Shown one piece after another: positions 1 to 64,000 of a DNA stretch of 64,000 nucleotides. The stretch covers positions 2,149-66,148 of the forward strand of contig DATKGU010000010.1 in NCBI GenBank assembly GCA_035510635.1. Direction: 5' to 3'. How positions within the stretch are numbered: position 1 is the first letter of the stretch; every line of letters begins with the position of its first letter. The notes under the pieces were generated by a model. That model was not told the DNA's origin. It saw nothing but the letters and a program-made list of their open reading frames with translations, and did not search any database. Source of the DNA: Minisyncoccota bacterium. Its GTDB lineage: Bacteria > Patescibacteriota > Minisyncoccia > Phycocordibacterales > SBAW01. Made by a program: the position numbers and the translations under genes.

Positions 1-262
1 GCACGGAATCGCCTGGGGCAAGCGCAGAAAAAGCATTAATATCGGCAACCGTTTTGTAGGCACTAGCAGAACCCCCGCTACAGGTAAAAGCAATCGGGTC
101 ATAGTTGGTACAGTCAGGTGTAGCACTGCCTACATTGGTGTCCGTGATGGATGAGTCGACATAATAGGTCGCCGCAAAAGCGAGCCCGGGCGCAAGAAAA
201 AATAAAATCAACAAAAACGACCCTAGTATTCGTTGTACTCCACCCATTAAGTTAATATCCAT
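1..262 (-). CDS. partial secreted hypothetical protein; the N-terminus with a signal peptide is in the window and the rest runs off the window start
   Basis: ATG at 262 on the minus strand gives MDINLMGGVQRILGSFLLILFFLAPGLAFAATYYVD... with a hydrophobic signal-like segment and no stop before position 1. Confidence 0.35.
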   Translation of the reverse strand, partial: MDINLMGGVQRILGSFLLILFFLAPGLAFAATYYVDSSITDTNVGSATPDCTNYDPIAFTCSGGSASAYKTVADINAFSALAPGDSV

Positions 263-378
263 GTGTGTCTATCTATTTTAGCACTCAATTTGTATTACCA
301 ATTCATTCTAATTAACCAATGAGCAACTTTCTCCCATTTTATCAAAACAATATGAAGAGTCAATGAATTTCCACCTTG

Positions 379-759
379 CTAGGCCATCTTTACATCAATG
401 GTAACTCCTGAAGGGAGCGAGAGGTTTGTGAGAGCCTCTATCACCTTAGGAGACGGGTCGAGGATGTCGATAACGCGCTTGTGTACGCGCATCTCAAACT
501 GCTCGCGCGCATCTTTGTAGATAAACGTCGAGCGGTTAACGGTGTATTTTTTTATTTCTGTCGGGAGAGGTATCGGCCCGGCAATCGTGGCATCATAGCG
601 GAGCGCCGTGTCGAGTATCTGCTTAACGCTCGCATCGAGCACCTTGTGCTCGTAAGCCTTTACCTTGATGCGCAAACGCTGCACCTCGGCCGGAGCCGCG
701 GCCTTTTTGGCGCGCGGCTTTGCCACTTTTTTAACTTTTTCTGTTTCGTTGGTAGCCAT
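379..759 (-). CDS. rpsJ: 30S ribosomal protein S10
   Basis: 126 aa; core [13 protein letters not shown]...[14 protein letters not shown]...[18 protein letters not shown] matches the S10 family; about 25-aa Lys/Ala-rich N-terminal extension. Confidence 0.9.
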
Positions 760-915
760 ATTGTGTGGAGCTAGTTGTTCCCGGCAAGCCGGGATAACCT
801 ATCTCCGATTAGCTTACGCTCTTATAATGTTTTGATTTACGCGATAAAAGCACTTCGTCTTATATAGCCGTCGCTCGTTCGGAAAAGAAAATAAATTTTC
901 TTTTCTCTCACTCTG

Positions 916-2115
916 CTAGGCTATGACCTTCGTGACCACGCCTGCGCCCACTGTCTTGCCGCCCTCGCGAACTGCAAAACGTGTCTGCACCTCGAGTGCC
1001 ACCGGCGCTACGAGCTTAACTTTAAAGGTGACGGTGTCGCCCGGCATAACCATCTCGGTGCCTGCAGCAAGAGTTACCTCGCCGGTCACGTCGGTTGTGC
1101 GGACATAGAACTGAGGCTTATAGCCAGAGAAGAACGGCGTGTGACGGCCACCCTCGTCTTTGGTAAGGATATATACCTCGCCCTCAAAGTCGGTGTGCGG
1201 CGTTACGGAGCCCGGCTTCGCAAGCACTTGGCCGCGGTGGATGTCTTCCTTTTTAGTACCGCGCAAGAGTACGCCTGCGTTGTCGCCAGCTTGGCCAGAG
1301 TCGAGCTGCTTGTTAAACATTTCGATACCGGTGATGGTTGTTTTGCTTGTTGGTTCGAGACCGACGATTTCGCACTCGTCGCCTACTTTCACCACACCGC
1401 GCTCAATGCGGCCCGTAACCACGGTGCCGCGACCTTCAATAGAGAAGATGTCTTCAATCGGCATGAGGAACGGCTTGTCGAGCTCGCGAGTCGGCATCGG
1501 GATATAGGTGTCGAGCGTGTTGACGAGCTCAAGCACTTTTTGCGACCACTCATTGTTGAGGTCGTTGCTCTCCAAGGCCTTCAAGCCCGAGCCGCGGATG
1601 ATAGGCGTGTTTACACCATCAAAACCCTGCTTGGTGAGGAGCTCGCGCACCTCTTCTTCGACGAGGTCGATGAGGTCTTTGTCATCTACCATATCGCACT
1701 TGTTGAGAAATACGATGATTTTCGGCACGCCCACTTGCTTGGCAAGGAGGATGTGCTCGCGTGTTTGCGGCATCACGCCGTCGGTTGCGGCAACCACGAG
1801 GATTGCGCCGTCCATTTGAGCGGCACCGGTAATCATGTTCTTGATGTAGTCGGCGTGGCCCGGCGCGTCGATGTGCGCGTAGTGGCGGTTAGGAGTCTCG
1901 TACTCCGAGTGGTGGAGCGCGATGGTAATGCCGCGTGCTTTTTCCTCCGGAGCTGAGTCGATTTTGTCGACGTTCTCGACGCGAGCGCCATAGCCCTGCG
2001 CTTTTGCCATGTCGAGCGTGTGGAGGATCGCCGCGGTGAGCGTCGTTTTGCCGTGGTCAACGTGGCCGATGGTGCCTACGTTAAGGTGCGGTTTCTGCCT
2101 ATCAAAGTTTGCCAT
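916..2115 (-). CDS. tuf: translation elongation factor Tu
   Basis: 399 aa; [18 protein letters not shown] and NKCD GTPase motifs; full-length EF-Tu. Confidence 0.97.
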
Positions 2116-2250
2116 AATACTTAATGTATCTAACTAATAATAATTTCTAAGCCCTGTTTGATAAAACTCAAGCACAGGAAAGCACGCTCTATTGCGTTGT
2201 ATAGAATATATAGGACTAGGCAAAAAAGCGCAACCCCCTAAAGCCCCCGC

Positions 2251-4404
2251 CTACTTCCTCGCAGCAACGATGGTGGCGGCGACGTTGGGCGGCACTATCT
2301 CGTAGTGGTCAAACTCCATGGTAAAACTTGCGCGGCCTTCGGTCATCGAGCGGAGCGCCGTGGTGTAGCCAAACATTTCCGAGAGCGGCACCTTGGCCTT
2401 GATGGCACGTGCGAGGCCACGCTCTTCCATACCCTCTATCTGTCCGCGTTTGCCGGAGAGGCTGCCCGTGATTTCACCCATGAACTGCTCGGGCACTACC
2501 ACCTCGACGCGCATGATCGGCTCGAGGAGCACGGGGCGTGCTGCTTTTGCCGCATCCTGGAAGCCCATCGACGCGGCGATTTTAAAGGCAATTTCGGAAG
2601 AGTCGACATCGTGGTACGAACCGTCGTACAGCTCGCAGGAGATGTCGACCATTTTAAAGCCGGCGACAATGCCGCGCTCCATGGCCTCGCGCACGCCCTT
2701 CTCCACTGGGCCGATAAACTCTTGCGGAACAACGCCGCCTTTGATGTTGTTGATAAACTCAAAGTGGTCTTCGCGTGTAGTGTTTTTAGAAATCTTCTTG
2801 TCGGGGTTGACCGGCTCGAGCGGTTTGAGGCGCAACTTAACATGGCCGTACTGGCCCTTGCCGCCGGTTTGCTTGATGTATTTACCCTCGGCCTCGGCTT
2901 CTTGCGTGATGGTCTCGCGGTAAGCCACTTGCGGTTTGCCTACATTTGCCTCGACGCCAAACTCGCGCTTCATGCGGTCAACTAAAATTTCGAGGTGGAG
3001 CTCGCCCATGCCTGAGATAAGGGTCTCCAATGTTTCGGCATCGGTCGAGACCTTAAAGGTTGGGTCCTCGTCGGCGAGTTTTTTCATCGCCATGCCCATC
3101 TTCTCTTGGTCGGCTTTTGTCTTGGGCTCGATGCGCAACTGGATAACCGGCTCGGGGAACTTGATTTGCTCAAGTTGTATCGGGTTGGCCTCATCGCACA
3201 GCGTGTGCGAGGTGCGCGTGTCTTTAAGGCCTACGGCTGCGGCAATTTCGCCGGCAAAAACTTTTTTAACTTCTTCGCGCTCATTGGCTTGGAGCCGGAC
3301 GATGCGGCCGAGGCGCTCTTTGGAGCCAGTGGTTGAGTTGTAAAGGTAAGAACCTGCTTCAATAGTGCCCGAGTAGACACGGAAGAAGGTAAGCTGGCCC
3401 ACAAACGGGTCGGCTTGGAGTTTAAACGCGAGCGCGCAAAACGGCTCTTCGTCGCTTGCGTGGCGTACAACCTCCTCGCCTGTTTTAGGATTGATGCCTT
3501 TAACCGGCGGCATGTCGAGCGGGCTTGGCAGATACTCGACAACGGCGTCGAGCACCAGCTGTACGCCCTTATTTTTGAGCGCAGAACCGCAATACACGGG
3601 GAAGATTTTGTTGTCGATAACCGCACGGCGGAGCGTGGCCTGCAAATTTTCCAAGCTCGGCTCTTTGCCGTCGAGATACTCGGTCATGAGCGTCTCATCG
3701 TGCTCGACAATTTTTTCGACAAGCTCGGCGCGATATTTTTTGGCCTCCTCAAGCAGATTAGCCGGGACTTCGTACTCAACCACGTGGTCGCCCATGTTGC
3801 CTTCAAATTTGTACGCCTTGAGCGTAAGCAAATCGACAACACCCTCAAACTTATCCTCGGCGCCAATCGGTATCTGCATGCGCACGGCATATTTGGTGAG
3901 ACGGTCTAAAATCGATTGATACGATTTTTCAAAGTTGGCACCGGTGCGGTCGAGCTTGTTGATAAAACATACGCGCGGCACGTTGGCCTCGTCGGCATAG
4001 CGCCAGTTGGTCTCGGATTGCGGCTCAACGCCGGCGACACCATCAAACACCACCACCGCACCGTCGAGCACACGCATCGAGCGCTTAACCTCTACGGTAA
4101 AGTCGATGTGCCCCGGCGTGTCGATGATATTGAAACGATATTTTTTAGACGGATCTTTTTTATCGAGCTCGGCTGTCTTGCTCCAAAAGCAGGTGATAGC
4201 CGCCGCGGTAATCGTGATGCCACGCTCGCGCTCTTGCTCCATCCAGTCGGTGGTTGTCTCGCCCTCGTGCACCTCGCCGATTTTGTGCTGCGAGCCGGTG
4301 TAATACAGTACGCGCTCGCTGGTGGTGGTTTTGCCCGCGTCGATGTGCGCGATGATACCGAAGTTGCGAACCTTCTCCAATGGATAGTCTCGTTTTATTG
4401 GCAT
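2251..4404 (-). CDS. fusA: translation elongation factor G
   Basis: ORF runs to 4467, but an EF-G-like N-terminus [28 protein letters not shown] begins at the internal ATG at 4404; all five EF-G domains present. Confidence 0.95.
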
Positions 4405-4462
4405 AGATAAATTAAAAAGCCCCTCGGGCGTTAGTGGCCAGCATACCCCAAATTGCAAAAAA

Positions 4463-4501
4463 TGCAAAAAAGAAAAATCCCCGCCAAAGTTGTTGGCAGG
4501 G
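4463..4501 (-). terminator. rho-independent terminator, minus strand; hairpin CCCTGCCAA-N5-TTGGCGGGG then AUUUUUCUUUUUU
   Basis: GC stem at 4479-4501 plus an A-run on the plus strand at 4465-4477; sits between the small ORF at 4513-4725 and the fusA start. Confidence 0.6.
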
Positions 4502-4512
4502 TTGATGCTACG

Positions 4513-4725
4513 CTAGACGCTTTTATATTGAGGTCGACGAGGTTCGAGCGACTTCCCAAAATCAACAAAGCTCGCATGAGCTGTAGCTGATTTTCTCCAA
4601 GCCTCCTCAATACGCAAGAGTTCATCCTCCGAAACGCGACTCCCATCTGGTTCAAAGTAGCGATGTTTAAAGTTGTCCGGCGTCTCTTCATACGAAGGAG
4701 GCCAAACATGGGGTATGTCCAACAT
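4513..4725 (-). CDS. hypothetical 70-aa protein
   Basis: ATG preceded by GGGAGG with a 5-nt spacer; followed by its own terminator; no recognisable motif. Confidence 0.45.
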   Translation of the reverse strand: MLDIPHVWPPSYEETPDNFKHRYFEPDGSRVSEDELLRIEEAWRKSATAHASFVDFGKSLEPRRPQYKSV

Positions 4726-4782
4726 GCGGCCCTCCCAAGAACTTTGCCGCTATATATAACACTCTTCAAACAAAAATAGTAG

Positions 4783-4815
4783 CCAATAAAAAACGCGGCC
4801 CCTGAGGGTCGCGTT
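4783..4815 (-). terminator. rho-independent terminator, minus strand
   Basis: AACGCGGCCC-CTGA-GGGTCGCGTT stem followed on the minus strand by UUUUUUAUU, just downstream of the stop of the 4835-5527 gene. Confidence 0.65.
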
Positions 4816-4834
4816 GGCATCTTGCACTGGCGCG

Positions 4835-5527
4835 TTACAGGCCGAGATATTGCGGCTTGATAACCGCCTCGATATCAACGACTTTTATTCGTAGTTGGGC
4901 TTCCTTTACATACGCGGCGAAATACGCCTCTTTATCGTTGTCGTGCCTGGCTTGGTTGAGTTGGGCGCTCACAACAAGCATGTCGCGTATGGCGTCCGCA
5001 TATCCATCCCAATCTTTTTGACAGGCGGTATATGCGTCCCCCACCAAAGTACTGCAGAAGTTGTTGCGGACAGCAAGCGCCTGCGTCTGCTCTCTAAGAT
5101 AACCCTCTGCAAAACTTGAAGCGGTTCCATTGCGCACCGAGGACCATTCGGTCGAGAAATAATTTTTATTCCACGTTTCATTGGACAGCTCGCGATATTT
5201 GACTACCAGCTGCACATACTGGCGCTTCAACTCCCACCCCTTGGGTTTGTCGCCTGCGATATAGGCTTCCTGCCATTTGTCGAGTACCGTGGCGGTTTCC
5301 ATCGAGATATCGGTTAGATCCTGATATAGCGCCCGACACCCCAAAATTTGAGGCGCCGATACGCGGTCACATGCCGCGCGGGTAAACGCCTCTGATGCGG
5401 CAATCTTGCGAAACGCTGCCGCCTCCTTTTGCATAAAGGTATCTTCCGCCCGCGCTGCTGACAGCGGCATAAGGGCCAACATGGCTCCGATGACTGCGAG
5501 GCCGATAACGTGCTTGGCATTAAACAT
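4835..5527 (-). CDS. secreted hypothetical protein, 230 aa, with signal peptide; possibly a Cys-containing DUF1311/LprI-like fold (weak call)
   Basis: N-terminal MFNAKHVIGLAVIGAMLALMPLSAARA; conserved Cys spacing and a QEAYIAGD segment are loosely reminiscent of LprI-type proteins. Confidence 0.55.
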   Translation of the reverse strand: MFNAKHVIGLAVIGAMLALMPLSAARAEDTFMQKEAAAFRKIAASEAFTRAACDRVSAPQILGCRALYQDLTDISMETATVLDKWQEAYIAGDKPKGWELKRQYVQLVVKYRELSNETWNKNYFSTEWSSVRNGTASSFAEGYLREQTQALAVRNNFCSTLVGDAYTACQKDWDGYADAIRDMLVVSAQLNQARHDNDKEAYFAAYVKEAQLRIKVVDIEAVIKPQYLGL

Positions 5528-5656
5528 GGCAGGCTCCCTCGGTTTTTGCGCGAATTGCGCTTTACATCCGCAACAGATATATCACACAAAATTAGGAGAT
5601 GCAATAAAAAAGCCGGCCGCTTATGGCGACCGGTACATATTGCCGACGTTGTTGCC

Positions 5657-6043
5657 CTATTCGGAATCCACACAAGGACCATCGTAGAGGAAACCCCCGT
5701 CGGGACCGAAACAAGCGAGCTCGGAACCGTCGCAAGGACCATAGTGGAGCAAGGCGCCGGTGTGAGAGCTCGTACAAGTCATCACTGGCGGTTGGATAAT
5801 GACTCCGCCGCCGTAGAAGCCGCCACCACCATAGCGCGGGCCGCCGCCGAAGAAGCGCGGGCCGGGATGGAACTGCGGCGCAAAGCCGGGATGGAACTGC
5901 ATCGGCGGGCGGATAAATCCGCCACGTTGCCACGCCGAGGCCGGCGAGGCGAGCGTCATCGCAGCCGCCATAGCGGCGATGCCAAACCAAAGAACTTTCT
6001 TCATTGAGCCCTCCTCGGCCCTATGCGTGGGGAATCCACGCAA
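5657..6043 (-). CDS. small secreted Gly/Pro-rich protein with a Cys-containing C-terminal repeat
   Basis: Signal peptide MKKVLWFGIAAMAAAMTLASPASA; repeats PQFHPG and GGGFYGGG; C-terminal YGPCDGSE / YDGPCVDSE repeat. Confidence 0.55.
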   Translation of the reverse strand: MRGFPTHRAEEGSMKKVLWFGIAAMAAAMTLASPASAWQRGGFIRPPMQFHPGFAPQFHPGPRFFGGGPRYGGGGFYGGGVIIQPPVMTCTSSHTGALLHYGPCDGSELACFGPDGGFLYDGPCVDSE

Positions 6044-6177
6044 TCATGTCCGACTATAGAACACTTTTATAAAAATGAAAAGAGGAGATGTAAACCTGTT
6101 TACCAACCATTGCACGGCCCTCCCCCATCTTGTAGAGTGTGGGCGGATGAAAATTGAACAAACCTCGGAGAAAAGCC

Positions 6178-6705
6178 ATGCGCGTTTTTCAGTTCGACGA
6201 CCTGCAAGACCCGGAATTTCGGGAATATCACTTTGATAGCGAGATCGGTGACTTAGACATCGAGAAATTCGACCGAGTAAGCAGGAAGGTTATCGTTGCG
6301 TTGCAACGGTTACATTTTTCGACCCTGGCTAGATTGCATGTGGTCGCTGCGGTTGCTGTTTCTGTAGCGACACAAACTGGCCCTTATTACTTCACGGGCA
6401 ACAGCTTATACAGCGTCAACGCTGAACCGGGCATGCTTCTGATGGGAAACAATCATGTCACCCTCTGGCTAATCGACCCAGCGAGTCAAAAAGGGAAATA
6501 TCGCGTCACTGACCTTTTCCACGATAAAACGATTCCCTTGTGCGAAGGAGGAAATGGGGGGCTGTTCGGAAAAATGGCAGAAGAACGCCTCGAGGCAGGA
6601 ATGCGATATATCGTTAGAGAAAAAAGAAAGAAACTTACAACCGCCTTGGCTGAAGCAACGACACTTCAAGCCGAGATAGAGTCTTTAACGAGTGAGGCCA
6701 TATAA
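6178..6705 (+). CDS. hypothetical protein, about 175 aa (an alternative ATG at 6154 is possible)
   Basis: GGAG 7 nt upstream of the ATG at 6178; opposite strand to the flanking ribosomal genes; no recognisable motif. Confidence 0.5.
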   Translation: MRVFQFDDLQDPEFREYHFDSEIGDLDIEKFDRVSRKVIVALQRLHFSTLARLHVVAAVAVSVATQTGPYYFTGNSLYSVNAEPGMLLMGNNHVTLWLIDPASQKGKYRVTDLFHDKTIPLCEGGNGGLFGKMAEERLEAGMRYIVREKRKKLTTALAEATTLQAEIESLTSEAI

Positions 6706-6724
6706 AACCTGCTGGCCCGATCAC

Positions 6725-6768
6725 ACAAAACGCCCCGCAAACTTGCGAGGCGTTTTTTATTTTTTGAT
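6725..6768. terminator. bidirectional rho-independent terminator between the convergent 6178-6705 (+) and rpsG (-) genes
   Basis: CGCCCCGCAA-AC-TTGCGAGGCG hairpin at 6731-6752 followed by TTTTTTATTTTTT on the plus strand and by an A-run-derived U-tract on the minus strand. Confidence 0.7.
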
Positions 6769-6809
6769 TTTAATCCTCCGACTTCGCTCAGGATAATTTG
6801 CTTCGCAAA

Positions 6810-7280
6810 TTACCAAGCAAAGTGGGCAAAGGCTTTGTTGGCCTCGGCCATCTTGAGCGTGTCGTCGCGCTTTTTTATTGCAGGACCCTCGTTGTTAGAT
6901 GCGGCAATGAGCTCGGTCGCGAGTTTTTGCGCCATCGGCTTGCCTTTGGCACCGCGAGCGGCGCCGAGTATCCAGCGAAACGCCAATGCTTGCTTGCGCT
7001 CGGGGCGCACCTCGCGCGGCACTTGGTAGTTGGCACCGCCTACGCGGCGCGAGCGTATCTCCATGGCAGGTCCGACATTGCGGATTGCGGTTTCAAAAAG
7101 CTCAACCGGATTCTCGGTTTTTGTTTTTTCTTTGATGAGGTCAAACGCATCGTACACCACCTTGCGTGCGGTGCTCTTTTTGCCGTCCCACATGACCGAG
7201 TTTATAAACTTCTCCACGCGGAGAGAATTATATTTGAGGTCTGCACCCGGGATATTACGATTTTTAACTGGTCGACGCAT
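6810..7280 (-). CDS. rpsG: 30S ribosomal protein S7
   Basis: 156 aa; MRRPVKNRN...VMWDGKKSTARKVVYDAFDLI...AFRWI matches the S7 family. Confidence 0.95.
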   Translation of the reverse strand: MRRPVKNRNIPGADLKYNSLRVEKFINSVMWDGKKSTARKVVYDAFDLIKEKTKTENPVELFETAIRNVGPAMEIRSRRVGGANYQVPREVRPERKQALAFRWILGAARGAKGKPMAQKLATELIAASNNEGPAIKKRDDTLKMAEANKAFAHFAW

Positions 7281-7324
7281 GTTAGTTAGGGTATAGGGTT
7301 TAGTGGCTAGGGACTAGTGGCTAA

Positions 7325-7753
7325 TTACTTCTTTTTGGGAGCGGCACCCGAGCTTGCTTTAACGCCGTAGCGCGAGCGCGACACATTGCGCTTCTCGACA
7401 CCGGTGGCATCGAGCTTACCGCGCACGATTTGGTAACGTACGTTGATGTCTTTTACGCGGCCTGCACGGACAAGCACCACCGAGTGCTCCTGGAGATTGT
7501 GACCTTCGCCGGGGATGTAGGCGGTGATTTCCATGCCGTTGGTGAGGCGCACGCGGGCGATTTTGCGGATAGCGGAGTTTGGTTTGCGGGGAGTTTTGGT
7601 AGTCACTTTGGTGCATACGCCGCGTTTAAAAGGCGACGGATAAAACACCGGGTGGTTTTTGAGCAGGTTAAAACCGCGGGCAAGCGCCGGCGATTTTGTT
7701 TTGCTCTTCATTTGAGTGCGTCCTTTGCGGACGAGCTGTGATATGCGTGCCAT
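7325..7753 (-). CDS. rpsL: 30S ribosomal protein S12
   Basis: ORF runs to 7789 but the S12-like start [12 protein letters not shown] is at the internal ATG at 7753; ...[17 protein letters not shown]...[21 protein letters not shown]; C-terminal Lys-rich tail. Confidence 0.95.
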
Positions 7754-7795
7754 CTGTAAATTAAAACGCCCCAAAGGCGTTGGACACACTCTACT

Positions 7796-8434
7796 CTATA
7801 GCGGTACGCCTGTCAAAAGTTGGAAAAGCCCGCTCAAGATAATGCTGAAGAAAGGCGCAAGCACGTAGTAAAACACAATCATAATAAGGAGTGTGTTGGT
7901 GAGCACACCCATACGCTCCATACTCATGCGGAGCGCGTCGTAGCTCCTCCCTGCCGCGCCCGGAAGCAATGCCGCAAGCACGCGCGAGCCGTCCAAGGGC
8001 GGTATCGGTATCAAGTTAAAGAGCGCAAGCAACATGTTGATGTACACAATCATCGTAAACGCGTCGATGAGCGGAGTCTCCGGCCCGCCGATAAAACGGA
8101 TGGCCAAGCCAAAGACAAGTGCAAGGAGGATGTTGGTGCCCAGCCCCGCAAACGCGGTGAGTGCTTCGTCATACTTCCCTGTTAAATAATGCGGATTGAT
8201 GGGCACCGGCTTGGCGTATCCGATGAGCAATGGAAAGTGCGTCAGGCTCTGCGTAAAAAGGAGGAAGCCCGGCAAGAGTATCGACCCTATGGGGTCGATG
8301 TGGACAAGCGGGTTGAGTGTGAGCCTGCCCGCGAGGCGCGCAGTTGGGTCGCCAAGATAGTTGGCCATGTAGCCGTGAGCCACCTCGTGGAGGATGATAG
8401 AAACTATAAGGATAACGAGTGAGAGTACGAGCAT
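7796..8434 (-). CDS. site-2 protease / peptidase M50 family membrane metalloprotease
   Basis: HEVAHGY (HExxH) within the first TM helix and several further TM segments; the ORF runs to 8524, but a start at the internal ATG at 8434 avoids overlapping the divergent rpmB. Confidence 0.75.
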   Translation of the reverse strand: MLVLSLVILIVSIILHEVAHGYMANYLGDPTARLAGRLTLNPLVHIDPIGSILLPGFLLFTQSLTHFPLLIGYAKPVPINPHYLTGKYDEALTAFAGLGTNILLALVFGLAIRFIGGPETPLIDAFTMIVYINMLLALFNLIPIPPLDGSRVLAALLPGAAGRSYDALRMSMERMGVLTNTLLIMIVFYYVLAPFFSIILSGLFQLLTGVPL

Positions 8435-8487
8435 ATGGTTGCGAAGCTTACAAAGTATGGTACCATAGGCGAGCACTAAAAAACGAT

Positions 8488-8730
8488 ATGGCAAAAGTTT
8501 GCGACATAACAGGAAAGGGCTCAAAAGTTGCTGGCGGATACAGCAACCGCATCCGCGCGACCAAATTTAACCCCACCGGCAAGGTGCGCAAACAGCCCAA
8601 CCTCCAAAAAAAGCGCATTTTTGTGCCGGAAATCAATAAAACGCTCACGCTCACGATATCTACAGAGGCGCTCCGCACGATTGCTAAAAACGGCGCCTAC
8701 AAAACGCTCAAAAAAGCCGGTTTGATTTAG
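8488..8730 (+). CDS. rpmB: 50S ribosomal protein L28
   Basis: MAKVCDITGKGSKVAGGYSNRIRATKFNPTGK... is an L28 signature; the ORF-track N-extension begins at a GTG and is unlikely to be real. Confidence 0.85.
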   Translation: MAKVCDITGKGSKVAGGYSNRIRATKFNPTGKVRKQPNLQKKRIFVPEINKTLTLTISTEALRTIAKNGAYKTLKKAGLI

Positions 8731-8765
8731 TTTTTAAACTTTAAACTACAGAATAGAAAAAGGGC

Positions 8766-8805
8766 GCGGTCAGCCGAAGCTGTCCGCGCCCTCTGATTTT
8801 GTCAC
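8766..8805. terminator. bidirectional terminator between rpmB (+) and the 8802-9212 gene (-)
   Basis: GGGCGCGG-N14-CCGCGCCC stem flanked by an A-run and a T-rich tract. Confidence 0.6.
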
Positions 8806-9212
8806 CCCTCGCCGTTAGGCGGGAGCGAGGCATAGCGGACCTTGCCGCTTTGCCGCCCGCCGAACCTTTGCCGCAAGGCATCAGCCAACGGGCTGGAGGC
8901 CTGTTGGTCGTCGGTGGTGAACTCGACGATGCCGCCGTAAGGCGACGTCGACACTTGTCGTGACAGCGGCACCGACCGCGCTTCGGACGAGAAAGCAAAC
9001 CCCCTCGCCTGTTGCTCCTGTGTCCAGTCCGCCAACGACTGCATCGGTTTGACGCTCGGTTCGCCCATCACGAGCGCGCCGTGGTCGCTCTTGAGCGTGG
9101 CGTAGATAGTTTTCACGCCGCACACCGCGAACACAACCGCAACGGCGGCGATAAGGCATCCGACCGCCGCTCCCGCTTGGAGGATTGCGCCGTGACGATA
9201 TGTGCTTCTCAT
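8802..9212 (-). CDS. hypothetical membrane-anchored protein, 136 aa
   Basis: Strong RBS GGGAGG 5 nt upstream of the ATG; N-terminal TM helix AILQAGAAVGCLIAAVAVVFAV; the overlapping ORFs 8741-8998 and 8881-9378 look spurious. Confidence 0.55.
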   Translation of the reverse strand: MRSTYRHGAILQAGAAVGCLIAAVAVVFAVCGVKTIYATLKSDHGALVMGEPSVKPMQSLADWTQEQQARGFAFSSEARSVPLSRQVSTSPYGGIVEFTTDDQQASSPLADALRQRFGGRQSGKVRYASLPPNGEG

Positions 9213-9365
9213 GTTCCCCTCCCTGTTGGGGGTTGTTATTCAAAAGCCCACCATGGGCCGATACATCTGTCAAGAATGATAACATGCGCCAAATAGTTGT
9301 CAAGTGGTTATTTTTGAGCTGGGGATAACAGTCAAAAACACCCCATTTGCTATACTTACTGCTAT

Positions 9366-9965
9366 ATGGATTACACAATCAAAAAGTTTGAGTTGCCGGA
9401 GCTCGTCGGCATCTCCAAAGAGAGCGTCGCGCAGCACATTGGTCTCTACGAGGCCTATGTAAAAAACTTTAATGCGGTAAGTGCCGCCATTGAAGAGCTC
9501 CTTAAAGACCCGGAGAAGAACGTGCTTGCTATTGCCGAGCTGCGCCGCCGGCACTCGTTTGAGTTTGATGGGATGAAGCTCCACGAACTTTATTTCTCGC
9601 AATTTGAGGGCGGCCCGCATGAACTCGATGAAAGCCGTCCGCTTGCCAAAGAACTCACCAAACATTGGGGCAGCATCGACGCAACAGTTGCGCGCATGCG
9701 CCAAACGGCTGCAATGCGGGGCCCCGGATGGTCTATTTTGTATTACAACCCGGAGACGCACATGTTCCACATGGGGTTTGTGGGCGAGCAACACCAAGGA
9801 CACTTTGCAACGCTCCCTATTATTGCAGCGCTCGATGTGTGGGAGCATGCGTTTTTGCTCGACTATGGTGCATCCGGCAAAGCCAAATACGTTGACGCGT
9901 TTTTCAAAAATATTAATTGGAGCGTATGCGAGGAGCGTTTTGTCGCAGCCGCTGCTACTTTGTAG
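9366..9965 (+). CDS. Fe/Mn superoxide dismutase
   Basis: 199 aa; ...LDVWEHAFLLDYG... and His-rich N-terminal helices typical of Fe/Mn SOD. Confidence 0.9.
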   Translation: MDYTIKKFELPELVGISKESVAQHIGLYEAYVKNFNAVSAAIEELLKDPEKNVLAIAELRRRHSFEFDGMKLHELYFSQFEGGPHELDESRPLAKELTKHWGSIDATVARMRQTAAMRGPGWSILYYNPETHMFHMGFVGEQHQGHFATLPIIAALDVWEHAFLLDYGASGKAKYVDAFFKNINWSVCEERFVAAAATL

Positions 9966-11436
9966 CAGACTTAAGGGCAGCAATAGCAAGTGCCGTTAGC
10001 GGCACGTACATCAGCAACGCGAGCCAAAGCGGGAACGCGGCAAATGTGGCAAACCCAAACGGCAGCGCTTGCACCGTGTGCGCCACGAGTGTTACCCATT
10101 GCAAAAGCAGTGTTACCAAAAGCGCAGGCACAAACGCGAGCGCCGTGTTGATAAAACTCAAAACGCCGGTTAATAATCCGGCAATCATTACCAGCGGCAA
10201 AAGCGGCAACACCAATAAGTTGGCCGGTACGGAGAGAAGCGAGAGGTTGCCGGTAAAGTACAAAAGCGCGGGCAGTGCAAAAATTTGCACGGCAATGGTC
10301 GAGGTGATAATTGCGCGCATTTCAAAACGCTCCGGTATCCATCGCAACATTTTTTCGATGCTCGGCGCAAACACAATGAGCCCAAAGGTTGCGAGCACAC
10401 TCGTAAAAAATGATGCGTCACCTAAAATGAGCGGCGGGTTCCACAACACCATTGCTCCCGCCACAGCCGCTAAGCTCCGGAGTGCAAGTGCGGTGCGATG
10501 CATGTAGCGCGCCGTGAGCGCCACGAGCGCCATCATGCACGCGCGCACGGTGGTGGGAGCAGCTCCGGTCATCAGCACAAACAGCATCATGCAAAGCGCG
10601 GCACATACCATTTGGGAGCGGCGCGGCAAAAATTTGAGCGAGCGCAAGATCCCTTCCGACACTACCGACATGCTGTAGCCGGAGAGTATCACAATGTGTA
10701 TGAGCCCCGCCGCAACAAACGCGTCGGTCAAATCTTGCGGCAATCCGCGGCGCTCGCCAAGCATAATGCCTCCGAGAAGCAGCGCGTTTGGCGCGTTCAG
10801 TGTCCGTGCAACCGACGCATTAAACGCATGTTTAATTGAAAACAACACGCTGTAGAGCGAGAGTTTTGCAGGTGCAACTTGCTCAAGCTCGGCATCGCTG
10901 AGCAACATCGAGACGCCTTGCACCCGCAAATAATTTGGATAATCAAACGTGCTGCCGTTGTCGCCGACAAAACTTGCAGGAGCCGCAAGCGTACCACCAA
11001 GCGTTACCTCTTGCCCGTAAGCCGCACTTACATACGGAGGCAAAAATGCGAGCAGTGTGCCGCGCGCAGGGGCACCGTTGACCGACAACACGACCACATC
11101 AGCCTGCACATGCGCACCGCTTTGCACCGGGTCGTTTGCAATTGTTCCAACGACGGTTGCCTTACCTACAAATGTAGAGACAGTTTCTTGCGACTCTTTA
11201 TATAAAAACAAATCGCCGCGCACGGCACCGAGCACGAGGGCAATAAGCGCAATAGCAAAAAGTAAAAGCACGCGTTTGCGCATACAAGCTCCTGCAACAA
11301 TAAGAGCAAGCGCGGCAGCTATGCACATCAAAAGTGCGAGTGTGGGTATAGCAAAAACAAGCGCACAGCCAACGCCGCCCACCAAGCCGGCGGCCAACAC
11401 GTACAAAAAAGCGGCACTTGAATGTTCATCTTCCAC
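9955..11436 (-). CDS. comEC: ComEC/Rec2-family DNA internalisation channel protein (competence domain only)
   Basis: 493 aa polytopic membrane protein; FVAAGLIHIVILSGYSMSVV matches the ComEC competence-domain motif. Confidence 0.75.
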   Translation of the reverse strand: MEDEHSSAAFLYVLAAGLVGGVGCALVFAIPTLALLMCIAAALALIVAGACMRKRVLLLFAIALIALVLGAVRGDLFLYKESQETVSTFVGKATVVGTIANDPVQSGAHVQADVVVLSVNGAPARGTLLAFLPPYVSAAYGQEVTLGGTLAAPASFVGDNGSTFDYPNYLRVQGVSMLLSDAELEQVAPAKLSLYSVLFSIKHAFNASVARTLNAPNALLLGGIMLGERRGLPQDLTDAFVAAGLIHIVILSGYSMSVVSEGILRSLKFLPRRSQMVCAALCMMLFVLMTGAAPTTVRACMMALVALTARYMHRTALALRSLAAVAGAMVLWNPPLILGDASFFTSVLATFGLIVFAPSIEKMLRWIPERFEMRAIITSTIAVQIFALPALLYFTGNLSLLSVPANLLVLPLLPLVMIAGLLTGVLSFINTALAFVPALLVTLLLQWVTLVAHTVQALPFGFATFAAFPLWLALLMYVPLTALAIAALKSATK

Positions 11437-11467
11437 GCGGAAGTTGTACCAAAATTAAAGCACTTGT

Positions 11468-12193
11468 CTATTGATGCGCAGAAAACTCTTTGATGATGCC
11501 CGCTTCATCCTCCGGCGAGAGGGCTTTTTTGTAGCGGGCCGTTTTGCCTTTGACGCGTGCCTCGCACTCAGCCCATGTTTTATGTACTGCAATTTTTCCA
11601 TCCACTTTGCTTACGTAAGAATAGGCTTTTGCTTTTGAGCGCGCCTTTGACACAGATTTTTCTTTATGCAAACTCTCATCGCGCCCGAGGTTTGTTATGT
11701 CGATTTTGTATGCGCTGCGCGGGCCATTATATAACTCAACTTTTTTATGTTCTGCAAAGTCGGATGCAACAGTGTCGACGCGCTCGTTGCCCGCGACACC
11801 CACATGTCCGCCCACATAGCGCCACGTTATAGTGCCCACAATGTTTTGCACTGCGGCATCAAGCTGCATCCACAACTCTTTGTTTAATACTTGTTTTCTA
11901 TCTTTTGTTTTCCATCCGTTTTTTTTCCATCCCCCGACCCACTTGGTGATGCCGTTGACGACATAGGACGAGTCGGTGTGCACCGCCACGCGTGTGCCGG
12001 AGAGTTTGCTTGCATGTGCAACAGCCTCGGCCGCCGCGGTGAGCTCCATCTTGTTGTTGGTGGTGTGCGCCGAGTGGCCGCCAAGCTCAACCACAAGCGA
12101 GTGCGTTGCCACCAAAGCCCCCCACCCGCCCGGCCCCGGATTGCCCTTGGAAGCTCCATCGCAAAAAATAGTTATCTCGTGGTCTTCAGCCAT
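11468..12193 (-). CDS. rnhA: ribonuclease HI with a C-terminal hybrid-binding (HBD/Cauli_VI-like) domain
   Basis: N-terminal CDGASKGNPGPGGWGALV, ...MELTAA..., ...HVGVAGNERVD (RNase H DEDD); C-terminal AYSYVSKVDGKIAVHKTWAECEARVKGKTARYKKALSPEDEAGIIKEF resembles the RNase H1 HBD. Confidence 0.85.
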   Translation of the reverse strand: MAEDHEITIFCDGASKGNPGPGGWGALVATHSLVVELGGHSAHTTNNKMELTAAAEAVAHASKLSGTRVAVHTDSSYVVNGITKWVGGWKKNGWKTKDRKQVLNKELWMQLDAAVQNIVGTITWRYVGGHVGVAGNERVDTVASDFAEHKKVELYNGPRSAYKIDITNLGRDESLHKEKSVSKARSKAKAYSYVSKVDGKIAVHKTWAECEARVKGKTARYKKALSPEDEAGIIKEFSAHQ

Positions 12194-12201
12194 ACGTATA
12201 G

Positions 12202-13890
12202 TTATACAATATCAACGATGCGGATGCGCGGGTTTCCGCGCCAGTCGCGCTCGATGTGACCGACCACATCAACATGGTCGCCCACCACACATTGTTTTTG
12301 AAACGAGAGGGGCGTTGCAAAAAAAGCTATCGAGCCGGCGCGCGCGCCGTTTTGCTCAAGCGAAAGTTCGAGATGGTCGTTTGCTTTGCCAAACGTGCGT
12401 ATATTTTGTATCGCAACATGGCTAAACAAAAACAGCGGCCGCTCATTGCCAACACCAAATGGCGCGAGCCGCTCCAAACGCTTCAGCGCAAATGAAAGTT
12501 CGGCAAGCTCCGACTGCCTATCTACGATTATTTCTTTCGTCGTATCCTCCGTGTGCTCGGCACGCGCGTACGCATCATTAAGTTTTGCGGCAAGCTCGTG
12601 TACACGCTCCTCGGAGAGCGAAAATCCGCCCGATGCAAAGTGTCCGCCAAAGTGATCAAACAAATCGCCGGCCCCCCGAAGGGAAGTATTAGCAAGAGAC
12701 ATGAGCGAGACCACATTAATAACACCGTCGGAGCGACATGAGCCGCGGATTACTTCGCCGCCTTCCCTGCCCCACAAAAACACCGACTTGCCGTGCGTGC
12801 CGACAAGCGAGCTTGCCACCAAACCCAAAACGCCCGGACGCCACTTTGGGTTGCCCATCACAATAAGCGGACTCTCGCTTAAGTCGGAACCGAGCAAACG
12901 TTTGTTAACCTCTTTAACAATCACCGCAACCGCGCCTTTGCGCTCGTCGTTTATTTTGTTGAGCGTATATGCTACCTCCCTCGCCTCCTCGGCATTAGTT
13001 GTCGCAAGCAAACGTGCGGCAACACTCGGGCTGTCCATGCGCGATGCGGCGTTAATACGCGGACCAATCATAAAACCAATATCATCCTCGGTGAGCGTCT
13101 CAAGTTTGATACGGAGCAGTTTAAGCAAGGCTGCAAGACCCGGCCGCCGGCCTTTGCGCATAACGCGCAAACCAAAGTGCGCGAGCATTCTGTTTTCTCC
13201 CACCAGAGGAACCATGTCGCACAGTGTTGCGATGCCCACCAAATCCAAATACCATTTTTCCTGCCCTTCAGTAAAGCCCTCTGGGCGATTTTGTACCAGA
13301 AGTGCTTGCACGAGTTTCCATGCAACGCCCGCGCCGCACAAACCATCAAAAGGATAGTGCGAGTCGGGGCGTTTTGGATTGATTAATGCAAAAGCAGGAT
13401 GCGGCGCTTCATCCTGCACAATATGATGATCAGTCACAATCACCTCAATGCCTTTTGTTTTTGCATACACAATGTTTTCGTGCTCGGTTGTGCCGAGGTC
13501 GATAGTAATAATAAGAGTGACACCCTGCTCCGCGAGTGCGTCTATGCCTTCTTTATTTAATCCGTACCCTTCTGTATGCCGATGCGGTATGTAATGTGTC
13601 ACGGCAAGTTTGAGCTCGCGTAAAAAATCGGCAAGCATGACGCCGCCCGGTATGCCGTCGCAATCGTAGTCGCTCCACACCGCCACACGCTCGGCGTTTT
13701 TTTGTGCGGCAAGTATCCGCTCTACCGCCACTTCCATGTCGGCCAACAAAAAAGGGTCGTGCGAGCCGCTTTCATACTCGGGCGAGAGAAACAGCTCTGC
13801 CGCTTCCGCACCCACAACACCGCGTGCGAGCAGTAGGTCTTGCAAGAGGTCATCGTGTGCTCGCTCGCGCAGGCGGTACGTTTTTGTCAT
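12202..13890 (-). CDS. recJ: single-stranded-DNA-specific exonuclease RecJ
   Basis: 562 aa; DHH motif region ...VWSDYDCDGI..., ...ITIDLGT..., DHH ...VTDHH...; DHHA1 C-terminal region. Confidence 0.9.
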   Translation of the reverse strand: MTKTYRLRERAHDDLLQDLLLARGVVGAEAAELFLSPEYESGSHDPFLLADMEVAVERILAAQKNAERVAVWSDYDCDGIPGGVMLADFLRELKLAVTHYIPHRHTEGYGLNKEGIDALAEQGVTLIITIDLGTTEHENIVYAKTKGIEVIVTDHHIVQDEAPHPAFALINPKRPDSHYPFDGLCGAGVAWKLVQALLVQNRPEGFTEGQEKWYLDLVGIATLCDMVPLVGENRMLAHFGLRVMRKGRRPGLAALLKLLRIKLETLTEDDIGFMIGPRINAASRMDSPSVAARLLATTNAEEAREVAYTLNKINDERKGAVAVIVKEVNKRLLGSDLSESPLIVMGNPKWRPGVLGLVASSLVGTHGKSVFLWGREGGEVIRGSCRSDGVINVVSLMSLANTSLRGAGDLFDHFGGHFASGGFSLSEERVHELAAKLNDAYARAEHTEDTTKEIIVDRQSELAELSFALKRLERLAPFGVGNERPLFLFSHVAIQNIRTFGKANDHLELSLEQNGARAGSIAFFATPLSFQKQCVVGDHVDVVGHIERDWRGNPRIRIVDIV

Positions 13891-13913
13891 AAAAATCAGT
13901 ATACTAGAGTCAT

Positions 13914-14225
13914 ATGGAAAACTGCATTTTTTGTAAAATAGCCTCCGGCGAAGTGCCTACACGCAAGATACACCATGAGGGCGATACTATTGTTTCGTTT
14001 TTTGATATAAACCCCCAAGCGCCCGGCCACACGTTAGTGGTACCTGTTGCACATTACCACTGGTTTTTAGATATGCCGGAGAATGAGTCAGATCAACTTT
14101 TTCGGACGTGTAAAAAAATAGCCCGCGAACTTAAAAAAGAATACGGGACAGATTGTATAAAACTTAGGATCGACGGCAAAGATGTGCCGCACGTGCATGT
14201 GCATCTCATTCCACAAAAATTGTAA
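13914..14225 (+). CDS. HIT-family (histidine triad) hydrolase
   Basis: 103 aa; CIFCKI...GHTLVVP...HVHVHLIP histidine-triad motif. Confidence 0.85.
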   Translation: MENCIFCKIASGEVPTRKIHHEGDTIVSFFDINPQAPGHTLVVPVAHYHWFLDMPENESDQLFRTCKKIARELKKEYGTDCIKLRIDGKDVPHVHVHLIPQKL

Positions 14226-14237
14226 TCATCACAAAAT

Positions 14238-15215
14238 TTACCGGAGATCTTTAAGCACCTCAAGCCCCGGTAGCGTGCCGTCTGCCAAAAACTCGAGCGT
14301 GGCGCCGCCACCGGTTGATATAAAAACTTTTTCAGGATCGAAATGTACTTTCGCGAGCGCTTCATCGGTATCTCCCCCGCCAATGACTGCACGCACCCCG
14401 GCGTTTACGAGCGCCGCTGCTAAAGCATTGGTGCCGCCGCTATATTCACTTTTTTCATACATGCCCACCGGACCGTTCCATAATACAAACGCGGCTTTTT
14501 GAATCTCTGCCGCCCACGCTGCGCGCGTCTTTGGTCCGACATCAAACATGGGCCCTTCTGGGGGGACGCCGTCCTCTGGCAACAACACATTTGTTGCGCC
14601 GCCTTTGTACTCGTTGGCCAACGCGCCGCCCACCAACAGCTTGTCGTATATATTTGCCAACACTTCAATAAGCGGGAGTTTTGTTTCAAGTTTTGCGCCG
14701 CCGATGATTGCCAGCGACGGCTTTTGCGGCGCGAGTGCTTGGGAGAGCTGCTCTATCTCGCGCTCGACAAGCAGGCCGGCATATGCGGGAAGTAATTTTG
14801 CAACACCCACTATCGAGGCATGCGCTCGGTGTGAGGCCGCAAAGGCATCGTTCACAAAAATATCCGCTTTGGATGCGAGCTCTGCCGCAAACGCAGGGTC
14901 GTTGCTCTCTTCTCCCGGGTTAAAACGCAAGTTTTCGAGCATTTCGATATTGGTGGTGGTAACGAGCGTTTGCAAGTGAGCCAAAAGCGGCGCCGTGCGC
15001 AGCTCCTCAACCACTTTACCGTCGGGGCGGCCTAGGTGCGTGGCTAAAATAATTTTTGCAACGCCTTTGTCGCGCAAGAGCGTGATAGTGGGCAGCGTCG
15101 CGCGCATGCGCGAGTCGTCCACGATGATGCCGTTTTCGATCGGCACATTGTAGTCGACGCGCAAAAACACGCGTTTACCCGCCACATCCGCATCTTGTAC
15201 GCCTTTTACTTGCAT
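14238..15215 (-). CDS. pgk: phosphoglycerate kinase (compact, 325 aa)
   Basis: VFLRVDYNVP, ILATHLGRP and GGGDT-containing C-terminal region; about 70 aa shorter than typical PGK. Confidence 0.85.
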   Translation of the reverse strand: MQVKGVQDADVAGKRVFLRVDYNVPIENGIIVDDSRMRATLPTITLLRDKGVAKIILATHLGRPDGKVVEELRTAPLLAHLQTLVTTTNIEMLENLRFNPGEESNDPAFAAELASKADIFVNDAFAASHRAHASIVGVAKLLPAYAGLLVEREIEQLSQALAPQKPSLAIIGGAKLETKLPLIEVLANIYDKLLVGGALANEYKGGATNVLLPEDGVPPEGPMFDVGPKTRAAWAAEIQKAAFVLWNGPVGMYEKSEYSGGTNALAAALVNAGVRAVIGGGDTDEALAKVHFDPEKVFISTGGGATLEFLADGTLPGLEVLKDLR

Positions 15216-15991
15216 GACTTTAAAATCTCAACAAACGAATCAACCTCGGTGCTTGCGTGGCCAACTAAAAATCCGTTAACGTCGCTCTCTTCAATAAGCG
15301 AGCCCGCGTTGCTACGCTCTACCGAGCCGCCGTAGAGTATCGGAACTTTTAAAGCGGCGGTGCGCTCAAAATGTTCGGCCAATGTTTTTTTAATAAAAAT
15401 GCTCATCTCGCGCAGGTCGGATGGCTGCATCGCCTCGGCCGCACTTTTGCCTATCGCCCACACCGGCTCGTAGGCAATCACCAGTTTTGGCGTCGCGGAT
15501 GTTTTAGCTCCCACTTTGTTTGGAGGGAAACTTTTGAGCGCCTCGCGCAACTGCCCCGCCACCACTCCTAAGTAGGCACCGGCGGCGTCGCGCTCATGCT
15601 CGCCGATGCACAAAATTGGAGTAAGGCCTGCAACCGCCGCATGACCAAGTTGTGCGCGCACCATCTCGTCGGTCTCGCCCTGCGCGCGACGCTCGGAGTG
15701 GCCCACAATGCTGTAACTCGCGCCAAAACTTTTAACCATTTGCGCACCAACCTCGCCGGTGTGCGCGCCGGTTTCAAATACCGAGACACTCTGCGCGCTT
15801 GTTTTTATCGGAGAGTCTTTAAGTGCAAGCGAGACAAGCGGCAAAAGTGTAAAAGAGGGGGCAATCACGGCGTCGACGCCGGCAAAAACCCGCGCCTTGC
15901 GCCGCAAAGTGGTGGCAAACTTTTTTGCCTCCTCGGGAGTGCTGATATACATCTTCCAGTTGGCAACTACGAGACGGCGTTTGGCTGACAT
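15206..15991 (-). CDS. tpiA: triosephosphate isomerase
   Basis: 261 aa; VVANWKM..., ...GHSERR..., ...AYEPVWAIGKS... TIM signatures; 10-nt overlap with pgk. Confidence 0.9.
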   Translation of the reverse strand: MSAKRRLVVANWKMYISTPEEAKKFATTLRRKARVFAGVDAVIAPSFTLLPLVSLALKDSPIKTSAQSVSVFETGAHTGEVGAQMVKSFGASYSIVGHSERRAQGETDEMVRAQLGHAAVAGLTPILCIGEHERDAAGAYLGVVAGQLREALKSFPPNKVGAKTSATPKLVIAYEPVWAIGKSAAEAMQPSDLREMSIFIKKTLAEHFERTAALKVPILYGGSVERSNAGSLIEESDVNGFLVGHASTEVDSFVEILKSCK

Positions 15992-16072
15992 GACAAAACT
16001 ATACCACGCGCCGCGTTTGGGTAATAAAAAAGCCGCCCCTTCGTCGCGAGACGAAAGGGCGGTTGCAGAGAC

Positions 16073-16318
16073 TCAGGGACGCTTTGCCATTCGCTTGTCC
16101 ACTTGGGCCCAAAGCTCGGTAGTGCCGACTTCGGCCCAAGAGGCATTTTCTGGCAGGCCGTATTGCAGGGCCTGCTTTTTGCGACTGGCTTCATCGGCCG
16201 CGTGGTCTATTTCAGCCCACGTTGCATTGTTGGGTAACCCCAATTGAGCGGCCTGTTTTTGACGGAGCTTGTTGAGATTTTCGATACCAGTAGACATGGC
16301 TCGTCTGTCCTTTTTCAA
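16073..16318 (-). CDS. small hypothetical protein with an internal tandem repeat (GLPxNAxWAE(I/V)) ×2
   Basis: 81-aa ORF; two ~22-aa repeats are also visible as a ~45-bp tandem DNA repeat; the real start may be the internal MSTGIEN. Confidence 0.35.
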   Translation of the reverse strand: MKKDRRAMSTGIENLNKLRQKQAAQLGLPNNATWAEIDHAADEASRKKQALQYGLPENASWAEVGTTELWAQVDKRMAKRP

Positions 16319-16446
16319 ACCCAGCGTGCGAAATACACGCCCACGAGAACCCTCTAGGTGTAGATGGTATCACTTTAAATAAGTTTTGTCAATAGTTATC
16401 AAAGGTAGCACAAAACGCCTTGCAAAATAAGGCTTTTTGGGCACTT

Positions 16447-18057
16447 TCATTCGCTGGCGAGATTGACGGCCTCTTCTAAAGATATTAAGCCTTGGGCGGC
16501 TTTAAATAACGCTTCTTCGGCAAAGGTATGCATGCCTTCTTGCCTTGCAACCGCCTCAATGTCTTCCTCCCCCGCTTTTTGCAAGATTAATTCTTTAAGC
16601 ACAGGAGTTATCGCGAGCACCTCTTGTACGCCAACATATCCTTTGCCGGTCTCCGATTTGTAAAAAACAACATCTTTCCATGCGGTATGCTCGTGCACTT
16701 GGCTCTCTTCTTTAAGCGCCGCGAGTACGCGGCCAAAGTCGGCCTTTTGTTCGAGCCGCGCGCCATCCTCGCGCGAAAGTTTTTCTCCCGGCCCTTTGTC
16801 GTCGCCAAGTTTGTGAGCAATCTGCACGCCGATTACGCCGAGCATGTTGGCGGAAATAAGCCGCGGCGGTATATCAAATGACAATAATTTTTCTATTCCC
16901 TGCGAAGCGTTTTTTGCATCGATTGCGGCAAACACCAAGATGCCGCGGTTGGCTGCTTCAAATGCCAGTTGTGCAACCTCGAGCAAATCAACACTACTAA
17001 TCATCAAAACATCCGGGTCGGTGCGGAGCGCCGCGCGTACACCGGCAATCATATGCAACCCCGCATCAGGGCGCGTGCGTGTTTGCGTTGCATACGGCAA
17101 GTGGTGCTCTATCTCCTCCTCTACCGTTACTATTGATGCACGACTTCCTTCGAGTTGGTCGAGCAGTGTGTAAAGTGCGGTTGTTTTGCCGCTCCCGCTT
17201 TTGCCTGCAACAAGCACGAGCCCCGAGCGCGCGTGGAGCATAGCGTGCACGCGCTCAAGCGCCGCGCCATGGAGGCCGAGCGCCGAGAGTGTAAAGCCGC
17301 GATGTCCTGCACGCTCTGCCGAGAGCCGCAGCGTGAGCTTTTCGCCATCCACGCCCGGCACATTGGCAACGCTCACCAACACCGCACTGCCCTCTTCCGC
17401 AGATTTTTCAATTTTATATTTGCCTTCCTGCGCCACTGCGATAGGAAAAAGTTTTGCCGCCGACTTGATACCTTGTACCAGTGCAGCGCCGGCCTCGGCG
17501 CCAAGATGCATTGCCTCATGGAGTGCGCCTTGTATGCGATAGCGCACGCGTGTGCCTCGTGGCGACACCTCAATATGCACATGCGATGCATGGCTTAGAG
17601 CCGCGTGCAGTACAAGTGCATCGGCACTCCCCGCTTGGAGCTCGCTGCCAAACTTTTCTTTTAGATGTTTTTGATACATCTGCAATGCGCGCGTGATAGA
17701 GGCTTGGTCGGTCATGCGTGCGTGCACTTTTAAGTGCGGCTGTAAAAAGGCAATATGTTCAAGTGCCGCAATGTCGAGCATGGCCACCTCCACAGCTCCA
17801 TCGTGCGCGCGATATGCCACCACGTTGTGCGTGCGCGAGACAGGCTCGGGAATGAGCATGAGCGCCTCAGGCACGATGTCGTCGCGCTCCAGCAATATAA
17901 AAGGAATGCCCGCCGCCTTAGCGCGAGCGCGACGCATCTCGTCATCGCTCAAAAACTCCGCCCCTAACCACCCTGCAGCCTTTTGCATTCTTCTATTATA
18001 TATGACAAAACCATATTTCCTTGACTTTTGGGGTTTATAAGAGTACATTTTGAGCAT
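16447..18057 (-). CDS. GspE/PilB-family secretion or type IV pilus assembly ATPase
   Basis: 536 aa; Walker A GKSGSGKTT, Asp/His boxes, N-terminal GSPII_E-like domain. Confidence 0.85.
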   Translation of the reverse strand: MLKMYSYKPQKSRKYGFVIYNRRMQKAAGWLGAEFLSDDEMRRARAKAAGIPFILLERDDIVPEALMLIPEPVSRTHNVVAYRAHDGAVEVAMLDIAALEHIAFLQPHLKVHARMTDQASITRALQMYQKHLKEKFGSELQAGSADALVLHAALSHASHVHIEVSPRGTRVRYRIQGALHEAMHLGAEAGAALVQGIKSAAKLFPIAVAQEGKYKIEKSAEEGSAVLVSVANVPGVDGEKLTLRLSAERAGHRGFTLSALGLHGAALERVHAMLHARSGLVLVAGKSGSGKTTALYTLLDQLEGSRASIVTVEEEIEHHLPYATQTRTRPDAGLHMIAGVRAALRTDPDVLMISSVDLLEVAQLAFEAANRGILVFAAIDAKNASQGIEKLLSFDIPPRLISANMLGVIGVQIAHKLGDDKGPGEKLSREDGARLEQKADFGRVLAALKEESQVHEHTAWKDVVFYKSETGKGYVGVQEVLAITPVLKELILQKAGEEDIEAVARQEGMHTFAEEALFKAAQGLISLEEAVNLASE

Positions 18058-18183
18058 CTGGTAACTGCCCCGCGTGGGTGGTTTTTTTATTAGATACTAG
18101 CCACTAGGGTCTAGCCACTAGTAAAAACAGAGATTACATCCGATTACTAAACCCTAGTGGCGAAGAACTAATCCCTCATTTTT

Positions 18184-19362
18184 ATGTTTGACCTAAAAGT
18201 AATGAACAGCGTGCTCGGCGAGCTCGAGGAGGAGCGCGGCATACCGCGCGAGAAAGTAATCGAGGCCATCGAGGCCGCGCTTGCTACCGCTTACAAAAAA
18301 GAGTATGCAAAACGCGGACAAATTATCCGCGCGCATGTCGACCTCAATGCCGGCACCACCGAGTTTCAACAAATCAAAGAGGTTGTCGACGAAAGCTCCG
18401 TGCGTTTTGTCGATGAAGAGGAGGAGCCGGAGGAAGAGCGCCCGCGCAAACACTTCGCGGAAGAAATTAGCTCCGAAGAGGGTGAGCTTCCCCGTTTTAA
18501 CCCGGAGCAGCACATCGTGCTTGCCGACGCCAAGTTTATAAAGCGCGACGCCAAAGTGGGCGACGAGCTCGTCTTCCCTCTCGAGGTTAAAGAGGACTAC
18601 GGCCGCATCGCCGCACAAACCGCCAAGCAAGTCATCATCCAAAAAATCCGCGAGGCCGAGAAGGTCTCGGTAGTTGCCGAGTTTGGCAAGCGCCAGGGTG
18701 AGATTGTGAGCGGCACCGTGCAGCGCATGGAGCGCGGCAATATGTACATCGACCTCGGCCGCGCCACCGGCATCTTGCCGTACGACGAGCAAATCCCCGG
18801 CGAGCGCTATCGCCAAGGCGAGCGCATCCGCGGGCTTCTCTACCAAGTTGAGGAGTCGCCGCGCGGCATCTACTTGCGCCTCTCTAGAGCCAATCCTCAA
18901 TTTTTGGCAAAACTTTTTGAAATGGAAGTGCCAGAGGTCGCGCACGGCACCGTTACCTTTAAGGCAATCGCGCGCGAAGCAGGCAGCCGCTCTAAAGTGG
19001 CCGTCGCATCGAGCGACGCGCATGTTGACCCGGTCGGTTCTCTCGTCGGCCAGCGCGGCGTGCGTGTCTCCACCGTCACAAGCGAGCTCGGCGGCGAAAA
19101 AATCGACATCATCGAGTGGAACGACGACCCTAAGTCGTTTATCGAAGAGGCACTCTCCCCTGCACGCATCGCCTCAATCGAGCTCGACGAGGCCGAGCAC
19201 AAAGCAAATATTAAAGTAGCCGAAGACCAGCAAAGCCTCGCCATCGGACGCGGCGGTCAAAACGTGCGCCTCGCCGCAAAGCTCACTGGCTGGCGCATTG
19301 ACATCCAAGCAATGGGCGGCACCAAGGTCGCCGAGACGCAAGCTTCAGAAGTTGTCGAGTAA
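18184..19362 (+). CDS. nusA: transcription termination/antitermination factor NusA
   Basis: 392 aa; N-terminal domain plus S1 and two KH domains (…GxxGxxV… ×2). Confidence 0.93.
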   Translation: MFDLKVMNSVLGELEEERGIPREKVIEAIEAALATAYKKEYAKRGQIIRAHVDLNAGTTEFQQIKEVVDESSVRFVDEEEEPEEERPRKHFAEEISSEEGELPRFNPEQHIVLADAKFIKRDAKVGDELVFPLEVKEDYGRIAAQTAKQVIIQKIREAEKVSVVAEFGKRQGEIVSGTVQRMERGNMYIDLGRATGILPYDEQIPGERYRQGERIRGLLYQVEESPRGIYLRLSRANPQFLAKLFEMEVPEVAHGTVTFKAIAREAGSRSKVAVASSDAHVDPVGSLVGQRGVRVSTVTSELGGEKIDIIEWNDDPKSFIEEALSPARIASIELDEAEHKANIKVAEDQQSLAIGRGGQNVRLAAKLTGWRIDIQAMGGTKVAETQASEVVE

Positions 19363-19395
19363 AAATTAAAAAATAATTGTGCTAGTCTAATTGAT

Positions 19396-19983
19396 ATGGC
19401 AAACATTAATCAAAAACCAAGCAAGTACATGCTCAATCTCCTGCACGTGCTCCCGCCGTTTGAGAAAGAAGCAGAGGGCGTGGTTAACACCATTGTGGAG
19501 GTTTCGGCAGGCTCGATTAACAAATATGAGCTCATCACTGAAAGCGGCCAGCTTAAGCTCGACCGCGTGGGTTACTCATCGCTTGCCTATCCGTTTACCT
19601 ACGGCGCCATCCCGCAAACGTGGGACTTGGACAACGACCCGCTCGACATCATGATCGTCGACATCACCGAGCCGCTTGTGCCGGGCTCGGTTGCCGAGGT
19701 GCGCCTAATCGGCGCGATGAAGTTTGTCGACACCGGCGAGGTAGACGACAAAATAATCGGCGTACTCGCAGGCGACAAGCGTGTCGACCACATTAAGTCG
19801 GTTCAAGACCTTGGCGAGTATTTTATAAAAGAAACCAAGTACTATTGGGAAAACTACAAAGCGCTTAAAAAACCGGGAACCGGTGTTGTCGGCGAGTTTG
19901 TAAGTGCCGCAGAAGCCATAAAGATAGTTAAAGAAAGCGCAGAGCGTTACGAAAAAGACTACAAACCAAAATTGGCCGAGTAA
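19396..19983 (+). CDS. ppa: inorganic pyrophosphatase (family I)
   Basis: 195 aa; DPLDIMIVD, ...DDKIIGV... metal-binding Asp clusters. Confidence 0.9.
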   Translation: MANINQKPSKYMLNLLHVLPPFEKEAEGVVNTIVEVSAGSINKYELITESGQLKLDRVGYSSLAYPFTYGAIPQTWDLDNDPLDIMIVDITEPLVPGSVAEVRLIGAMKFVDTGEVDDKIIGVLAGDKRVDHIKSVQDLGEYFIKETKYYWENYKALKKPGTGVVGEFVSAAEAIKIVKESAERYEKDYKPKLAE

Positions 19984-21050
19984 TGACAAAAACAGAAATC
20001 AACTGGTCTGACATAAGCAAAAAATTTTCAAAAAAAGAACTCCCCGACTCGGAGGTTGAGTTTGAGGGTGAGGTTCCTGCCGATGTGGTGGCACTCTACA
20101 AAGACGAAGCGCTCGCGCACATCGCGAGCGAGCTTGAGTTGCCGGGCTTTCGCAAAGGCCACGTGCCAACCGACATTGCACTCAAAAAAGTGGGCGACAT
20201 TGCCTTGCTCGAGGAGTCGGTCGAGGTGCTCATACGCGAGCTCTACCCCGCACTTGTTGCCGAGCACGCTGCAGACGCTGTGGGCCGCCCCGATATCCGC
20301 ATCACCAAACTCGCACCGAGCGAGCCCGTAGGCCTTACCGTGCGCACGGCTGTGTACCCTGTTGTAACAATCCCCAAAGATTGGAAGGATATTGCAGGCA
20401 AAACTCCACTTGAGGCTGCAGCGCTCGCGACCGACGAGGAGGTAGAAAAAACTATCGAGGACTTGCGCAAAAGCAGAAGGGCACCTTCTGCACCCGATGC
20501 AGAAGGTGCCCTTCAGGAAGCTCCCCTGCCCGAATTGAATGATGAGTTTGCACAATCGCTCGGCGCGTTTAAAACACTCGAGGAGCTACGCACACAAATC
20601 AAAAAAGGCATCGGAGAGGAAAAGGAGCGCACTGCCAAAGATGCACGCCGCGGCAAAATAATCGACAAACTGCTCGACAAAACACAAGTGGCAGTGCCAA
20701 AGATTTTTGTCGAGAGTGAGCTTGATAAAATTATGGGCCAAATGCAAGAGGATGTCGCGCGCTTTGGCATGAGCTACGAGGATTACCTCAAACGTGTTAA
20801 TAAAACCGAGGAGGCCGTGCGCCAAGACTTTTATGAGCAAGGCGCGAAGCGCGCAAAACTCCAGCTCGTGTTAAACAAACTTGCCGCTGACGAAAAAATC
20901 GATGCCGAAAAAGAAGCGGTTGATGCGGAGATGAAGCATGCGGTAGAGCACTTCCCCGAAGCAAACCTCGAGCTCCTAAAAATCCATATAGAAACAGTCT
21001 TGCGTAACGAGCGTGTCCTAAAAATCCTCGAAGGTGAAGCAAAAGAGTAG
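19983..21050 (+). CDS. tig: trigger factor (short form)
   Basis: 355 aa; N-terminal ribosome-binding motif ...LPGFRKGHVP...; start overlaps the ppa stop (TAATG). Confidence 0.75.
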   Translation: MTKTEINWSDISKKFSKKELPDSEVEFEGEVPADVVALYKDEALAHIASELELPGFRKGHVPTDIALKKVGDIALLEESVEVLIRELYPALVAEHAADAVGRPDIRITKLAPSEPVGLTVRTAVYPVVTIPKDWKDIAGKTPLEAAALATDEEVEKTIEDLRKSRRAPSAPDAEGALQEAPLPELNDEFAQSLGAFKTLEELRTQIKKGIGEEKERTAKDARRGKIIDKLLDKTQVAVPKIFVESELDKIMGQMQEDVARFGMSYEDYLKRVNKTEEAVRQDFYEQGAKRAKLQLVLNKLAADEKIDAEKEAVDAEMKHAVEHFPEANLELLKIHIETVLRNERVLKILEGEAKE

Positions 21051-21100
21051 CGCCTGCGTGAAGCCCACAAAAAGTTCCACGGCCAACGCAGGAAATAAAA

Positions 21101-21140
21101 AAGCCCCGGCGATTATGTCGCCGAGGTCTTTGTTTTGTGA
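21101..21140. terminator. bidirectional rho-independent terminator between tig (+) and island gene A (-)
   Basis: CGGCGA-TTATG-TCGCCG hairpin at 21106-21122 flanked by AAAAAAG upstream and TTTGTTTTGTG downstream. Confidence 0.65.
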
Positions 21141-21142
21141 GC

Positions 21143-21616
21143 CTATCTCGGAGGACGTGGTCGACATGAGCTAAAATACAGCGTTGCTGCAATTAACCCG
21201 TCGACCCAATATCCTGATAGGTCTAATTCAGATGTGAATATAAATTGTACAATCTTAACAGGCAACAATAGAACCGGAATTACTATGGAGCCGATTCTAC
21301 CTATCACCCATAAGGTGTTGTGGACAGGCCGCCTATTATAGAGGCGGCTCACATACACCTCGGCTCTTAAAAAACGTATGTAGTAATACAATCCGCATCC
21401 GATCAGTGCAACAGCGAGTACGACTCCCAAAGGAGTAGTCTCAATCTGGTGCTCTAGATCGAAAGTAATGCCGAGTAGTAATAACGCTGCAAGCAGACAC
21501 GCAAGTGCTTCTGCCTGCCAGAACGTGTCCTTGCCGGTGTGTTTATACACATACCAGCTAACAGATTCGCAAAGAACGATAACTCGAGCGTCGAAGTTTC
21601 GGATCCATCGAATCAT
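21143..21616 (-). CDS. island gene A: hypothetical polytopic membrane protein, 157 aa
   Basis: ATG preceded by AGGAGG; 3-4 predicted TM helices; preceded by junction repeat copy 1. Confidence 0.5.
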   Translation of the reverse strand: MIRWIRNFDARVIVLCESVSWYVYKHTGKDTFWQAEALACLLAALLLLGITFDLEHQIETTPLGVVLAVALIGCGLYYYIRFLRAEVYVSRLYNRRPVHNTLWVIGRIGSIVIPVLLLPVKIVQFIFTSELDLSGYWVDGLIAATLYFSSCRPRPPR

Positions 21617-21631
21617 GGAACCCTCCTAAAT

Positions 21632-21703
21632 CTCAATCAACCAACGATGATTCGCGAGTTGAATAAAGTGGATGATTTTTTACAGAAATCATCCAAAAAA
21701 CTG
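21632..21703 (-). repeat. island junction repeat copy 1: ~40-bp imperfect palindrome element plus a hairpin GGATGATTT..AAATCATCC; 74/75-nt duplicate of copy 2
   Basis: ctcaatcaaccaacgatgattcgcgagttgaataaagtggatgattttttacagaaatcatccaaaaaactg; lies between the stop of gene B and the RBS of gene A. Confidence 0.8.
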
Positions 21704-21706
21704 GGA

Positions 21707-22198
21707 TTAGCGCGCCGGTTCTTCAACCGGCAATGAAGCGAGGAGCAACCGGATGTCGTCCTTCTCCTTCTCGTTCATGAAAAGACGGGTCGCCGCCTCC
21801 TCATTTTTCGGGTCGGCCGTCGAGCTGGCCTGACCCTCGACGAAGTTCACGCCATGAGAAGAAGGTACCATTCCTTCTTCTCGTTTGGAATATTCGTAGT
21901 AGCCGCCTTCGCGCTTACGCGCGAAAGAAAAACCAAGGATAGTCTGCCCGACTTCCTTCGGCCCCAACCTGAACTCTTTGGCATTGACCACGGGGCCCTT
22001 TCGGGACTCGGAGTCGACAGCTACGAGAGCGATCATTCGCCCCCGCTTCTTTTCCTCCGCTCTCGCGAGCAAAAGGAGTTCAGAAAAGTTCCTGCGGGTT
22101 TCTTCGCGCAGATCAAGAACGGGCAACGCCCATTCCCGGCCCAGTTTTTCGAGGGATGCGCCAAAATCGAGCGTACCCAGTGAAATTTTCCGAAACAT
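21707..22198 (-). CDS. island gene B: hypothetical protein, about 163 aa
   Basis: ATG at 22198 with GGAGG 8 nt upstream (the ORF-track start at 22204 is a TTG); no recognisable domain. Confidence 0.5.
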   Translation of the reverse strand: MFRKISLGTLDFGASLEKLGREWALPVLDLREETRRNFSELLLLARAEEKKRGRMIALVAVDSESRKGPVVNAKEFRLGPKEVGQTILGFSFARKREGGYYEYSKREEGMVPSSHGVNFVEGQASSTADPKNEEAATRLFMNEKEKDDIRLLLASLPVEEPAR

Positions 22199-22218
22199 TT
22201 TCAAACCTCCGCTAAAAT

Positions 22219-22292
22219 CTCAATCAACTCACGATTGTTCGCAAGCTGAAAAAAGTGGACGATTTTTTGCAGAAAAATCATCCAAAAAACTG
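22219..22292 (-). repeat. island junction repeat copy 2 (near-duplicate of copy 1, with a compensatory G·U change in the hairpin)
   Basis: ctcaatcaactcacgattgttcgcaagctgaaaaaagtggacgattttttgcagaaaaatcatccaaaaaactg. Confidence 0.8.
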
Positions 22293-22298
22293 TGGGGG

Positions 22299-22511
22299 TC
22301 AGCTATTCTCGCGATCCCGAACGAGCTCCGCCAAGATGCGGCGGAAATCCGCGGCGGCGGCGTTGTCGCCGCGCGCCTCGGCTTCCTGGAGGAAGCCGCG
22401 GACGGTGGCCTCGCGCTCCAGCTGATTCTGCATCAGCCGGGCGCGGGCGCGGACGATGGCGCTTTCCGCGCCGCCGCCGACCGTGGTCTTCCTGTCGAAG
22501 ACGTTGGGCAT
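22299..22511 (-). CDS. island gene C: hypothetical 70-aa protein, paralogous at its C-terminus to gene F
   Basis: ATG with AAGGAG 8 nt upstream; C-terminus ...FRRILAELVRDRENS resembles gene F ...DEVLEKFLQDHRFLN. Confidence 0.5.
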   Translation of the reverse strand: MPNVFDRKTTVGGGAESAIVRARARLMQNQLEREATVRGFLQEAEARGDNAAAADFRRILAELVRDRENS

Positions 22512-22526
22512 ATAGAGTCTCCTTGA

Positions 22527-22570
22527 CTCAATTAGCTCACGACAATTCGCGAGCTAAACAGAGTCCTCGA
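22527..22570 (-). repeat. island junction repeat copy 3 (palindrome AGCTCACGA-CAAT-TCGCGAGCT; contains the stop codon of gene D)
   Basis: ctcaattagctcacgacaattcgcgagctaaacagagtcctcgaa; duplicated at copy 4. Confidence 0.75.
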
Positions 22571-22706
22571 ATTTTCGCATCGAGGAAGTGCGTCCCTTGC
22601 GGGAATATTTCTTTTTATCCGTCACAACTTGGTGACGGAACTGCTTTTGCGCAAGCGCACGCGCTGCAGCATTGCGCGGCTTGGGAACTTGTATCACCAA
22701 TCTCAT
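22554..22706 (-). CDS. island gene D: unannotated 50-aa basic ORF with a possible ArfA-like (alternative ribosome-rescue factor A) motif
   Basis: Absent from the ORF track (<60 aa); ATG at 22706 preceded by AGAGGAGG; MRLVIQVPKPRNAAARALAQKQFRHQVVTDKKKYSRKGRTSSMRKFEDSV; its TAG stop lies inside the junction hairpin. Confidence 0.4.
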   Translation of the reverse strand: MRLVIQVPKPRNAAARALAQKQFRHQVVTDKKKYSRKGRTSSMRKFEDSV

Positions 22707-22816
22707 GGTGACCTCCTCTAAAGAACATCTCATTTTCTTGCAGTAGCCAGGCAGAGACTTCTCCTGACAGCGATTGAGTTACAGAGCTCGCCACACTCCG
22801 GTGCCGATGGTTGCGG

Positions 22817-23071
22817 TCAGTGCCACTCCGTGCGGAGTTGCGCCTTCCAGTTGTTATCGGGGCGACCGCCGGAGCGGTGCTTACCGACAACCTGGATGCG
22901 CAGACCGCCGTTGCACTTCGCCACATAGTCGGCGAAGCCAGCAGCCTTGACCTTGTACTTTTTTCCATACTCGGCTTCGGTAAAGATGCCAAGCACGGGG
23001 CCGCCAGTCGTGCGGCCGTACAAGATCGCAACCTCGGCAAAGGCACTGAAATGTTCGATTTCAACGAACAT
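22817..23071 (-). CDS. island gene E: hypothetical 85-aa protein
   Basis: ATG (MFVEIEHF...) with GAGGGAG 6 nt upstream; the ORF-track start at 23086 is a GTG. Confidence 0.45.
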   Translation of the reverse strand: MFVEIEHFSAFAEVAILYGRTTGGPVLGIFTEAEYGKKYKVKAAGFADYVAKCNGGLRIQVVGKHRSGGRPDNNWKAQLRTEWH

Positions 23072-23170
23072 TTTCATCTCCCTCACCTACAGAGCACCAC
23101 CATTGATGCCCTGGAGAAAGGGGGCGAGCTTTGGTTTCCCATTGCTCACCTCGAAAATAATAGAATTGGA

Positions 23171-23216
23171 CTCAATCAGCCAACGATTCATTCGCGAGCT
23201 AAACAGAGTCCTCGAA
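23171..23216 (-). repeat. island junction repeat copy 4; includes a non-coding relic of the gene D 3' end (...FEDSV*)
   Basis: ctcaatcagccaacgattcattcgcgagctaaacagagtcctcgaag; there is no start codon in frame upstream of the duplicated stop. Confidence 0.75.
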
Positions 23217-23365
23217 GCAAGCTTCGAGGAACTCGCGGTTGTAAAGCGCGAGAGTTTTTGTGCGTAAGTTGGACTATGTAGGGTGTGGTCCAACCGCAGC
23301 TTCTGGTGCCAAGACAGGTTGCTTTCCTGCCTCCGTTGGTTCAAACGACGGACCCTCCGTCTCCC

Positions 23366-23395
23366 AACAATTCGCGCTAGTTCAAAAAGCGGTGG
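23366..23395 (-). repeat. island junction repeat copy 5 (partial core, overlapping the stop of gene F)
   Basis: caacaattcgcgctagttcaaaaagcggtgg shares the TTCGCG palindrome core plus AAAAAGYGGTGG with copies 1 and 2. Confidence 0.55.
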
Positions 23396-23589
23396 TCCTG
23401 GAGGAACTTCTCCAGGACCTCATCGGCCTCCTCGCGGCGGCCGCGCTTCTCGAACCACGAGGCGACGGCGAGCACGTGGCGCTCGTCCATCACCTTGCGC
23501 GGGCACTGGAGGGGCTTGAACCCCTCGGTCCAGCTTTGGACCCCGAGGACGTGCCCGTCCTCGGTGACGACCAGGGTCGTCTGGCACAT
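23377..23589 (-). CDS. island gene F: hypothetical 70-aa protein, paralog of gene C
   Basis: Internal ATG at 23589 with GGGAGGAAA 5 nt upstream (the ORF track extends to 23823 without an RBS); C-terminal similarity to gene C. Confidence 0.45.
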   Translation of the reverse strand: MCQTTLVVTEDGHVLGVQSWTEGFKPLQCPRKVMDERHVLAVASWFEKRGRREEADEVLEKFLQDHRFLN

Positions 23590-23892
23590 GGGGTTTCCTC
23601 CCGTGGCCCGCCAACTTGCGTTGACTTCCTTGCTCAAAGCCGCAAGGCATAGCTTTTTTGCCGCAATAGCGGCGAAAGTACTGAGCTGTCTTTTGCTGTT
23701 GGGAATGAGACCCGACACAACAAAAGACTTTAGGGCGTACATACCCAACGGAAGCTCAATTCCGTACCTCATCTGCCCCACCATCGTGGGGTGCTGCGGA
23801 TGAGGATTACATGCCGGAAACATCGCTCGGCTTTAGAGACTCGGGCAACCATTCGCACCCTATCCCTCGGCCATGTTATGGCCTACTTTTAC

Positions 23893-23932
23893 CTCGATCA
23901 GCTCGCGATTGCTCGTAAGCTGAATAGAGAGG
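23893..23932 (-). repeat. island junction repeat copy 6 (divergent core copy)
   Basis: ctcgatcagctcgcgattgctcgtaagctgaatagagagg. Confidence 0.5.
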
Positions 23933-24007
23933 AGAAGCGCGTGCACTTCTCCTGGGAACAATTTTGTTTCTGTTGCCAAGCGGTATTGTCAAACCGCTCC
24001 GATTGGC

Positions 24008-24331
24008 CTAGGCGACTTCGATCAGATACCAGACGATGCTGGCACCTTCCGGAAGAGTGCTTGCCCCTTCCGGGAGCCGCGGGCCCTTGTACTGGCCCAC
24101 GATTGCGCTGTCGCCCTTTTTGAGAGCGATGGTTGCGCGAATCGCGGGCACAGTCACGCCGAGTTGGCTGGCCATGACGGCCGCCGTGTCGGAATGCCCG
24201 ACGGCGGATTCGAACCCGCCATCGAGAAGGCCTCGCGCCTCGTCGAGCGAGATTTCCCTGAACAGGAGCGAACCTTTCGACTCGCTGACCATATTCAAGG
24301 AAAAAGCGTTCAACAACTTCAATTCGTTCAT
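24008..24331 (-). CDS. island gene G: hypothetical 107-aa protein, tentatively DUF1874-like (STIV B116-like family, recalled from memory)
   Basis: ATG (MNELKLLNAFSLNM...) with GGAGG 5 nt upstream; ...SAVGHSDTAAVMASQLG...IALKKGDSAIVGQYKGPRLPEGA... pattern. Confidence 0.5.
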   Translation of the reverse strand: MNELKLLNAFSLNMVSESKGSLLFREISLDEARGLLDGGFESAVGHSDTAAVMASQLGVTVPAIRATIALKKGDSAIVGQYKGPRLPEGASTLPEGASIVWYLIEVA

Positions 24332-24469
24332 GAGAACCTCCAAAACAATCGGAATCGCGGAATGCGACCCCTACTACCCCACCAACAAACTTGCGCGGGC
24401 ACCCCATTTATATTGAAGGGTGGGCTCAAAGGCCTGTTGCGCTGGTTATTAGTAGGGCAAAGGAATCAC

Positions 24470-24730
24470 ATATTCTTTGCATTTTTAACGTATTAAACTG
24501 TCAAAGTCCGGCTCCTTTCTAGATGTCAAACTTGATTGACAGAGGTATTATAGTCGATTCCCATTTTTTGTCAAGCATTGTTGGCACATTGTATATAAAT
24601 ATGTCAAATATAGCCTTATGTATAGCCATATTTACAGATATATAAAATCAGTAATTTATGACAAATAAAATTATTTACAAACTTACTACTTGACTTTTAT
24701 TTTTGACAATGCTAAGCTATTACTGTTGGT
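24470..24730. promoter_or_regulatory. AT-rich (~25-30% GC) intergenic segment with about eight TGTCAA/TTGACA hexamers, including the palindrome TGTCAAAC-TTGA-TTGACA at 24525-24541
   Basis: Sharp compositional drop relative to the ~57% GC flanks; lies upstream of island gene G and downstream of the TrmB-like gene. Confidence 0.5.
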
Positions 24731-24904
24731 GGTTGGGATAACTTGAAAGCCGACTGCTAACCCGGGTATGCACCCGGCCCGCTTATCGGGTGCTCTTTAG
24801 GAGAGGGTTCATGCGTAGATCCCCCGGAGATGGCGGCGGCTGGTAAATTGACCGGCTTACGTCAAAAAATTGGCTAAAATCAGGACGATTTAAGCCAGAA
24901 TCCA

Positions 24905-24954
24905 AAAAACATGTGTGCTACCGGGGCGGCTCTTGCGTAAAGCAAGGCCGCCCC
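24905..24954 (-). terminator. putative terminator of the TrmB-like gene (GGGGCGGC-N15-GCCGCCCC hairpin; U-tract 13 nt downstream on the minus strand)
   Basis: Very stable GC hairpin at 24924-24954; AAAAAA on the plus strand at 24905-24910. Confidence 0.45.
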
Positions 24955-24963
24955 AAACTATTT

Positions 24964-25719
24964 CTAATGATCCTCTACTCCTATACTCCACATCAACGAA
25001 AAGAAAACTCTAAAACTTTCTGCAATTTCTTTGCTTTCAATTATTATTCCAAATATAGGACTATTAAGAGACATAACGGCAACATTATTTTTATATACAA
25101 AAAAATCAGAACCTATGGGCATTTTGTCATAGGGTATAAACCGTCTTGCGGCATTCGGGGTTATATCATCTCTTGCTAAAGAGACTCCCTTTTTTGTGTA
25201 TACCGAACGTACTTTTATTCCTCTCTCAATGCGCCGGTTAGTATAACTAAACAATTCCTTTTCTGTATATATATTTTTAAGAGCATCGTAGCAGTAGATT
25301 ATGAGTATTTCATCGTCTTTTTTAAGCTTCAAAGTTTCTTCACGCATAGCGGTAATACCCTCCTTGCCGCTAAAAAAGCGCACCATTGGCCGCTCGCCGG
25401 CTCCTTCAAATTTGTTCAGGAGTTCGGGGAGAAAGTTTGCCAGCTCATGTTCTTTAACTTCAAACTCTTGTTTTTTCAATTCAAAAATGCGTTTTAAATA
25501 TTCGGGCGACTCTGGGGCAAAATAAGTTTTCTTGCCCTCCTGGTAAGTACTCATAAGTCCTTTTTTCATCAAAGATTCTATTTGTACATAAGTGGTCGAG
25601 CGCACAATCTTTGATTGCTTGGCTAATTGATCGGCCGTAGCACGGCCAATGTCGAGCGAAGCAAGATATACCTTTGCCTCCTTTTCCGAGAGCCCAATAT
25701 CTTGGAGTTCTTTAAGCAT
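24964..25719 (-). CDS. TrmB-family transcriptional regulator
   Basis: 251 aa; N-terminal wHTH LGLSEKEAKVYLASLDIGRATADQLAKQSKIVRSTTYVQIESLMKKGLM typical of TrmB; C-terminal effector-like domain. Confidence 0.75.
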   Translation of the reverse strand: MLKELQDIGLSEKEAKVYLASLDIGRATADQLAKQSKIVRSTTYVQIESLMKKGLMSTYQEGKKTYFAPESPEYLKRIFELKKQEFEVKEHELANFLPELLNKFEGAGERPMVRFFSGKEGITAMREETLKLKKDDEILIIYCYDALKNIYTEKELFSYTNRRIERGIKVRSVYTKKGVSLARDDITPNAARRFIPYDKMPIGSDFFVYKNNVAVMSLNSPIFGIIIESKEIAESFRVFFSLMWSIGVEDH

Positions 25720-25761
25720 TGCCTACAGTATACCAATAAAAAATTTAAAAATAGAAAAGAG

Positions 25762-25796
25762 AAATGGCGCCGTCCGGTGAAGGATAGGCGCCATTT
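25762..25796. repeat. 10-bp-arm perfect inverted repeat AAATGGCGCC-N15-GGCGCCATTT in the TrmB/clpP divergent intergenic region
   Basis: Seen directly in the sequence; candidate operator or attenuator. Confidence 0.6.
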
Positions 25797-26157
25797 AAAC
25801 TTCCGAGGAAGCTCGATCGAACAGAAGAACTTCAACAGAAGATTTTCTGTGCTGAATATCAGCCCAGCACAGAGACAACCGGACTCGTGGCAAGAACGAT
25901 CCTGCCCTCTCTCCAAAGCATCAAGCCCTCGCCGATCTGGAGACTAAAATGATCCCCAAGGATCGACTGACCGGTAGCTACGCTACCGGAATTTTGCGAG
26001 AGCTTTCGGACCTCAAAAGAGGAGCCGACGCCCGAGAGCTGGTAGGTGGAGTTACCCGTTTGAACGATCATCATAACCCCCATGTTGCGCCGTTATGCGA
26101 AATGCAAACGGCTGAGAAAATTGCCCTGCTCCAACATTCTCTCAATATCACTAAAAC

Positions 26158-26185
26158 TTGTCAAATGACAAAAACGAAGTATAAT
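26158..26185 (+). promoter_or_regulatory. putative clpP promoter: TTGTCA-16 nt-TATAAT, with the -35 embedded in the palindrome TTGTCAAATGACAA; the ATG is 7 nt downstream of the -10 (leaderless-like)
   Basis: Hexamers read directly from the sequence; same TGTCAA motif family as the AT-rich region at 24.5 kb. Confidence 0.45.
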
Positions 26186-26191
26186 TTCGGC

Positions 26192-26833
26192 ATGCAAAAC
26201 AATCAAAAATCACACAAAAATGATATCGGGGACCAGCTCGTGCCTATGGTTATCGAAAAGTCGCCTTTTGGCGAGCGCGCTTTTGACATTTACTCGCGTT
26301 TGCTCAAAGAGCGCATCATTTTTTTGAGCGGCCCAATTGAGGACTACACCGCCAACCTTGTGATTGCCCAGCTCCTCTTTTTGGAGTCCGAGGACCCTAA
26401 AAAAGACATCCAGCTCTACATCAACTCCCCCGGCGGCTCGGTCACTGCAGGCCTCGCCATGCTCGACACGATGAATCACATCAAACCCGATGTGGCCACG
26501 GTGTGCGTTGGCATTGCAGCATCGGCGGCAGCTATTATTTTGGCAGCCGGGCAAAAGGGCAAGCGTTTTGCCCTGCCCAACGCCGAGGTGATGATCCACC
26601 AGCCATGGGGCGGCGCACAAGGCCAGGCCACCGACATCGAGATTACTGCCAAGCATATCCTTGCCACCCGCGACCGACTTAACAGGATTTTGGCCAAAGC
26701 AACCGGCCAAGACCTCAAAAAGATAGAGAAGGACGTTGAGCGCGACTACTTTATGTCTGCGGAGGAGGCCAAAAAGTACGGCCTTGTTGATGAGATTTTT
26801 GCCCAAAAGGGCATTACCAGCCTTAAAAAGTAA
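26192..26833 (+). CDS. clpP: ATP-dependent Clp protease proteolytic subunit
   Basis: Start at the internal ATG at 26192 (the ORF-track start at 25949 adds 81 non-ClpP residues); [28 protein letters not shown], catalytic [10 protein letters not shown] and HQP. Confidence 0.9.
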
Positions 26834-27059
26834 GCTTGCGAGACAGCTTTTTTACTGGTATTGTGTTGGTGTTCTTCATTCATCAATCATTTATTTTTAG
26901 TAATCGTTTTCATTCGCTTCGCTGATACTAGTACAAAACCTCTGTGAAACTCGCGCGACTCTCTAACGCTATCGTCTCTGCCTCACAGTAATCCACTCCG
27001 CATATTGCGGGGTGGCCGTACGAATATATTGCTCAAGCGATTTGGAAACCAAATCGCCT

Positions 27060-28589
27060 ATGTCATTAAAAGTATTGTTTCTCCTCCTCGGTGTTGCTAC
27101 CCTACTCGGAGCAGTCATCGGGTATGTGTTTCGTTTGCTGTCGGTCGGTGCGCGCCGCAACTCTATTGAGGTAGAGGTTAAGCGCATGCTCTTGGATGCG
27201 CGCGAGCATGCCGAAAAGATAACTGCCGAGGCTGAAAGCTTGGCACGCGAAAAGCTCGCCACTGCTGAGGCGTCGCTCCAAGAAAAAGAAGAGAAGATAA
27301 CCCGTGCCGAAGACCGCGTGTTTAAACGCGAAGAAGCGCTCGACAAAAAACAAAACGATCTCGATACCGAGATTGCCGCTGTTAAAAGCAAAATCGACGA
27401 AGTAAAAAATATTAAAGAGCGCGCCGACGCTTTGCTTGGCGAGCGCGCCGAGGCGCTCGCGCAAGTGGCAGGCTTAAGCAAAGACCAAGCCAAGGAGCAA
27501 CTCTTGGCCGAGGTTGAGCGCGAGAGCGACTCCGACTTGATGATGCGCGTGCAAAAACTCGAGCGCGACGGTATGGAAAAACTCGAGCATCGCGCCAAAG
27601 AAATTTTGACGACCGCGATACATCGCATGGGCAACTCGGTTGCCGCCGACACGATGGCAACCGCGGTGACCATCCCCAACGACGAGATTAAAGGCAAGAT
27701 AATCGGTAAAGAAGGCCGTAATATAAAGGCTTTTGAGCGTGCCACTGGTTGCGAGGTTATCATCGACGACACGCCGGGCTCTATCGTGCTCTCTAGCTAC
27801 GATCCGCTGCGCCGTGCAGTGGCGCGCATCGCGCTCGAAAATTTGATACTCGACGGCCGCATACAACCGGCAAAAATTGAGGAGACTGTTGAGAAAGCAA
27901 AAAACGATGTACAAAAAATAATTAAAGAAAAGGGCGAGCAAGCTGCGTTTGAAGCAGGTGTCTTAAATCTCGACCCAAGGCTCATCTTAATACTCGGCAG
28001 GCTCCACTTCCGCACTAGCTACGGACAATCGGTATTGCAACACTCGGTAGAGATGGCGCACTTGGCCGGCATGATAGCCGAAGAACTCGGTGCCAACCCG
28101 GCAGTGGCGCGCGCCGGAGCATTGCTCCACGACATTGGCAAAGCGCTCGACCATGAGGTGCAAGGCACGCACGTTGAGATAGGGCGCCGCGTGTTGCAAA
28201 AGTTTGGCGTAAGCGAAGAGGTGGTTAAAGCAATGCAATCGCACCACGAGGAGTATCCCTACGAGACACCGGAGAGCGTCATTGTGCAGGTTGCCGATGC
28301 AATATCGGGCGGCCGCCCCGGCGCGCGCCGCGATAGTGTCGAAAATTATCTCAAACGCCTTGCTGACATCGAGGAAATTGCCAATTCGTTTACCGGCGTC
28401 GAAAAATCGTACGCTATTGCAGCCGGCCGCGAGGTGCGCGTGTTTGTAAAACCCGACGAGATGAGCGATTTTGCCGCTCGCGAGCTCGCACGCAACATCG
28501 CCAACCGCATCGAGAGCGACTTAAAGTATCCCGGAGAGATAAAAGTGCTTGTTATTCGCGAAACTCGCTCGATAGAATTTGCCCGCTAA
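27060..28589 (+). CDS. rny: ribonuclease Y
   Basis: N-terminal TM helix, coiled-coil, KH domain (IIGKEGRNIKAFE) and HD domain (LLHDIGK...); start moved to the internal ATG MSLKVLF. Confidence 0.9.
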   Translation: MSLKVLFLLLGVATLLGAVIGYVFRLLSVGARRNSIEVEVKRMLLDAREHAEKITAEAESLAREKLATAEASLQEKEEKITRAEDRVFKREEALDKKQNDLDTEIAAVKSKIDEVKNIKERADALLGERAEALAQVAGLSKDQAKEQLLAEVERESDSDLMMRVQKLERDGMEKLEHRAKEILTTAIHRMGNSVAADTMATAVTIPNDEIKGKIIGKEGRNIKAFERATGCEVIIDDTPGSIVLSSYDPLRRAVARIALENLILDGRIQPAKIEETVEKAKNDVQKIIKEKGEQAAFEAGVLNLDPRLILILGRLHFRTSYGQSVLQHSVEMAHLAGMIAEELGANPAVARAGALLHDIGKALDHEVQGTHVEIGRRVLQKFGVSEEVVKAMQSHHEEYPYETPESVIVQVADAISGGRPGARRDSVENYLKRLADIEEIANSFTGVEKSYAIAAGREVRVFVKPDEMSDFAARELARNIANRIESDLKYPGEIKVLVIRETRSIEFAR

Positions 28590-28698
28590 TACCCTAAGGC
28601 CGCTTTTTTGCTATCCAAATGGCTCTATTGCGCGGTTTTTGAGGGGTTGTATACTAGTCGCACAGGGCTTGTTCTATTAGTTACTAGTTATTAACCTT

Positions 28699-28971
28699 AT
28701 GAATAAGCAAGATATCGCAGAAAAGGTGCAAGGTGTGCTCGGTGGCACCAAGGCCGACGCAGAACGTGCGGTCGAGTCGATGATAGCTACTATCGTTGGC
28801 GCCCTCAAAAAGAACGAGGAGGTATCTATCGCGGGCTTGGGCATTTTTAAGACCAAGATGCGCGCCGCTCGCACGGCACGCAACCCTCGCACCGGCGAGG
28901 CAGTGCACGTGCCTTCGATGCGCGTACCGAAGTTCCAAGCCGCAAAAGCGCTTAAAGAGGCAGTCAAGTAG
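28699..28971 (+). CDS. hup: HU-family DNA-binding protein
   Basis: 90 aa; ...GLGIFKTKMRAARTARNPRTGEAVHVPSMRVPKFQAAKALKEAV matches the HU/IHF arm. Confidence 0.9.
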   Translation: MNKQDIAEKVQGVLGGTKADAERAVESMIATIVGALKKNEEVSIAGLGIFKTKMRAARTARNPRTGEAVHVPSMRVPKFQAAKALKEAVK

Positions 28972-28992
28972 CTTTTCTATCCTCTCGAGACG

Positions 28993-29024
28993 AAAAAACC
29001 CGCCACCAGGCGGGTTTTTTCGTT
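28993..29024 (+). terminator. rho-independent terminator after hup
   Basis: AACCCGCC-ACCA-GGCGGGTT followed by TTTTTTCG. Confidence 0.8.
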
Positions 29025-29142
29025 GTTGTTTGCAGTTGTTTGCAATTGAACCCTTTTAGTTGTATTGTCCTGCACGGACATAGTGTCCAAGGGCCTTAAG
29101 GTCCTTTCCCTTCGGGGAGAAGCTCTTTGAAGGAAGGCTACC

Positions 29143-29700
29143 ATGTTGGAATCGTTCACGCTGTCCCGCTCTCATCTCGCGGCACTTGAGAAGCTGTGCC
29201 TTGCACGACTTGCCGAAATGCCCATTGGTGATGCCTATGGCAAGATCGTAGCAGATGCATTACTTGAGGGCGCAGCTCACTTTGGAATCGATGAAAATTC
29301 CTTAGTAAAACGCGCCGAGTGTGCGTTGCGCCTGATTAAGAAAATTAATACTCTGCAACATAGAAAAGTGGGGAATCTTCGGTCGTTGCCTCAGACTAAG
29401 GGCGCCTTGTGGGAAGCACTTTTGTATGCGTGGCGCAAAACGCAAGACGGTATAAAAGAAGAAACCTTTGCACGGGGTCTACTTGAAACAACTTGCTTCG
29501 ACCATGAGGAGTATAAGGCGCTGGGGAACATTCTGCGCGAAGTTCGTGGTCAATGTAATTTCCCATTCAGAAAGGTTGCGCGTCTGCTGAGCTTGGCTCA
29601 AACAGGCTCAAACGAGATGGCGATTCATTTCATGAGTAAGGAGTTTGCCGTGCAGTTGAGTCCCGCAGCTCTTGCTCGGTTTGGAAAACAAAACGTGTAA
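29143..29700 (+). CDS. hypothetical protein, 185 aa
   Basis: Complete ORF bracketed by two terminators; no recognisable motif; structured leader with a UUCG-type hairpin upstream. Confidence 0.5.
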   Translation: MLESFTLSRSHLAALEKLCLARLAEMPIGDAYGKIVADALLEGAAHFGIDENSLVKRAECALRLIKKINTLQHRKVGNLRSLPQTKGALWEALLYAWRKTQDGIKEETFARGLLETTCFDHEEYKALGNILREVRGQCNFPFRKVARLLSLAQTGSNEMAIHFMSKEFAVQLSPAALARFGKQNV

Positions 29701-29705
29701 TGCCT

Positions 29706-29733
29706 GAGTCCGCGCAATGCGCGGACTTTTTTA
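29706..29733 (+). terminator. rho-independent terminator after the 29143-29700 gene
   Basis: GTCCGCGC-AAT-GCGCGGAC then TTTTTT. Confidence 0.75.
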
Positions 29734-29765
29734 TATGCATTAGCGTCTAATTGAACATTAATTTG

Positions 29766-29836
29766 TGCGGGCGGCGGGAATCGAACCCGCTCTGACTGCT
29801 TGGAAGGCAGACGTCATACCGGTAGACCACACCCGC
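29766..29836 (-). tRNA. tRNA-Gly (anticodon UCC), 71 nt, no encoded CCA
   Basis: Reverse complement GCGGGTGTGGTCTACCGGTATGACGTCTGCCTTCCAAGCAGTCAGAGCGGGTTCGATTCCCGCCGCCCGCA; acceptor stem 7 bp, T-loop TTCGATT, anticodon loop CTTCCAA; close to E. coli tRNA-Gly(UCC). Confidence 0.85.
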
Positions 29837-30500
29837 ATTGTTTTACCACCTCATCTTGCCATGCTTGTATCTTTCTCGCAAAAAACTTTCCAAGTTTTTT
29901 ATTACCTAAACCATTGACTCCCAAATGAGCCGTCCCATAAGGGAGCTTGCCCCGATTACGAGCCTTTTTGTTCGTACGTATGTCTATATACGTTTTTCTA
30001 AATTGGCTTCTAGGAAGAGTAGTCGTTGACGACCAAAATTGCAAACTTTTTTTAATGTCTGTATCTGGATATAGGTGCAACTTAATAATGAAATTTTCTT
30101 TCGGGACACCAAGAGACAGAAACCAGTGCATCATCAATTTAAGAACTTTCGGGTCCGAATTGGTAATACGTGTTATATCACAGGTTTTAGCTCCTTCCCC
30201 CATGTATAAACCGACCCCCAACATAAAAAGGTCTCTCCTAGTAATGACACCTATGTCTTTTATTGCTTCTCGTTTTGCCTCTTCGATGGACTGACGTTTA
30301 ATTTGAGCTTTTTTCTCCCCCGAAGCCGCACGAGCTTTGCCTATGGAAAATATTGTCTCTTTGTTGGGAGTATATGGCACCTGTCCTAACCATGCGCTCA
30401 GTGTGCCTTTTCCTATGCCTGTTTTTAGCGAAATATATGAATAGGAATAACCGGCCTGCCGGAGTTTTAATACCTCATTTTTCTTAGAAATAGGGAGCAT
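29814..30500 (-). CDS. HTH plus LAGLIDADG-type (LAGLIDADG_3-like) putative homing-endonuclease-like protein; the 3' end overlaps the 5' portion of tRNA-Gly(UCC) by 23 nt
   Basis: 228 aa; N-terminal HTH LRQAGYSYSYISLKTGIGKGTLSAWL; LFMLGVGLYMGEGAK (LAGLIDADG-like) followed by NSDPKVLKLMMHWFLSLG. Confidence 0.45.
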   Translation of the reverse strand: MLPISKKNEVLKLRQAGYSYSYISLKTGIGKGTLSAWLGQVPYTPNKETIFSIGKARAASGEKKAQIKRQSIEEAKREAIKDIGVITRRDLFMLGVGLYMGEGAKTCDITRITNSDPKVLKLMMHWFLSLGVPKENFIIKLHLYPDTDIKKSLQFWSSTTTLPRSQFRKTYIDIRTNKKARNRGKLPYGTAHLGVNGLGNKKLGKFFARKIQAWQDEVVKQCGCGLPV

Positions 30501-30563
30501 TTTTATATTGTAATACTACACAACCATACAAGCAATGTTCAAATTATAAAATAAAGGTATACT

Positions 30564-31733
30564 TTGGTTATGGAGTTTTTCAATTCTTTGCCAAGACTCT
30601 TCCACACATTCATCCTCAGCTTGGCGTTGTTTATACAAGTGCTTATAGGAGCCGCAACCAACCATACTGTTGTAACTGTCTCCCCTCCTACCCTGCCCCA
30701 ATCGGCAGCGACGACTTCCCTACCCGTACCTCCTACCAAAACGGCCTCAAGCACCCCCTCAAAAGTACCCTCAAAAACAAATATCGCAGCAGTTTCTTCG
30801 ACCAAAGCAACAAAACCCGTTGCAACTGCTGTCTCCACTCCACCTGCCCCTATTATTCAAGCAACTCTTCTCCCTCTCGACCAACTCAACACACAAACGC
30901 GGGCCTCGTTGGTAAACATCCTCTGTACCACCAAAGCGGGCGGCTCTTTCGAACCCATATCAGGCAGCGGTGTCATTGTAGACACCCGCGGCATCATACT
31001 CACCAATGCACATGTCGGACAATTTTTCTTGCTTACCAACTACGGCAGCACAGGAAATGTGCAGTGTGTCGTACGCACCGGTAGCCCCGCTACCCCCACA
31101 TATACCGCCGAGCTTTTGTATCTCCCGCCTGCATGGATAGAAGCCAACGCATCGCAAATTACTTCGCAACAGGCGGTTGGCACCGGCGAAAACGACTACT
31201 CGTTTTTGCTCATCAGCGGCCCTGTGTCATCCAGTGTTCCCTATCCATCGGCCTTCCCCGCTCTTACGATGAGCACCACCGACCCCAGCATTAACACCAA
31301 CGTGTTTCTTGCGGCATATCCGGCAGGATTTTTGGGCGGGACAACTATACAAACTAATTTGTATGCCTCATCGGCGCTCAGCACCGTGCAAGCGCTCTAC
31401 ACGTTTAACGATCCATCCCAAGTCGATCTTGTTTCGCTTGGCGGCACCGTCGTTGCACAGAGCGGCTCATCAGGAGGAGCGGTTATCAATGCTGCTACCG
31501 GAAGCCTTATAGGGCTTATCACTACCGAAACGCAAGGCACCACCACTGCTTCGCGCGATTTAAACGCTATAACGCTCGCACACGTCAACCGGAGCCTCAC
31601 CGCGTTAGGACAAGGCGGTATCACCGGTATTCTTACAGGAGATGTATCTCAAAAGGCAAATAATTTTAATGCCACCATTGCGCCAAGCGAAACTCAAACG
31701 CTCGAAGCAGTGCTTAATAAAGCTTCTAATTAG
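30564..31733 (+). CDS. secreted trypsin-like serine peptidase (Trypsin_2 / S1 family)
   Basis: Signal or TM segment, Pro/Thr/Ser-rich linker, then GSGVIVDTRGIILTNAHV (His) and ...QSGSSGGAVINAATGSLIGL (GxSGG Ser). Confidence 0.7.
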   Translation: MVMEFFNSLPRLFHTFILSLALFIQVLIGAATNHTVVTVSPPTLPQSAATTSLPVPPTKTASSTPSKVPSKTNIAAVSSTKATKPVATAVSTPPAPIIQATLLPLDQLNTQTRASLVNILCTTKAGGSFEPISGSGVIVDTRGIILTNAHVGQFFLLTNYGSTGNVQCVVRTGSPATPTYTAELLYLPPAWIEANASQITSQQAVGTGENDYSFLLISGPVSSSVPYPSAFPALTMSTTDPSINTNVFLAAYPAGFLGGTTIQTNLYASSALSTVQALYTFNDPSQVDLVSLGGTVVAQSGSSGGAVINAATGSLIGLITTETQGTTTASRDLNAITLAHVNRSLTALGQGGITGILTGDVSQKANNFNATIAPSETQTLEAVLNKASN

Positions 31734-32610
31734 TGCACCAGCGGGCAAAAATACCCGCAGGCAAAAGGCGACCACCGCCTTTTTCTTCTATCGTTAACTC
31801 ACCATAGTCCACTTCGCCGCCCCACTTTTCTTTAAAATTTGCGAGGTTGTAGGCAAATGCGAGCGGAGAGTATCCTTCGGCATAGCCGTTAATCAATACA
31901 AAAAGAGGTTCGTTGCTCACAAGCTCGCGGCACAATTGTATAAGTTCGAGTAAATTTTCTTCAATCTTCCACAACTCTTTTTTAGGACCATGACCAAAGG
32001 CCGGAGGGTCCATGATAATCGCGTCGTACTTTGCGCCTCTTTTTATTTCGCGTTTTACAAACACCAACACATCTTCGGTTATCCAACGTACTGGTTTGTC
32101 ACTAAACCCAGAGAGTGCGGCATTTTCGCGAGCCCATGCCACGGCAGTTTTTGAGCTATCCACATGTGTCACCTCTGCACCTGCCTGTGCCGCAGCAAGT
32201 GTTGCACCCCCCGTGTATGCAAAGAGATTGAGTACTGAAGGCGCTGAGCGAGAGGCAATCAGAGCCGAAAGCCACTCCCAATTGGAAAGTTGCTCGGGAA
32301 AGAGCCCCGTGTGTTTAAACGATGTTGGCTTTATCAAAAACTGCAATCCGCCAAACTCTATGTGCCACTCTTTTGGCAACTTCCCTGTCCACTTCCCTGC
32401 CTCGCCACCTTCCCTTACGTACGAGCCATCTGCACTCCTCCATGTTTCATATGAAAGCTTTTGCTCCCACAAAGCCTGTGGATCTGGTCGTGCAAGTGTT
32501 ACATCGCCAAATCTTTCAAGCTTCTCTCCCCTGCCCGAATCAAGGAGTTCATATTGGCTCGCTGGTTTTGTAATAAGCGTGATGCGATTCATATAGTTCT
32601 TTTTATCCAC
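31726..32610 (-). CDS. class I SAM-dependent (rRNA-type) methyltransferase
   Basis: 294 aa; VLNLFAYTGGATLAAAQAGAEVTHVDSS (motif I), DAIIMDPPAFG (motif IV, DPPxF/Y); RlmI/RlmK-like catalytic domain. Confidence 0.7.
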   Translation of the reverse strand: MDKKNYMNRITLITKPASQYELLDSGRGEKLERFGDVTLARPDPQALWEQKLSYETWRSADGSYVREGGEAGKWTGKLPKEWHIEFGGLQFLIKPTSFKHTGLFPEQLSNWEWLSALIASRSAPSVLNLFAYTGGATLAAAQAGAEVTHVDSSKTAVAWARENAALSGFSDKPVRWITEDVLVFVKREIKRGAKYDAIIMDPPAFGHGPKKELWKIEENLLELIQLCRELVSNEPLFVLINGYAEGYSPLAFAYNLANFKEKWGGEVDYGELTIEEKGGGRLLPAGIFARWCTN

Positions 32611-32614
32611 AACT

Positions 32615-32688
32615 TGGTCGGGGCGCCGAGAATCGAACTCGGTCTAACTGCTCCCAAAGCAGACGTACTACCGGTATACTACGCCCCG
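32615..32688 (-). tRNA. tRNA-Pro (anticodon UGG), 74 nt, CCA encoded
   Basis: Reverse complement CGGGGCGTAGTATACCGGTAGTACGTCTGCTTTGGGAGCAGTTAGACCGAGTTCGATTCTCGGCGCCCCGACCA; anticodon loop TTTGGGA. Confidence 0.85.
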
Positions 32689-32745
32689 ACCAAACGGTTG
32701 ATACTACTCCGTACTCAGTATAGTATCCTATGTCCTTTATAACTC

Positions 32746-33126
32746 CTAAAGGACAATGTTCTCCATAAGTTCCACACGCGCTTTATGACTCGTAAAATTG
32801 AGATACACACAGGCCAACTCTATCTGCCACGCCTTAGACTCTGGCACCTTATGTTGCAAAAGATAGGTCTGTATCGCCCGATGGAGCCGCTTTAGTTTGT
32901 TTGCATGAAAGTTCTCTTCCGGCCGCACACCGTTACCCGAAAGGTTTTCACATGTAACGGTCTTTACCTCGACAAAACTAAGAATATTGGCCTTTTCTGC
33001 CACTATGTCTATCTCGCCCCACGGCTTAAGGTAATTTCTCTCCACCACCCTATATCCTTTATTTTCAAGGTATTTACAAGCTACATCCTCACCTATGTCC
33101 CCCTTGCGCCTTTTTTCTGTTTTCAT
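32746..33126 (-). CDS. YraN-family (UPF0102) endonuclease
   Basis: 126 aa; KGDIGEDVACKYLENKGYRVVERNYLKPWGEIDIVA matches the YraN signature. Confidence 0.8.
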   Translation of the reverse strand: MKTEKRRKGDIGEDVACKYLENKGYRVVERNYLKPWGEIDIVAEKANILSFVEVKTVTCENLSGNGVRPEENFHANKLKRLHRAIQTYLLQHKVPESKAWQIELACVYLNFTSHKARVELMENIVL

Positions 33127-33336
33127 GTGAAAAGTGTTTCATGTGGCACACTTTTGCCTATAATTCATGTATTCTACATAAAGGACTGCCTTTAAACCCT
33201 TTTAGACATGTCTTTTATACACCTTTCCACAGAGTTATCCACACATACAGGCTTTTCTCTTTGTTTTGCAACAAATTTTTTATCCCCAATCTAGCTGTCT
33301 TTTACCTTTTGTTTCAAAGAGAGAACTAAAACACTG

Positions 33337-33407
33337 TGCGGATAGGGAGAATCGAACTCCCACCTCGTCCTTGGCAAGGACGCGTCCTACCATTAAACAA
33401 TATCCGC
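33337..33407 (-). tRNA. tRNA-Gly (anticodon GCC), 71 nt, no encoded CCA
   Basis: Reverse complement GCGGATATTGTTTAATGGTAGGACGCGTCCTTGCCAAGGACGAGGTGGGAGTTCGATTCTCCCTATCCGCA; anticodon loop CTTGCCAAG. Confidence 0.85.
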
Positions 33408-33486
33408 GAGCTTCAAACCTGCTTACGAACACACGGAAATAGTATATCTTATTTTCTTAATATCACCAGCGCTTATGTATATAGTG

Positions 33487-33558
33487 TGCTCTCGGAGGGA
33501 TTCGAACCCCCAACAACTGCTTCGAAGGCAGCGATGATATCCATTTCACCACGAGAGC
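33487..33558 (-). tRNA. tRNA-Arg (anticodon UCG), 72 nt, no encoded CCA
   Basis: Reverse complement GCTCTCGTGGTGAAATGGATATCATCGCTGCCTTCGAAGCAGTTGTTGGGGGTTCGAATCCCTCCGAGAGCA; anticodon loop CTTCGAA. Confidence 0.75.
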
Positions 33559-33619
33559 CTGCAAGGCAATAGTATCTCTAAACACAGCAAAGCTCAAAAC
33601 ATCTGCTAGAATTGAGCGG

Positions 33620-35095
33620 ATGCCGCTTTTTAAAGAACACATACCAAAAGAGGTTTTACGTGTAACCGAAACCTTGGAAACAGCCGGCCACGAGGCTTGG
33701 ATTGTGGGCGGATGTGTCCGTGACCTGTTTTTAGGGCGCAAACCTAACGATTGGGATGTTACCACCAACGCCAATCCAGAGCAGATACAAGGACTGTTTG
33801 AAAATACCTTCTATACCAACGAATTTGGCACTGTAGGGGTCGTAAACGACTCTGTAGAAGACGAAACTATAAAGGTGATAGAAGTGACCCCTTACCGGGT
33901 GGAAGGGAAGTACAGCGACGCTAGGAGGCCCGATAGCGTTATTTTTAGCACTCACATAGAAGACGACCTTAAAAGACGAGACTTTACTATCAACGCATTG
34001 GCCTTTAACTCTCAAAAAGGAGATCTTCTTGACCTTTACGACGGCATAAAAGACATACAGGCCGGCATTGTACGGGCAGTGGGGGAGCCTGAGGAGCGTT
34101 TTGGGGAAGATGCCTTGCGTATTTTGCGCGCAGTGCGCATAGCCGCAGAGCTCGACTTTGCTATTGAAGAACAAACACAACTCGCGATGGGGAAGAGCGC
34201 CTCTCAATTGGCAAAGATATCCAAAGAGCGTATCCGGGATGAATTTGTGCGCATTCTCAACTCACCCCAGCCCAAAAAAGCCCTTATTTTGAGCCATAAT
34301 TTGGGTATATTGCAGTATATGTCACCAGAGCTTGAGCAGGGGATAGGCATCGACCAAAATCAAGCCCACTCGTATGATGTCTTTGAGCATAATCTGCGCT
34401 CTTTGCAGCATGCGGCCGACAAGGGATGGAGTTCCGAGGTTCGTTTGGCGGCGCTGTTTCATGACGTGGGTAAGCCTAAGAGCCGCCGCTGGTCTGAGGA
34501 AAAACACGATTGGACCTTCCACGGCCATGAGGTTGTGGGTGCCCGGATGGTCACAAAAATCCTTGAAGACCTAAAGTTTCCACGTGAAACTATCGATAAA
34601 ACCGAAAAGCTAGTCCGCTGGCACATGTTTTTTAGCGATCCGGACAAGATAACCCTCTCGGCCGTGCGACGCATTGTGGCCAACGTAGGCAAGGAAAACA
34701 TAGACAACTTGGTAAAACTGCGCATGTGTGATCGCATTGGCACCGGGCGGCCCAAAGAACAGCCGTTTCGCTTCCGTAAATATCAAGCCATGATAGAACA
34801 AGCTCTGCGCGACCCTATCTCAGTAGGGATGTTAAAGATAGACGGCAGGGGATTAATGGAGGTAACGGAGGAGAAACCGGGCCCGCGCCTTGGTTGGATA
34901 TTGCATGCACTGCTTGAGGAGGTGCTTGATGATCCCGCAAAAAACACCAAGGAATATATGGATTCTCGGGCCATAGCGCTCTCAAAACTTGATGACAAAG
35001 CGCTGAGTGGACTTGGGGAGGAGGGCAAGGAACGCAAAGAAGAGGCCGAGGAGGCCGACATAAAGGACATACAAAAGAAGTATTTTGTTGATTAA
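33620..35095 (+). CDS. cca: CCA-adding tRNA nucleotidyltransferase with HD domain
   Basis: 491 aa; GGCVRDLFLGRKPNDWDVTT (polymerase-beta superfamily head), RDFTINA, HD motif ...FHDVGKP... Confidence 0.85.
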   Translation: MPLFKEHIPKEVLRVTETLETAGHEAWIVGGCVRDLFLGRKPNDWDVTTNANPEQIQGLFENTFYTNEFGTVGVVNDSVEDETIKVIEVTPYRVEGKYSDARRPDSVIFSTHIEDDLKRRDFTINALAFNSQKGDLLDLYDGIKDIQAGIVRAVGEPEERFGEDALRILRAVRIAAELDFAIEEQTQLAMGKSASQLAKISKERIRDEFVRILNSPQPKKALILSHNLGILQYMSPELEQGIGIDQNQAHSYDVFEHNLRSLQHAADKGWSSEVRLAALFHDVGKPKSRRWSEEKHDWTFHGHEVVGARMVTKILEDLKFPRETIDKTEKLVRWHMFFSDPDKITLSAVRRIVANVGKENIDNLVKLRMCDRIGTGRPKEQPFRFRKYQAMIEQALRDPISVGMLKIDGRGLMEVTEEKPGPRLGWILHALLEEVLDDPAKNTKEYMDSRAIALSKLDDKALSGLGEEGKERKEEAEEADIKDIQKKYFVD

Positions 35096-35489
35096 AGACA
35101 GGCCTATGCGGAGTTATGCACAGGTATGTCTTTTATGTCCTTTACAATGTCCTTTACGCGCGTACTATTGATACCAGAGACGAGTTAAATCATTTTCGTT
35201 AAGGTCTTAGCTTTCTTGCCAAGCATAACTGAAGATGGTTGAACAATAGTTCTTTCCATCACTCAGTTGCTTGGCGTTCTGCCCTGTACGCCCTCCAACA
35301 ACCACACGCTGTACACGTGTGAGGTGCAATTTTTTAAATTCACTTTTAAAAAAGAATCGTACGCGAACCTGCAAACTTCTATAAATTTTTTGGAAAAATT
35401 GGTAACGCGTTCTGTTCGAAAAAATTGACTTAAAAGATTGGCACACAGCCCCTGACGCCTCCTGTTAGGGGCTTAATCGTATCTACTTT

Positions 35490-36284
35490 TTATGCTAGTT
35501 CCAACACAACAGGGCAGTGGTCAGAGCCCACAACCTCGGGGAGGATTTTAGACGATTTGACCTTATTTTTAAGGCTTTTTGATACAAACCAGTAGTCGAT
35601 ACGCCAGCCAATATTGCGCTCGCGTGCGTGGGCAAAGTGGGTCCACCATGTGTAGTACCCATTACCTTTGGTAAAGAGGCGGAAGGTGTCAATAAATCCT
35701 GCAGCAACAACGTTGTCTAGCCCTTCGCGCTCTTCTTTGGTAAAGCCGTGCTCGCCCTCGTTGGCTTTAGGGTTGGCGAGATCATCCTCAGTGTGGGCCA
35801 CATTTAAATCACCGCAAAATATAACCGGCTTATGTTTCTCCAACTCCTTTATATACGCTAAAAATGCCGGGTCCCAACCGGTGTGGCGGAGCGCTAGGCG
35901 GGAGAGGTCGGGCTTGGAGTTGGGCGTGTAGCAAGTGACCACATAAAAATGCTCAAACTCAGCGGCAATAACACGGCCCTCTTGGTTTGGGTCGCCATAG
36001 CTGTCCTTTAGCTCATACTTCTCTGTAATCTCAGCAGGGAAATCATACAAAACCTCGACGGGCTCCTCCTTACAAAAGATGGCCGTGCCACTGTAGCCTT
36101 TTTTGCCTTTAGAGCTGTTCCAATACTCAACATACTCGGGCAAATTTATAACGGCTTGCCCTTGCTCGGCCTTGGTTTCTTGCAAGCAGATGATGTCGGG
36201 CTTCTGCTTTTCGACAAAAGACAAAAAAAGCCCTTTGGAGTGCACCGCGCGTATGCCGTTGACGTTCCAAGAGATAAGCTTCAT
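35490..36284 (-). CDS. xth: exodeoxyribonuclease III (AP endonuclease)
   Basis: 264 aa; MKLISWNVNGIRA..., ...ICLQETK..., ...GDLNVAH..., ...SDHCPV. Confidence 0.9.
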   Translation of the reverse strand: MKLISWNVNGIRAVHSKGLFLSFVEKQKPDIICLQETKAEQGQAVINLPEYVEYWNSSKGKKGYSGTAIFCKEEPVEVLYDFPAEITEKYELKDSYGDPNQEGRVIAAEFEHFYVVTCYTPNSKPDLSRLALRHTGWDPAFLAYIKELEKHKPVIFCGDLNVAHTEDDLANPKANEGEHGFTKEEREGLDNVVAAGFIDTFRLFTKGNGYYTWWTHFAHARERNIGWRIDYWFVSKSLKNKVKSSKILPEVVGSDHCPVVLELA

Positions 36285-36302
36285 GACTGAACTATAACAA
36301 AT

Positions 36303-37214
36303 TTATTTCCTGCGTTGGCCGTGGAATTTTTTGTGGACTTCCCTTAGATGTTTGTCGGTTATGTGCGTGTACACTTGCGTCGTGGCAATGTTGGCATGGC
36401 CGAGGAGCGCCTGCACGCTGCGCAAGTCGGCGCCATTTTCGAGCAGGTCGGTGGCAAAGGAGTGGCGGATAACGTGCGGGGTAACCTTGCGCGTGATGCC
36501 GGCCAGCGTGGCATATTTTTTAACAATCCTCTCAATACTGCGCGGTGTGATGCGCAACTCTTTGGCTCCTTTAGAGGTTTTACCCATTTGTATAAAGAGC
36601 GCATCGTCCATATCGGTGCGCTTTGCGTCGTAACGTTTGATTGCCTCTTTAGCCTCGGGGGAGAGAAAGACCACACGCACCTTCTCGCCTTTGCCGCGGA
36701 TAGAAAACTCGTCGCGCGAAAGGTCGAGGTCGCGATTGAGCGAGCACAACTCCGAGACGCGCAGGCCGGTGGAGAAAAAAAGTTCGAGTATCGCTTTGTC
36801 GCGCAAAGACTGCACCGTATTTGCCTTTGGGCCTCCAAGCAGCCTGTCGAGTTCTTGGCTCGAGATGAGGTCGAGGTCGCGCTGGCCAACCTTGGCAAGC
36901 TCGATGCGCTCGGGGTTGAGCGACTCGAGCCCGCGCTTGCGCAAAAACTTTAAAAACGCGCGGAGCGAAATCATGTAGTAGTTTTGCGTTTTTAACTTCA
37001 TGGTGCCGGTGGTGCCCGGCTGGCGGTTGAGATGGAGCCGAAACTCGCGCACCATTTGCTCGGTAATGTTGGATGGGGAAGTGATTTTGGTGTGTGCTAA
37101 AAAACGCGTGAGATAACGGTCGTAATTTTCGACCGTTTTGACGCCACGGCCTTTTTCGATCTCCAAATATTCCAAAAATTGCGACTTTAATTCCTTGAGA
37201 TTTTGATTTGCCAT
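36303..37214 (-). CDS. tyrosine recombinase XerC/XerD family
   Basis: Start at the internal MANQNLKEL; R..H..R..Y catalytic signature: ...HVIRHSFAT..., ...LLGHANIATTQVYTH. Confidence 0.85.
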   Translation of the reverse strand: MANQNLKELKSQFLEYLEIEKGRGVKTVENYDRYLTRFLAHTKITSPSNITEQMVREFRLHLNRQPGTTGTMKLKTQNYYMISLRAFLKFLRKRGLESLNPERIELAKVGQRDLDLISSQELDRLLGGPKANTVQSLRDKAILELFFSTGLRVSELCSLNRDLDLSRDEFSIRGKGEKVRVVFLSPEAKEAIKRYDAKRTDMDDALFIQMGKTSKGAKELRITPRSIERIVKKYATLAGITRKVTPHVIRHSFATDLLENGADLRSVQALLGHANIATTQVYTHITDKHLREVHKKFHGQRRK

Positions 37215-37297
37215 GTGTCGCACAATTTTAGCACGAGAATGTTGGAACACACCGTGGGGTCTTGCGCAAATTGCGAGCCTGTGCTACCATATCGGGC

Positions 37298-37564
37298 ATG
37301 CTTACCAAGCGGAAGAAGACGGCCACCATTAAGGAAGCGGCCATACACGACAAGGACACCGGCTCGCCGGAGGTTCAGGTTGCGCTTTTGTCTAAAAAAA
37401 TAGACGAACTCGCGCTCCATTTAAAGAAACACCTCAAGGATACGCACTCGCGCCGCGGTCTTTTGCAGATGGTTGCAGACCGCCGCACTCATTTGAAGTA
37501 TTTGGAAGGAAGCAACAAGAAGCGCTACAACGCACTTGTTAAAAAGCTCGGCCTCAAGAAATAA
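37298..37564 (+). CDS. rpsO: 30S ribosomal protein S15
   Basis: Start at the internal MLTKRKK; ...[33 protein letters not shown]... is an S15 signature. Confidence 0.9.
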
Positions 37565-37689
37565 GGCACCTTTTACAGCATCTTCACCGTATAGATAGGC
37601 GAAGCGTGCTACTTTTATACGCGTAGCTCTCTTTTTTGTTCGGAAGCATTTTATTAGAGGTTCATTATTTTTAAACGCAGTTTCATTTT

Positions 37690-38346
37690 ATGGCTATCAT
37701 AAAACACAAAAGCCAGCGTGTCGGCATTTTTATAGACACGCAAAATCTTTATCACAGCGCAAAAAATTTGTACAAAGCCAAGGTTAACTTTGGCAATGTC
37801 GTTAAAGAGGCACTCGCCGGCCGCGTGCTCATACGCGCGGTGGCCTACGTTATCCGCACCGAAAGTGAGGAAGAGCGCGGTTTTTTTGATGCACTTAACA
37901 AAATAGGCATTGAGACCAAGGTCAAAGATATCCGTATCTTTGCCGGCGGCGCTAAAAAAGCCGACTGGGACATTGGCATGGCTATCGACGCCATTGCGAT
38001 GGCCAACAAGCTCGACACCGTGATACTCGCAACCGGCGACGGCGACTTTGTCCCGCTCGTGGAGTATCTCCGTTACTCATCGGGCATCCAAGTGGAGGTT
38101 ATCTCCTTTGGCAAATCGTCTTCGGGCCAGCTCAAAGAGGTGGTCGATGACTTTATCGATATGTGCGACAACCCAAAAAATTATCTCATAAACTATCGCG
38201 GCGGGGGCAAGAGTGCTTGGATACCAAACTTTGGGTCAGGCAACGAGCACCAAGACGAGAGTACCGACAACAAAAGGGGAGAAACAGCCGACGAAGGCAT
38301 AGACATAGGCACCGAGGTCTATGACGACTCCGAGGAGGAGAAATAA
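37690..38346 (+). CDS. NYN-domain (LabA/DUF88-like PIN-fold) protein
   Basis: 218 aa; RVGIFIDTQNLYHSAK ... VILATGDGDFVPLV; acidic C-terminal tail. Confidence 0.7.
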   Translation: MAIIKHKSQRVGIFIDTQNLYHSAKNLYKAKVNFGNVVKEALAGRVLIRAVAYVIRTESEEERGFFDALNKIGIETKVKDIRIFAGGAKKADWDIGMAIDAIAMANKLDTVILATGDGDFVPLVEYLRYSSGIQVEVISFGKSSSGQLKEVVDDFIDMCDNPKNYLINYRGGGKSAWIPNFGSGNEHQDESTDNKRGETADEGIDIGTEVYDDSEEEK

Positions 38347-38514
38347 AAAAAACATTACACAAAAAGTTGGGAGCCCCGCAGGTGAGCCTGCGGGGCTTTT
38401 GTTTTGGATATTTTTGGCGTAGAGTAAACGGGTATTCATTAATATATAAGCGCCCTTGGATAGGTAGTTCTCAATTATGATTGAGGCCTAAAATCTGAGG
38501 GCACACAAAGCCCT

Positions 38515-40800
38515 ATGCAAAGCAAAAGTTTTAGTTTGGAAGTTGGTGGCAAGACCATGACGGCGGAGTTTACCGACCTGGCGGAGCAAGCCGACGGCTC
38601 GGTTATCGTGCGCTATGGCAACACCGCGGTGTTGGCCACAGCGGTTATGTCAACTCGCACACGCGACGATATCGATTACTTCCCGCTCACGGTTGATTAC
38701 GAAGAGCGCTTTTACGCCGCAGGCGCGATACTCGGCAGCCGCTTTATGCGCCGTGAGGGCAGACCATCTGAGCAGGCAATACTCTCCGGCCGTGTGGTTG
38801 ACCGCACTATCCGGCCGCTCTTTCCGCAACATGTGCGCAACGAAGTGCAAGTGATTATCACCATGCTTGCGGTTGATGAGGAGGACCCGAGCCCGGTTGC
38901 CGTTAATGCCGCGTCGCTTGCGATTGCAACGTCAAACATCCCGTGGGACGGGCCGGTTGCGGCGGTGCGCATTGGTATGCGTAGAAGCGCCCCCGACGCA
39001 AAGGTCGGGGCAGGCTACGTAATAAACCCAACGTTTGCCGAGCGCGAGTCGAAAGATATGACGCTCGAGATACTTGCATGCGGCAAGGACAGCACCATTA
39101 ACATGATTGAGGTGGGTGCCTCGCAAGCGAGCGAGGACGATATTGCTGCCGGATTTGTAAAAGCAGTTGAAGAGCACGACAAAATAATTGAGTGGCAAAA
39201 AAAGATTATCGCAGAGATTGGGAAAGAAAAGCGCTCTGCCGAAAAGCCTGCGCTACCCGCGGCGATGCTTGAACTTTTTGAAAACGAATTTAAAACAAAA
39301 TTGAGTGAGGCGGTGTTTTGCGGCGCACCCAGCAAAGATGCCATACACACTGTGCAAGATGAGTGGATGGAAGCGATAGGGGAGCTGCAAGCTTCCGTGA
39401 AAGGGAGAGATGAACACGACCCCAACTCCCTTTCCACGGAACTTGCAGCTCCTCTCAACGTGGGTGTGGCCAAAAGATTTTTGGAAGACAAAGTTGATGA
39501 GGAGATACATCGCGGCGCAGTAGAGGAAGGGAAGCGCGCCGACAATCGCGCGTTTAACGAAGTGCGCCCGCTGTTTGCAAAAGCCGGCGGCATGTCGGAG
39601 ATACTCCACGGCTCGGGTATCTTTTATCGCGGCGGCACGCACGTGTTTACGGCGCTCACCTTGGGCGGCCCCGGCGACTCGCAAATTGTCGACACGATGG
39701 AAGAGCACGATGTTAAAAAACGCTTCATGCATCATTACAACTTTCCACCGTACTCCTCAGGCGAGACAGGCCGCATGGGCGGGATAAACCGCCGCGCAAT
39801 AGGACACGGCGCACTTGCCGAAAAAGCTTTGAGTGCGGTGATACCACCGGCAGAGCAATTCCCGTACACTATCCGCCTCGTGTCGGAGTGTTTTGCAAGC
39901 AACGGTTCAACCTCGATGGGCTCGGTGTGCGCATCGACGCTCGCGCTCATGGACGGCGGCGTGCCGATTGTGGCGCCCGTGGCCGGCATCGCGATGGGTC
40001 TTATGCTCTCGGCCAATTTTGCCACTGACAAAAAATACAAAGTGCTCACCGACATCCAAGGGCCGGAAGATGAGTTTGGCGACATGGACTTTAAAGTTGC
40101 CGGCACGCGCGCGGGCGTGACCGCGATACAAATGGACATCAAGCTCGGCGGCGTGCCGGTGCCGATATTGGTGGAGGCGCTCGCGGGCGCCAAAGCCGCG
40201 CGCCTGCACATACTCGACGTGATAGAAAAAGAGATTAGTACACCGCGCGCGCATATATCGCCGCGCGCGCCGGAGATTCTTACTCTGCACGTGCGCCCCG
40301 ACCAAATTGGTCTCGTTATCGGCGGCGGCGGCAAAACAATCAACGGCATTAGAGACGTAACCGGCGTCTCCGACATCACTATTGAAGACGACGGCTCGAT
40401 ATTTATCACCGGCAAAAACGGCACGGCCGAAAAAGCTAAAGGAATGATCGAAGCGCTTGTTAAAGAATACAAACCAGGCGAAGTGTATGAAGGGGAAGTG
40501 ACGCGCCTCATGGACTTTGGCGCGTTTGTGCGCATCGGCCCCGGCAAAGATGCCGAAGGATTGGTGCACGTTTCGGAAGTGGCGCCGTTTCGAATTGAGC
40601 GTATTGCACAGGCCGTTAGCGTGGGGGAGCGTGTGCGGGTTATGATAAAAGAGATCGATGAGAAAGGCCGCATCAATCTCTCGATAAAAGCTGCGGACCC
40701 GGACTTTGCAACACGCAAAGGACTCGCACCTTCAACCAACACCAATGGAACCAACGGAACCAGTCACTCCCCAAGAACCGGCAGCAGGCCAAACGCCTAA
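38515..40800 (+). CDS. pnp: polynucleotide phosphorylase
   Basis: 761 aa; two RNase PH domains, KH and S1; about 45-aa low-complexity C-terminal extension. Confidence 0.93.
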   Translation: MQSKSFSLEVGGKTMTAEFTDLAEQADGSVIVRYGNTAVLATAVMSTRTRDDIDYFPLTVDYEERFYAAGAILGSRFMRREGRPSEQAILSGRVVDRTIRPLFPQHVRNEVQVIITMLAVDEEDPSPVAVNAASLAIATSNIPWDGPVAAVRIGMRRSAPDAKVGAGYVINPTFAERESKDMTLEILACGKDSTINMIEVGASQASEDDIAAGFVKAVEEHDKIIEWQKKIIAEIGKEKRSAEKPALPAAMLELFENEFKTKLSEAVFCGAPSKDAIHTVQDEWMEAIGELQASVKGRDEHDPNSLSTELAAPLNVGVAKRFLEDKVDEEIHRGAVEEGKRADNRAFNEVRPLFAKAGGMSEILHGSGIFYRGGTHVFTALTLGGPGDSQIVDTMEEHDVKKRFMHHYNFPPYSSGETGRMGGINRRAIGHGALAEKALSAVIPPAEQFPYTIRLVSECFASNGSTSMGSVCASTLALMDGGVPIVAPVAGIAMGLMLSANFATDKKYKVLTDIQGPEDEFGDMDFKVAGTRAGVTAIQMDIKLGGVPVPILVEALAGAKAARLHILDVIEKEISTPRAHISPRAPEILTLHVRPDQIGLVIGGGGKTINGIRDVTGVSDITIEDDGSIFITGKNGTAEKAKGMIEALVKEYKPGEVYEGEVTRLMDFGAFVRIGPGKDAEGLVHVSEVAPFRIERIAQAVSVGERVRVMIKEIDEKGRINLSIKAADPDFATRKGLAPSTNTNGTNGTSHSPRTGSRPNA

Positions 40801-41947
40801 CACTCCTCCGCACGATCCTTTTGATTTAGGGAAGATTTTGCTGCCTAAAAAAGAAACGCCGGGTCAAACGCCCGCGAGTGCCTCCCGCGTCAACGCGGGC
40901 GCGTTGCTCGAGCAAGAACAAAACGCCACATTGCTTGGAGGCGCGGGCGCGGATGCCGTGGATGTGAGCGCCGAGTCTTCGAGGGGGAACGGAGCGACAT
41001 CCGCGCCCGCGCCTGCGGCGGAGACGCAAACGGTACAGCCAATCGAAACCTACCAGGGAGATATCGAAGGACTCGTAAAAGATAAAAATGTTTCGGTGCT
41101 CTCGATTGCCGCGGCAGAGGCCGCGCGTCGCGCGCAAACGCACGAGAGCGAGGAACGCGCACCCGCGCAAGACCGGTCGGCACTGATTAAAAACATTGGC
41201 CTCTTTGCGCTCGGGTTTTTGTTTTTAGTCGCCGCGTCGGGCGCGCTTGCTTATATAGTAGAGCGCCCCACCTCGGTCGGCACGCCGCAAGCGCCCACCG
41301 CTCCTTTTATCGCAGTTGATGACACAAAAACAATTACGATAGACCAGTACACGACACGGACGTCGCTTATGTCGACGCTCACCGCCGCCAAACAAGCCAC
41401 CGCGCTCTCGCTCGGGCTCATGTCGCGGCTCCTTATTACAACCGCCTCGAGCACCGCAAGCGGCCAAGTGCTTGTGCCACTAGACGCACAAAGTTTTTTT
41501 ACGCTCATCGCGCCCGACATACCGCAAAATCTTTTGCTAACGATGCAACCAACCTTCCTTTTGGGCGTGCATGTGTACAACGACAACCAGCCATTTTTTA
41601 TCATACGCGTCGACTCCTACGAACAGGCGTATGCGAGCATGCTCGCGTGGGAGCCCACCATGCAGGCCGACCTCTCACCGCTCTTTGATTACACGCCATC
41701 GCCGCATATCCCCGAGCAGGGTATTGCCACCACCACGCCGCCCGCGCAGTTTATACAAACGGGCTTTGTGGATATGATTGTCGAAAACCACGATGCGCGC
41801 GTGATACAAAACAGCACAGGCGACATCAGCCTGCTCTGGACCTTTATCGACCGCAATACTTTGGTGATAACCACCAATGATGCCACCTTGCGCGAGATTA
41901 TCTCGCGCCTGCAAAACGCCCCAGTCACCCCCATCCCCACGCAGTAA
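40745..41947 (+). CDS. hypothetical membrane-anchored protein (Pro/Thr-rich N-terminus, single TM, large extracytoplasmic domain); its 5' end overlaps the pnp 3' end
   Basis: The ORF begins inside pnp (ATGs at 40706 and 40745); TM LIKNIGLFALGFLFLVAASGALAYIV. Confidence 0.5.
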   Translation: MEPTEPVTPQEPAAGQTPNTPPHDPFDLGKILLPKKETPGQTPASASRVNAGALLEQEQNATLLGGAGADAVDVSAESSRGNGATSAPAPAAETQTVQPIETYQGDIEGLVKDKNVSVLSIAAAEAARRAQTHESEERAPAQDRSALIKNIGLFALGFLFLVAASGALAYIVERPTSVGTPQAPTAPFIAVDDTKTITIDQYTTRTSLMSTLTAAKQATALSLGLMSRLLITTASSTASGQVLVPLDAQSFFTLIAPDIPQNLLLTMQPTFLLGVHVYNDNQPFFIIRVDSYEQAYASMLAWEPTMQADLSPLFDYTPSPHIPEQGIATTTPPAQFIQTGFVDMIVENHDARVIQNSTGDISLLWTFIDRNTLVITTNDATLREIISRLQNAPVTPIPTQ

Positions 41948-41979
41948 AAAATCGTCTAATAGGGTATACTATCCCCCAT

Positions 41980-42342
41980 ATGAATACCGACCATTTTAAA
42001 AAGAAACTTGAGGACGAGTTAAAAACGGTGACCCGCGAGCTCGACGACTTGGGCTGGAAAAACCCCGAAACAGGGGAGTGGGAGGCGGCCACCGCCGACC
42101 TCGACACCTCGGCCACGGAGGAGGATGAGCTTGCCGACAACCAAGAGGAGCTTGAGGAGCACCAGGCTGAGATAGAGCCTTTGGAGCTCCGCTATATCGA
42201 GCTTAAGCACGCGCTCGAAAAAATCGACGAAAATATTTATGGCACCTGCGAGGTGTGCGATGTTGCTATTGAAGACGACCGCCTTGAGGCAAACCCAGCT
42301 GCCCGCACCTGCCTCGCGCACGTAAACACCACCGCGGTCTAA
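41980..42342 (+). CDS. DksA/TraR-family C4 zinc-finger protein
   Basis: 120 aa; acidic coiled-coil then YGTCEVCDVAIEDDRLEANPAARTCLAH (CxxC...CxxH zinc-finger-like). Confidence 0.75.
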   Translation: MNTDHFKKKLEDELKTVTRELDDLGWKNPETGEWEAATADLDTSATEEDELADNQEELEEHQAEIEPLELRYIELKHALEKIDENIYGTCEVCDVAIEDDRLEANPAARTCLAHVNTTAV

Positions 42343-42373
42343 AAAGAAAAACTCCCTTTTCGGAGGAGTAGGG

Positions 42374-42415
42374 CTCCCGTTCATCTCTCCGGAGAAAACG
42401 GGAGTTTTTCTTTTT
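42374..42415 (+). terminator. rho-independent terminator after the dksA-like gene
   Basis: CTCCCGTT-N15-AACGGGAG then TTTTTCTTTTT. Confidence 0.75.
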
Positions 42416-42464
42416 AGAAACTTTGGTACTTGTATTGTAAAAACTATTTGGTAAGCTCCGCGGC

Positions 42465-44054
42465 ATGCAATATGCCAAAGTTTACGGGGCGCAGACTTCT
42501 CTTTTAACACCGCATCTTGTTTCGATCGAAACCGACCTCTCGAGAGGCTTGCACGCTTTTACACTTGTGGGCTTGCCCGACAAATCGGTTGAAGAGTCGC
42601 GCGACAGAGTATCGGCTGCGATAAAACACGCGGGCTTTGACTCGCCAAAGAGCCGCAACCAAAAAATTGTTATCTCGCTTGCGCCCGCCGATTTAAAAAA
42701 AGAAGGGCCGATGTTTGATTTGCCGATTGCAATTTCATACTTGCTTGCATCCGACGACATACGCTTCGACCCGGAGCCGTATCTTTTTATCGGCGAGCTT
42801 TCGCTCGACGGACACCTCTGCGCCGTGCGCGGGATTTTGCCGCTCGTGGCCGATGCCAAAAAAAGAGGCAAGCGCGCGGTGTTTGTTCCGAAGGAGAACG
42901 AGAGGGAAGCGGCGCTCGTGCCCGGCATCACGGTGTACGGCGTGGAGACGTTGCGCGAGATACTTGAGCATCTCGATACAAAAAAGCCCCGACGCTCTTC
43001 CGAAGAGGTCGGGGTCCCGACCGAAGCGTCGGGAAAAAAGAGTAATAAAGAAAGTAAGCGTTTAGTTCCGGCGCTCCAAACAAAACTTGAGGCCAGCGAT
43101 ATCGAAACGCAGTTTGCGTTTGAGGACATCCGCGGGCAGGAGAGCGCCAAGCGCGCGGCCATAATCGCCGCGGCAGGCGGGCACAACCTTGGACTCTCGG
43201 GGCCGCCTGGCACCGGCAAAACAATGCTCGCGCGTGCGCTTGCCTCGATACTCCCGCCGCTCTCCTTTGATGAGATGCTCGAGGTCAACAGCATCCACTC
43301 GGTGGCTGGCACATTGCGCGGCGAGCTGTTAACGATGCCTCCCATACGCGCGCCGCATCACACCTCAAGCTATGTTTCGATAGTGGGAGGAGGAGCCACG
43401 CCGCGCCCCGGCGAGGCAACACTCGCACACAAAGGTGTCCTCTTTTTAGACGAGTTCCCCGAGTTTGATAGGCGAGTGATAGAGGCACTGCGCCAACCAT
43501 TGGAAGACCGCGTGATATCAATCGCGCGTTCAAAAGGCACCGCAATTTTCCCTGCGCGGTTTACCTTGATTGCCGCGATGAACCCGTGCCCGTGCGGCAA
43601 CTATGGCCACCCCGAGATTGCGTGCACGTGCAGCCCGTTCGCGCTCGAAAAATATCGCCGCAAAATATCCGGGCCAATTGCCGACCGCATCGACCTCTGG
43701 ATACAAATGGGTCCGGTGGAGTTGACCGAGCTTGGCAAAAAATCAAAGCAGGGAAGTGAGACGCTTGTTGCGCGTGCACAAGTAAAAAAAGCGCGCGAGC
43801 GGCAAGCAACGCGTTATAAAACGCCGGGCAAAACAAACAGCGACCTTTCTCCGCGCGAGCTCGAAGAGTTTGTGGTGCTCGACCCCGCAGTGCGTGCAAC
43901 GCTCGAGAAAGCCGGCACGCGTTTGGCACTATCTCCACGCGCATTTCATCGCGTAATAAAAGTCGCGCAAACAATTGCCGACCTCGAAGGCGCCGAAAAA
44001 ATAAAAGAGAGCCACATCCTCGAAGCCCTGCAATATAGAGAGCGCAAGAGCTAA
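42465..44054 (+). CDS. YifB/ComM-family Mg-chelatase-like AAA+ ATPase
   Basis: 529 aa; N-terminal Lon-like domain, Walker A GPPGTGKTMLA, ChlI-type C-terminal domain. Confidence 0.85.
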   Translation: MQYAKVYGAQTSLLTPHLVSIETDLSRGLHAFTLVGLPDKSVEESRDRVSAAIKHAGFDSPKSRNQKIVISLAPADLKKEGPMFDLPIAISYLLASDDIRFDPEPYLFIGELSLDGHLCAVRGILPLVADAKKRGKRAVFVPKENEREAALVPGITVYGVETLREILEHLDTKKPRRSSEEVGVPTEASGKKSNKESKRLVPALQTKLEASDIETQFAFEDIRGQESAKRAAIIAAAGGHNLGLSGPPGTGKTMLARALASILPPLSFDEMLEVNSIHSVAGTLRGELLTMPPIRAPHHTSSYVSIVGGGATPRPGEATLAHKGVLFLDEFPEFDRRVIEALRQPLEDRVISIARSKGTAIFPARFTLIAAMNPCPCGNYGHPEIACTCSPFALEKYRRKISGPIADRIDLWIQMGPVELTELGKKSKQGSETLVARAQVKKARERQATRYKTPGKTNSDLSPRELEEFVVLDPAVRATLEKAGTRLALSPRAFHRVIKVAQTIADLEGAEKIKESHILEALQYRERKS

Positions 44055-44199
44055 TGTACAAAGGTTTAACCTTTGTAGAAGTAGTTAATCAAGTAAACCG
44101 GTTAAACAGAGCGGTGTGTGAGTAAAACCCCAAACCCTGTTTCACAGCTATAAATAGATGATATTATCTTGGTAACAGATTATTAATCACAAAAAATCC

Positions 44200-45087
44200 A
44201 TGACTTTTTTGTCTCACATATTTTTATCAATAGTGCTGGTAGTACAAGGATTCTTTGGCCACGCTCAACCAATAGCCGTAGTGCCTATCGCGACCAGTAC
44301 CGTGAGCAACACTACTAATAATCTACAGGCAGCCACGACTTCTACAATTACAAAAACACCTCCAGTTATGACACCTGCAAGTGCGCCAGTAGTCACGCCA
44401 ACGGCTCCTTCAAACACAACCCTTTGCAATGGAACTTACTACACAAATTGTCCGAGTGGAAATACTTTAGTTTGCCCTAACAATGGAGGTAAAGCTTATT
44501 GCACATCTTCAACGCCCACACAGCAACCAACTCAAAAAGTTACACCTCCAACAGGAGTTACAACAGACATTGCTGCCACCCTTCAGATGAAAACAGAGTG
44601 CGCTACCTTAGGATTACAGAAAGAAAACAGTGACAAGACTAGTCTTATTGGTACTGAGAGTATAATTCGAGATGCATATGGTTACAGTCCTTCTCTCAAC
44701 ACCTGCGTTTATGCGGCTGAGTATGAATTCCCGACTCTGAATACAATAGATGCATCATTTTATAATTTAATAACCGGCACGGGTATTTCTTTGCCTCAAT
44801 CAGGTTCATGGCTCTCGAATACTCGCACCCTCCCAGCAGGAGAATTCAACTACAATGGTTGGGTTTATGACTGCAACAATCTCCCAAGTTTTATAAATAC
44901 AGGAAATCAGCTGGGACAACAAAATTGGGTCCAGGTTAACACTGGGCAGTCGTGTGGAGTTGTATGGATTTATACCCCAGGAATAGACACTACGAAAGCA
45001 GTTGCTGTCTTTAACAACGTACCCTACGACTATGTCGCTCAGGTTCAAAACTTTTGGACTGAATATTCCACTCTCGTCCCACAGTAA
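44200..45087 (+). CDS. secreted hypothetical protein, 295 aa, Thr/Ser-rich N-terminal region
   Basis: Signal peptide MTFLSHIFLSIVLVVQGFFGHAQP; several Cys; no recognisable domain. Confidence 0.55.
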   Translation: MTFLSHIFLSIVLVVQGFFGHAQPIAVVPIATSTVSNTTNNLQAATTSTITKTPPVMTPASAPVVTPTAPSNTTLCNGTYYTNCPSGNTLVCPNNGGKAYCTSSTPTQQPTQKVTPPTGVTTDIAATLQMKTECATLGLQKENSDKTSLIGTESIIRDAYGYSPSLNTCVYAAEYEFPTLNTIDASFYNLITGTGISLPQSGSWLSNTRTLPAGEFNYNGWVYDCNNLPSFINTGNQLGQQNWVQVNTGQSCGVVWIYTPGIDTTKAVAVFNNVPYDYVAQVQNFWTEYSTLVPQ

Positions 45088-45120
45088 ATAAAAAATCCAC
45101 AATTGTGGATTTTTTATTTT
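45086..45120. terminator. bidirectional terminator between convergent genes
   Basis: AATCCACAATTGTGGATT perfect palindrome flanked by an A-run and TTTTTATTTT. Confidence 0.8.
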
Positions 45121-45140
45121 GTCTATTTATTTTTCAGAAA

Positions 45141-46220
45141 CTAATTTGCAAAAGGGTTTTCGGCGCCACGGACTTCGAAATGGAGGTGGTTGCCTGTTGC
45201 CAGGCCGGTCATGCCAACCAAGCCTATCGTGTCGCCTTGGCTCACACTCGCACCCGCGCTGGTGAGTACTTTGCTCATGTGTGCATAGAGTGTTTCGGTG
45301 CCGTTGGGATGCGAGATAACCACATAGTTGCCGTACCCGCCGTTCCACGCGCCGTTGTCTTTTGCAACAATCACGGTGCCGTTTGCCGCCGCATAAATTG
45401 GAGTGCCTTTTGGCGCGCCAATGTCTACCGCGTTCCATCCGTGCAACCCTTGCGTGATAACCCCGCCTTGCAAGGGCCATGCAAAGTAGCCGGGGATAGC
45501 GGGGCCGCTGCCGCCCAAGTACGGCTCGGTGGTGCTGCCTTTTGCAATACTCTTAATCACCGAAGAGTGAGAGCCGCTCACGCTACTACCGGAAGATTTT
45601 TTAGTTGATGACGAACCGGATGAAATAGCGGACGCTTCACCATCGGGGATGATGATGCTGTCGCCAACCGTGAGCGAGTCGCTGTCGGCCAAGCCGTTGT
45701 ACGATGCAATGTCGTGCGCGTTTGATTTATATTTTGTTGCGAGCGAGGCGAGCGTGTCACCTTTTACAATGGTGTGCTGTATGCCGGTGATAGGGAGGAT
45801 GATGAGCGTTTGGCCCGGCGCGATGACGCCGCCTTGTATGTCGTTGGCCCACACAATGGTGTTGACCGAGACATTAAACATTGCGGCAATCTCCGAGAGC
45901 GTGTCGCCCGGGCGCACGGTGTACACGCTAATCTGCGAGCTTGCCGGCGTGCTTGCAATGTCGGCCGCGGTACCGTCGGGCCCCTGGTCGGGCGCCAAAG
46001 CCGAGCCGTCGACTACGGTAATATTGCCGCCGCCAGTTGCCGCATTTGGGTCGACATTGACTATTGCAGAGAGAAGCGGCATGGTCTGCGAATTGGAGGC
46101 CGAACTTACGGTGCCGGCATCTTGCGCGGTCTGATTAAACAAAGACCCTATAAAAGAAAGGGCGCTTGCTTGCGCAAGCACCGGTATAATGAGCACACCT
46201 AAAGACGCAGACCCCAGCAA
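45141..46220 (-). CDS. secreted LysM-domain M23 (lysostaphin-like) peptidoglycan peptidase
   Basis: Signal peptide; two LysM repeats (GDTLSEIAAMFNVSVNTIVWAN...; GDTLASLATKYKSNAHDIASYN...); M23 ...HPNGTETLYAHMS...GNHLHFEV. Confidence 0.85.
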   Translation of the reverse strand: MLGSASLGVLIIPVLAQASALSFIGSLFNQTAQDAGTVSSASNSQTMPLLSAIVNVDPNAATGGGNITVVDGSALAPDQGPDGTAADIASTPASSQISVYTVRPGDTLSEIAAMFNVSVNTIVWANDIQGGVIAPGQTLIILPITGIQHTIVKGDTLASLATKYKSNAHDIASYNGLADSDSLTVGDSIIIPDGEASAISSGSSSTKKSSGSSVSGSHSSVIKSIAKGSTTEPYLGGSGPAIPGYFAWPLQGGVITQGLHGWNAVDIGAPKGTPIYAAANGTVIVAKDNGAWNGGYGNYVVISHPNGTETLYAHMSKVLTSAGASVSQGDTIGLVGMTGLATGNHLHFEVRGAENPFAN

Positions 46221-46489
46221 GAGATTGAAAAATAACGCTTTATTTGCCTTCTTCAGGAAAAACCGTTTAACCGCTGAAGAAGTGTCTATATTGTCTTGGT
46301 CTATAAGCCTATTTTGTGGGAATTGCAGCCAGTTCCCTCGTTTAATGGCTCAACAGAGCCATTTCATACAACCTTCACCCCGTACCTATCTAGGGTACCA
46401 GCTAGAGTTTGAGAGTCAACTAGACAAACCGGCAGCTGTGTATAACAAAAAAGACGGCTGTTTTAGCATTTTCACGATATAGTGCTTAA

Positions 46490-48427
46490 GTGCCGCAATC
46501 GCAAGAACATTTAAAGGGTCTCAACAACGCTCAACGGGAGGCGGTGCTCGCGACCAAGGGGCCGCTCTTGGTTTTGGCAGGCGCCGGAGCAGGGAAGACC
46601 CGCGTGATTACACACCGGATATTGCAACTGGTTAAAGAAGGCGTCGCACCGGACGAGATTTTGGCCATCACCTTTACCAACAAGGCGGCGGGAGAGATGC
46701 GCACGCGCACGCTCGAGCTTTTGGCCAAAAACAACGACATCAACCGGCCTGCGTTTGCTCCTCACCGGCCGCCGTTTGTCTCAACCTTCCACTCGCTGGG
46801 GCTTTTGATTATTAAAGAAAATTTTAAAGCGCTCGGGCTTAAGCGCCGGCCAAGTATCTATGACCGCGCCGACAGCATGCGTCTTATAAAGGAGGCGCTT
46901 AAGCAGATAGGCGCCGACGGCGAGCTCGAGCCGCGCGCAGCGCTTGGCACGATATCGCGCCACAAAGGCGAGGGGGTGACCGCCGGCCAATATGCCGAGG
47001 CCGCACAAACCGGCCGCGAGCGCACGCTTGCCGCTATCTGGCTCTCGTACGAGCGAGCGCTTGCCGCCGACTCGGCGCTCGACTTTGATGACCTACTTGC
47101 ACGCTCCGAAAAGTTTTTGCGCGAAAACGCCGAGGCGCGTGCCGCATACCAGCGGCGATGGAAGTATGTGCATATAGATGAGTATCAAGACACCAACAAG
47201 ATACAAGCGAAGCTTGCCTCGCATTTGGTAGGACCCGAGCAAAATATTTGCGCGGTGGGCGATGTCGACCAAACCATTTACGGCTGGCGCGGCGCCGAGA
47301 TATCCAACATCATGACGTTTGAAAAAAAGTTCCCCGGGGCAAAAACTATTTTGCTCGAGCAAAATTATCGCTCGACCAAAAATATTTTGGCCGCCGCCAA
47401 CGACATCATCTCCAAAAATAAATACCGGCCAGAAAAAAACTTGTTTACGGCCAACGCCGATGGCGAAAAGCTCTCGCTCTATCAAGCCTATGACGAAACC
47501 GACGAAGCCAACTTTATTGTGCGCATCATCGGCCAACTTGTTGAGGATGGTGCCTCGCCGCAAGACTTTACCGTGCTGTATCGCGCCAACTTTCAATCGC
47601 GCGCCATTGAGGAGGCGCTGCTCAATTCTGAAATTTCTTACCAAGTGGTGGGCACGCGCTTTTTTGAACGCAAAGAAATAAAAGACGTGCTCTCGTTTGT
47701 ACGTGCGGCATTGGTGGGCGGCGATGTCGACATTGCGCGCGTTGCCAACATCCCGCCGCGCGGCATCGGCAAAGTTACCCTGCTTAAAATGCTTGCGGGA
47801 AGGGGAGCGGAGCTCACGGGCGCCGTGCGCGAGAAGGTTGCTGCGTTTCGAACATTGCTCGCAAAAATAAAAGATGCGTCGTCGCTGCTTACACCATCGG
47901 AGCTCATAAAATTTGTCGTGGTCGAGAGCGGCATGGAAGCGTTGTATAAAGAAGACAAGCTCGAAGGCGCCGAGCGGCTCGAAAACATCCGCGAGCTTGT
48001 CTCGCTTGCATCGCGCTACGATGCGCTGCCAAAAGAAGAAGCACTCGACGCATTGCTCGAGAGCGCCGCGCTTGCGAGCGACCAAGATGAAATAAAAGAC
48101 GAAAAAAATGCGGTACGGCTCATGACCGTGCACGCCTCAAAAGGTCTTGAGTTTCCGTATGTATTTATCACCGGGCTCGAAGAAGGGCTCTTCCCGTACG
48201 AGCGCGAAGATGACACGAGCGAGGCCAACCAAGAGGAGGAGCGCCGGCTGATGTATGTGGCGCTTACGCGCGCCGAGAAAAAAGTGTTTCTCTCATACGC
48301 ATCATATCGCACGGTGTTTGGCTCAAAAACCGGCACCGCACCGTCGCAATTTTTGTCCGACATATCCAACGACCTCGTGGAGTGGGAGTCGCCGATGCGA
48401 TTGGGAAAAACTATTTATCTCGACTAA
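46490..48427 (+). CDS. UvrD/PcrA-family ATP-dependent DNA helicase
   Basis: 645 aa (GTG start); LAGAGAGKTRVIT (Walker A), DEYQDTN, ...VHASKGLEF..., ...TRA helicase motifs. Confidence 0.9.
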   Translation: MPQSQEHLKGLNNAQREAVLATKGPLLVLAGAGAGKTRVITHRILQLVKEGVAPDEILAITFTNKAAGEMRTRTLELLAKNNDINRPAFAPHRPPFVSTFHSLGLLIIKENFKALGLKRRPSIYDRADSMRLIKEALKQIGADGELEPRAALGTISRHKGEGVTAGQYAEAAQTGRERTLAAIWLSYERALAADSALDFDDLLARSEKFLRENAEARAAYQRRWKYVHIDEYQDTNKIQAKLASHLVGPEQNICAVGDVDQTIYGWRGAEISNIMTFEKKFPGAKTILLEQNYRSTKNILAAANDIISKNKYRPEKNLFTANADGEKLSLYQAYDETDEANFIVRIIGQLVEDGASPQDFTVLYRANFQSRAIEEALLNSEISYQVVGTRFFERKEIKDVLSFVRAALVGGDVDIARVANIPPRGIGKVTLLKMLAGRGAELTGAVREKVAAFRTLLAKIKDASSLLTPSELIKFVVVESGMEALYKEDKLEGAERLENIRELVSLASRYDALPKEEALDALLESAALASDQDEIKDEKNAVRLMTVHASKGLEFPYVFITGLEEGLFPYEREDDTSEANQEEERRLMYVALTRAEKKVFLSYASYRTVFGSKTGTAPSQFLSDISNDLVEWESPMRLGKTIYLD

Positions 48428-48436
48428 ACTACCGGT

Positions 48437-49216
48437 ATGATTCCTAAAAAATCACTCGGCCAACATTTTTTACACAGCGCCTATTATCTGGGGCTCATGG
48501 CTGATGCGGCAAATGTTGGCCAGAGCGATTATATAGTGGAGGTGGGGCCGGGCGAGGGAGCGCTCACCGAGGTGTTGCTCACGCGCGGCGCCACCGTGGT
48601 GGCACTCGAAAAAGACCGCCGCTTAATACCGGTGCTGCAAGAAAAATTTAAAAAAGAAATTGCAAAAGAAAAATTTATTTTGCACGAGTGCGACGCGCTC
48701 GAGGTTGATATCGCAAAGCTCACTCCCAAAAATAAACCGTATAAAGTGGTTGCCAATATCCCGTACTACATTACCGGTGCGCTGCTGCAAAAATTTTTAA
48801 CGGGTGCCGCACAACCCAGCACCTTGGTATTTTTAATTCAAAAAGAGGTGGCCGAGCGCATTGCGAGGAGTAAAAAAGAAAGTATCCTTTCGCTCTCGAT
48901 AAAAGCATACGGCACGCCTACCTATGTTAAGACCGTGCCAAAAGGAGCCTTCTCTCCGCCGCCTACGGTAGACTCGGCCATTTTGCGCATCGAAGATATT
49001 TCGCGCACCCATTTTGCAAACGCCAACATGGAGAAACGGTTTTTTGCATTTGTTAAAACCGGATTTGCACAAAAAAGAAAGTTGCTCAAACGCAATGTAG
49101 AAAAGCTTGTAGGTAAAAAAGGGATAGGGGAGGCATTTGCCAAAGCCGGTATTGCCGACAACGCCCGCGCCGAGGATGTCTCGCTCCCAGAGTGGTTCGC
49201 GCTAGCCGAATATTAA
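48437..49216 (+). CDS. rsmA: 16S rRNA (adenine1518/1519-N6)-dimethyltransferase
   Basis: 259 aa; GQHFL..., ...VVEVGPGEGALT..., ...VVANIPYYIT. Confidence 0.9.
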   Translation: MIPKKSLGQHFLHSAYYLGLMADAANVGQSDYIVEVGPGEGALTEVLLTRGATVVALEKDRRLIPVLQEKFKKEIAKEKFILHECDALEVDIAKLTPKNKPYKVVANIPYYITGALLQKFLTGAAQPSTLVFLIQKEVAERIARSKKESILSLSIKAYGTPTYVKTVPKGAFSPPPTVDSAILRIEDISRTHFANANMEKRFFAFVKTGFAQKRKLLKRNVEKLVGKKGIGEAFAKAGIADNARAEDVSLPEWFALAEY

Positions 49217-50190
49217 GGAACAACGGACGAGCCGGCCTCCGGCGTGATAGTGCCAACTGCCGGTACAGGGAAACATGCGTCGCCAATGTAGGTAATGCAG
49301 CTTTGTACTCCCGGTTCATAGATACCGAGCGTTGCCACACCAGGAGCCGGCAGCGTGTGCCAGTTAAACGCTTCGGTACCATCAACATAGTCGAGCAAAA
49401 GATTTGAAGTTGGCGTTGGCGCGCCAAGTGATACAAAAATTTGAGTAACTCCCGGAGGACAATCGCAAATGAGCGGGTTGGAATAGGTAACAAAACCTCC
49501 AAAAGGCAGACCAACTCCCGCTTGTGCAATGTCTGGCATCAACAAACGTTTTGCGGATGCAATGATAATGTCAAAAACTTTTTGTGCAAACGGTTTGCTG
49601 AGTTCAATCGAAGCTTGTGTTTGATACAAAGTCTGCTGATCTTTAAAAAACTTTGCCTGGAAGTCGGTCGTTGATGCCGCCGTGGCCAATATTTTGGCAG
49701 TGATAAGCGCAAGCGTGGTTGATGAGTACCCTTGTTGCGCGCCCGCCTGATTTACAGCCGCAACATATTGTTGGAGTGGGGTAGAAGAGGTCGTGGCGGC
49801 TGCAGTTGTGGAAGTAGATGTACCTTTTTGCAACATCGCCAATGTGAGCGGACCCACAATACCGCTTGGGGTGGCAAGACCGGCAGGCACGAGTATCTCC
49901 GCGCTGTATTTGTTTTGATACCGCTTTACCGCATCAAGTGTTTTTGCCCCAAAATAGGAGCTTTCCATCCCCGGCGAGCCAATACCGGAAGCGGCCACCT
50001 CGGTATCGGGCGACTTATTGAGCAGTTGTTGCAAAAGAAGCACCTGCGGGCCGCTGTCGCCAAAGCGCAGTGTTGTAGAAATTCCTCCCGTTGCCGATGC
50101 CGTTGAAACAAATGCTCCGCACAATACTATAGAAAGGAGTGTTGCAAAGACGAATCGGATGCTCATACGTGCATATAGTATAACCCGCAT
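49213..50190 (-). CDS. secreted protein with an N-terminal peptidoglycan-binding (PG_binding_1-like) domain
   Basis: Real start probably MRVILYAR/MSIRFVF (50190 or 50166; the ORF-track start at 50844 is unlikely); signal peptide; ...LRFGDSGPQVLLLQQLLN...GAKTLDAVKRYQNKY; Thr/Ala-rich linker; Cys-containing C-terminal domain. Confidence 0.6.
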   Translation of the reverse strand: MRVILYARMSIRFVFATLLSIVLCGAFVSTASATGGISTTLRFGDSGPQVLLLQQLLNKSPDTEVAASGIGSPGMESSYFGAKTLDAVKRYQNKYSAEILVPAGLATPSGIVGPLTLAMLQKGTSTSTTAAATTSSTPLQQYVAAVNQAGAQQGYSSTTLALITAKILATAASTTDFQAKFFKDQQTLYQTQASIELSKPFAQKVFDIIIASAKRLLMPDIAQAGVGLPFGGFVTYSNPLICDCPPGVTQIFVSLGAPTPTSNLLLDYVDGTEAFNWHTLPAPGVATLGIYEPGVQSCITYIGDACFPVPAVGTITPEAGSSVVP

Positions 50191-50217
50191 AGAAATCGCT
50201 GTTATACTATTACTGTT

Positions 50218-51114
50218 ATGTATCTTCGCCGCTATCTGCCGAGCGCACAGTTTACGGTTATTGCTTTCTCGTTGCTCTTTGCCGGCGGCTTGGTGTACGG
50301 CGCGGAGCTTATCACCCAACCGCCCGCAAGCTCTGCCACGGTGAGTGCGGTTACAACCTCCGCATCCGACACAAACTCGGAAGATTGGCAGGCAACGCTC
50401 GATGCCATACAAGCGCAAAACGCCTCGAGCTCGCTCGCAGGTGCAACACCTCAAACGGTTGCGCAGATGTTGGCCGCCGCGCAAAGTTCCAACATTACCG
50501 ACTCGGTCGGCAAGAGCATACTTATCAACCTCAGCAACGCCAAGTCGCAAGGCCTTGGCGATGACACACCAACCCAAGACCAGATTATCTCTGCGGCCGC
50601 GGCGCAGGTTGCGGCAACCAAGCCAACGCACCAGTACACCGCCGCCGACCTCACAATTGTTGCCGACTCCAATGCCTCGCTTAAAGCGTATGGCAACGGC
50701 GTCATGCAAATTTTGGACAACAACCAGACCGCAAGCGAACAGGCAACACTCACCGCAATAGACAACGCCACCAGTAAAAACGATCCTTCGGAGCTTGATG
50801 CCCTCACGCCCATAGGTGCTGCATATCAAAACATCACCACACAATTGCTTGCGCTACCGGTACCGCAAACACTCTCACCTCTCCATCTCTCCGTGGTAAA
50901 CGCCTACGCAAGCATCGCCGCCACCTATCCCGACATGCAGGCGTCGCTCACCGACCCTCTGCGCGGTATCGTTGGCATACAAACATACGAAGCACAACTC
51001 CAGATGTTGGGCAGAGTGTTTACAAACATCGCGCAAGACCTCTCTAAAGACGGTATACTTTTTAACAAGGACGAGCCGGGAAGCGCATGGAGTATTGTTC
51101 TTTCGCCGCAATAA
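50218..51114 (+). CDS. hypothetical membrane-anchored Ala/Thr/Gln-rich extracytoplasmic protein (T4SS-cluster-associated)
   Basis: N-terminal TM VIAFSLLFAGGLVYGA; low-complexity helical-looking remainder. Confidence 0.5.
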   Translation: MYLRRYLPSAQFTVIAFSLLFAGGLVYGAELITQPPASSATVSAVTTSASDTNSEDWQATLDAIQAQNASSSLAGATPQTVAQMLAAAQSSNITDSVGKSILINLSNAKSQGLGDDTPTQDQIISAAAAQVAATKPTHQYTAADLTIVADSNASLKAYGNGVMQILDNNQTASEQATLTAIDNATSKNDPSELDALTPIGAAYQNITTQLLALPVPQTLSPLHLSVVNAYASIAATYPDMQASLTDPLRGIVGIQTYEAQLQMLGRVFTNIAQDLSKDGILFNKDEPGSAWSIVLSPQ

Positions 51115-51117
51115 CGC

Positions 51118-53085
51118 ATGACTAAAAAAATTCTTTACATCATCTTGGGTGCCATACTCGCTTTTGGCCTCCTCTTTTTGCTCTGGAGTTGGCTTTTTAG
51201 CGGCGGCAACACCGCACAAACCAACGGACAGTTTGGCACCGCAGGCAATGCCACGGGCAACGCAAGCTTAAACGCCAACTCCAACAACGGCCAGACCAAC
51301 CTCGGCCAAAACACCGCCAACGGCAGCATCCCGCTCAACGGCAGCAACACCAATGCAAACAGCGGCGGTATAAATGGCAACAGCAGCTCTTCGGGAGGCA
51401 GCGCCACGAGCGCGTTTGCCACCTACTCGCCAAGCGTCGCCGGCGTGCAATGGCTCAACAGTGCCGACAACAACTTTAATCCAACAGATATCAATAGCGT
51501 AAACGGCGCTTCAGTGGGGGGCACCGTGCCAACGTTGAGCAGTTTAAAGGGCTCAGGAAGCGGCGGCAATTCTCAACTTAATTTGTTGCTTGCGGCAGGA
51601 TTGATAGGCGTCGGCTCATGCGCACTGCAGGCATCAGGACAAACAATTGGTTCGCTTATTGGAGGAGGAACGGCAGCCCTAGCCCCTAGCGTAGCAGGAA
51701 CAGCCTTAGCGGTTCCTACTGACGATATCGAGACGCACACTCTTCAAGGTGCGCAGCTTGCAAATACCGCAGGTCATAACGTTGTGACCTTTCAAGGCTG
51801 CCTTACCAACGTGCTCGCCAAAATTGCTTTGCAGCAAATTACCGCGAGCGTGGTCAACTGGATCAACTCCGGCTTTAAAGGACAGCCATCTTTTGTAACT
51901 AACTATCAGCAATTTTTTGACAATGTCGCCAACCTCGCTGCCGGGCAATTTATACAAGGCGCGGGGCTGTCATTTTTATGCTCACCTTTTAAAGCCCAAA
52001 TAAAAATCGCCGTGGCGCAAAGTTATGCCAACCGGGGAGCGCAGTCATGTACGCTCACGAGCGTCATCAACAACATCAACAGCTTTATGAACGGCAACTT
52101 CTCGCAAGGAGGCTGGCCGGGGCTTATCTCTTACACCACGACGCCCACCAACAACCCCTACGGCGCGTATGCCTATGCACAAATAGGGTTGGTAACCGCG
52201 CAAAATAACGCGGTGGCAAACGCCAAGAGTAATATCTCACCAACAGGATTTTTAAACATGGTGCAACAAAGTTGCAGCGGAGTAACCAGCGTCAGCTCGT
52301 CGGTGACTGCAGGTCAAAACAGCCAAGCTGCCCAAGTGTCATGTCCCTCTGGATGCACCTGCAAAACAACCACGCCGGGCAGCGTTATTGAGGCCTCGCT
52401 CAACAAAACGCTCGGCAGCGGCGTCGACCAGCTTGGCCTTGCAAGCGACCTCGACCAAATTATCAACGCACTCACCACCCAACTCCTTACCCAAGCTCTG
52501 CAAGGCGGCCTCTCTAATCTTTCGGGTACCGACGGCGTGCAAAGCTCGTATCAAACCCCCGAAGAGCAAGCTGCGCAGACTCAAGCGCAGGGCATACTCA
52601 CCAACCTGCAAGCGCAAGTGGGCTACGCGCAGCAATACGGCTCGATAGAGCAGGGGAGCATCAGTGATATCGAAAACGCGCAGTCGGCTCTTAACAGCCT
52701 TATCAATTGCTGGGACGGCATTGCTTCGTCAACATCGTTTAGCTCGAGCCAACAAAGCACGGCCGCATCCAATGCAGCAAATGCGCAGGCAACCTCCAAC
52801 ACGTTTGATGCGCAGATAACCTCCTACAACAACGCCATCACCGCGGTTAATGCCGAGATAGCCACCATCGAGGAGTTACAAACCGAGGCGCTCTCGATTG
52901 CCTCCACGGCCGATGTCGACCAGCTCACCACCGACTACAACAATGCGCAAAGCACGACGCCGTTTATCTCGGCAACCGATGTAACCACCGCGCAGCAAAA
53001 CCGCACCACGCTGCAAAGCCAGCTTGCTTCGCTTAACACCTCAACACAGGAGAGCCTCACGCAATGCCAAGCGTTTGGGCACTAA
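51118..53085 (+). CDS. large membrane-anchored Asn/Gly/Ser-rich surface protein (T4SS-cluster-associated)
   Basis: 655 aa; N-terminal TM, about 130-aa N/G/S low-complexity tract, then a Cys-containing globular region. Confidence 0.55.
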   Translation: MTKKILYIILGAILAFGLLFLLWSWLFSGGNTAQTNGQFGTAGNATGNASLNANSNNGQTNLGQNTANGSIPLNGSNTNANSGGINGNSSSSGGSATSAFATYSPSVAGVQWLNSADNNFNPTDINSVNGASVGGTVPTLSSLKGSGSGGNSQLNLLLAAGLIGVGSCALQASGQTIGSLIGGGTAALAPSVAGTALAVPTDDIETHTLQGAQLANTAGHNVVTFQGCLTNVLAKIALQQITASVVNWINSGFKGQPSFVTNYQQFFDNVANLAAGQFIQGAGLSFLCSPFKAQIKIAVAQSYANRGAQSCTLTSVINNINSFMNGNFSQGGWPGLISYTTTPTNNPYGAYAYAQIGLVTAQNNAVANAKSNISPTGFLNMVQQSCSGVTSVSSSVTAGQNSQAAQVSCPSGCTCKTTTPGSVIEASLNKTLGSGVDQLGLASDLDQIINALTTQLLTQALQGGLSNLSGTDGVQSSYQTPEEQAAQTQAQGILTNLQAQVGYAQQYGSIEQGSISDIENAQSALNSLINCWDGIASSTSFSSSQQSTAASNAANAQATSNTFDAQITSYNNAITAVNAEIATIEELQTEALSIASTADVDQLTTDYNNAQSTTPFISATDVTTAQQNRTTLQSQLASLNTSTQESLTQCQAFGH

Positions 53086-53088
53086 CGT

Positions 53089-55551
53089 ATGAAAAAATTT
53101 CTTATTACCGTCTCGAAATACTCAGTAACGACGAGCATGGCTCTCGCAATCGCGTTCTCACCGCTTGCCCAGCTTGCTTCTATTGCACAGGCTGACACAT
53201 TGCCCGCCGACACATCCAGTTTTGCCGGTGGATATACGGCGCCCTCAGCGTCTTACACTTCGTCGGCACCTGCGGTGCAATCAACTAACACGGGCATCAA
53301 TTCTACTGTTGGCGACTCATCGGGTGCCTCGAGTCCGGCCTCAACCGCCACTGCAGCCGGGACTAACAACACGCCAGGGGCAACAGACCCTACGGGTGTA
53401 AGTTGTAGTTGGAGCCCAAGCGATTGGGACCTTTGTTTTACCAACGTAGTGTACGCGTTTACCGTGGGCATCGGCAGTGGCTTTGCCTATGTCGCGGCGG
53501 AGTTTTTTAACTTGGCGGTCAATCTCTCGCTCAACGGCCCCATCTACGCGCTCACTTTTATCTCAACCGGCTGGACCACGGCGCGCGACTTGGCCAACAT
53601 GGCGTTTATTTTTATCCTCATTTATATCGCGTTTATGCTCATCTTTGAGGCGGAGACAAGCCATACCATGTCGCTCCTCGCAGGCGTCATTGTTATTGCG
53701 CTCTTGGTAAACTTTAGCTTCTTTTTTACGCGCCTCGTGATAGATGCGGGCAACATTCTTTCAATACAATTTTACAATTCCATACAGGCACCCAGCATAC
53801 AATCGACCGCCCAAAGCTCCACTGTCGCGTCTGCCGTAAACACTGCGGCCGGCTCCATCTTGGGCGCGAACATGCAAACGAAAGACTTAACCGCGAGCAT
53901 CATGGGGATGCTCCAACTCCAAAATCTTTTTAATTCTAACTCTTTCACCACTTTTCATCAGCAGGCCGGATTCTTTACGCAGATAATTGTCCTGTGCTTT
54001 TTGTACATTGGCGCCGCTATCATGTTTTATCTCCTTACGGTGACCTTTGTCACCGTAGGCATCAAATTTTTAGTGCGCATCGTGATACTGTGGTTCCTCA
54101 TCATATTCTCGCCGCTCGCATTTGTGGCGCGGGCCACACCCGAAAAAGGCCCCCTGCGCCATTACTTTAAAGATTGGCTGGAAGCGCTTATTTCCCACGC
54201 CTTTTATCCGGTGGCGTTTATGTTTATCTTCCTTATCCTCACCAATTTTACCAACCAGATGGGGAGCTGTACCAGCAACGGGAGCTCCAGCTCGCAAAGC
54301 TGCCTTATCAACGACGTGTTTACCTCTTTGCAAGGCAGCGCCACAAGCTCGAGCTCGGCCATTGCCGTGATGGGCTTGGCGTTTGCCAACGTAGCCATTC
54401 GCCTCGGATTTGTCATCGCTATCCTTTATCTGGGCCTCAAAGCAGCTGATAGCGTGAGCGTCATGGGTGCTAGCGCAGCCCAAAAAGCCGGCAACTGGGC
54501 AGGCGGTAAATTTAAAGCCTCAACATTGGGGCTTGGAGGCGTTGCCTTCCGCGAAACCATTGGGCACCACGCACAAAATACTATTGATACTGCAAAGAAA
54601 AACCCGCCAGGAAATATTGTCGGCCAATATATGGACTTTGCTCTGCGTAAAAATGTGTTGACTCCTCTGACAAAAACTTCAATAGGAGGTGCCAAATCGT
54701 ATACCGATGTAGTGGCATCCAGAAAAGAAGTGAGGGAGGATTGGAATAAAAACGTAGACGAACATCTTGTTAACATAAAAAACCGCGAGGATGAGAAGGA
54801 ACTTGCCAAACTTGATGAACAATGGAATCCGCTGGCGAAGAAACTTGAAACTATGGAGGATGAACTAAAACAACTCAAGTCGCTCCCGCCCAACCCTGTA
54901 AATGGCACGCGAGTAATAACCAAACAAGGCGAAATTGATGATTTCAAGGAAAAAGAAATGGACCCTCTGCGCCCACGACGTGAACAGCTTATTGCCAATA
55001 TGGGCAAAATGGAAGGCTCTCAGGTTACCGCATTGGCTGCAAAAGATCTCGAAAAGATAATCAAACATATTTCCGACAAACAAATAAAGGCAATCAAAGA
55101 TAGCCTCAAATACAGCAGGACAGAAAAGGACACGCTTGAACGTAAATGGAATGAGCAATCCACCAAAGCGCCACTAGCCGAATCGAGAGAACAGCTCAAA
55201 AAACTGGGCGAGCTGCATGAGCAGCTCCAGGTACTTCATGTTGACCTAAAGACCGTCGGCGCCGCTGCAAAACCAGCGCCCAATCAAACCTTTAATGTCA
55301 ATTTGGGCACAACAAAGAAAATGAAGAAAGAGATCGAAGACAGACTAGAGGAACAAGAAAAGATACGGGATGACCGTCTCCTCGAAAAAAATGATGATGG
55401 CAAACGACAACGTTCAGAAGCGGGTGAGGCAGCTAAAAAACTCAAGAAAGCTCTTGAGAATATTACAAAATTGGAAGAAAAGGTTAAGGATATTCCTGAC
55501 AGTGTTGGGGGCACCCGCAACGAAGGAGAGTTTGTTAACACCGGAAAGTAG
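53089..55551 (+). CDS. VirB6/TrbL-like polytopic T4SS channel protein with a secreted N-domain and a C-terminal coiled-coil
   Basis: 820 aa; signal sequence, about 100-aa Ser/Thr/Ala-rich tract, at least 6 TM helices (…IFILIYIAFMLIF…, …VIVIALLVNFSFFF…, …IIVLCFLYIGAAIMFYLL…), Lys/Glu-rich coiled-coil tail. Confidence 0.55.
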   Translation: MKKFLITVSKYSVTTSMALAIAFSPLAQLASIAQADTLPADTSSFAGGYTAPSASYTSSAPAVQSTNTGINSTVGDSSGASSPASTATAAGTNNTPGATDPTGVSCSWSPSDWDLCFTNVVYAFTVGIGSGFAYVAAEFFNLAVNLSLNGPIYALTFISTGWTTARDLANMAFIFILIYIAFMLIFEAETSHTMSLLAGVIVIALLVNFSFFFTRLVIDAGNILSIQFYNSIQAPSIQSTAQSSTVASAVNTAAGSILGANMQTKDLTASIMGMLQLQNLFNSNSFTTFHQQAGFFTQIIVLCFLYIGAAIMFYLLTVTFVTVGIKFLVRIVILWFLIIFSPLAFVARATPEKGPLRHYFKDWLEALISHAFYPVAFMFIFLILTNFTNQMGSCTSNGSSSSQSCLINDVFTSLQGSATSSSSAIAVMGLAFANVAIRLGFVIAILYLGLKAADSVSVMGASAAQKAGNWAGGKFKASTLGLGGVAFRETIGHHAQNTIDTAKKNPPGNIVGQYMDFALRKNVLTPLTKTSIGGAKSYTDVVASRKEVREDWNKNVDEHLVNIKNREDEKELAKLDEQWNPLAKKLETMEDELKQLKSLPPNPVNGTRVITKQGEIDDFKEKEMDPLRPRREQLIANMGKMEGSQVTALAAKDLEKIIKHISDKQIKAIKDSLKYSRTEKDTLERKWNEQSTKAPLAESREQLKKLGELHEQLQVLHVDLKTVGAAAKPAPNQTFNVNLGTTKKMKKEIEDRLEEQEKIRDDRLLEKNDDGKRQRSEAGEAAKKLKKALENITKLEEKVKDIPDSVGGTRNEGEFVNTGK

Positions 55552-55565
55552 TATAATGGCTATAT

Positions 55566-56225
55566 ATGGCTGACTCTGTAAGTTCAGACGACATACAAAA
55601 ACTCATAGCGGCACTGCCACCGGAGGTTAAATCGTTGCTCTACAGCAAAGAGATGGATGATGTCATGCAACAAATTGGCACCAAACATCAGCTGCACATA
55701 GACCAAATCGGCGAGCTGGAAAGCGAGGTGGCTGCGGCTATGATTGGTATCAGCCAGATGCAAGAGTTGCCGCAAAATATCAGCGACACGCTAGAGGTTG
55801 ATATGACAAAAAGTAACGCCCTTGTTGCGGATATCAATCTGCTTTTGCTTGATAAAATCCGCTCGTCGATGAAAAAGAATGATGCTGATAAGTCGGTTAT
55901 TATGCCCTCGGCTATGGCTGCTTCTGCATCTGCGACTGCGCCTACACCTCCTGCCACCTCTGCACCTGTTCCAACAGCTCCAGTTGCACCAACACCTACA
56001 GCCGCTCCTCTCCCTACCGACATGCAGATTGACCCTCCTGCCACTCAACCAACTCCGGCTCCGGCAAAAGTTGTTGCTCCTGCACCTCAAATGCCCGAAG
56101 CCGATGTTATGTTGAGCGAGCCAACGGTTAGCTTGCCCAAAAAGGTTGAATCTGCTCCAACTCCAACCAAAATAGAAGTACCCACTACTTACAAAGCCGA
56201 CCCGTATCGCGAACCTATTGAGTAA
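55566..56225 (+). CDS. hypothetical protein with a Pro/Ala/Thr-rich C-terminal half
   Basis: 219 aa; about 110-aa N-terminal globular or helical region, then ...TAPTPPATSAPVPTAPVAPTPTAAPLP... Confidence 0.5.
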   Translation: MADSVSSDDIQKLIAALPPEVKSLLYSKEMDDVMQQIGTKHQLHIDQIGELESEVAAAMIGISQMQELPQNISDTLEVDMTKSNALVADINLLLLDKIRSSMKKNDADKSVIMPSAMAASASATAPTPPATSAPVPTAPVAPTPTAAPLPTDMQIDPPATQPTPAPAKVVAPAPQMPEADVMLSEPTVSLPKKVESAPTPTKIEVPTTYKADPYREPIE

Positions 56226-56265
56226 AAGGGGAGAGTAGTGATATTTTTGCGATATACTATAGCTA

Positions 56266-56712
56266 ATGCGCTATCAGGTTCCTCAATTTATCGAAATCGA
56301 AGACAAGATATTTGGGCCGCTTACCTTTAAGCAGTTTATTTATCTCGCGGGCGCAGGCGGCGTATGCCTTTTGTTTTTTACTCTGTTGCCGCTCTACATC
56401 GCCGTGCTTTGCATGATTCCTTTTATTGCGCTGGGCTTCGCACTCGCCTTTTACAAGGTCAACGGCCGGCCGTTTATTGTGGTGCTCGAGCACGCGTTTG
56501 GATACTTTTTTGGCCACAAGCTCTATTTGTGGAAACAGCACAGCGCAAAAACCCCTTCGGCGGTAGCGCAGGCTCCCGCGGCGGCCATGGGCACGCTCAC
56601 CGTGCCCAAACTTTCCAACAGCAAGCTTAAAGACCTAGCCTGGTCGCTCAACATTAAAGACAGGAGCACGATGGGTGTGGTCGACACGAGCCGCACGGGT
56701 TTTGAAATATAA
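56266..56712 (+). CDS. PrgI/VirB3-like small T4SS membrane protein
   Basis: 148 aa; N-terminus MRYQVPQFIEIEDKIFGPLTFKQFIYLAG followed by two TM helices, typical of the PrgI family. Confidence 0.65.
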   Translation: MRYQVPQFIEIEDKIFGPLTFKQFIYLAGAGGVCLLFFTLLPLYIAVLCMIPFIALGFALAFYKVNGRPFIVVLEHAFGYFFGHKLYLWKQHSAKTPSAVAQAPAAAMGTLTVPKLSNSKLKDLAWSLNIKDRSTMGVVDTSRTGFEI

Positions 56713-56723
56713 CTATCACGCAT

Positions 56724-57392
56724 ATGCCAAACAGCACACCAGTAAAAGCGCAGGCCACACAGGAGTTTGTACCTATTAAAGAGGTGCGCGATGGTATCGT
56801 CATACTCAAAGACGGCTCTTTGCGCGCCATACTCATGGCCTCGTCTATCAACCTCGCGCTCAAAGGCGCCGACGAGCAGCAGGCGATTATCGGTCAGTTT
56901 CAAAGCTTTTTAAACTCGCTTGAGTTTACGGTGCAATTTTTTATCCAAAGCCGCGACTTGGACATCCGGCCATATATTGCTCTCCTCGAAGACCGCTACG
57001 CGCAAGAGCTCGACGACCTCATGAAGATACAAATACGCGAATACATGGCGTTTATCAAAGACTTTACCTCGCGCGCCAACATCATGACCAAAAACTTTTT
57101 TATCGTCGTGCCTTACGACCCGGCGCTCATGGTGCGCGGCGGAGGCGTTGGCGGCGCGATTGGCTCGCTGTTTCCATCCAGCTCCGGAGGTTCGGCCGCA
57201 CTCACCAACGAGCAGTTTGAGCAATATCGCACCCAGCTTGAGCAGCGCGTCTCGGTTATCGAGCAAGGCCTTGTGCGCACCGGCGTGCGCATTGTAAACC
57301 TCGGCACCGAGGAGGTGATAGAGTTATTCTACAAGCTCTTTAATCCGGGCGAGCTCGAAAAGCCTTTGCAGGTAACGCAGATTGCTAAATAA
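56724..57392 (+). CDS. VirB4-N-terminal-domain-like protein (separately encoded module upstream of the VirB4 ATPase)
   Basis: 222 aa; FVPIKEVRDGIVILKDGSLRAILMASSINLALKGADEQQAIIGQFQSFLNSL resembles the first conserved block of Gram-positive VirB4/PrgJ/TcpF; stop TAA 4 nt before the next ATG in another frame. Confidence 0.5.
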   Translation: MPNSTPVKAQATQEFVPIKEVRDGIVILKDGSLRAILMASSINLALKGADEQQAIIGQFQSFLNSLEFTVQFFIQSRDLDIRPYIALLEDRYAQELDDLMKIQIREYMAFIKDFTSRANIMTKNFFIVVPYDPALMVRGGGVGGAIGSLFPSSSGGSAALTNEQFEQYRTQLEQRVSVIEQGLVRTGVRIVNLGTEEVIELFYKLFNPGELEKPLQVTQIAK

Positions 57393-57396
57393 CACT

Positions 57397-59244
57397 ATGG
57401 CACTTCTCGACTTTTTAAAATCTTCCAGGCCAACATCCGCCGCGACGCCGGTGGCGCCCATTTTGCCCGAGCAAATATACAAAGAGGGCGTGCTCGAGCT
57501 CCAAGATGTCATTGCGCCTTCGGCGCTTAAGATAACGCCGCGCGAAATAAACCTGGGCGACAAAATTGCGCGCACCTTTTTTGTCATGTCATATCCGCGT
57601 ATCCTTACCGACAGCTGGTTTGCACCGGTTATCAACCTTGACCGCGTGCTCGACATCTCAATTTTTATCCATCCGCTCGACTCGGCCGACATTTTAAAGA
57701 AATTCCAAAAAAAGGTGGCCGAGGTGCAAAGCCAAATTATGGTGCGGGAAGAAAAGGGCATGGTGCGCGACCCAGTGCTCGACACTGCCTACCAAGACTT
57801 GGAGAGTTTGCGCGACCAACTCCAACAGGCGCAAGAAAAACTTTTTGACGTCGGCGTGTACATCACCATCTACGACAAAACTGCCGAGGATTTGGACAAA
57901 GCCGAGAGCGAAATTAAGTCGATGCTCGAGAGCCGGCTGGTGTATGTAAAACCGGCGCTTTTCCAACAAGAGCAGGGGTTCAAAAGCGTGCTGCCAATCG
58001 GCCGCGACGAACTCAACGTCAACTCAAAGCTCAACTCTTCGCCGCTTTCCTCAATCTTCCCGTTCGTTTCCTTCGACCTCACCAGCGACAAAGGCATTTT
58101 GTATGGCGTAAACAGACATAATGCCAGTTTGGTCTTATTTGATCGATTTTCTCTCGAGAATTACAACTCGGTTATTTTTGCCAAGTCGGGCTCGGGCAAA
58201 AGCTACGCTACCAAGCTTGAGATTTTGCGTACGCTCATGTTTGATACCGAGGTTATCGTTATCGACCCGGAGCGCGAGTACGAGTTTTTGGCGCAAGCCG
58301 TGGGCGGACGCTACTTTAACATCTCGCTCAACTCCGAGCACCACATAAACCCGTTTGATTTGGCGCCGCCCCGCGAGGATGAGAGCGCAGCCGACATTTT
58401 GCGCAGCAACATTGTGGCGCTCGTGGGCCTGTTTCGCATCATGCTCGGAGGCTTAAGCCCGGAGGAGGACGCCATTATCGACCGTGCGATTACCGAAACC
58501 TACGCGCTCAAAGACATTACGGTGGACAGTAATTTTGCCGAGATAGAGCCGCCGCTCCTCTCTGACTTTGAGCTTGTGTTGGCCGGCATGGAGGGAAGCG
58601 AGAGTTTGGTGCAACGCCTCTCCAAATATACCAAGGGCACGTGGAGCGGGTTTATCAACCAGCCCACCAACGTCGATATCAACAAAAAGTTTGTGGTCTT
58701 CTCGGTACGCGACATGGAGGACGACCTCAAGCCCGTGGCCATGTACATCATTACGCACTTTATATGGAACACGGTGCGCAAAAATCTCAAAAAGCGCCTG
58801 CTGGTTATCGACGAAGCGTGGTGGATGATGAAAAGCGATGACACGGCAAGCTTCTTGTACAGCATGGCAAAGCGCGGCCGCAAATATTATCTCGGCCTCG
58901 CAACGATTACCCAAGACGTCGATGACTTTTTAAAGTCGCCGTACGGCTTGCCGATGATTACCAACTCGTCGATACAAATCTTGCTCAAACAATCGCCGAC
59001 CACTATCGATAATTTGCAAAAAACATTCAACCTCTCCGACGAAGAAAAGTTTTTGCTCCTCGAGAGCGATGTGGGGGAGGGGATATTTTTTGCAGGCTTG
59101 AAGCACGTGGCCATTAAAGTGATAGCCTCGTATACCGAAGACCAGATTATTACCTCCGACCCATCACAGGTGCTCGCACTCCGCAAACAGCGCGCCGACG
59201 TTGCCGACGCGCAAGCGGGCACCCCGCAAGGCGCGGTACAATAA
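57397..59244 (+). CDS. VirB4/TrbE/PrgJ-family T4SS ATPase
   Basis: Start at MALLDFLKS (ORF-track start at 57382); ...ITPREINLGDKIARTFFVMSYPRILTDSWFAPVIN...; Walker A IFAKSGSGKSY; Walker B ...LLVIDEAWWMM. Confidence 0.8.
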   Translation: MALLDFLKSSRPTSAATPVAPILPEQIYKEGVLELQDVIAPSALKITPREINLGDKIARTFFVMSYPRILTDSWFAPVINLDRVLDISIFIHPLDSADILKKFQKKVAEVQSQIMVREEKGMVRDPVLDTAYQDLESLRDQLQQAQEKLFDVGVYITIYDKTAEDLDKAESEIKSMLESRLVYVKPALFQQEQGFKSVLPIGRDELNVNSKLNSSPLSSIFPFVSFDLTSDKGILYGVNRHNASLVLFDRFSLENYNSVIFAKSGSGKSYATKLEILRTLMFDTEVIVIDPEREYEFLAQAVGGRYFNISLNSEHHINPFDLAPPREDESAADILRSNIVALVGLFRIMLGGLSPEEDAIIDRAITETYALKDITVDSNFAEIEPPLLSDFELVLAGMEGSESLVQRLSKYTKGTWSGFINQPTNVDINKKFVVFSVRDMEDDLKPVAMYIITHFIWNTVRKNLKKRLLVIDEAWWMMKSDDTASFLYSMAKRGRKYYLGLATITQDVDDFLKSPYGLPMITNSSIQILLKQSPTTIDNLQKTFNLSDEEKFLLLESDVGEGIFFAGLKHVAIKVIASYTEDQIITSDPSQVLALRKQRADVADAQAGTPQGAVQ

Positions 59245-59248
59245 CACT

Positions 59249-59710
59249 ATGAAGCCCTTGTATATTTTTCCACTTCTGTATGCTCTTTTTATCACTGGCA
59301 TTACCGATGGAGTATCGGCAGCGCTTGTGTTTATCCCGGGTGTTGGAATTGCGCTTGCGCTTGTTTTTACCTGCAGCATCAATATCACCATGGGCAGCGG
59401 GCTCATATTACTTCTCGTAAAGAACGGCATGTATCACCCCACGTGGGGGCCAGCGGGAACTATTGCTGCCTTTATCCCCGGCCTCGACTTCTTGCCATTT
59501 TGGTTGGGAATTGTTATCACCGGGATTGTTCAGGATATGAAAAAAGAAGGCGGTGTACTTGGCACTGTGGCGAGCGTTGCAACGTTGGCAAGCTCGCCAT
59601 CAATTAAAAATGCCACATCAACTATGGGGAAAATAAATACCATGCAACACGACATCATGCCGCGCCCGGCAAACAACAACCAACCATCTTATGTACAACA
59701 AGCCGCTTAA
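59249..59710 (+). CDS. hypothetical small polytopic membrane protein (T4SS-cluster-associated)
   Basis: Start at the internal MKPLYIFPLL; 3-4 TM helices. Confidence 0.5.
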   Translation: MKPLYIFPLLYALFITGITDGVSAALVFIPGVGIALALVFTCSINITMGSGLILLLVKNGMYHPTWGPAGTIAAFIPGLDFLPFWLGIVITGIVQDMKKEGGVLGTVASVATLASSPSIKNATSTMGKINTMQHDIMPRPANNNQPSYVQQAA

Positions 59711-60719
59711 TTACATTTTTTTGTTTTGCACCGCACTTCTTTTGGCGGGAGTGGCTCATGCGCAATCAAGCGTGGTGCCTGCGCCTATACAATATGTTGT
59801 CTCGCCCGAGACACCGGGGCCCAACACGCAAGTAACCATCGAGGTGCAAGGTGTGGGCACCTTTATCGGCAACTCCACTATCACCTGGAGCCAAAACGGC
59901 ACCGTGGTGTCGCAAGGAGTTGGCCAGCACGACTTTACATTTACCACCGGCGCAATAGGTACCGAGACGCAGATAAAAGTAACGGTTAATTCCTCAACAC
60001 AAGGCACGCTCACCAACAGTTGGACGTTTATCCCTTCGGCAGTCAACTTGGTGTGGGAGGCGGACACCACGGTGCCGCCGCTCTATAAAGGCAAAGCACT
60101 CTACAGCGGCGGTTCGGATGTTAAAGTGGTGGCGTTCCCAAGCCTCGCGATCAACGGCAGCAGCTTGCCGGTAAGCAGCCTCTCGTTTCAATGGACGCTC
60201 GACGGCGACCCTCTGCCCGATCAGTCGGGCCTTGGACAAAATTCTCTCACTTTTACCGGCAGCCAACTCCAAAAAGAGGAGGATGTTTCGGTTGATGTCT
60301 ATTACGGCTCAACAAAAGTGGGCACAGGCTCGGTAGCTATACCTGCAAGCGACCCCGAGCTCGTACTCTACGACAAAGACCCTTTGCGCGGCATTATTTT
60401 TGACTCGGCACTGCCTGCCGGTATCTCACTCGACAGCAACGAGCTCACCGTACAAGCCGTACCATACTTTTTTTCTAACAGCAGTTTGGCCAACGGCGCG
60501 CTTACCTATGCGTGGACTCTCAACGGCAACGATACAAGCGGGCCCAACTCGGCCAGTGGAGAGTTAAGCTTGGTGCAATCGGGCTCGGGGAGCGGCAGCG
60601 CCACACTTGGCGTGACACTGCAAAATAACGACACCGACAAGCTCGTGCAAGCAGCCAACGCGGCGCTTCAAATAATCTTTGGCACACAATCATCAAACAG
60701 CGGCCTCTTTGGACTATGA
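59691..60719 (+). CDS. secreted beta-rich hypothetical protein (T4SS-cluster-associated)
   Basis: 342 aa; signal peptide MYNKPLNYIFLFCTALLLAGVAHA; Thr/Ser/Gly-rich, repetitive beta-strand-like segments. Confidence 0.55.
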   Translation: MYNKPLNYIFLFCTALLLAGVAHAQSSVVPAPIQYVVSPETPGPNTQVTIEVQGVGTFIGNSTITWSQNGTVVSQGVGQHDFTFTTGAIGTETQIKVTVNSSTQGTLTNSWTFIPSAVNLVWEADTTVPPLYKGKALYSGGSDVKVVAFPSLAINGSSLPVSSLSFQWTLDGDPLPDQSGLGQNSLTFTGSQLQKEEDVSVDVYYGSTKVGTGSVAIPASDPELVLYDKDPLRGIIFDSALPAGISLDSNELTVQAVPYFFSNSSLANGALTYAWTLNGNDTSGPNSASGELSLVQSGSGSGSATLGVTLQNNDTDKLVQAANAALQIIFGTQSSNSGLFGL

Positions 60720-61513
60720 AAAAACTTTTTACCTGCACAATACTAAGTCTTGGCATCCTGGCGGGTTTAACGATGCCTTTTATAGCCTTGGCTGCCACGG
60801 TCGCCACATGCACCAACTGCAACCTGTCATACACGCCGCTTGAGCCTATACCGGGCGTAACCACTGGCGCCAATCTCACGAGCCCTGATAGTTTGTCGGT
60901 TATTGTGAACGCGATTTTTACTATCCTCATAAGTGTCGGCGCACTCCTTGCAGTGCTCATGCTCACCATTGGGGGTATCCAATACATGGTTTCGAGCGCC
61001 ATCACCACCAAACAGCAAGGTCTTAAAAGAGCGCAAGCCGCATTGTGGGGGATAGTGCTCATCGCGGCCTCGTGGCTTATATTGCACACCATTAACCCCT
61101 ACCTGACTCAGATAACCTTAAACCCGTGTTTGCCGGGCGATACCACGTGTACGGTTACAGGGACAGCGGCACCGACCGCAGCGACACCTGCCTTAACACA
61201 GGAGCAGATAGCTGCCCAAGCTACACAAACAATCGTAAACGGAGTTAATCCTTCAGACTCTGAGTCACTTCAAAATATAACAGCAGCCGAACAAACACTT
61301 CAGCAACAAAATGCAACCCAGCAAACCGCGTGTATTTACAATCATGGCACTCCACTATCTGGAACGGAGGGGTCACAAAATGATCCACGTATAGCATGCG
61401 GTAGTAATGGGAAATACACGAATTGCACGTCCATTGTTTCACCCCAACCTTCTCAGGCAATAGGCCTAGGCGGTGTTGCTGGTTTAGTATATGAATGTGG
61501 GTACAACAATTAA
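60716..61513 (+). CDS. VirB2/TrbC-like T4SS pilin with an about 150-aa Thr/Gln/Cys-containing C-terminal extension
   Basis: Signal peptide; hydrophobic hairpin VIVNAIFTILISVGALLAVLMLTIGGIQYMVS ... LKRAQAALWGIVLIAASWLILHTINPY typical of TrbC/VirB2 pilins. Confidence 0.55.
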   Translation: MKKLFTCTILSLGILAGLTMPFIALAATVATCTNCNLSYTPLEPIPGVTTGANLTSPDSLSVIVNAIFTILISVGALLAVLMLTIGGIQYMVSSAITTKQQGLKRAQAALWGIVLIAASWLILHTINPYLTQITLNPCLPGDTTCTVTGTAAPTAATPALTQEQIAAQATQTIVNGVNPSDSESLQNITAAEQTLQQQNATQQTACIYNHGTPLSGTEGSQNDPRIACGSNGKYTNCTSIVSPQPSQAIGLGGVAGLVYECGYNN

Positions 61514-61519
61514 ATCTAT

Positions 61520-62767
61520 ATGAGTAAAAAACCCATTATTTATATACTTTCTGGACTGCTTGTAGTTTTAGTTTTGGTTTTTGGTGTGTGGTTTTTGTTT
61601 TTCCGCACCACTTCTACCCCAGTGACCTCTACTGCTACGTTATTTGGAGCATCGGCAAACAACACTACCACGGCCACCCCCAACACGAGCGCGGGCACTA
61701 CGGCTAACGGTACACTTCCTGCCGCACAATCAACAACACAAAAAATATTTGAGATAAACGCAGGCCCTGTTGCAGGCGCCACACTCATACAAACACTGCA
61801 TCCCACGACCACGCTCGCGCGCTATGTAAATCAGGAGGATGGCCACGTGTACGATATGCCGCTTGATGTGTCGGGCGCAGTGCCGCGCGTTGTGTCCGAT
61901 GTAACCATCCCCGGCATTGAGGGGGTGGTGTGGCTTGAGGCTGGAAATGCCGCGATTTTACAATATATCGATACCGACGGTGTAACAGTTAAAAGCGTCT
62001 ACCTCGGATTGCCCGCGGCAACTACGAGCACTCAACTTGCGGCAACGCGCATACAATTTTTGCCCGACAATATTATCAGCTTAGCCGCATCCCCCGATGG
62101 TAAAAGCGTTGCCTACTTGCTAAAAACCCCGAGCGGCTCAAGTGGCTATAGTGCAAATTCGGATGGTACGGGTGCCAAAAAACTTTTCTCGCTCCCGCTT
62201 GCACAAGTACTCATACAATGGCCATCATCTAAAACTATTCTTGTGACAACCAAAAGCGATTTTAATTCGCAAGGAATGCTTTTTGTAATTAATGCAAGCA
62301 CCGGTAGTATTGCCCCTGCACTGTATGCCCAAGGACTCACGGCAGTTGCCGATCCAAGCTTTGCAAATATTATTTATCAAGCAGTCTCTCAGAGTACCAA
62401 CTCAAGCGCAACATATATACACAACATAAAAGCCGGCGGTGATTTGCCACTACCTTTCAACCCATTCCCCGAGCAGTGCATATTTAGCACGGCAACAAGC
62501 ACGAGCATGTACTGCGCGGCGCCTCTCTCTTACGAAGCGCCAGGGTTTCTCGATTTATGGCATCAAGGCACCGCCTCGGCGGTCGACGCAATTTATTCTT
62601 TTAATATCCAAGACGATTCGGCAAGCCTCACGGCTGCACCTGGTTCCGGGAACCAAGGCGGCGTTGCTTCCGACATATTAGAAATGGCGCTTTCGCCCGA
62701 CGAGCACTATCTTTCCTTTACAACCAAAGGCACACGTGAGTTGTGGGGCGTGCGGCTCAGTAATTAG
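61520..62767 (+). CDS. membrane-anchored TolB-like/PD40 beta-propeller-like protein
   Basis: 415 aa; N-terminal TM, Thr-rich linker, repeats of the ...SPDGKSVAYL... / ...ALSPDEHYLSFTT... type. Confidence 0.5.
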   Translation: MSKKPIIYILSGLLVVLVLVFGVWFLFFRTTSTPVTSTATLFGASANNTTTATPNTSAGTTANGTLPAAQSTTQKIFEINAGPVAGATLIQTLHPTTTLARYVNQEDGHVYDMPLDVSGAVPRVVSDVTIPGIEGVVWLEAGNAAILQYIDTDGVTVKSVYLGLPAATTSTQLAATRIQFLPDNIISLAASPDGKSVAYLLKTPSGSSGYSANSDGTGAKKLFSLPLAQVLIQWPSSKTILVTTKSDFNSQGMLFVINASTGSIAPALYAQGLTAVADPSFANIIYQAVSQSTNSSATYIHNIKAGGDLPLPFNPFPEQCIFSTATSTSMYCAAPLSYEAPGFLDLWHQGTASAVDAIYSFNIQDDSASLTAAPGSGNQGGVASDILEMALSPDEHYLSFTTKGTRELWGVRLSN

Positions 62768-62774
62768 CCAGCTG

Positions 62775-63224
62775 CTATTTACTGTATTTTAAAACGATGT
62801 GGCGAAACTTGCCGTCGCCGGCTGATTCTGTTTTTATCTCCGGGTCATCGGCAAAAAGCTCATGTACCACCAAGCGCTCGTATGAGCTCATGGGCGGCAT
62901 CTCTACCTCGTGCTTAAAGAGGCGGGCGCGCTGGGCCAACATGCGTGCCTGCTGGCGCACACCTTCAAGCTGGGCCTCTTGGTAGCCGTTGATATCAATA
63001 AGAAAACTGGAGGAGGCTTCGCCGTGTTTTTGCTCGACTATGCGCCGCGCAAGGAGGGTAAGGGCCCGCAAATGCTCGCCATGCGGACCGATGAGACGCT
63101 CGGGCTCGGCTGTTTTAACCGCCACCACCGTGCGGTGGCCGGTGGTAGTAGTGACACTCTCAAAAGAGGCGCCAAGCGCGGTAAGAAGCTCTGAGACAAA
63201 AGTGGTGAGTGCTTGGGCATCCAT
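62775..63224 (-). CDS. Jag/KhpB-like RNA-binding protein (KH plus R3H domains)
   Basis: 149 aa; ...IGPHGEHLRALTLLARRI... (KH), ...MSSYERLVVHELF... (R3H); directly downstream of yidC. Confidence 0.75.
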   Translation of the reverse strand: MDAQALTTFVSELLTALGASFESVTTTTGHRTVVAVKTAEPERLIGPHGEHLRALTLLARRIVEQKHGEASSSFLIDINGYQEAQLEGVRQQARMLAQRARLFKHEVEMPPMSSYERLVVHELFADDPEIKTESAGDGKFRHIVLKYSK

Positions 63225-63242
63225 GTTGCCCAGCCTACTCCA

Positions 63243-63971
63243 TTACTTCGCTCTCTGCAATTCTCGGCGAATGAGAAACTCTTGTCCGAGCGAAATAACA
63301 TTACTTGTTGCAAAATAAAGTCCCGCGGCGGCCGGGAAGGAGTACACGATAAAGATATACAGCACCGGCATGGCATAGAGCATCATATTTTGCTGCATGG
63401 CTTGAGCCTGAGCTTTTTCGGGCGCCAGCGGTGTGGTGGTAGCGCGTTTGGTGCGCACCAGCGAGAGTTTTACCACGGCATATTGGAGCCCTGCCACAAT
63501 GAGCGCCAACAGGATGTTGTGTGGCGAAAGCAAGTTCATCAGCCCAAAAAAGTTGGTGTTAACCAAGACCGGCACGTGCACAAAAGAGTAGAGGAGGCGC
63601 GTTTCAACATGCGGCAGACCCTCGCGGATGAGCGCATAATAAAGAGCTATAAATATAGGGATTTGGACCAAAATGGCCACAAACCCGGCAAAAGGGCGGA
63701 CCTCTTTTGTTTTAAAGAGCTCCATAGTGTGTTTGGCTTTTTCGTCCGGATTGTCCTTGTATTTTCTGTTGATTTCATCGAGGTCGCCTTGTATTGCAGC
63801 CATAGCCATCTGCGTGCGGATCGAGGCGCTAAACGCCGGATAAAACACCGCGCGCACGACGATAGTCATCGCAATAATGGCCAAACCAACATCGCCCCCC
63901 GGCATGATGCCGATTAAAAATATAAAAGCGTTATAGAGCGGCGCAATGAGTATAGTCTCAAATATATTCAT
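63243..63971 (-). CDS. yidC: membrane protein insertase YidC/Oxa1 (short Gram-positive form)
   Basis: 242 aa; 5 TM helices; ...LIQIPIFIALYYAL... and the N-terminal MNIFETILIAPLYNAF pattern of YidC/SpoIIIJ. Confidence 0.85.
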   Translation of the reverse strand: MNIFETILIAPLYNAFIFLIGIMPGGDVGLAIIAMTIVVRAVFYPAFSASIRTQMAMAAIQGDLDEINRKYKDNPDEKAKHTMELFKTKEVRPFAGFVAILVQIPIFIALYYALIREGLPHVETRLLYSFVHVPVLVNTNFFGLMNLLSPHNILLALIVAGLQYAVVKLSLVRTKRATTTPLAPEKAQAQAMQQNMMLYAMPVLYIFIVYSFPAAAGLYFATSNVISLGQEFLIRRELQRAK

Positions 63972-64000
63972 ATATTATTTTTGCTTGCCCATTTGGGAAA

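Follow-up and report, generated by a model that had tools for sequence, protein, structure and literature searches.

The 64-kb window, the whole stretch of DNA that was analysed, comes from an uncultured Paceibacteria genome and contains seven minus-strand genes, running from 24331 to 21143 downstream of one conserved sigma-70 promoter. As the first-pass annotation had recognized, these co-oriented genes are bordered by the tig terminator (21104-21126) on one side and by an AT-rich segment (24400-24740) on the other. G4 to G7 are 100% identical on an independent metagenome contig (L030), so the locus is no artefact of assembly. The features, in the direction of transcription, are these:

24964..25719, minus strand: TrmB-like winged-helix regulator gene (Pfam TrmB, E 2e-13), upstream of the array and co-oriented
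24400..24740, no strand: AT-rich control region with promoter, inverted repeat and a divergent promoter
24008..24331, minus strand: G1, 107 aa, DUF1874 / STIV B116-like (AcrIII-1 / Csx16 ring-nuclease family)
23930..23953, minus strand: terminator-like hairpin 1 of the junction from G1 to the non-coding sequence and G2 (fold z = -4.2 for the whole junction)
23891..23933, minus strand: element copy W5 (linker, hairpin 2, GAUCGAG; covariance model 52 bits, E 1e-11)
23593..23890, minus strand: non-coding sequence of about 300 nt, from W5 to G2 (nhmmer E 2e-11 against L003 1001-1189)
23377..23592, minus strand: G2, 71 aa, family found in 8 arrays (37 representative homologues, 62-76 aa)
23355..23419, minus strand: terminator-like hairpin (23394-23419, within the last part of G2; terminator scan), then a truncated element remnant
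23169..23230, minus strand: W4 (element 23169-23212) with hairpin 1; covariance model 52 bits; chimera
22817..23077, minus strand: G3, about 85 aa (tblastn 76% identity to a 159-aa homologue in L003)
22554..22706, minus strand: G4, 50 aa, basic, DUF7230 (ArfA-like; Pfam E 4e-7)
22525..22586, minus strand: W3 (element 22525-22567) with hairpin 1 (22564-22586); 55.8 bits; fold z = -3.3
22299..22511, minus strand: G5, 70 aa, no family match, orthologue found only in L003/L036
22217..22284, minus strand: W2 (element 22217-22259) with hairpin 1 (22256-22284); 60.8 bits; terminator scan and fold
21707..22198, minus strand: G6, 163 aa, no family match, L003 orthologue at 67% identity
21630..21695, minus strand: W1 (element 21630-21672) with hairpin 1 (21669-21695); covariance model 61.1 bits
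21143..21616, minus strand: G7, 157-aa membrane protein, a cassette not in L003
21104..21126, no strand: ordinary intrinsic terminator, bidirectional, serving both the array and tig (terminator scan)

What do these genes encode? The earlier view that none has an assignable function does not hold for G1 and G4. The DUF1874-like protein suspected in the array is indeed there: G1 matches its family in Pfam (E 1e-13), Csx16 in PADLOC (E 1e-13) and PDB entries 2j6b (E 5e-8) and 6scf (E 5e-3). For G4, ArfA chains are the sole matches in a profile search of the PDB. The two proteins of ~70 aa had been taken for paralogues, but BLASTP returns no alignment even at E <= 100. In the arrays inspected, L033 and L039, a member of the G2 family is the first gene 3' of the promoter, and a fold search with its AlphaFold2 model (pLDDT 85.7) found no match and no recognizable RNA-binding fold. 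G2 is also the best-conserved gene of the arrays. G3 and G4 form a two-gene unit, whose members overlap in L039 and L040; in the window, the N-terminal part of G3 seen in the L003 homologue is replaced by a TAG stop and the chimeric W4. The non-coding sequence 5' of G2 has zero Rfam matches.

A covariance model finds five full copies of the junction element, all on the minus strand (52-61 bits, E 7e-14 to 1e-11), and nothing comparable to them elsewhere in the 64-kb window. A degenerate pattern allowing <=3 mismatches occurs 3 times in the 64 kb and not once in 100 shuffles. The analysis thus confirms a repeated element whose centre is an imperfect palindrome, while some of the details first attached to it do not hold. 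The supposed sixth copy (23355-23393) is a decayed remnant, at best truncated, that scores 4 bits with E = 6. Nor does every junction carry the element, as it is missing between G3 and G4 (22707-22816), and the repeated unit measures 70-90 nt rather than ~40 bp. This unit comprises a variable terminator-like hairpin (hairpin 1), a CUCUAUU linker, a conserved 11-bp hairpin (hairpin 2) and an AUYGAG 3' flank, followed by the ribosome-binding site. At W3, hairpin 1 falls within the end of the G4 ORF and the G4 stop codon within the U-rich linker. The near-identity reported for the G6-G7 and G5-G6 junctions stands, at 87% over about 90 nt including the common GGATGATTT hairpin; the compensatory change reported there is a single A-to-G substitution that yields a G.U pair, with no double change. 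The last gene of the array is followed by a plain terminator and no element in the window, L033 and L039, and the terminal copy of L003 has a decayed 3' half. Neither the window nor four related loci have a match in Rfam 15 with a cutoff as loose as E <= 10.

Covariation was assessed on 50 copies from 13 loci, including loci fetched only via the TrmB protein; all 50 lie on the sense strand of their arrays. In the conserved structure, a 3-bp helix (CUC/GAG) is separated by a UAU/UY internal loop from an 11-bp stem, which has a conserved G.U and is capped by a small loop. In the hairpin 95.5% of cells pair and both sides have changed in 9 of the 14 pairs (59 cells), values that none of 500 shuffles reaches, slid controls giving 29-41%. 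There are 101 G.U/U.G cells against 9 A.C/C.A cells (p = 8e-21), which implies folding on the sense (mRNA) strand only, an asymmetry that tells the strand and is equally compatible with RNA and single-stranded DNA; on antisense folding the stem is broken. Internal-loop and flank positions are conserved at 94-100%. Some stems differ wholly in sequence and retain the pairing, the short inverted flanks CUC...GAG and the conserved mismatches, whereas most copies keep the stem sequence itself more than a purely structural role requires. Hairpin 1 precedes all copies (mean dG -13 kcal/mol) and ends 4-6 nt 5' of the linker AUU, and a Shine-Dalgarno sequence and start codon follow 7-30 nt downstream in about 35 of the 50. 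The type of 3' arm tracks the downstream gene, UCGYUGGYU being common to copies upstream of G3.

Kaiserbacteria, Adlerbacteria and Peribacteria have homologous arrays that follow a TrmB-like gene and are often flanked by clpP and tig. The element is found in all homologous loci examined, while gene content and order vary between genomes. Comparison with sister loci bears out the cassette-like behaviour proposed earlier: the order of G1 and G2 is swapped in the window relative to L003, G7 is confined to the window and, in the closest relative (L028), another island occupies the tig-clpP interval. Homology blocks terminate within the element; in W1, the blastn block shared with L003 stops at 21637. 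Moreover, two of the copies in the window are chimeric, their crossovers falling within the element. In a four-way alignment the 5' half of W4 matches the G4-G5 junction and its 3' half the G3-upstream junction of L003. In W5 the 5' half is of the L003_1783 type, the 3' half resembles, by inspection, the L003_963 copy, and the homology block ends at 23918. W3 (22527) and W4 (23171) share the last codons and stop of the 50-aa ORF, which form a non-coding relic in W4; the previous proposal that a junction was duplicated along with a gene tail is correct. The chimeras, and the homology blocks that stop within the element, show that recombination has taken place there. As a separate observation, the L038 array has a gene for a Xer-type tyrosine recombinase at its distal end.

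The promoter scan identified no sigma-70-like promoter at the junctions and one perfect promoter upstream of the array, TTGACA-N16-TATAAT on the minus strand (24574-24547; 12/12). Immediately 3' of its -10 box, overlapping the transcription start of this only strong promoter, lies an inverted repeat, TGTCAA-N6-TTGACA (24524-24541). Blocks of the control region are kept in 6 loci from three candidate phyla (blastn 72-74%). TrmB-like orthologues of 50-75% identity stand upstream of such arrays in L024, L033, L035, L029, L038, L039 and L040, and TrmB-like gene and element-bearing arrays strictly co-occur. The inverted repeat is the obvious candidate for the operator of the TrmB-like protein.

Based on these observations, we propose that the element is an intercistronic module that acts as a single-stranded sense-strand nucleic acid, most likely mRNA, and is also a substrate for homologous recombination; we put the probability of this reading at about 0.5. 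Among the possibilities raised by the first-pass annotation, an RNA processing or regulatory hairpin is thus the favoured one. The conserved sigma-70 promoter would produce a transcript of the whole array, probably under control of the TrmB-like protein via TGTCAA-N6-TTGACA. At each boundary the GC-rich variable hairpin with its U-rich stretch may serve as a leaky terminator and protect the 3' end of the upstream cistron. Six leaky terminators in series would weaken expression of the distal genes unless counteracted. The conserved CUC/GAG helix, internal loop and 11-bp stem, placed 7-30 nt 5' of the next start codon, would then most likely act at the RNA level, by processing or binding, with internal loop and stem as the putative target of an RNA-binding protein or endoribonuclease of the host. 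Such a factor would keep neighbouring cistrons separate or insulated, and would define where the next gene's RNA begins and how it is translated. With such insulation, any small gene added to the array could be expressed. The same ~40 nt are found at every boundary, so the repeats could double as homologous-recombination patches through which gene units are shuffled, added and deleted. The lack of an element after the last gene and the decayed terminal copy of L003 fit a role for the downstream gene.

The element is a candidate instance of the motif named DUF1874 (Weinberg et al. 2017, NAR 45:10811; PMC5737381), whose published description agrees with it on every stated point, including linkage to DUF1874 genes. 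According to that description the runs lack an integrase at their 5' end and the function is unknown, an attC-like role having been considered. The earlier suggestion of a new kind of cassette junction therefore overstated the novelty. Set against the same description, what is new here is the Paceibacteria/Peribacteria hosts, the upstream TrmB-like gene with its conserved promoter/operator, the clpP-tig location, the sense-strand G.U asymmetry, the missing copy after the last gene and the chimeric copies.

Could the element instead be a single-stranded-DNA recombination site, either an orphan or integrase-less analogue of attC or an HUH-type target, with the recombinase encoded elsewhere? This possibility, raised for the DUF1874 motif itself in the published description (PMC5737381), is in our view unlikely here. 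It would account for the ORF-element-ORF layout, the variable gene content and the chimeric copies, and the L038 recombinase also speaks for it. As in attC/CALIN arrays, same-strand promoterless cassettes follow one upstream promoter and each boundary has a structured imperfect hairpin; a stem sequence free to change, with pairing, short inverted CUC...GAG flanks and mismatches kept, recalls R/L box architecture. However, the flanks are CUCUAUU/AUYGAG, not RYYYAAC/GTTRRRY, the coding strand is the folding strand, the element is shorter, and the promoter end of every array is without an adjacent integrase such as IntI. No copy follows the last cassette, that of L003 being decayed, and both chimera crossovers lie within or near the stem-loop instead of at a 3' core site. 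The tight Shine-Dalgarno spacing is characteristic of expression signals, as is the obligatory terminator-like hairpin. An attC site proper, and with it the proposed integron/CALIN membership, was rejected on the wrong flanks, the sense-strand fold, the missing terminal copy and the absence of an adjacent integrase. The other proposal made earlier, that the copies of the element 5' of each gene are DNA operators of the neighbouring TrmB-like regulator, draws on the strict co-occurrence and the palindromic core; we give it almost no credence. A double-stranded DNA operator would not show strand-specific G.U pairing, compensatory changes and stems of entirely different sequence point the same way, and a separate inverted repeat already occupies the promoter.

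Two further explanations were considered. PeSLs (promoter-early stem-loops) of T4-like phages are likewise short conserved composite motifs that start with a terminator-type stem-loop, lie between small variable ORFs of unknown function and serve as homologous-exchange points shuffling modules (PMC2839356, PMC4122927). By analogy, hairpin 1 might end the transcript and the conserved ~35 bp be an alternative-sigma or dedicated-polymerase promoter, possibly with an operator, giving one transcription unit per gene. The order of terminator-like hairpin, conserved block directly after it and ribosome-binding site would suit this, as would shuffling by homologous recombination around variable ORFs (PMC4122927) and the 'restart' pattern of a normal promoter at the first gene and no element after the last. 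PeSLs have a recognizable sigma-70 early promoter and reside in phage genomes (PMC2839356, PMC4122927), whereas the element occupies a conserved chromosomal locus of CPR bacteria and includes a second, covarying hairpin on the sense strand only. It has no TTGACA/TATAAT-like hexamers with a workable spacer, though the clade clearly uses canonical promoters, and compensatory changes with the 101:9 asymmetry reflect selection on one-strand pairing that is not expected of a double-stranded promoter or operator; we hold this explanation improbable. Still more doubtful is a selfish or neutral REP- or MITE-like repeat that has multiplied at this locus, or a CRISPR-repeat mimic or solitary repeat tied to the AcrIII-1-like gene. 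The repeat is palindromic and intergenic, the array includes a DUF1874 / AcrIII-1-family gene, and the 3' flank AUUGAG is, we presume, loosely like the AUUGAAAC handle of CRISPR repeats. Nevertheless, the element is restricted to TrmB-linked arrays, is conserved in three candidate phyla and keeps one orientation and a fixed register to stop codon, hairpin 1 and ribosome-binding site; a CRISPR array is absent from the window, genome and metagenome scans revealed no tandem element array, and the viral contigs searched had no genuine copy.

The intercistronic RNA module that we favour has parallels in expression signals of phages. The RNase III signals between the early genes of phage T7 take the form of irregular hairpins whose asymmetric internal loop is conserved; after processing, the upstream mRNA retains a protective hairpin and the downstream mRNA carries a short leader. 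The element shares the irregular hairpin and the asymmetric internal loop, but differs in a lower helix of 3 bp, a duplex of about 14 bp (the lower limit for RNase III) and a separate preceding hairpin, and cleavage here is hypothetical; no RNase III gene lies within the 64-kb window. Start-associated sequences (SAS) of Cluster K mycobacteriophages are reportedly conserved motifs found just 5' of the start codon in some of the genes. They are said to include the Shine-Dalgarno sequence and, in some cases, to follow an imperfect inverted repeat, and presumably concern expression. The element likewise lies just 5' of start codons, its sequence being unrelated and the SAS hosts being phages. In the published account of Cluster K, SAS with extended inverted repeats are designated ESAS (PMC3203893).

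The seven small minus-strand genes of the array (G1–G7) lie downstream of a gene for a TrmB-like regulator, which is itself followed by ~200 nt with a bidirectional terminator at its end. The locus is laid out as follows.

25719-24964, minus: TrmB-like regulator gene
24740-24400: AT-rich control region, holding a perfect TTGACA-N16-TATAAT promoter on the minus strand at 24574-24547 (promoter scan)
24331-24008, minus: G1, 107 aa, STIV B116 / DUF1874 family
23592-23377, minus: G2, 71 aa
23077-22817, minus: G3, ~85 aa
22706-22554, minus: G4, 50 aa, basic, DUF7230 (Pfam)
22511-22299, minus: G5, 70 aa
22198-21707, minus: G6, 163 aa
21616-21143, minus: G7, membrane protein of 157 aa
21126-21104: ordinary terminator, common to the array and the convergent tig gene

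G1 belongs to the AFV3-109 / STIV B116 / AcrIII-1 (6scf) ring-nuclease family and keeps its GH..TA motif (Pfam E 1e-13; PADLOC E 1e-13; PDB 2j6b E 5e-8 and 6scf E 5e-3); the DUF1874 / STIV B116 family includes the viral ring nuclease AcrIII-1 and Csx16. When all seven proteins were compared with PADLOC, PHROGs and NCBIfam, only Csx16/DUF1874 for G1 and two PHROGs of unknown function for G4 were returned, and G2, G3, G5, G6 and G7 had no match in these collections or in Pfam. G2 and G5, the two ~70-aa proteins described as paralogues in the first-pass annotation, give no BLASTP alignment with each other. The window belongs to a Candidatus Paceibacterota MAG, and a metagenome contig independent of it is identical across G4-G7.

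The same annotation had placed a recurring element, in six copies, at every junction of the array. The recurrence is real. A degenerate pattern (≤3 mismatches) finds 3 sites, all within the array, against 0 in 100 shuffles, a repeat finder groups four to five copies together, and with a covariance model derived from 28 copies five sites in the window reach 52-61 bits (E 7e-14 to 1e-11), with nothing else of note across the 64 kb. The copy number and the placement need revision. The supposed sixth copy (23355-23393) reaches only 4 bits with this model; it appears to have lost its 3' arm, and the terminator-like hairpin that precedes it is intact. No copy is present between G3 and G4; the two genes overlap in two related arrays (L039 and L040), and we therefore regard them as one two-gene unit.

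Each copy is preceded by hairpin 1, which is GC-rich, variable in sequence, often capped by a UUCG or GNRA loop and has a mean ΔG of -13 kcal/mol over 50 copies. In the mRNA sense there follow a linker (C-U-Y-U-A-U-U), hairpin 2, with an 11-bp stem and a loop of mostly 4-5 nt, and a 3' flank (U-Y-G-A-G), the whole measuring 39-57 nt from CUC to GAG. A Shine-Dalgarno sequence and start codon stand 7-30 nt further downstream in ~35 of the 50 copies. Minimum free energy folds of the window junctions show the two hairpins together with a UAU/UY internal loop closed off by a short CUC/GAG helix (z -2.6 to -4.2). The element duplex comprises ~14 bp with an internal loop; when the antisense strand is folded, hairpin 2 falls into fragments. 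Rfam 15 has no relevant family for the whole window at gathering thresholds or for 21000-25100 at E ≤ 5, nor, at E ≤ 10, for four related loci (L003, L024, L039 and L040).

Is this structure selected, and on which strand? In alignment A5, comprising 50 copies, standard pairs occupy 95.5% of cells, and 9 of the 14 pairs have changed on both sides (59 cells); none of 500 shuffles reaches any of five measures, and sliding the partner by 1-3 columns lowers pairing to 29-41%. The set of 28 copies gives the same picture. Pair 12-65 is seen as C-G, G-C, U-A, A-U and U-G, and some copies have stems wholly different in sequence between unchanged flanks, while internal-loop and flank positions are conserved at 94-100%. 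A possible extension of the stem through A9-U40 was rejected, as the U/C change at position 40 is not accompanied by covariation (alignment A2). G.U or U.G cells outnumber A.C or C.A cells by 101 to 9 (p = 8e-21), and one G.U pair is retained in 36 of the 50 copies. Together with the pairing statistics, this asymmetry indicates that the coding strand alone is under selection to pair, a pattern compatible with single-stranded DNA as well as with RNA. A double-stranded palindrome bound by a protein would not show it. The earlier suggestion that the element is the operator of the adjacent TrmB-like protein becomes unlikely on this account, and also on account of a separate inverted repeat at the promoter, TGTCAA-N6-TTGACA (24524-24541), which lies directly after the -10 box, at the transcription start, and is the natural candidate for the TrmB operator. 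The control region around it (24400-24740) is 72-74% identical at the nucleotide level between loci of Kaiserbacteria, Adlerbacteria and Peribacteria, and its conservation extends over six loci of three candidate phyla. The region also contains several further GTCAA/TTGAC boxes, a AAATATGGCT box and a divergent promoter. On the divergent transcript lies a micro-ORF, MRRSPGDGGGW (24811-24846, plus strand), whose Shine-Dalgarno sequence and ATG are conserved; glycine-rich counterparts of 8-12 aa are found in L039 and L033, and L038 keeps the Shine-Dalgarno sequence and ATG. The ~200 nt around it, between the AT-rich segment and the TrmB gene, yielded no consensus RNA structure.

The element extends beyond the window. 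A single scan of a genome collection placed it in two MAGs, one of Kaiserbacteria (L003) and one of Peribacteria (L020); 20 of the 23 matches were chance singletons, mostly in GC-rich genomes, and of the three CPR matches inspected, these two are genuine and one from Saccharibacteria falls in a coding region. A metagenome scan added 14 further loci. Three more contigs (L038-L040) were fetched solely through homologues of the TrmB-like protein, so that the element played no part in their selection. They have the same layout, a TrmB-like gene, 0.7-1.6 kb of non-coding DNA and then five to seven small same-strand genes, with three to five element copies each on the sense strand. Arrays with more than one copy carry 3-13, the maximum being in L024. 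Viral contigs held no genuine copy in three pattern scans: two were empty, and the third gave 11 single matches without the hairpin, attributable to chance. In the window, L033, L039, L040 and the overlapping L035/L003, the TrmB-like gene and its array lie as a unit between clpP and tig. The closest relative by flanking genes (L028; NusA 86% and ClpP 88% identity) lacks TrmB and the array in this interval (3560-6130), which is occupied instead by an AbrB-type antitoxin, a Doc/Fic toxin and other genes, and its element copy sits elsewhere, outside the interval. This difference in content marks the tig-clpP interval as a hot spot for variable content.

Array content varies in the manner expected of cassettes, as the first-pass annotation had supposed. 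Among 14 array regions analysed, the DUF1874 gene is present in 8 (seven distinct arrays, given the overlap of L035 with L003), the G2 family in 8, DUF7230 in 8, a CxxC protein of ~95 aa in 5, the G3 family in 4 and an RNA polymerase alpha-CTD-like protein, recognised by eye from its HhH-like sequence, in 2; to these come about 100 singletons. The comparison with L003 and L028 finds both content and order varied and the element shared with relatives, rather than an element absent from relatives and a strictly conserved gene order. The window reads G1, a non-coding segment and G2, whereas L003 reads G2, the non-coding segment and a G1 homologue (G1'). That segment, ~300 nt between an element copy and G2 (23593-23890, minus strand), is kept in L003 (1001-1189), where it sits between two element copies like a non-coding ‘cassette’; it has neither an Rfam match nor a convincing ORF, and a homologue search found it in L003 only.

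Direct evidence of recombination inside the element comes from chimeric copies and from the points at which homology blocks end. G7 is present in the window and missing from L003, and homology stops at 21637, within the first element copy (W1). The fourth copy (W4, 23171) is chimeric: the 5' half, which includes the last codons and stop of G4, matches the G4-G5 junction, and the 3' half matches the copy upstream of G3 in L003. The G3 homologue of L003 (1829-2305) has 159 aa and window G3 (23077-22817, with 23087-23137) is truncated, with TAG where L003 has AAG and the upstream frame replaced by the chimeric junction; the 85-aa ORF at 23344-23087 is accordingly unlikely to be a gene. At the fifth copy (W5, 23893), homology to the junction downstream of G1' in L003 ends inside the element at 23918 and the 3' flank resembles, by inspection, the L003_963 copy, so that W5 also looks chimeric. 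No copy follows the last gene in the window (G7), L033 or L039, and the terminal copy of L003 is decayed in its 3' half.

These features invite comparison with integrons, to which the array had been likened, and an attC-like site recombining as single-stranded DNA would account for a folded strand and for exchangeable genes. An Xer-type gene does stand at the far end of one array (L038). The recombinogenic fold of attC is that of the bottom strand, antisense to most cassette ORFs. Our element folds on the coding strand (101 G.U against 9 A.C cells), and the flanks of that strand, conserved at 94-100%, fit neither R'' (RYYYAAC) nor R' (GTTRRRY) in either orientation. An integron has one attC 3' of every cassette, the last included, and an integrase with attI at the promoter end (absent in CALIN); here the last gene is followed by no copy or a decayed one, a TrmB-like gene is upstream in all arrays, and Pfam searches of the neighbours show no integrase at the promoter end. 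Crossovers also fall within the stem-loop. The element measures 39-57 nt, against 57-141 nt for attC. With attC cores, folding strand, terminal site and integrase all contrary, membership of the integron or CALIN arrays is not supported, and we consider an attC-like single-stranded-DNA site unlikely. A cassette of terminator and promoter is suggested by the promoter-early stem-loops (PeSL) of T4-like phages, for which a role as homology for module-shuffling recombination has been proposed (PMC4122927). Like PeSL, the element flanks variable ORFs and is a site of homologous exchange, as block ends and chimeric copies attest. In PeSL, however, the stem-loop is followed by a sigma-70-type early promoter, whereas a sigma-70 scan found no promoter-like site at any window junction, which makes this explanation very doubtful. 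A CRISPR repeat or solitary repeat unit (Racr) was rejected, the criterion being a repeat of an array with 25-40 nt spacers: the window has no CRISPR-like tandem array and the genome and metagenome pattern scans gave none. A genome-wide palindrome of the REP/BIME type was likewise set aside, the window copies being confined to 2.3 kb of the 64 kb.

The element has a candidate counterpart in the DUF1874 RNA motif of Weinberg et al. 2017 (PMC5737381). That survey portrays the motif as a structure of several stems whose internal loop is highly conserved; it is found in 5' UTRs and recurs in successive intergenic regions with ORFs between them, no integrase is noted, and an unusual attC site is discussed as a possibility. 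Our element shares the multistem form (hairpin 1, then P0, internal loop and P1, with loop positions 94-98% conserved), the position upstream of start codons and in consecutive intergenic regions, the proximity to DUF1874 genes, which are among its commonest neighbours, and the lack of an integrase at the 5' end. It fits every feature stated there, the match being one of description and not of alignment. We found no later paper that mentions the motif. To that account we add the Paceibacteria/Peribacteria as host clade, the unit of TrmB, promoter and array with its clpP-tig position, the strand assignment, the last cassette without a copy and recombination inside the element.

What might such an element do for the array? 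We propose that it is an intercistronic RNA module in an operon with a single promoter, a reading to which we assign a probability of roughly 0.5. Three observations suggest that the element serves the gene that follows it: no element stands after the last gene, a terminal copy has decayed, and the type of 3' arm goes with the gene downstream. Hairpin 1 may act as a leaky terminator and protect the 3' end, and hairpin 2 with its internal loop may be the recognition site for a protein or an endoribonuclease. The recognising factor would uncouple neighbouring cistrons and define a short leader for the next gene, and the repeated ~40 nt would also provide homology for recombination that shuffles the units. 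Action at the RNA level, cleavage or binding and the partner are all things that we infer. RNase III cleaves within an irregular duplex of roughly two turns; that of the element has ~14 bp with an internal loop. No RNase III signature motif occurs in the six-frame translation of the window. For G2 as a candidate partner, a word-index search found nothing; an exhaustive HMMER search gave 37 proteins, nearly all small and stand-alone, and a good AlphaFold2 model (pLDDT 85.7) has no fold match in the PDB (best E = 1.7). In a more speculative and rather improbable variant, the element would be the address label of an unrecognised, integrase-less, CPR-specific cassette system. Its conserved internal loop and stem would be recognised, on RNA or single-stranded DNA, by a dedicated factor that would both punctuate expression and guide the uptake and exchange of small genes at a single regulated site on the chromosome, made up of TrmB-like gene, promoter and array. 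Such a system would be analogous in function to an integron, with other components.

Almost no regulatory RNA has been characterised by experiment in the CPR/Patescibacteria, uncultured bacteria with small genomes. The present locus combines one regulator and one strong promoter with an operator candidate, widely conserved, and exchangeable small genes, among them an AcrIII-1-family ring nuclease and a possibly ArfA-like peptide, with a structured element at their boundaries. If the element is an RNA signal for punctuation or insulation, it shows how arbitrary incoming genes stay expressible in one operon and would offer synthetic operons a compact natural part; as a recombination site, it would mean that the integron principle had been invented a second time, independently. 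In both cases, an orphan motif of the 2017 survey becomes a testable system with hosts, genomic context and predictions.

The possible likeness of this peptide to ArfA is no more than a lead. When six DUF7230 proteins were made into a profile, its PDB matches were confined to chains of ArfA (six distinct sequences, E 0.04-0.07), over the region with the KGKGSY-RKGK motif (also KK..Y.RKGR). The DUF7230 ORFs are these.

Window 22554-22706, minus
L003 2487-2639
L025 5684-5833
L031 4407-4556
L033 8803-8973

The last part of the ORF contains hairpin 1 in the window and in L003, where the stop codon falls within the U-rich linker; the ORFs of L025, L031 and L033 continue through hairpin 2. With the stop in the U-tract after hairpin 1 or beyond hairpin 2, termination or cleavage there would yield a non-stop mRNA, which is the known control logic of E. 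coli arfA.

Further features recur around the arrays. In L039 (2530-4120), a second TrmB-like paralogue is oriented divergently to two small genes, after which comes a weaker copy of the element (4073-4117, 33 bits); this suggests that one genome can hold two mini-arrays, each with its own regulator. Within one array of L039, two copies of a ~100-nt non-coding repeat (…CCCCGTCTGACTAC…GGAAATATAAGACTGAATACCA…; 10140-10240 and 10860-10950) each stand shortly before an element copy. In L040, a sub-threshold alpha-tmRNA match (11637-11718, plus strand; 29.6 bits against a gathering score of 50, E 6e-5) is located where the DUF1874 gene ends, immediately ahead of an element copy; ARAGORN reports neither tRNA nor tmRNA there. 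A rarer second 5'-UTR motif, CCGCA-loop-UGCGG CCCGCACCUCGGGGUCAGGGGU followed by a Shine-Dalgarno sequence, directly precedes some array genes, including a DUF1874 gene (L039 11790-11845 and 12395-12450; L024 4758-4771, minus strand), and is absent from the window. Finally, several junctions, notably those downstream of DUF1874 genes, have a CTTGGCAACAGAAAC box 40-60 nt ahead of hairpin 1, often preceded by a small hairpin (window ~23972-23986, minus strand; L003 ~1727-1741 and 880-895; L020 ~2190-2205; L040 ~11700-11715); the box may be a further part of the multistem motif.

Follow-up and report, generated by a model that had tools for sequence, protein, structure and literature searches.

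The chromosomal T4SS of Patescibacteria is a kind of system that has already been described in papers of 2023-2025 (Wang et al., 2023, PMC10633639; Quinonero-Coronel et al., 2025, PMC12102498). In these clusters, which include SEML1_0006-0019 of Southlakia epibionticum, VirB4 adjoins a TrsD-like protein, PrgI/VirB3, a VirB6-like protein and a VirB2-like pilin, neither a relaxase nor a coupling protein (T4CP) is encoded in the cluster, the locus lies on the chromosome near ksgA, yidC, rnpA and dnaA, and the carrier organism is monoderm. A phylum-wide survey reported TrsD, PrgI, VirB2-like pilins and dnaA/ksgA proximity; VirB8 was rarely found outside the ABY1 class, T4CP-like matches were common in the genomes and rarely near virB4, and only 109 relaxases were present in 3,035 Patescibacteria genomes (PMC12102498). 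The homologous Saccharibacteria cluster, which has pilins and no recognisable T4CP or relaxase, is essential for epibiotic growth, essentiality for growth on the host having been shown only in S. epibionticum, by Tn-seq (PMC10633639). In Paceibacterales that live as parasites of methanogens, T4SS pilins rank among the unknown genes with the highest expression (PMC10936435).

Two other groups of systems are relevant. The first is the CTn2/CD1110 subclass of Firmicutes MPF_FATA (e.g., Clostridium botulinum pCDC3875), a plasmid module that encodes VirD4 (CD1115), a relaxase, a large SLT+NlpC/P60 hydrolase and an unsplit 797-aa VirB4, and no pilin. The second comprises the T4CP-less T4SSs of diderms (Bordetella Ptl, Brucella VirB, Helicobacter ComB), which combine VirB4 with VirB2, VirB3 and VirB6 and have an outer-membrane core of VirB7/9/10, usually together with VirB11 and VirB8.

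The locus described here lies in a 64-kb window (the whole stretch of DNA that was analysed) from a Candidatus Paceibacterota, the source being identified by a VirB4 that matches a MAG protein from that group at 100% identity. It is an 11-gene chromosomal operon that encodes a T4SS of the Patescibacteria clade, derived from monoderm MPF_FATA conjugation machinery, and it resembles the clusters described above in its gene set (VirB6 being weakly assigned), its lack of a relaxase and T4CP, its chromosomal position and its monoderm carrier. Its eleven plus-strand genes (g1 to g11; window positions 50218-62767) are tightly packed as one operon, with gaps of -20 to +40 nt (junctions, end/start: 51114/51118, 53085/53089, 55551/55566, 56225/56266, 56712/56724, 57392/57397, 59244/59249, 59710/59691, 60719/60716 and 61513/61520). 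An earlier note on this DNA had read it as a Gram-positive-type T4SS-like cluster, and family searches bear this out for VirB4, PrgI/VirB3, the VirB4 N-terminal module and the pilin. Every ORF in that note's list is present where it was placed; the list omitted the conserved first gene (50218-51114, 298 aa).

The order uvrD-ksgA-[g1..g11]-jag-yidC(-rnpA-rpmH-dnaA-dnaN) is common to about 80 Paceibacteria species. The genes ksgA, jag and yidC are inside the window, and in relatives with the same synteny they are immediately followed by rnpA, rpmH, dnaA and dnaN; outside the cluster, the window consists of housekeeping genes. Because gene order is identical in these species, the operon is vertically inherited beside oriC, and neither a relaxase nor a coupling protein accompanies it there. 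In agreement with the earlier note, Pfam scans of window ORFs of at least 150 aa found no VirD4, relaxase or VirB11, and the only T2SSE ATPase in the window (16447-18057) carries an MshEN domain and is therefore PilB-like. The genome could still carry a T4CP gene somewhere outside the window. Could the locus instead be an integrated conjugative element (ICE) or its decayed remnant, that is, a Gram-positive-type module that has its relaxase and coupling protein outside the window or has lost them? This is highly improbable. The VirB4 does fall in the CD1110 conjugal-transfer family, the core order VirB6-PrgI-VirB4 is that of clostridial plasmid modules such as pCDC3875, and a Xer-type recombinase gene is present at 36303-37250. 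However, the recombinase is 13 kb off with housekeeping genes between, no integrase adjoins the operon in the window, no att-like direct repeats flank the locus, and the GC content of the operon matches that of the remaining window. The same housekeeping flanks and a conserved occupancy of the ksgA/jag junction in about 80 species, a VirB4 under stronger constraint than housekeeping genes (the opposite of decay) and the scarcity of relaxases in the phylum (PMC12102498) point the same way. The cluster is not an ICE, nor was one found to enclose it within the window, and the earlier view that it is no classical conjugative element holds.

The ATPase, g7 (57397..59244, plus strand; 615 aa from its ATG), belongs, judged by sequence identity, with the VirB4s of the Patescibacteria clade, and the genome that carries it is a Patescibacteria one. 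It matches NF045971 (CD1110 family) at 2.9e-118 (396 bits against a cut-off of 325; model positions 185-733) and PF19044 at 1.4e-27 (96.8 bits), with an intact Walker A (AKSGSGKS, 58180-58203) and Walker B (LLVIDE, 58798-58821). Its identity across 80 Paceibacteria species is 75-93%, and thousands of Patescibacteria proteins are >89% identical to it, while the closest VirB4s outside the phylum are of the CD1110 type in Firmicutes and Actinobacteria, at 30-36% identity. The VirB4 N-terminal domain is encoded separately, as in pGO1 (pGO1/pSK41 Trs system), by the TrsD/TraD-like g6 (56724..57392, plus strand; NF041427, 5e-10), which also aligns with two VirB4 models, CD1110 at positions 2-116 and Mbov_0397 at positions 100-233, and whose orthologues are annotated with PF26593 (TraC-like). 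To call this split lineage-specific, as had been done, is an overstatement, as the TrsD family is already known and no T4SS component has been reported more often in Patescibacteria. Next to it, g5 (56266..56712, plus strand) is a PrgI/VirB3-like protein with a transmembrane (TM) hairpin at aa 23-66 (PF12666 PrgI, 2.4e-11, 44.4 bits against a GA of 27). It is present, with a median identity of 51%, in 79 of 86 fetched loci, which were picked by VirB4 similarity. A VirB3-like membrane partner near VirB4, one of the marks of the T4SS superfamily, is found in g5. Family matches make the assignments of VirB4, the separate VirB4-N/TrsD module, PrgI/VirB3 and the VirB2-like pilin firm.

VirB6, the polytopic channel protein of such machines, is at best weakly assigned. 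In the putative VirB6-like protein g3 (53089..55551, plus strand), an N-domain rich in S, A and T precedes about 6 TM segments (aa 165-459) and a coiled-coil tail of 300 aa that is rich in K and E; the gene lies upstream of PrgI, the same position as in the clostridial module. It is the TM segments and this position that favour the assignment. In family searches, PF04610 (TrbL) gives E=1.7e-3 and 18.6 bits, below the GA of 25.9, only 6 of 33 orthologues match it, weakly (best 1.6e-4), and hhalign against the clostridial CD1112 VirB6 is negative (probability 0.1).

Six proteins (g1, g2, g4, g8, g9 and g11) have no family in Pfam or NCBIfam. The first, g1 (50218..51114, plus strand; 298 aa), is anchored by an N-terminal TM segment (aa 10-33) and is predicted to form an extracytoplasmic all-alpha bundle; its AF2 model has a pLDDT of 78, rising above 90 over the entirely helical aa 140-298, and it has a match in 41 of the 86 loci, always in the same position. 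As a candidate VirB8 it was rejected, given its all-alpha prediction and Foldseek matches in the PDB to generic 4-helix bundles only (E>0.7); family searches, and the model of g1 as the best candidate, revealed no VirB8-like NTF2-fold bitopic protein in the operon. In the TM-anchored g2 (51118..53085, plus strand; 655 aa), a disordered spacer rich in G, N and S (aa 30-190) is followed by a conserved domain that contains Cys (aa ~225-470) and by a bundle of long helices at the C-terminus. Its 390 homologues are all 'hypothetical' Patescibacteria proteins, a few with PG_binding_1, which align with invariant Cys, Trp and Gly columns; the AF2 model is confident only over aa 480-655 and gave no fold match. 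The cytoplasmic g4 (55566..56225, plus strand), which lacks TM segments, has a conserved N-domain and a linker rich in Pro and Ala. Close to its C-terminus is an invariant DPYRE motif, which all 65 of its positional orthologues share and no other ORF contains. By TM prediction, g8 (59249..59710, plus strand) is a small, fast-evolving polytopic membrane protein with 3-4 TM segments, and its slot in relatives is filled by a gene of 150-220 aa.

The remaining two of the six are g9 and g11. The secreted or anchored g9 (59691..60719, plus strand; 82 of 86 loci), described before as beta-rich, can be refined to three tandem Ig-like domains, with repeats around W66, W168 and W275 and a profile match to phage Hoc (E=2.8e-4). 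A TolB-like propeller had been proposed for the TM-anchored g11 (61520..62767, plus strand; 72 of 86 loci), which is probably a beta-propeller of TolB/Tricorn-N type on a weak profile match to PDB TolB (E=0.008) and a weak annotation of PF26549 (Tricorn_N) in orthologues. No VirB1-like cell-wall hydrolase domain was found in g1-g11 with Pfam and NCBIfam.

The only pilin core in the window is that of g10 (60716..61513, plus strand; PF18895 T4SS_pilin, 3.7e-8, 33.8 bits against a GA of 26.6), some orthologues of which also match TrbC/VirB2. Besides a signal peptide, a Y-x-P-L-E-P motif and two TM helices (core aa 36-135), the protein carries a Cys-rich C-terminal extension; the extension had been noticed earlier, but is 130 aa long (residues 136-265) rather than 150. 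The family comprises 9270 representative clusters. The pilin is modular, with hypervariable extensions that are SLT, CHAP/NlpC-P60 or subtilase domains in some orthologues, and only the pilin core aligns between g10 and its counterpart in the close relative L086. The Paceibacteria pilin may tentatively be viewed as an 'evolved pilin', although this is on balance doubtful: a conserved VirB2-like polymerisation core carrying interchangeable N-/C-terminal modules, which are without a known family in most species including this one, and of SLT, CHAP/NlpC-P60, M15-like or subtilase type in some. If so, the T4SS pilus would display wall-degrading or adhesive modules on the host surface or, alternatively, the modules would be released after processing at the invariant Y-x-P-L-E-P site. 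The logic resembles that of polymorphic toxin systems, and no T4SS has so far been described that way.

Compared with known Patescibacteria T4SSs, the locus carries neither a peptidase nor a lysozyme gene immediately after virB4 and adds the six class-specific proteins without a family; it has one modular pilin, in contrast to the reported arrays of 2-11 pilins in Microgenomatia and Saccharimonadia. Unlike the plasmid module, it has a VirB2-like pilin, lacks VirD4, a relaxase and an operon-encoded hydrolase, and is not mobile. It resembles the diderm T4CP-less systems in its VirB4, VirB2, VirB3 and putative VirB6 set without coupling protein or relaxase, whereas VirB7/9/10, VirB11 and VirB8 are not detectable in it. 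What this analysis adds is the modular pilin with hypervariable extensions, the reading of g1 as an all-alpha bundle and not VirB8, and a contrast in conservation between core and exposed parts. In the comparison with L086, the core is 98% (VirB4, a figure somewhat inflated relative to neighbouring genes because the compared loci were picked by VirB4 similarity), 95% (PrgI) and 95% (TrsD) identical, against 88% for uvrD, 92% for yidC, 91% for jag and 74% for ksgA. The other components stand at 62% (g1), 57% (g2), 67% (g3), 71% (g4), 64% (g8), 89% (g9) and 67% (g11), and the comparison at the DNA level is mosaic. The ATPase core is hence more conserved than housekeeping genes (98% vs. about 90%) and exposed parts evolve fast (57-68%). 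Under the evolved-pilin reading, a conserved ATPase core with cassette-like swapping of exposed segments would signify an arms race with hosts.

By analogy with one Saccharibacterium, the apparatus probably serves host contact, and probably exchange, rather than conjugative DNA export. A VirB4 hexamer with its separate TrsD-like N-domain would dock on the PrgI/VirB3 hairpin and the VirB6-like protein at the cytoplasmic membrane, and this core would pull the Sec-inserted VirB2-like pilin from the membrane, so that it polymerises into a pilus or conduit. The five envelope proteins (g1, g2, g8, g9 and g11) could stand in for VirB7-10 as a lineage-specific scaffold that spans the envelope, with the variable pilin extensions and other exposed segments as host-facing surfaces. 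The machine would then mediate contact with the host cell and probably exchange, either delivering proteins or acquiring host material. The earlier proposal of a chromosomal host-interaction machine in an epibiotic, small-genome organism is supported, and it agrees with published work (Wang et al., 2023, PMC10633639; Quinonero-Coronel et al., 2025, PMC12102498).

The same parts could also build a machine for the cell's own envelope, either surface structures (a pilus for adhesion or motility only) or wall or S-layer remodelling, without translocation into or out of a host. In canonical T4SSs VirB4 alone suffices to extract pilin and assemble a pilus, the locus has no T4CP, several partners look structural or adhesive (Ig-like domains, propeller, long low-complexity spacers), and some orthologous pilins carry peptidoglycan hydrolase domains. 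Sequence cannot separate this from the host-contact explanation, because adhesion belongs to both; the fast turnover of exposed segments is more in keeping with an interface that faces the host than with a housekeeping task in the envelope, and an own-envelope function appears unlikely.

A little less likely still is a DNA-uptake T4SS of the Helicobacter ComB or archaeal Ced type, which would carry DNA from the environment or the host up to the membrane for ComEC and ComM to finish import. ComB likewise lacks a relaxase and T4CP, comEC (9955-11436), recJ, the pilB-like ATPase gene and comM (42465-44054) share the window, and T4SS loci of the ABY1 class co-localise with comF, recG and radA (PMC12102498). 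On the other hand, these competence genes are 6-40 kb away and not syntenic with the operon, and the weak NCBIfam matches to CedB (34.8 bits) and CedD (18.9 bits) fall far under their cut-offs (700 and 600). In S. epibionticum, moreover, competence needs type IV pili and ComEC, and comEC deletion is viable whereas the T4SS is essential (PMC12857230).

Two peptidoglycan-related neighbours named in the earlier note were recovered. The divergent secreted PG_binding_1 protein (49213..50193, minus strand; PF01471, 3.2e-6) has homologues in only 9 loci and is absent from L086; its slot is variable, and it does not count among the system's conserved parts. The LysM+M23 gene (45141-46220, minus strand) lies 4 kb upstream, beyond uvrD and ksgA.

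The window comes from a Candidatus Paceibacterota (Patescibacteria/CPR) chromosome; the VirB4 it encodes has a 100% identical counterpart in a Candidatus Paceibacterota MAG, and thousands of Patescibacteria proteins are >89% identical to it. The Patescibacteria, which depend on host cells, account for a sizeable part of bacterial diversity. At 50218-62767, eleven plus-strand genes (g1-g11, numbered in order) are separated by gaps of 3-40 nt and include two overlapping pairs (4 and 20 nt), a tight packing that indicates one operon with translational coupling. Promoter and terminator scans were uninformative, since the site counts equaled the shuffled expectation. Four of the genes show strong matches to curated models: (i) g5, PrgI/VirB3 (PF12666, 44.4 bits against a gathering threshold of 27); (ii) g6, a TrsD/TraD-like protein (NF041427, 5e-10); (iii) g7, VirB4 (NF045971, 396 bits against a cut-off of 325); and (iv) g10 (60716-61513), a VirB2-like pilin (PF18895, 33.8 bits against a gathering threshold of 26.6). 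Because g6 aligns as well to positions 2-116 of the CD1110 VirB4 model and g7 covers model positions 185-733, the two genes together reconstitute a full-length VirB4. VirB4 (g7) has the Walker A motif AKSGSGKS and the Walker B motif LLVIDE, and, at the level of sequence, the component identities and intact ATPase motifs of the operon count as established. The T4SS-like cluster proposed in an earlier note on this DNA is therefore real, with its VirB4, PrgI/VirB3, split VirB4-N and VirB2-like pilin all supported by curated models, although its gene list had omitted the first gene, g1. No equivalent of VirB8 or VirB1 was found within the operon.

Outside the operon and a divergent gene at 49213-50193, the identified genes of the window are housekeeping genes: upstream tuf, fusA, comEC, rnhA, recJ, pgk, tpiA, a PilB-type ATPase with an MshEN domain, nusA, ppa, tig, clpP, rny, cca, a Xer-type recombinase, pnp, comM, a LysM-M23 peptidase, uvrD and ksgA, and downstream jag and yidC. 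No conjugation genes lie near the operon, and domain scans of the ORFs of at least 150 aa upheld the earlier claim that VirD4, a relaxase and VirB11 are absent from the 64-kb window. The cluster also lacks flanking att-like direct repeats, the only candidates being short imperfect chance matches within genes. GC content is uniform over the window overall; lower values (0.45-0.47) occur at 24001-26000 and 30001-34000, and a strongly negative GC skew marks 30-34 kb. Four tRNA genes (29765-33558) lie in the low-GC region, with the Xer-type tyrosine recombinase nearby (36303-37250, minus strand). The same 64 kb also carry several genes from the competence/type IV pilus toolkit, not adjacent to the T4SS operon: comEC (9955-11436, minus), recJ (12202-13890, minus), the PilB-type ATPase (16447-18057, minus) and comM (42465-44054, plus). 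Between pnp/comM and the LysM-M23 gene, plus-strand ORFs of 413 aa (40706-41947) and 295 aa (44200-45087) match no Pfam family.

Loci around VirB4 homologues were compared from 80 GTDB species, labeled Nomura-, Kaiser-, Adler-, Campbell- or Taylorbacteria or Paceibacterota, and from six metagenomic contigs. Their common order is uvrD-ksgA-(g1 to g11)-jag-yidC, then rnpA-rpmH-dnaA-dnaN, and this recurrence indicates that the operon is ancestral and vertically inherited in the class Paceibacteria. In a subset of species, the last two genes, encoding the pilin and the g11 propeller, are swapped relative to the window (L031, L033, L037, L040, L049, L052, L057, L058, and L067). The T4SS operon thus adjoins oriC and is no integrated element; a remnant of an integrative conjugative element is effectively excluded, being contradicted by synteny and purifying selection. 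Conserved synteny beside oriC and the lack of flanking att-like repeats support instead the non-conjugative chromosomal machine that had been envisaged. The slot between ksgA and g1 is variable, and in close relatives it is empty or holds unrelated genes of 107-159 aa. In the window, it holds the minus-strand gene at 49213-50193, encoding a 326-aa PG_binding_1 protein whose Cys-rich C-terminal part belongs to no known family. This gene, which the earlier note listed upstream of the cluster genes, is missing from a close relative (L086) and so is not a conserved component.

The components differ widely in their rates of change. In the fetched loci, median identity to the window proteins is 79% for VirB4 (somewhat biased upward, because the loci were chosen by VirB4 similarity), 61% for TrsD and 51% for PrgI, but only 26-35% for g1, g2, g3, g4, g9, g10, and g11. 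In L086, amino-acid identity to the window is 98% for VirB4 and 95% for both PrgI and TrsD, compared with 88% for uvrD, 92% for yidC, 91% for jag and 74% for ksgA among the housekeeping genes. Among the other components, g9 stands at 89%, g4 at 71%, g3 and g11 at 67%, g8 at 64%, g1 at 62%, and g2 at 57%; in the pilin, the 100-aa core alone can be aligned (68%). In the nucleotide comparison, segments with 70-86% identity are interspersed with stretches of no detectable similarity, which fall on the exposed regions of low complexity and on the extensions of the pilin. Judged by these identities, the one operon is under two regimes, a conserved ATPase core versus hypervariable exposed parts.

g3 encodes a protein of 820 aa in which about six TM segments are combined with a K/E-rich tail of 300 aa. 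Its topology and position fit the VirB6/TrbL assignment made earlier, but it scores 18.6 bits against the TrbL/VirB6 model, which is under threshold, and hhalign of its profile with a clostridial CD1112 VirB6 was negative. Similarly weak TrbL/VirB6 matches occur in 6 of 33 g3 orthologues, and a g3 profile search of the PDB returned coiled coils as the only matches. The VirB6 label is thus plausible, but not established. g1 (298 aa) has a TM anchor, and its extracytoplasmic part is confidently predicted by AF2 to be an all-alpha bundle; together with Foldseek matches in the PDB to generic helix bundles only (E > 0.7), this led to its rejection as the missing VirB8. In g2 (655 aa), an N-terminal TM helix is accompanied by a G/N/S-rich spacer, by a conserved domain in which columns of Cys, Trp and Gly are invariant among homologues, and by a C-terminal long-helix bundle. 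AF2 predicts the bundle confidently, whereas the Cys-rich domain has a pLDDT below 50. A fold search of the PDB with g2 gave no match at E < 0.2, nor did a sequence-profile search, and no support was found for reading its helix bundle as VirB5-like. Some g2 homologues carry a PG_binding_1 domain. The cytoplasmic g4 protein (55566-56225) has a Pro/Ala-rich linker and, near its C-terminus (aa 212-216), the sequence D-P-Y-R-E, which is invariant in 65 of 65 positional orthologues, is absent from all other ORFs of the window and fetched loci, and may serve as a docking peptide. The small g8 protein contains 3-4 TM segments. The secreted beta-rich protein of the earlier note (g9) resolves into three tandem Ig-like repeats (phage Hoc match, E = 2.8e-4), while its TolB-like propeller, the TM-anchored g11, has weak TolB/Tricorn-like similarity only.

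To our knowledge, the Patescibacteria T4SS is the sole T4SS shown to be essential to the growth of its bearer. Epibiotic growth of Southlakia epibionticum requires a homologous cluster; this cluster is similar to Gram-positive conjugative T4SSs, its pilins are essential, and no coupling protein or relaxase is recognizable in it (Wang et al., 2023, PMC10633639). A survey of 3,035 genomes placed Patescibacteria VirB4 in a monophyletic clade within MPF_FATA and found TrsD to be the most abundant of the accessory components; PrgI, VirB6 and VirB2-like pilins occur near virB4, relaxases are very few, and in Paceibacteria the location is close to dnaA, dnaN, rnpA, ksgA, and rpmH (Quinonero-Coronel et al., 2025, PMC12102498). 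A review from 2025 regards these systems as a new group of T4SSs (PMC12857230), and in Paceibacterales parasitizing methanogens, the T4SS pilins rank among the genes of unknown function with the highest expression (PMC10936435). The cluster itself is no discovery, since publications already cover its existence, make-up and chromosomal position; the locus is a clean, complete Paceibacteria example of the published T4SS, to which it adds testable detail, namely a fixed ATPase core, hypervariable exposed parts, a non-VirB8-like g1, and a modular pilin. Outside the CPR, the closest VirB4s are CD1110-type proteins from plasmids of Firmicutes and Actinobacteria (30-36% identity). One clostridial module is ordered VirD4-x-VirB6-PrgI-x-VirB4-x-SLT/NlpC hydrolase and has the B6-B3-B4 core order in common with the Paceibacteria operon.

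In the mechanism proposed here, VirB4 and TrsD, seated on PrgI and the VirB6-like protein, would extract and polymerize the pilin, g1, g2, g8, g9, and g11 would form a lineage-specific envelope scaffold, and the apparatus would touch the host cell and mediate exchange. A ComB/Ced-like machine for DNA import is weakened by saccharibacterial genetics and by Ced scores far under the cut-offs. Sequence data do not separate a purely adhesive or self-envelope role from a host-contacting exchange apparatus.

The pilin family comprises 9,270 representative clusters (E ≤ 1e-3) of 117-795 aa. Its conserved core, which varies in position, has a nearly invariant Y-x-P-L-E-P, two TM helices and a terminal T-I-N-P, and the parts before and after it vary greatly in length and sequence. 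In the window, Y-x-P-L-E-P (60830-60847, pilin aa 39-44), nearly invariant in 150 pilin-family representatives, lies shortly before the Pfam pilin domain, and it may be a maturation site. The extension of the pilin in the window is 130 aa long, with six Cys and no family. A proposed likeness of the core to the membrane region at the N-terminus of Gram-positive VirB1-like hydrolases was dropped, as hmmsearch with a pilin-core HMM returned nothing among pCDC3875 transfer proteins. Enzyme domains are borne by a minority of the pilins in a set of 58 syntenic orthologues and 150 family representatives; such fusions are not mentioned in the 2025 Patescibacteria T4SS survey (PMC12102498). The pilin may be a modular "evolved pilin" carrier, its sequences sometimes bearing wall hydrolases or a protease. 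SLT domains occur in L066 (14879-15865), L034 (13885-15303), and the family members P0415, P0416, and P0430; in these last three, SLT follows 2-4 pilin cores. CHAP is found in L041 (15320-16366), NlpC/P60 in two orthologues, a VanY/M15-like domain, judged by eye (Pfam only E = 0.05), in L072 (13113-14222), and an N-terminal subtilase in L009 (13299-15038; 5.6e-18).
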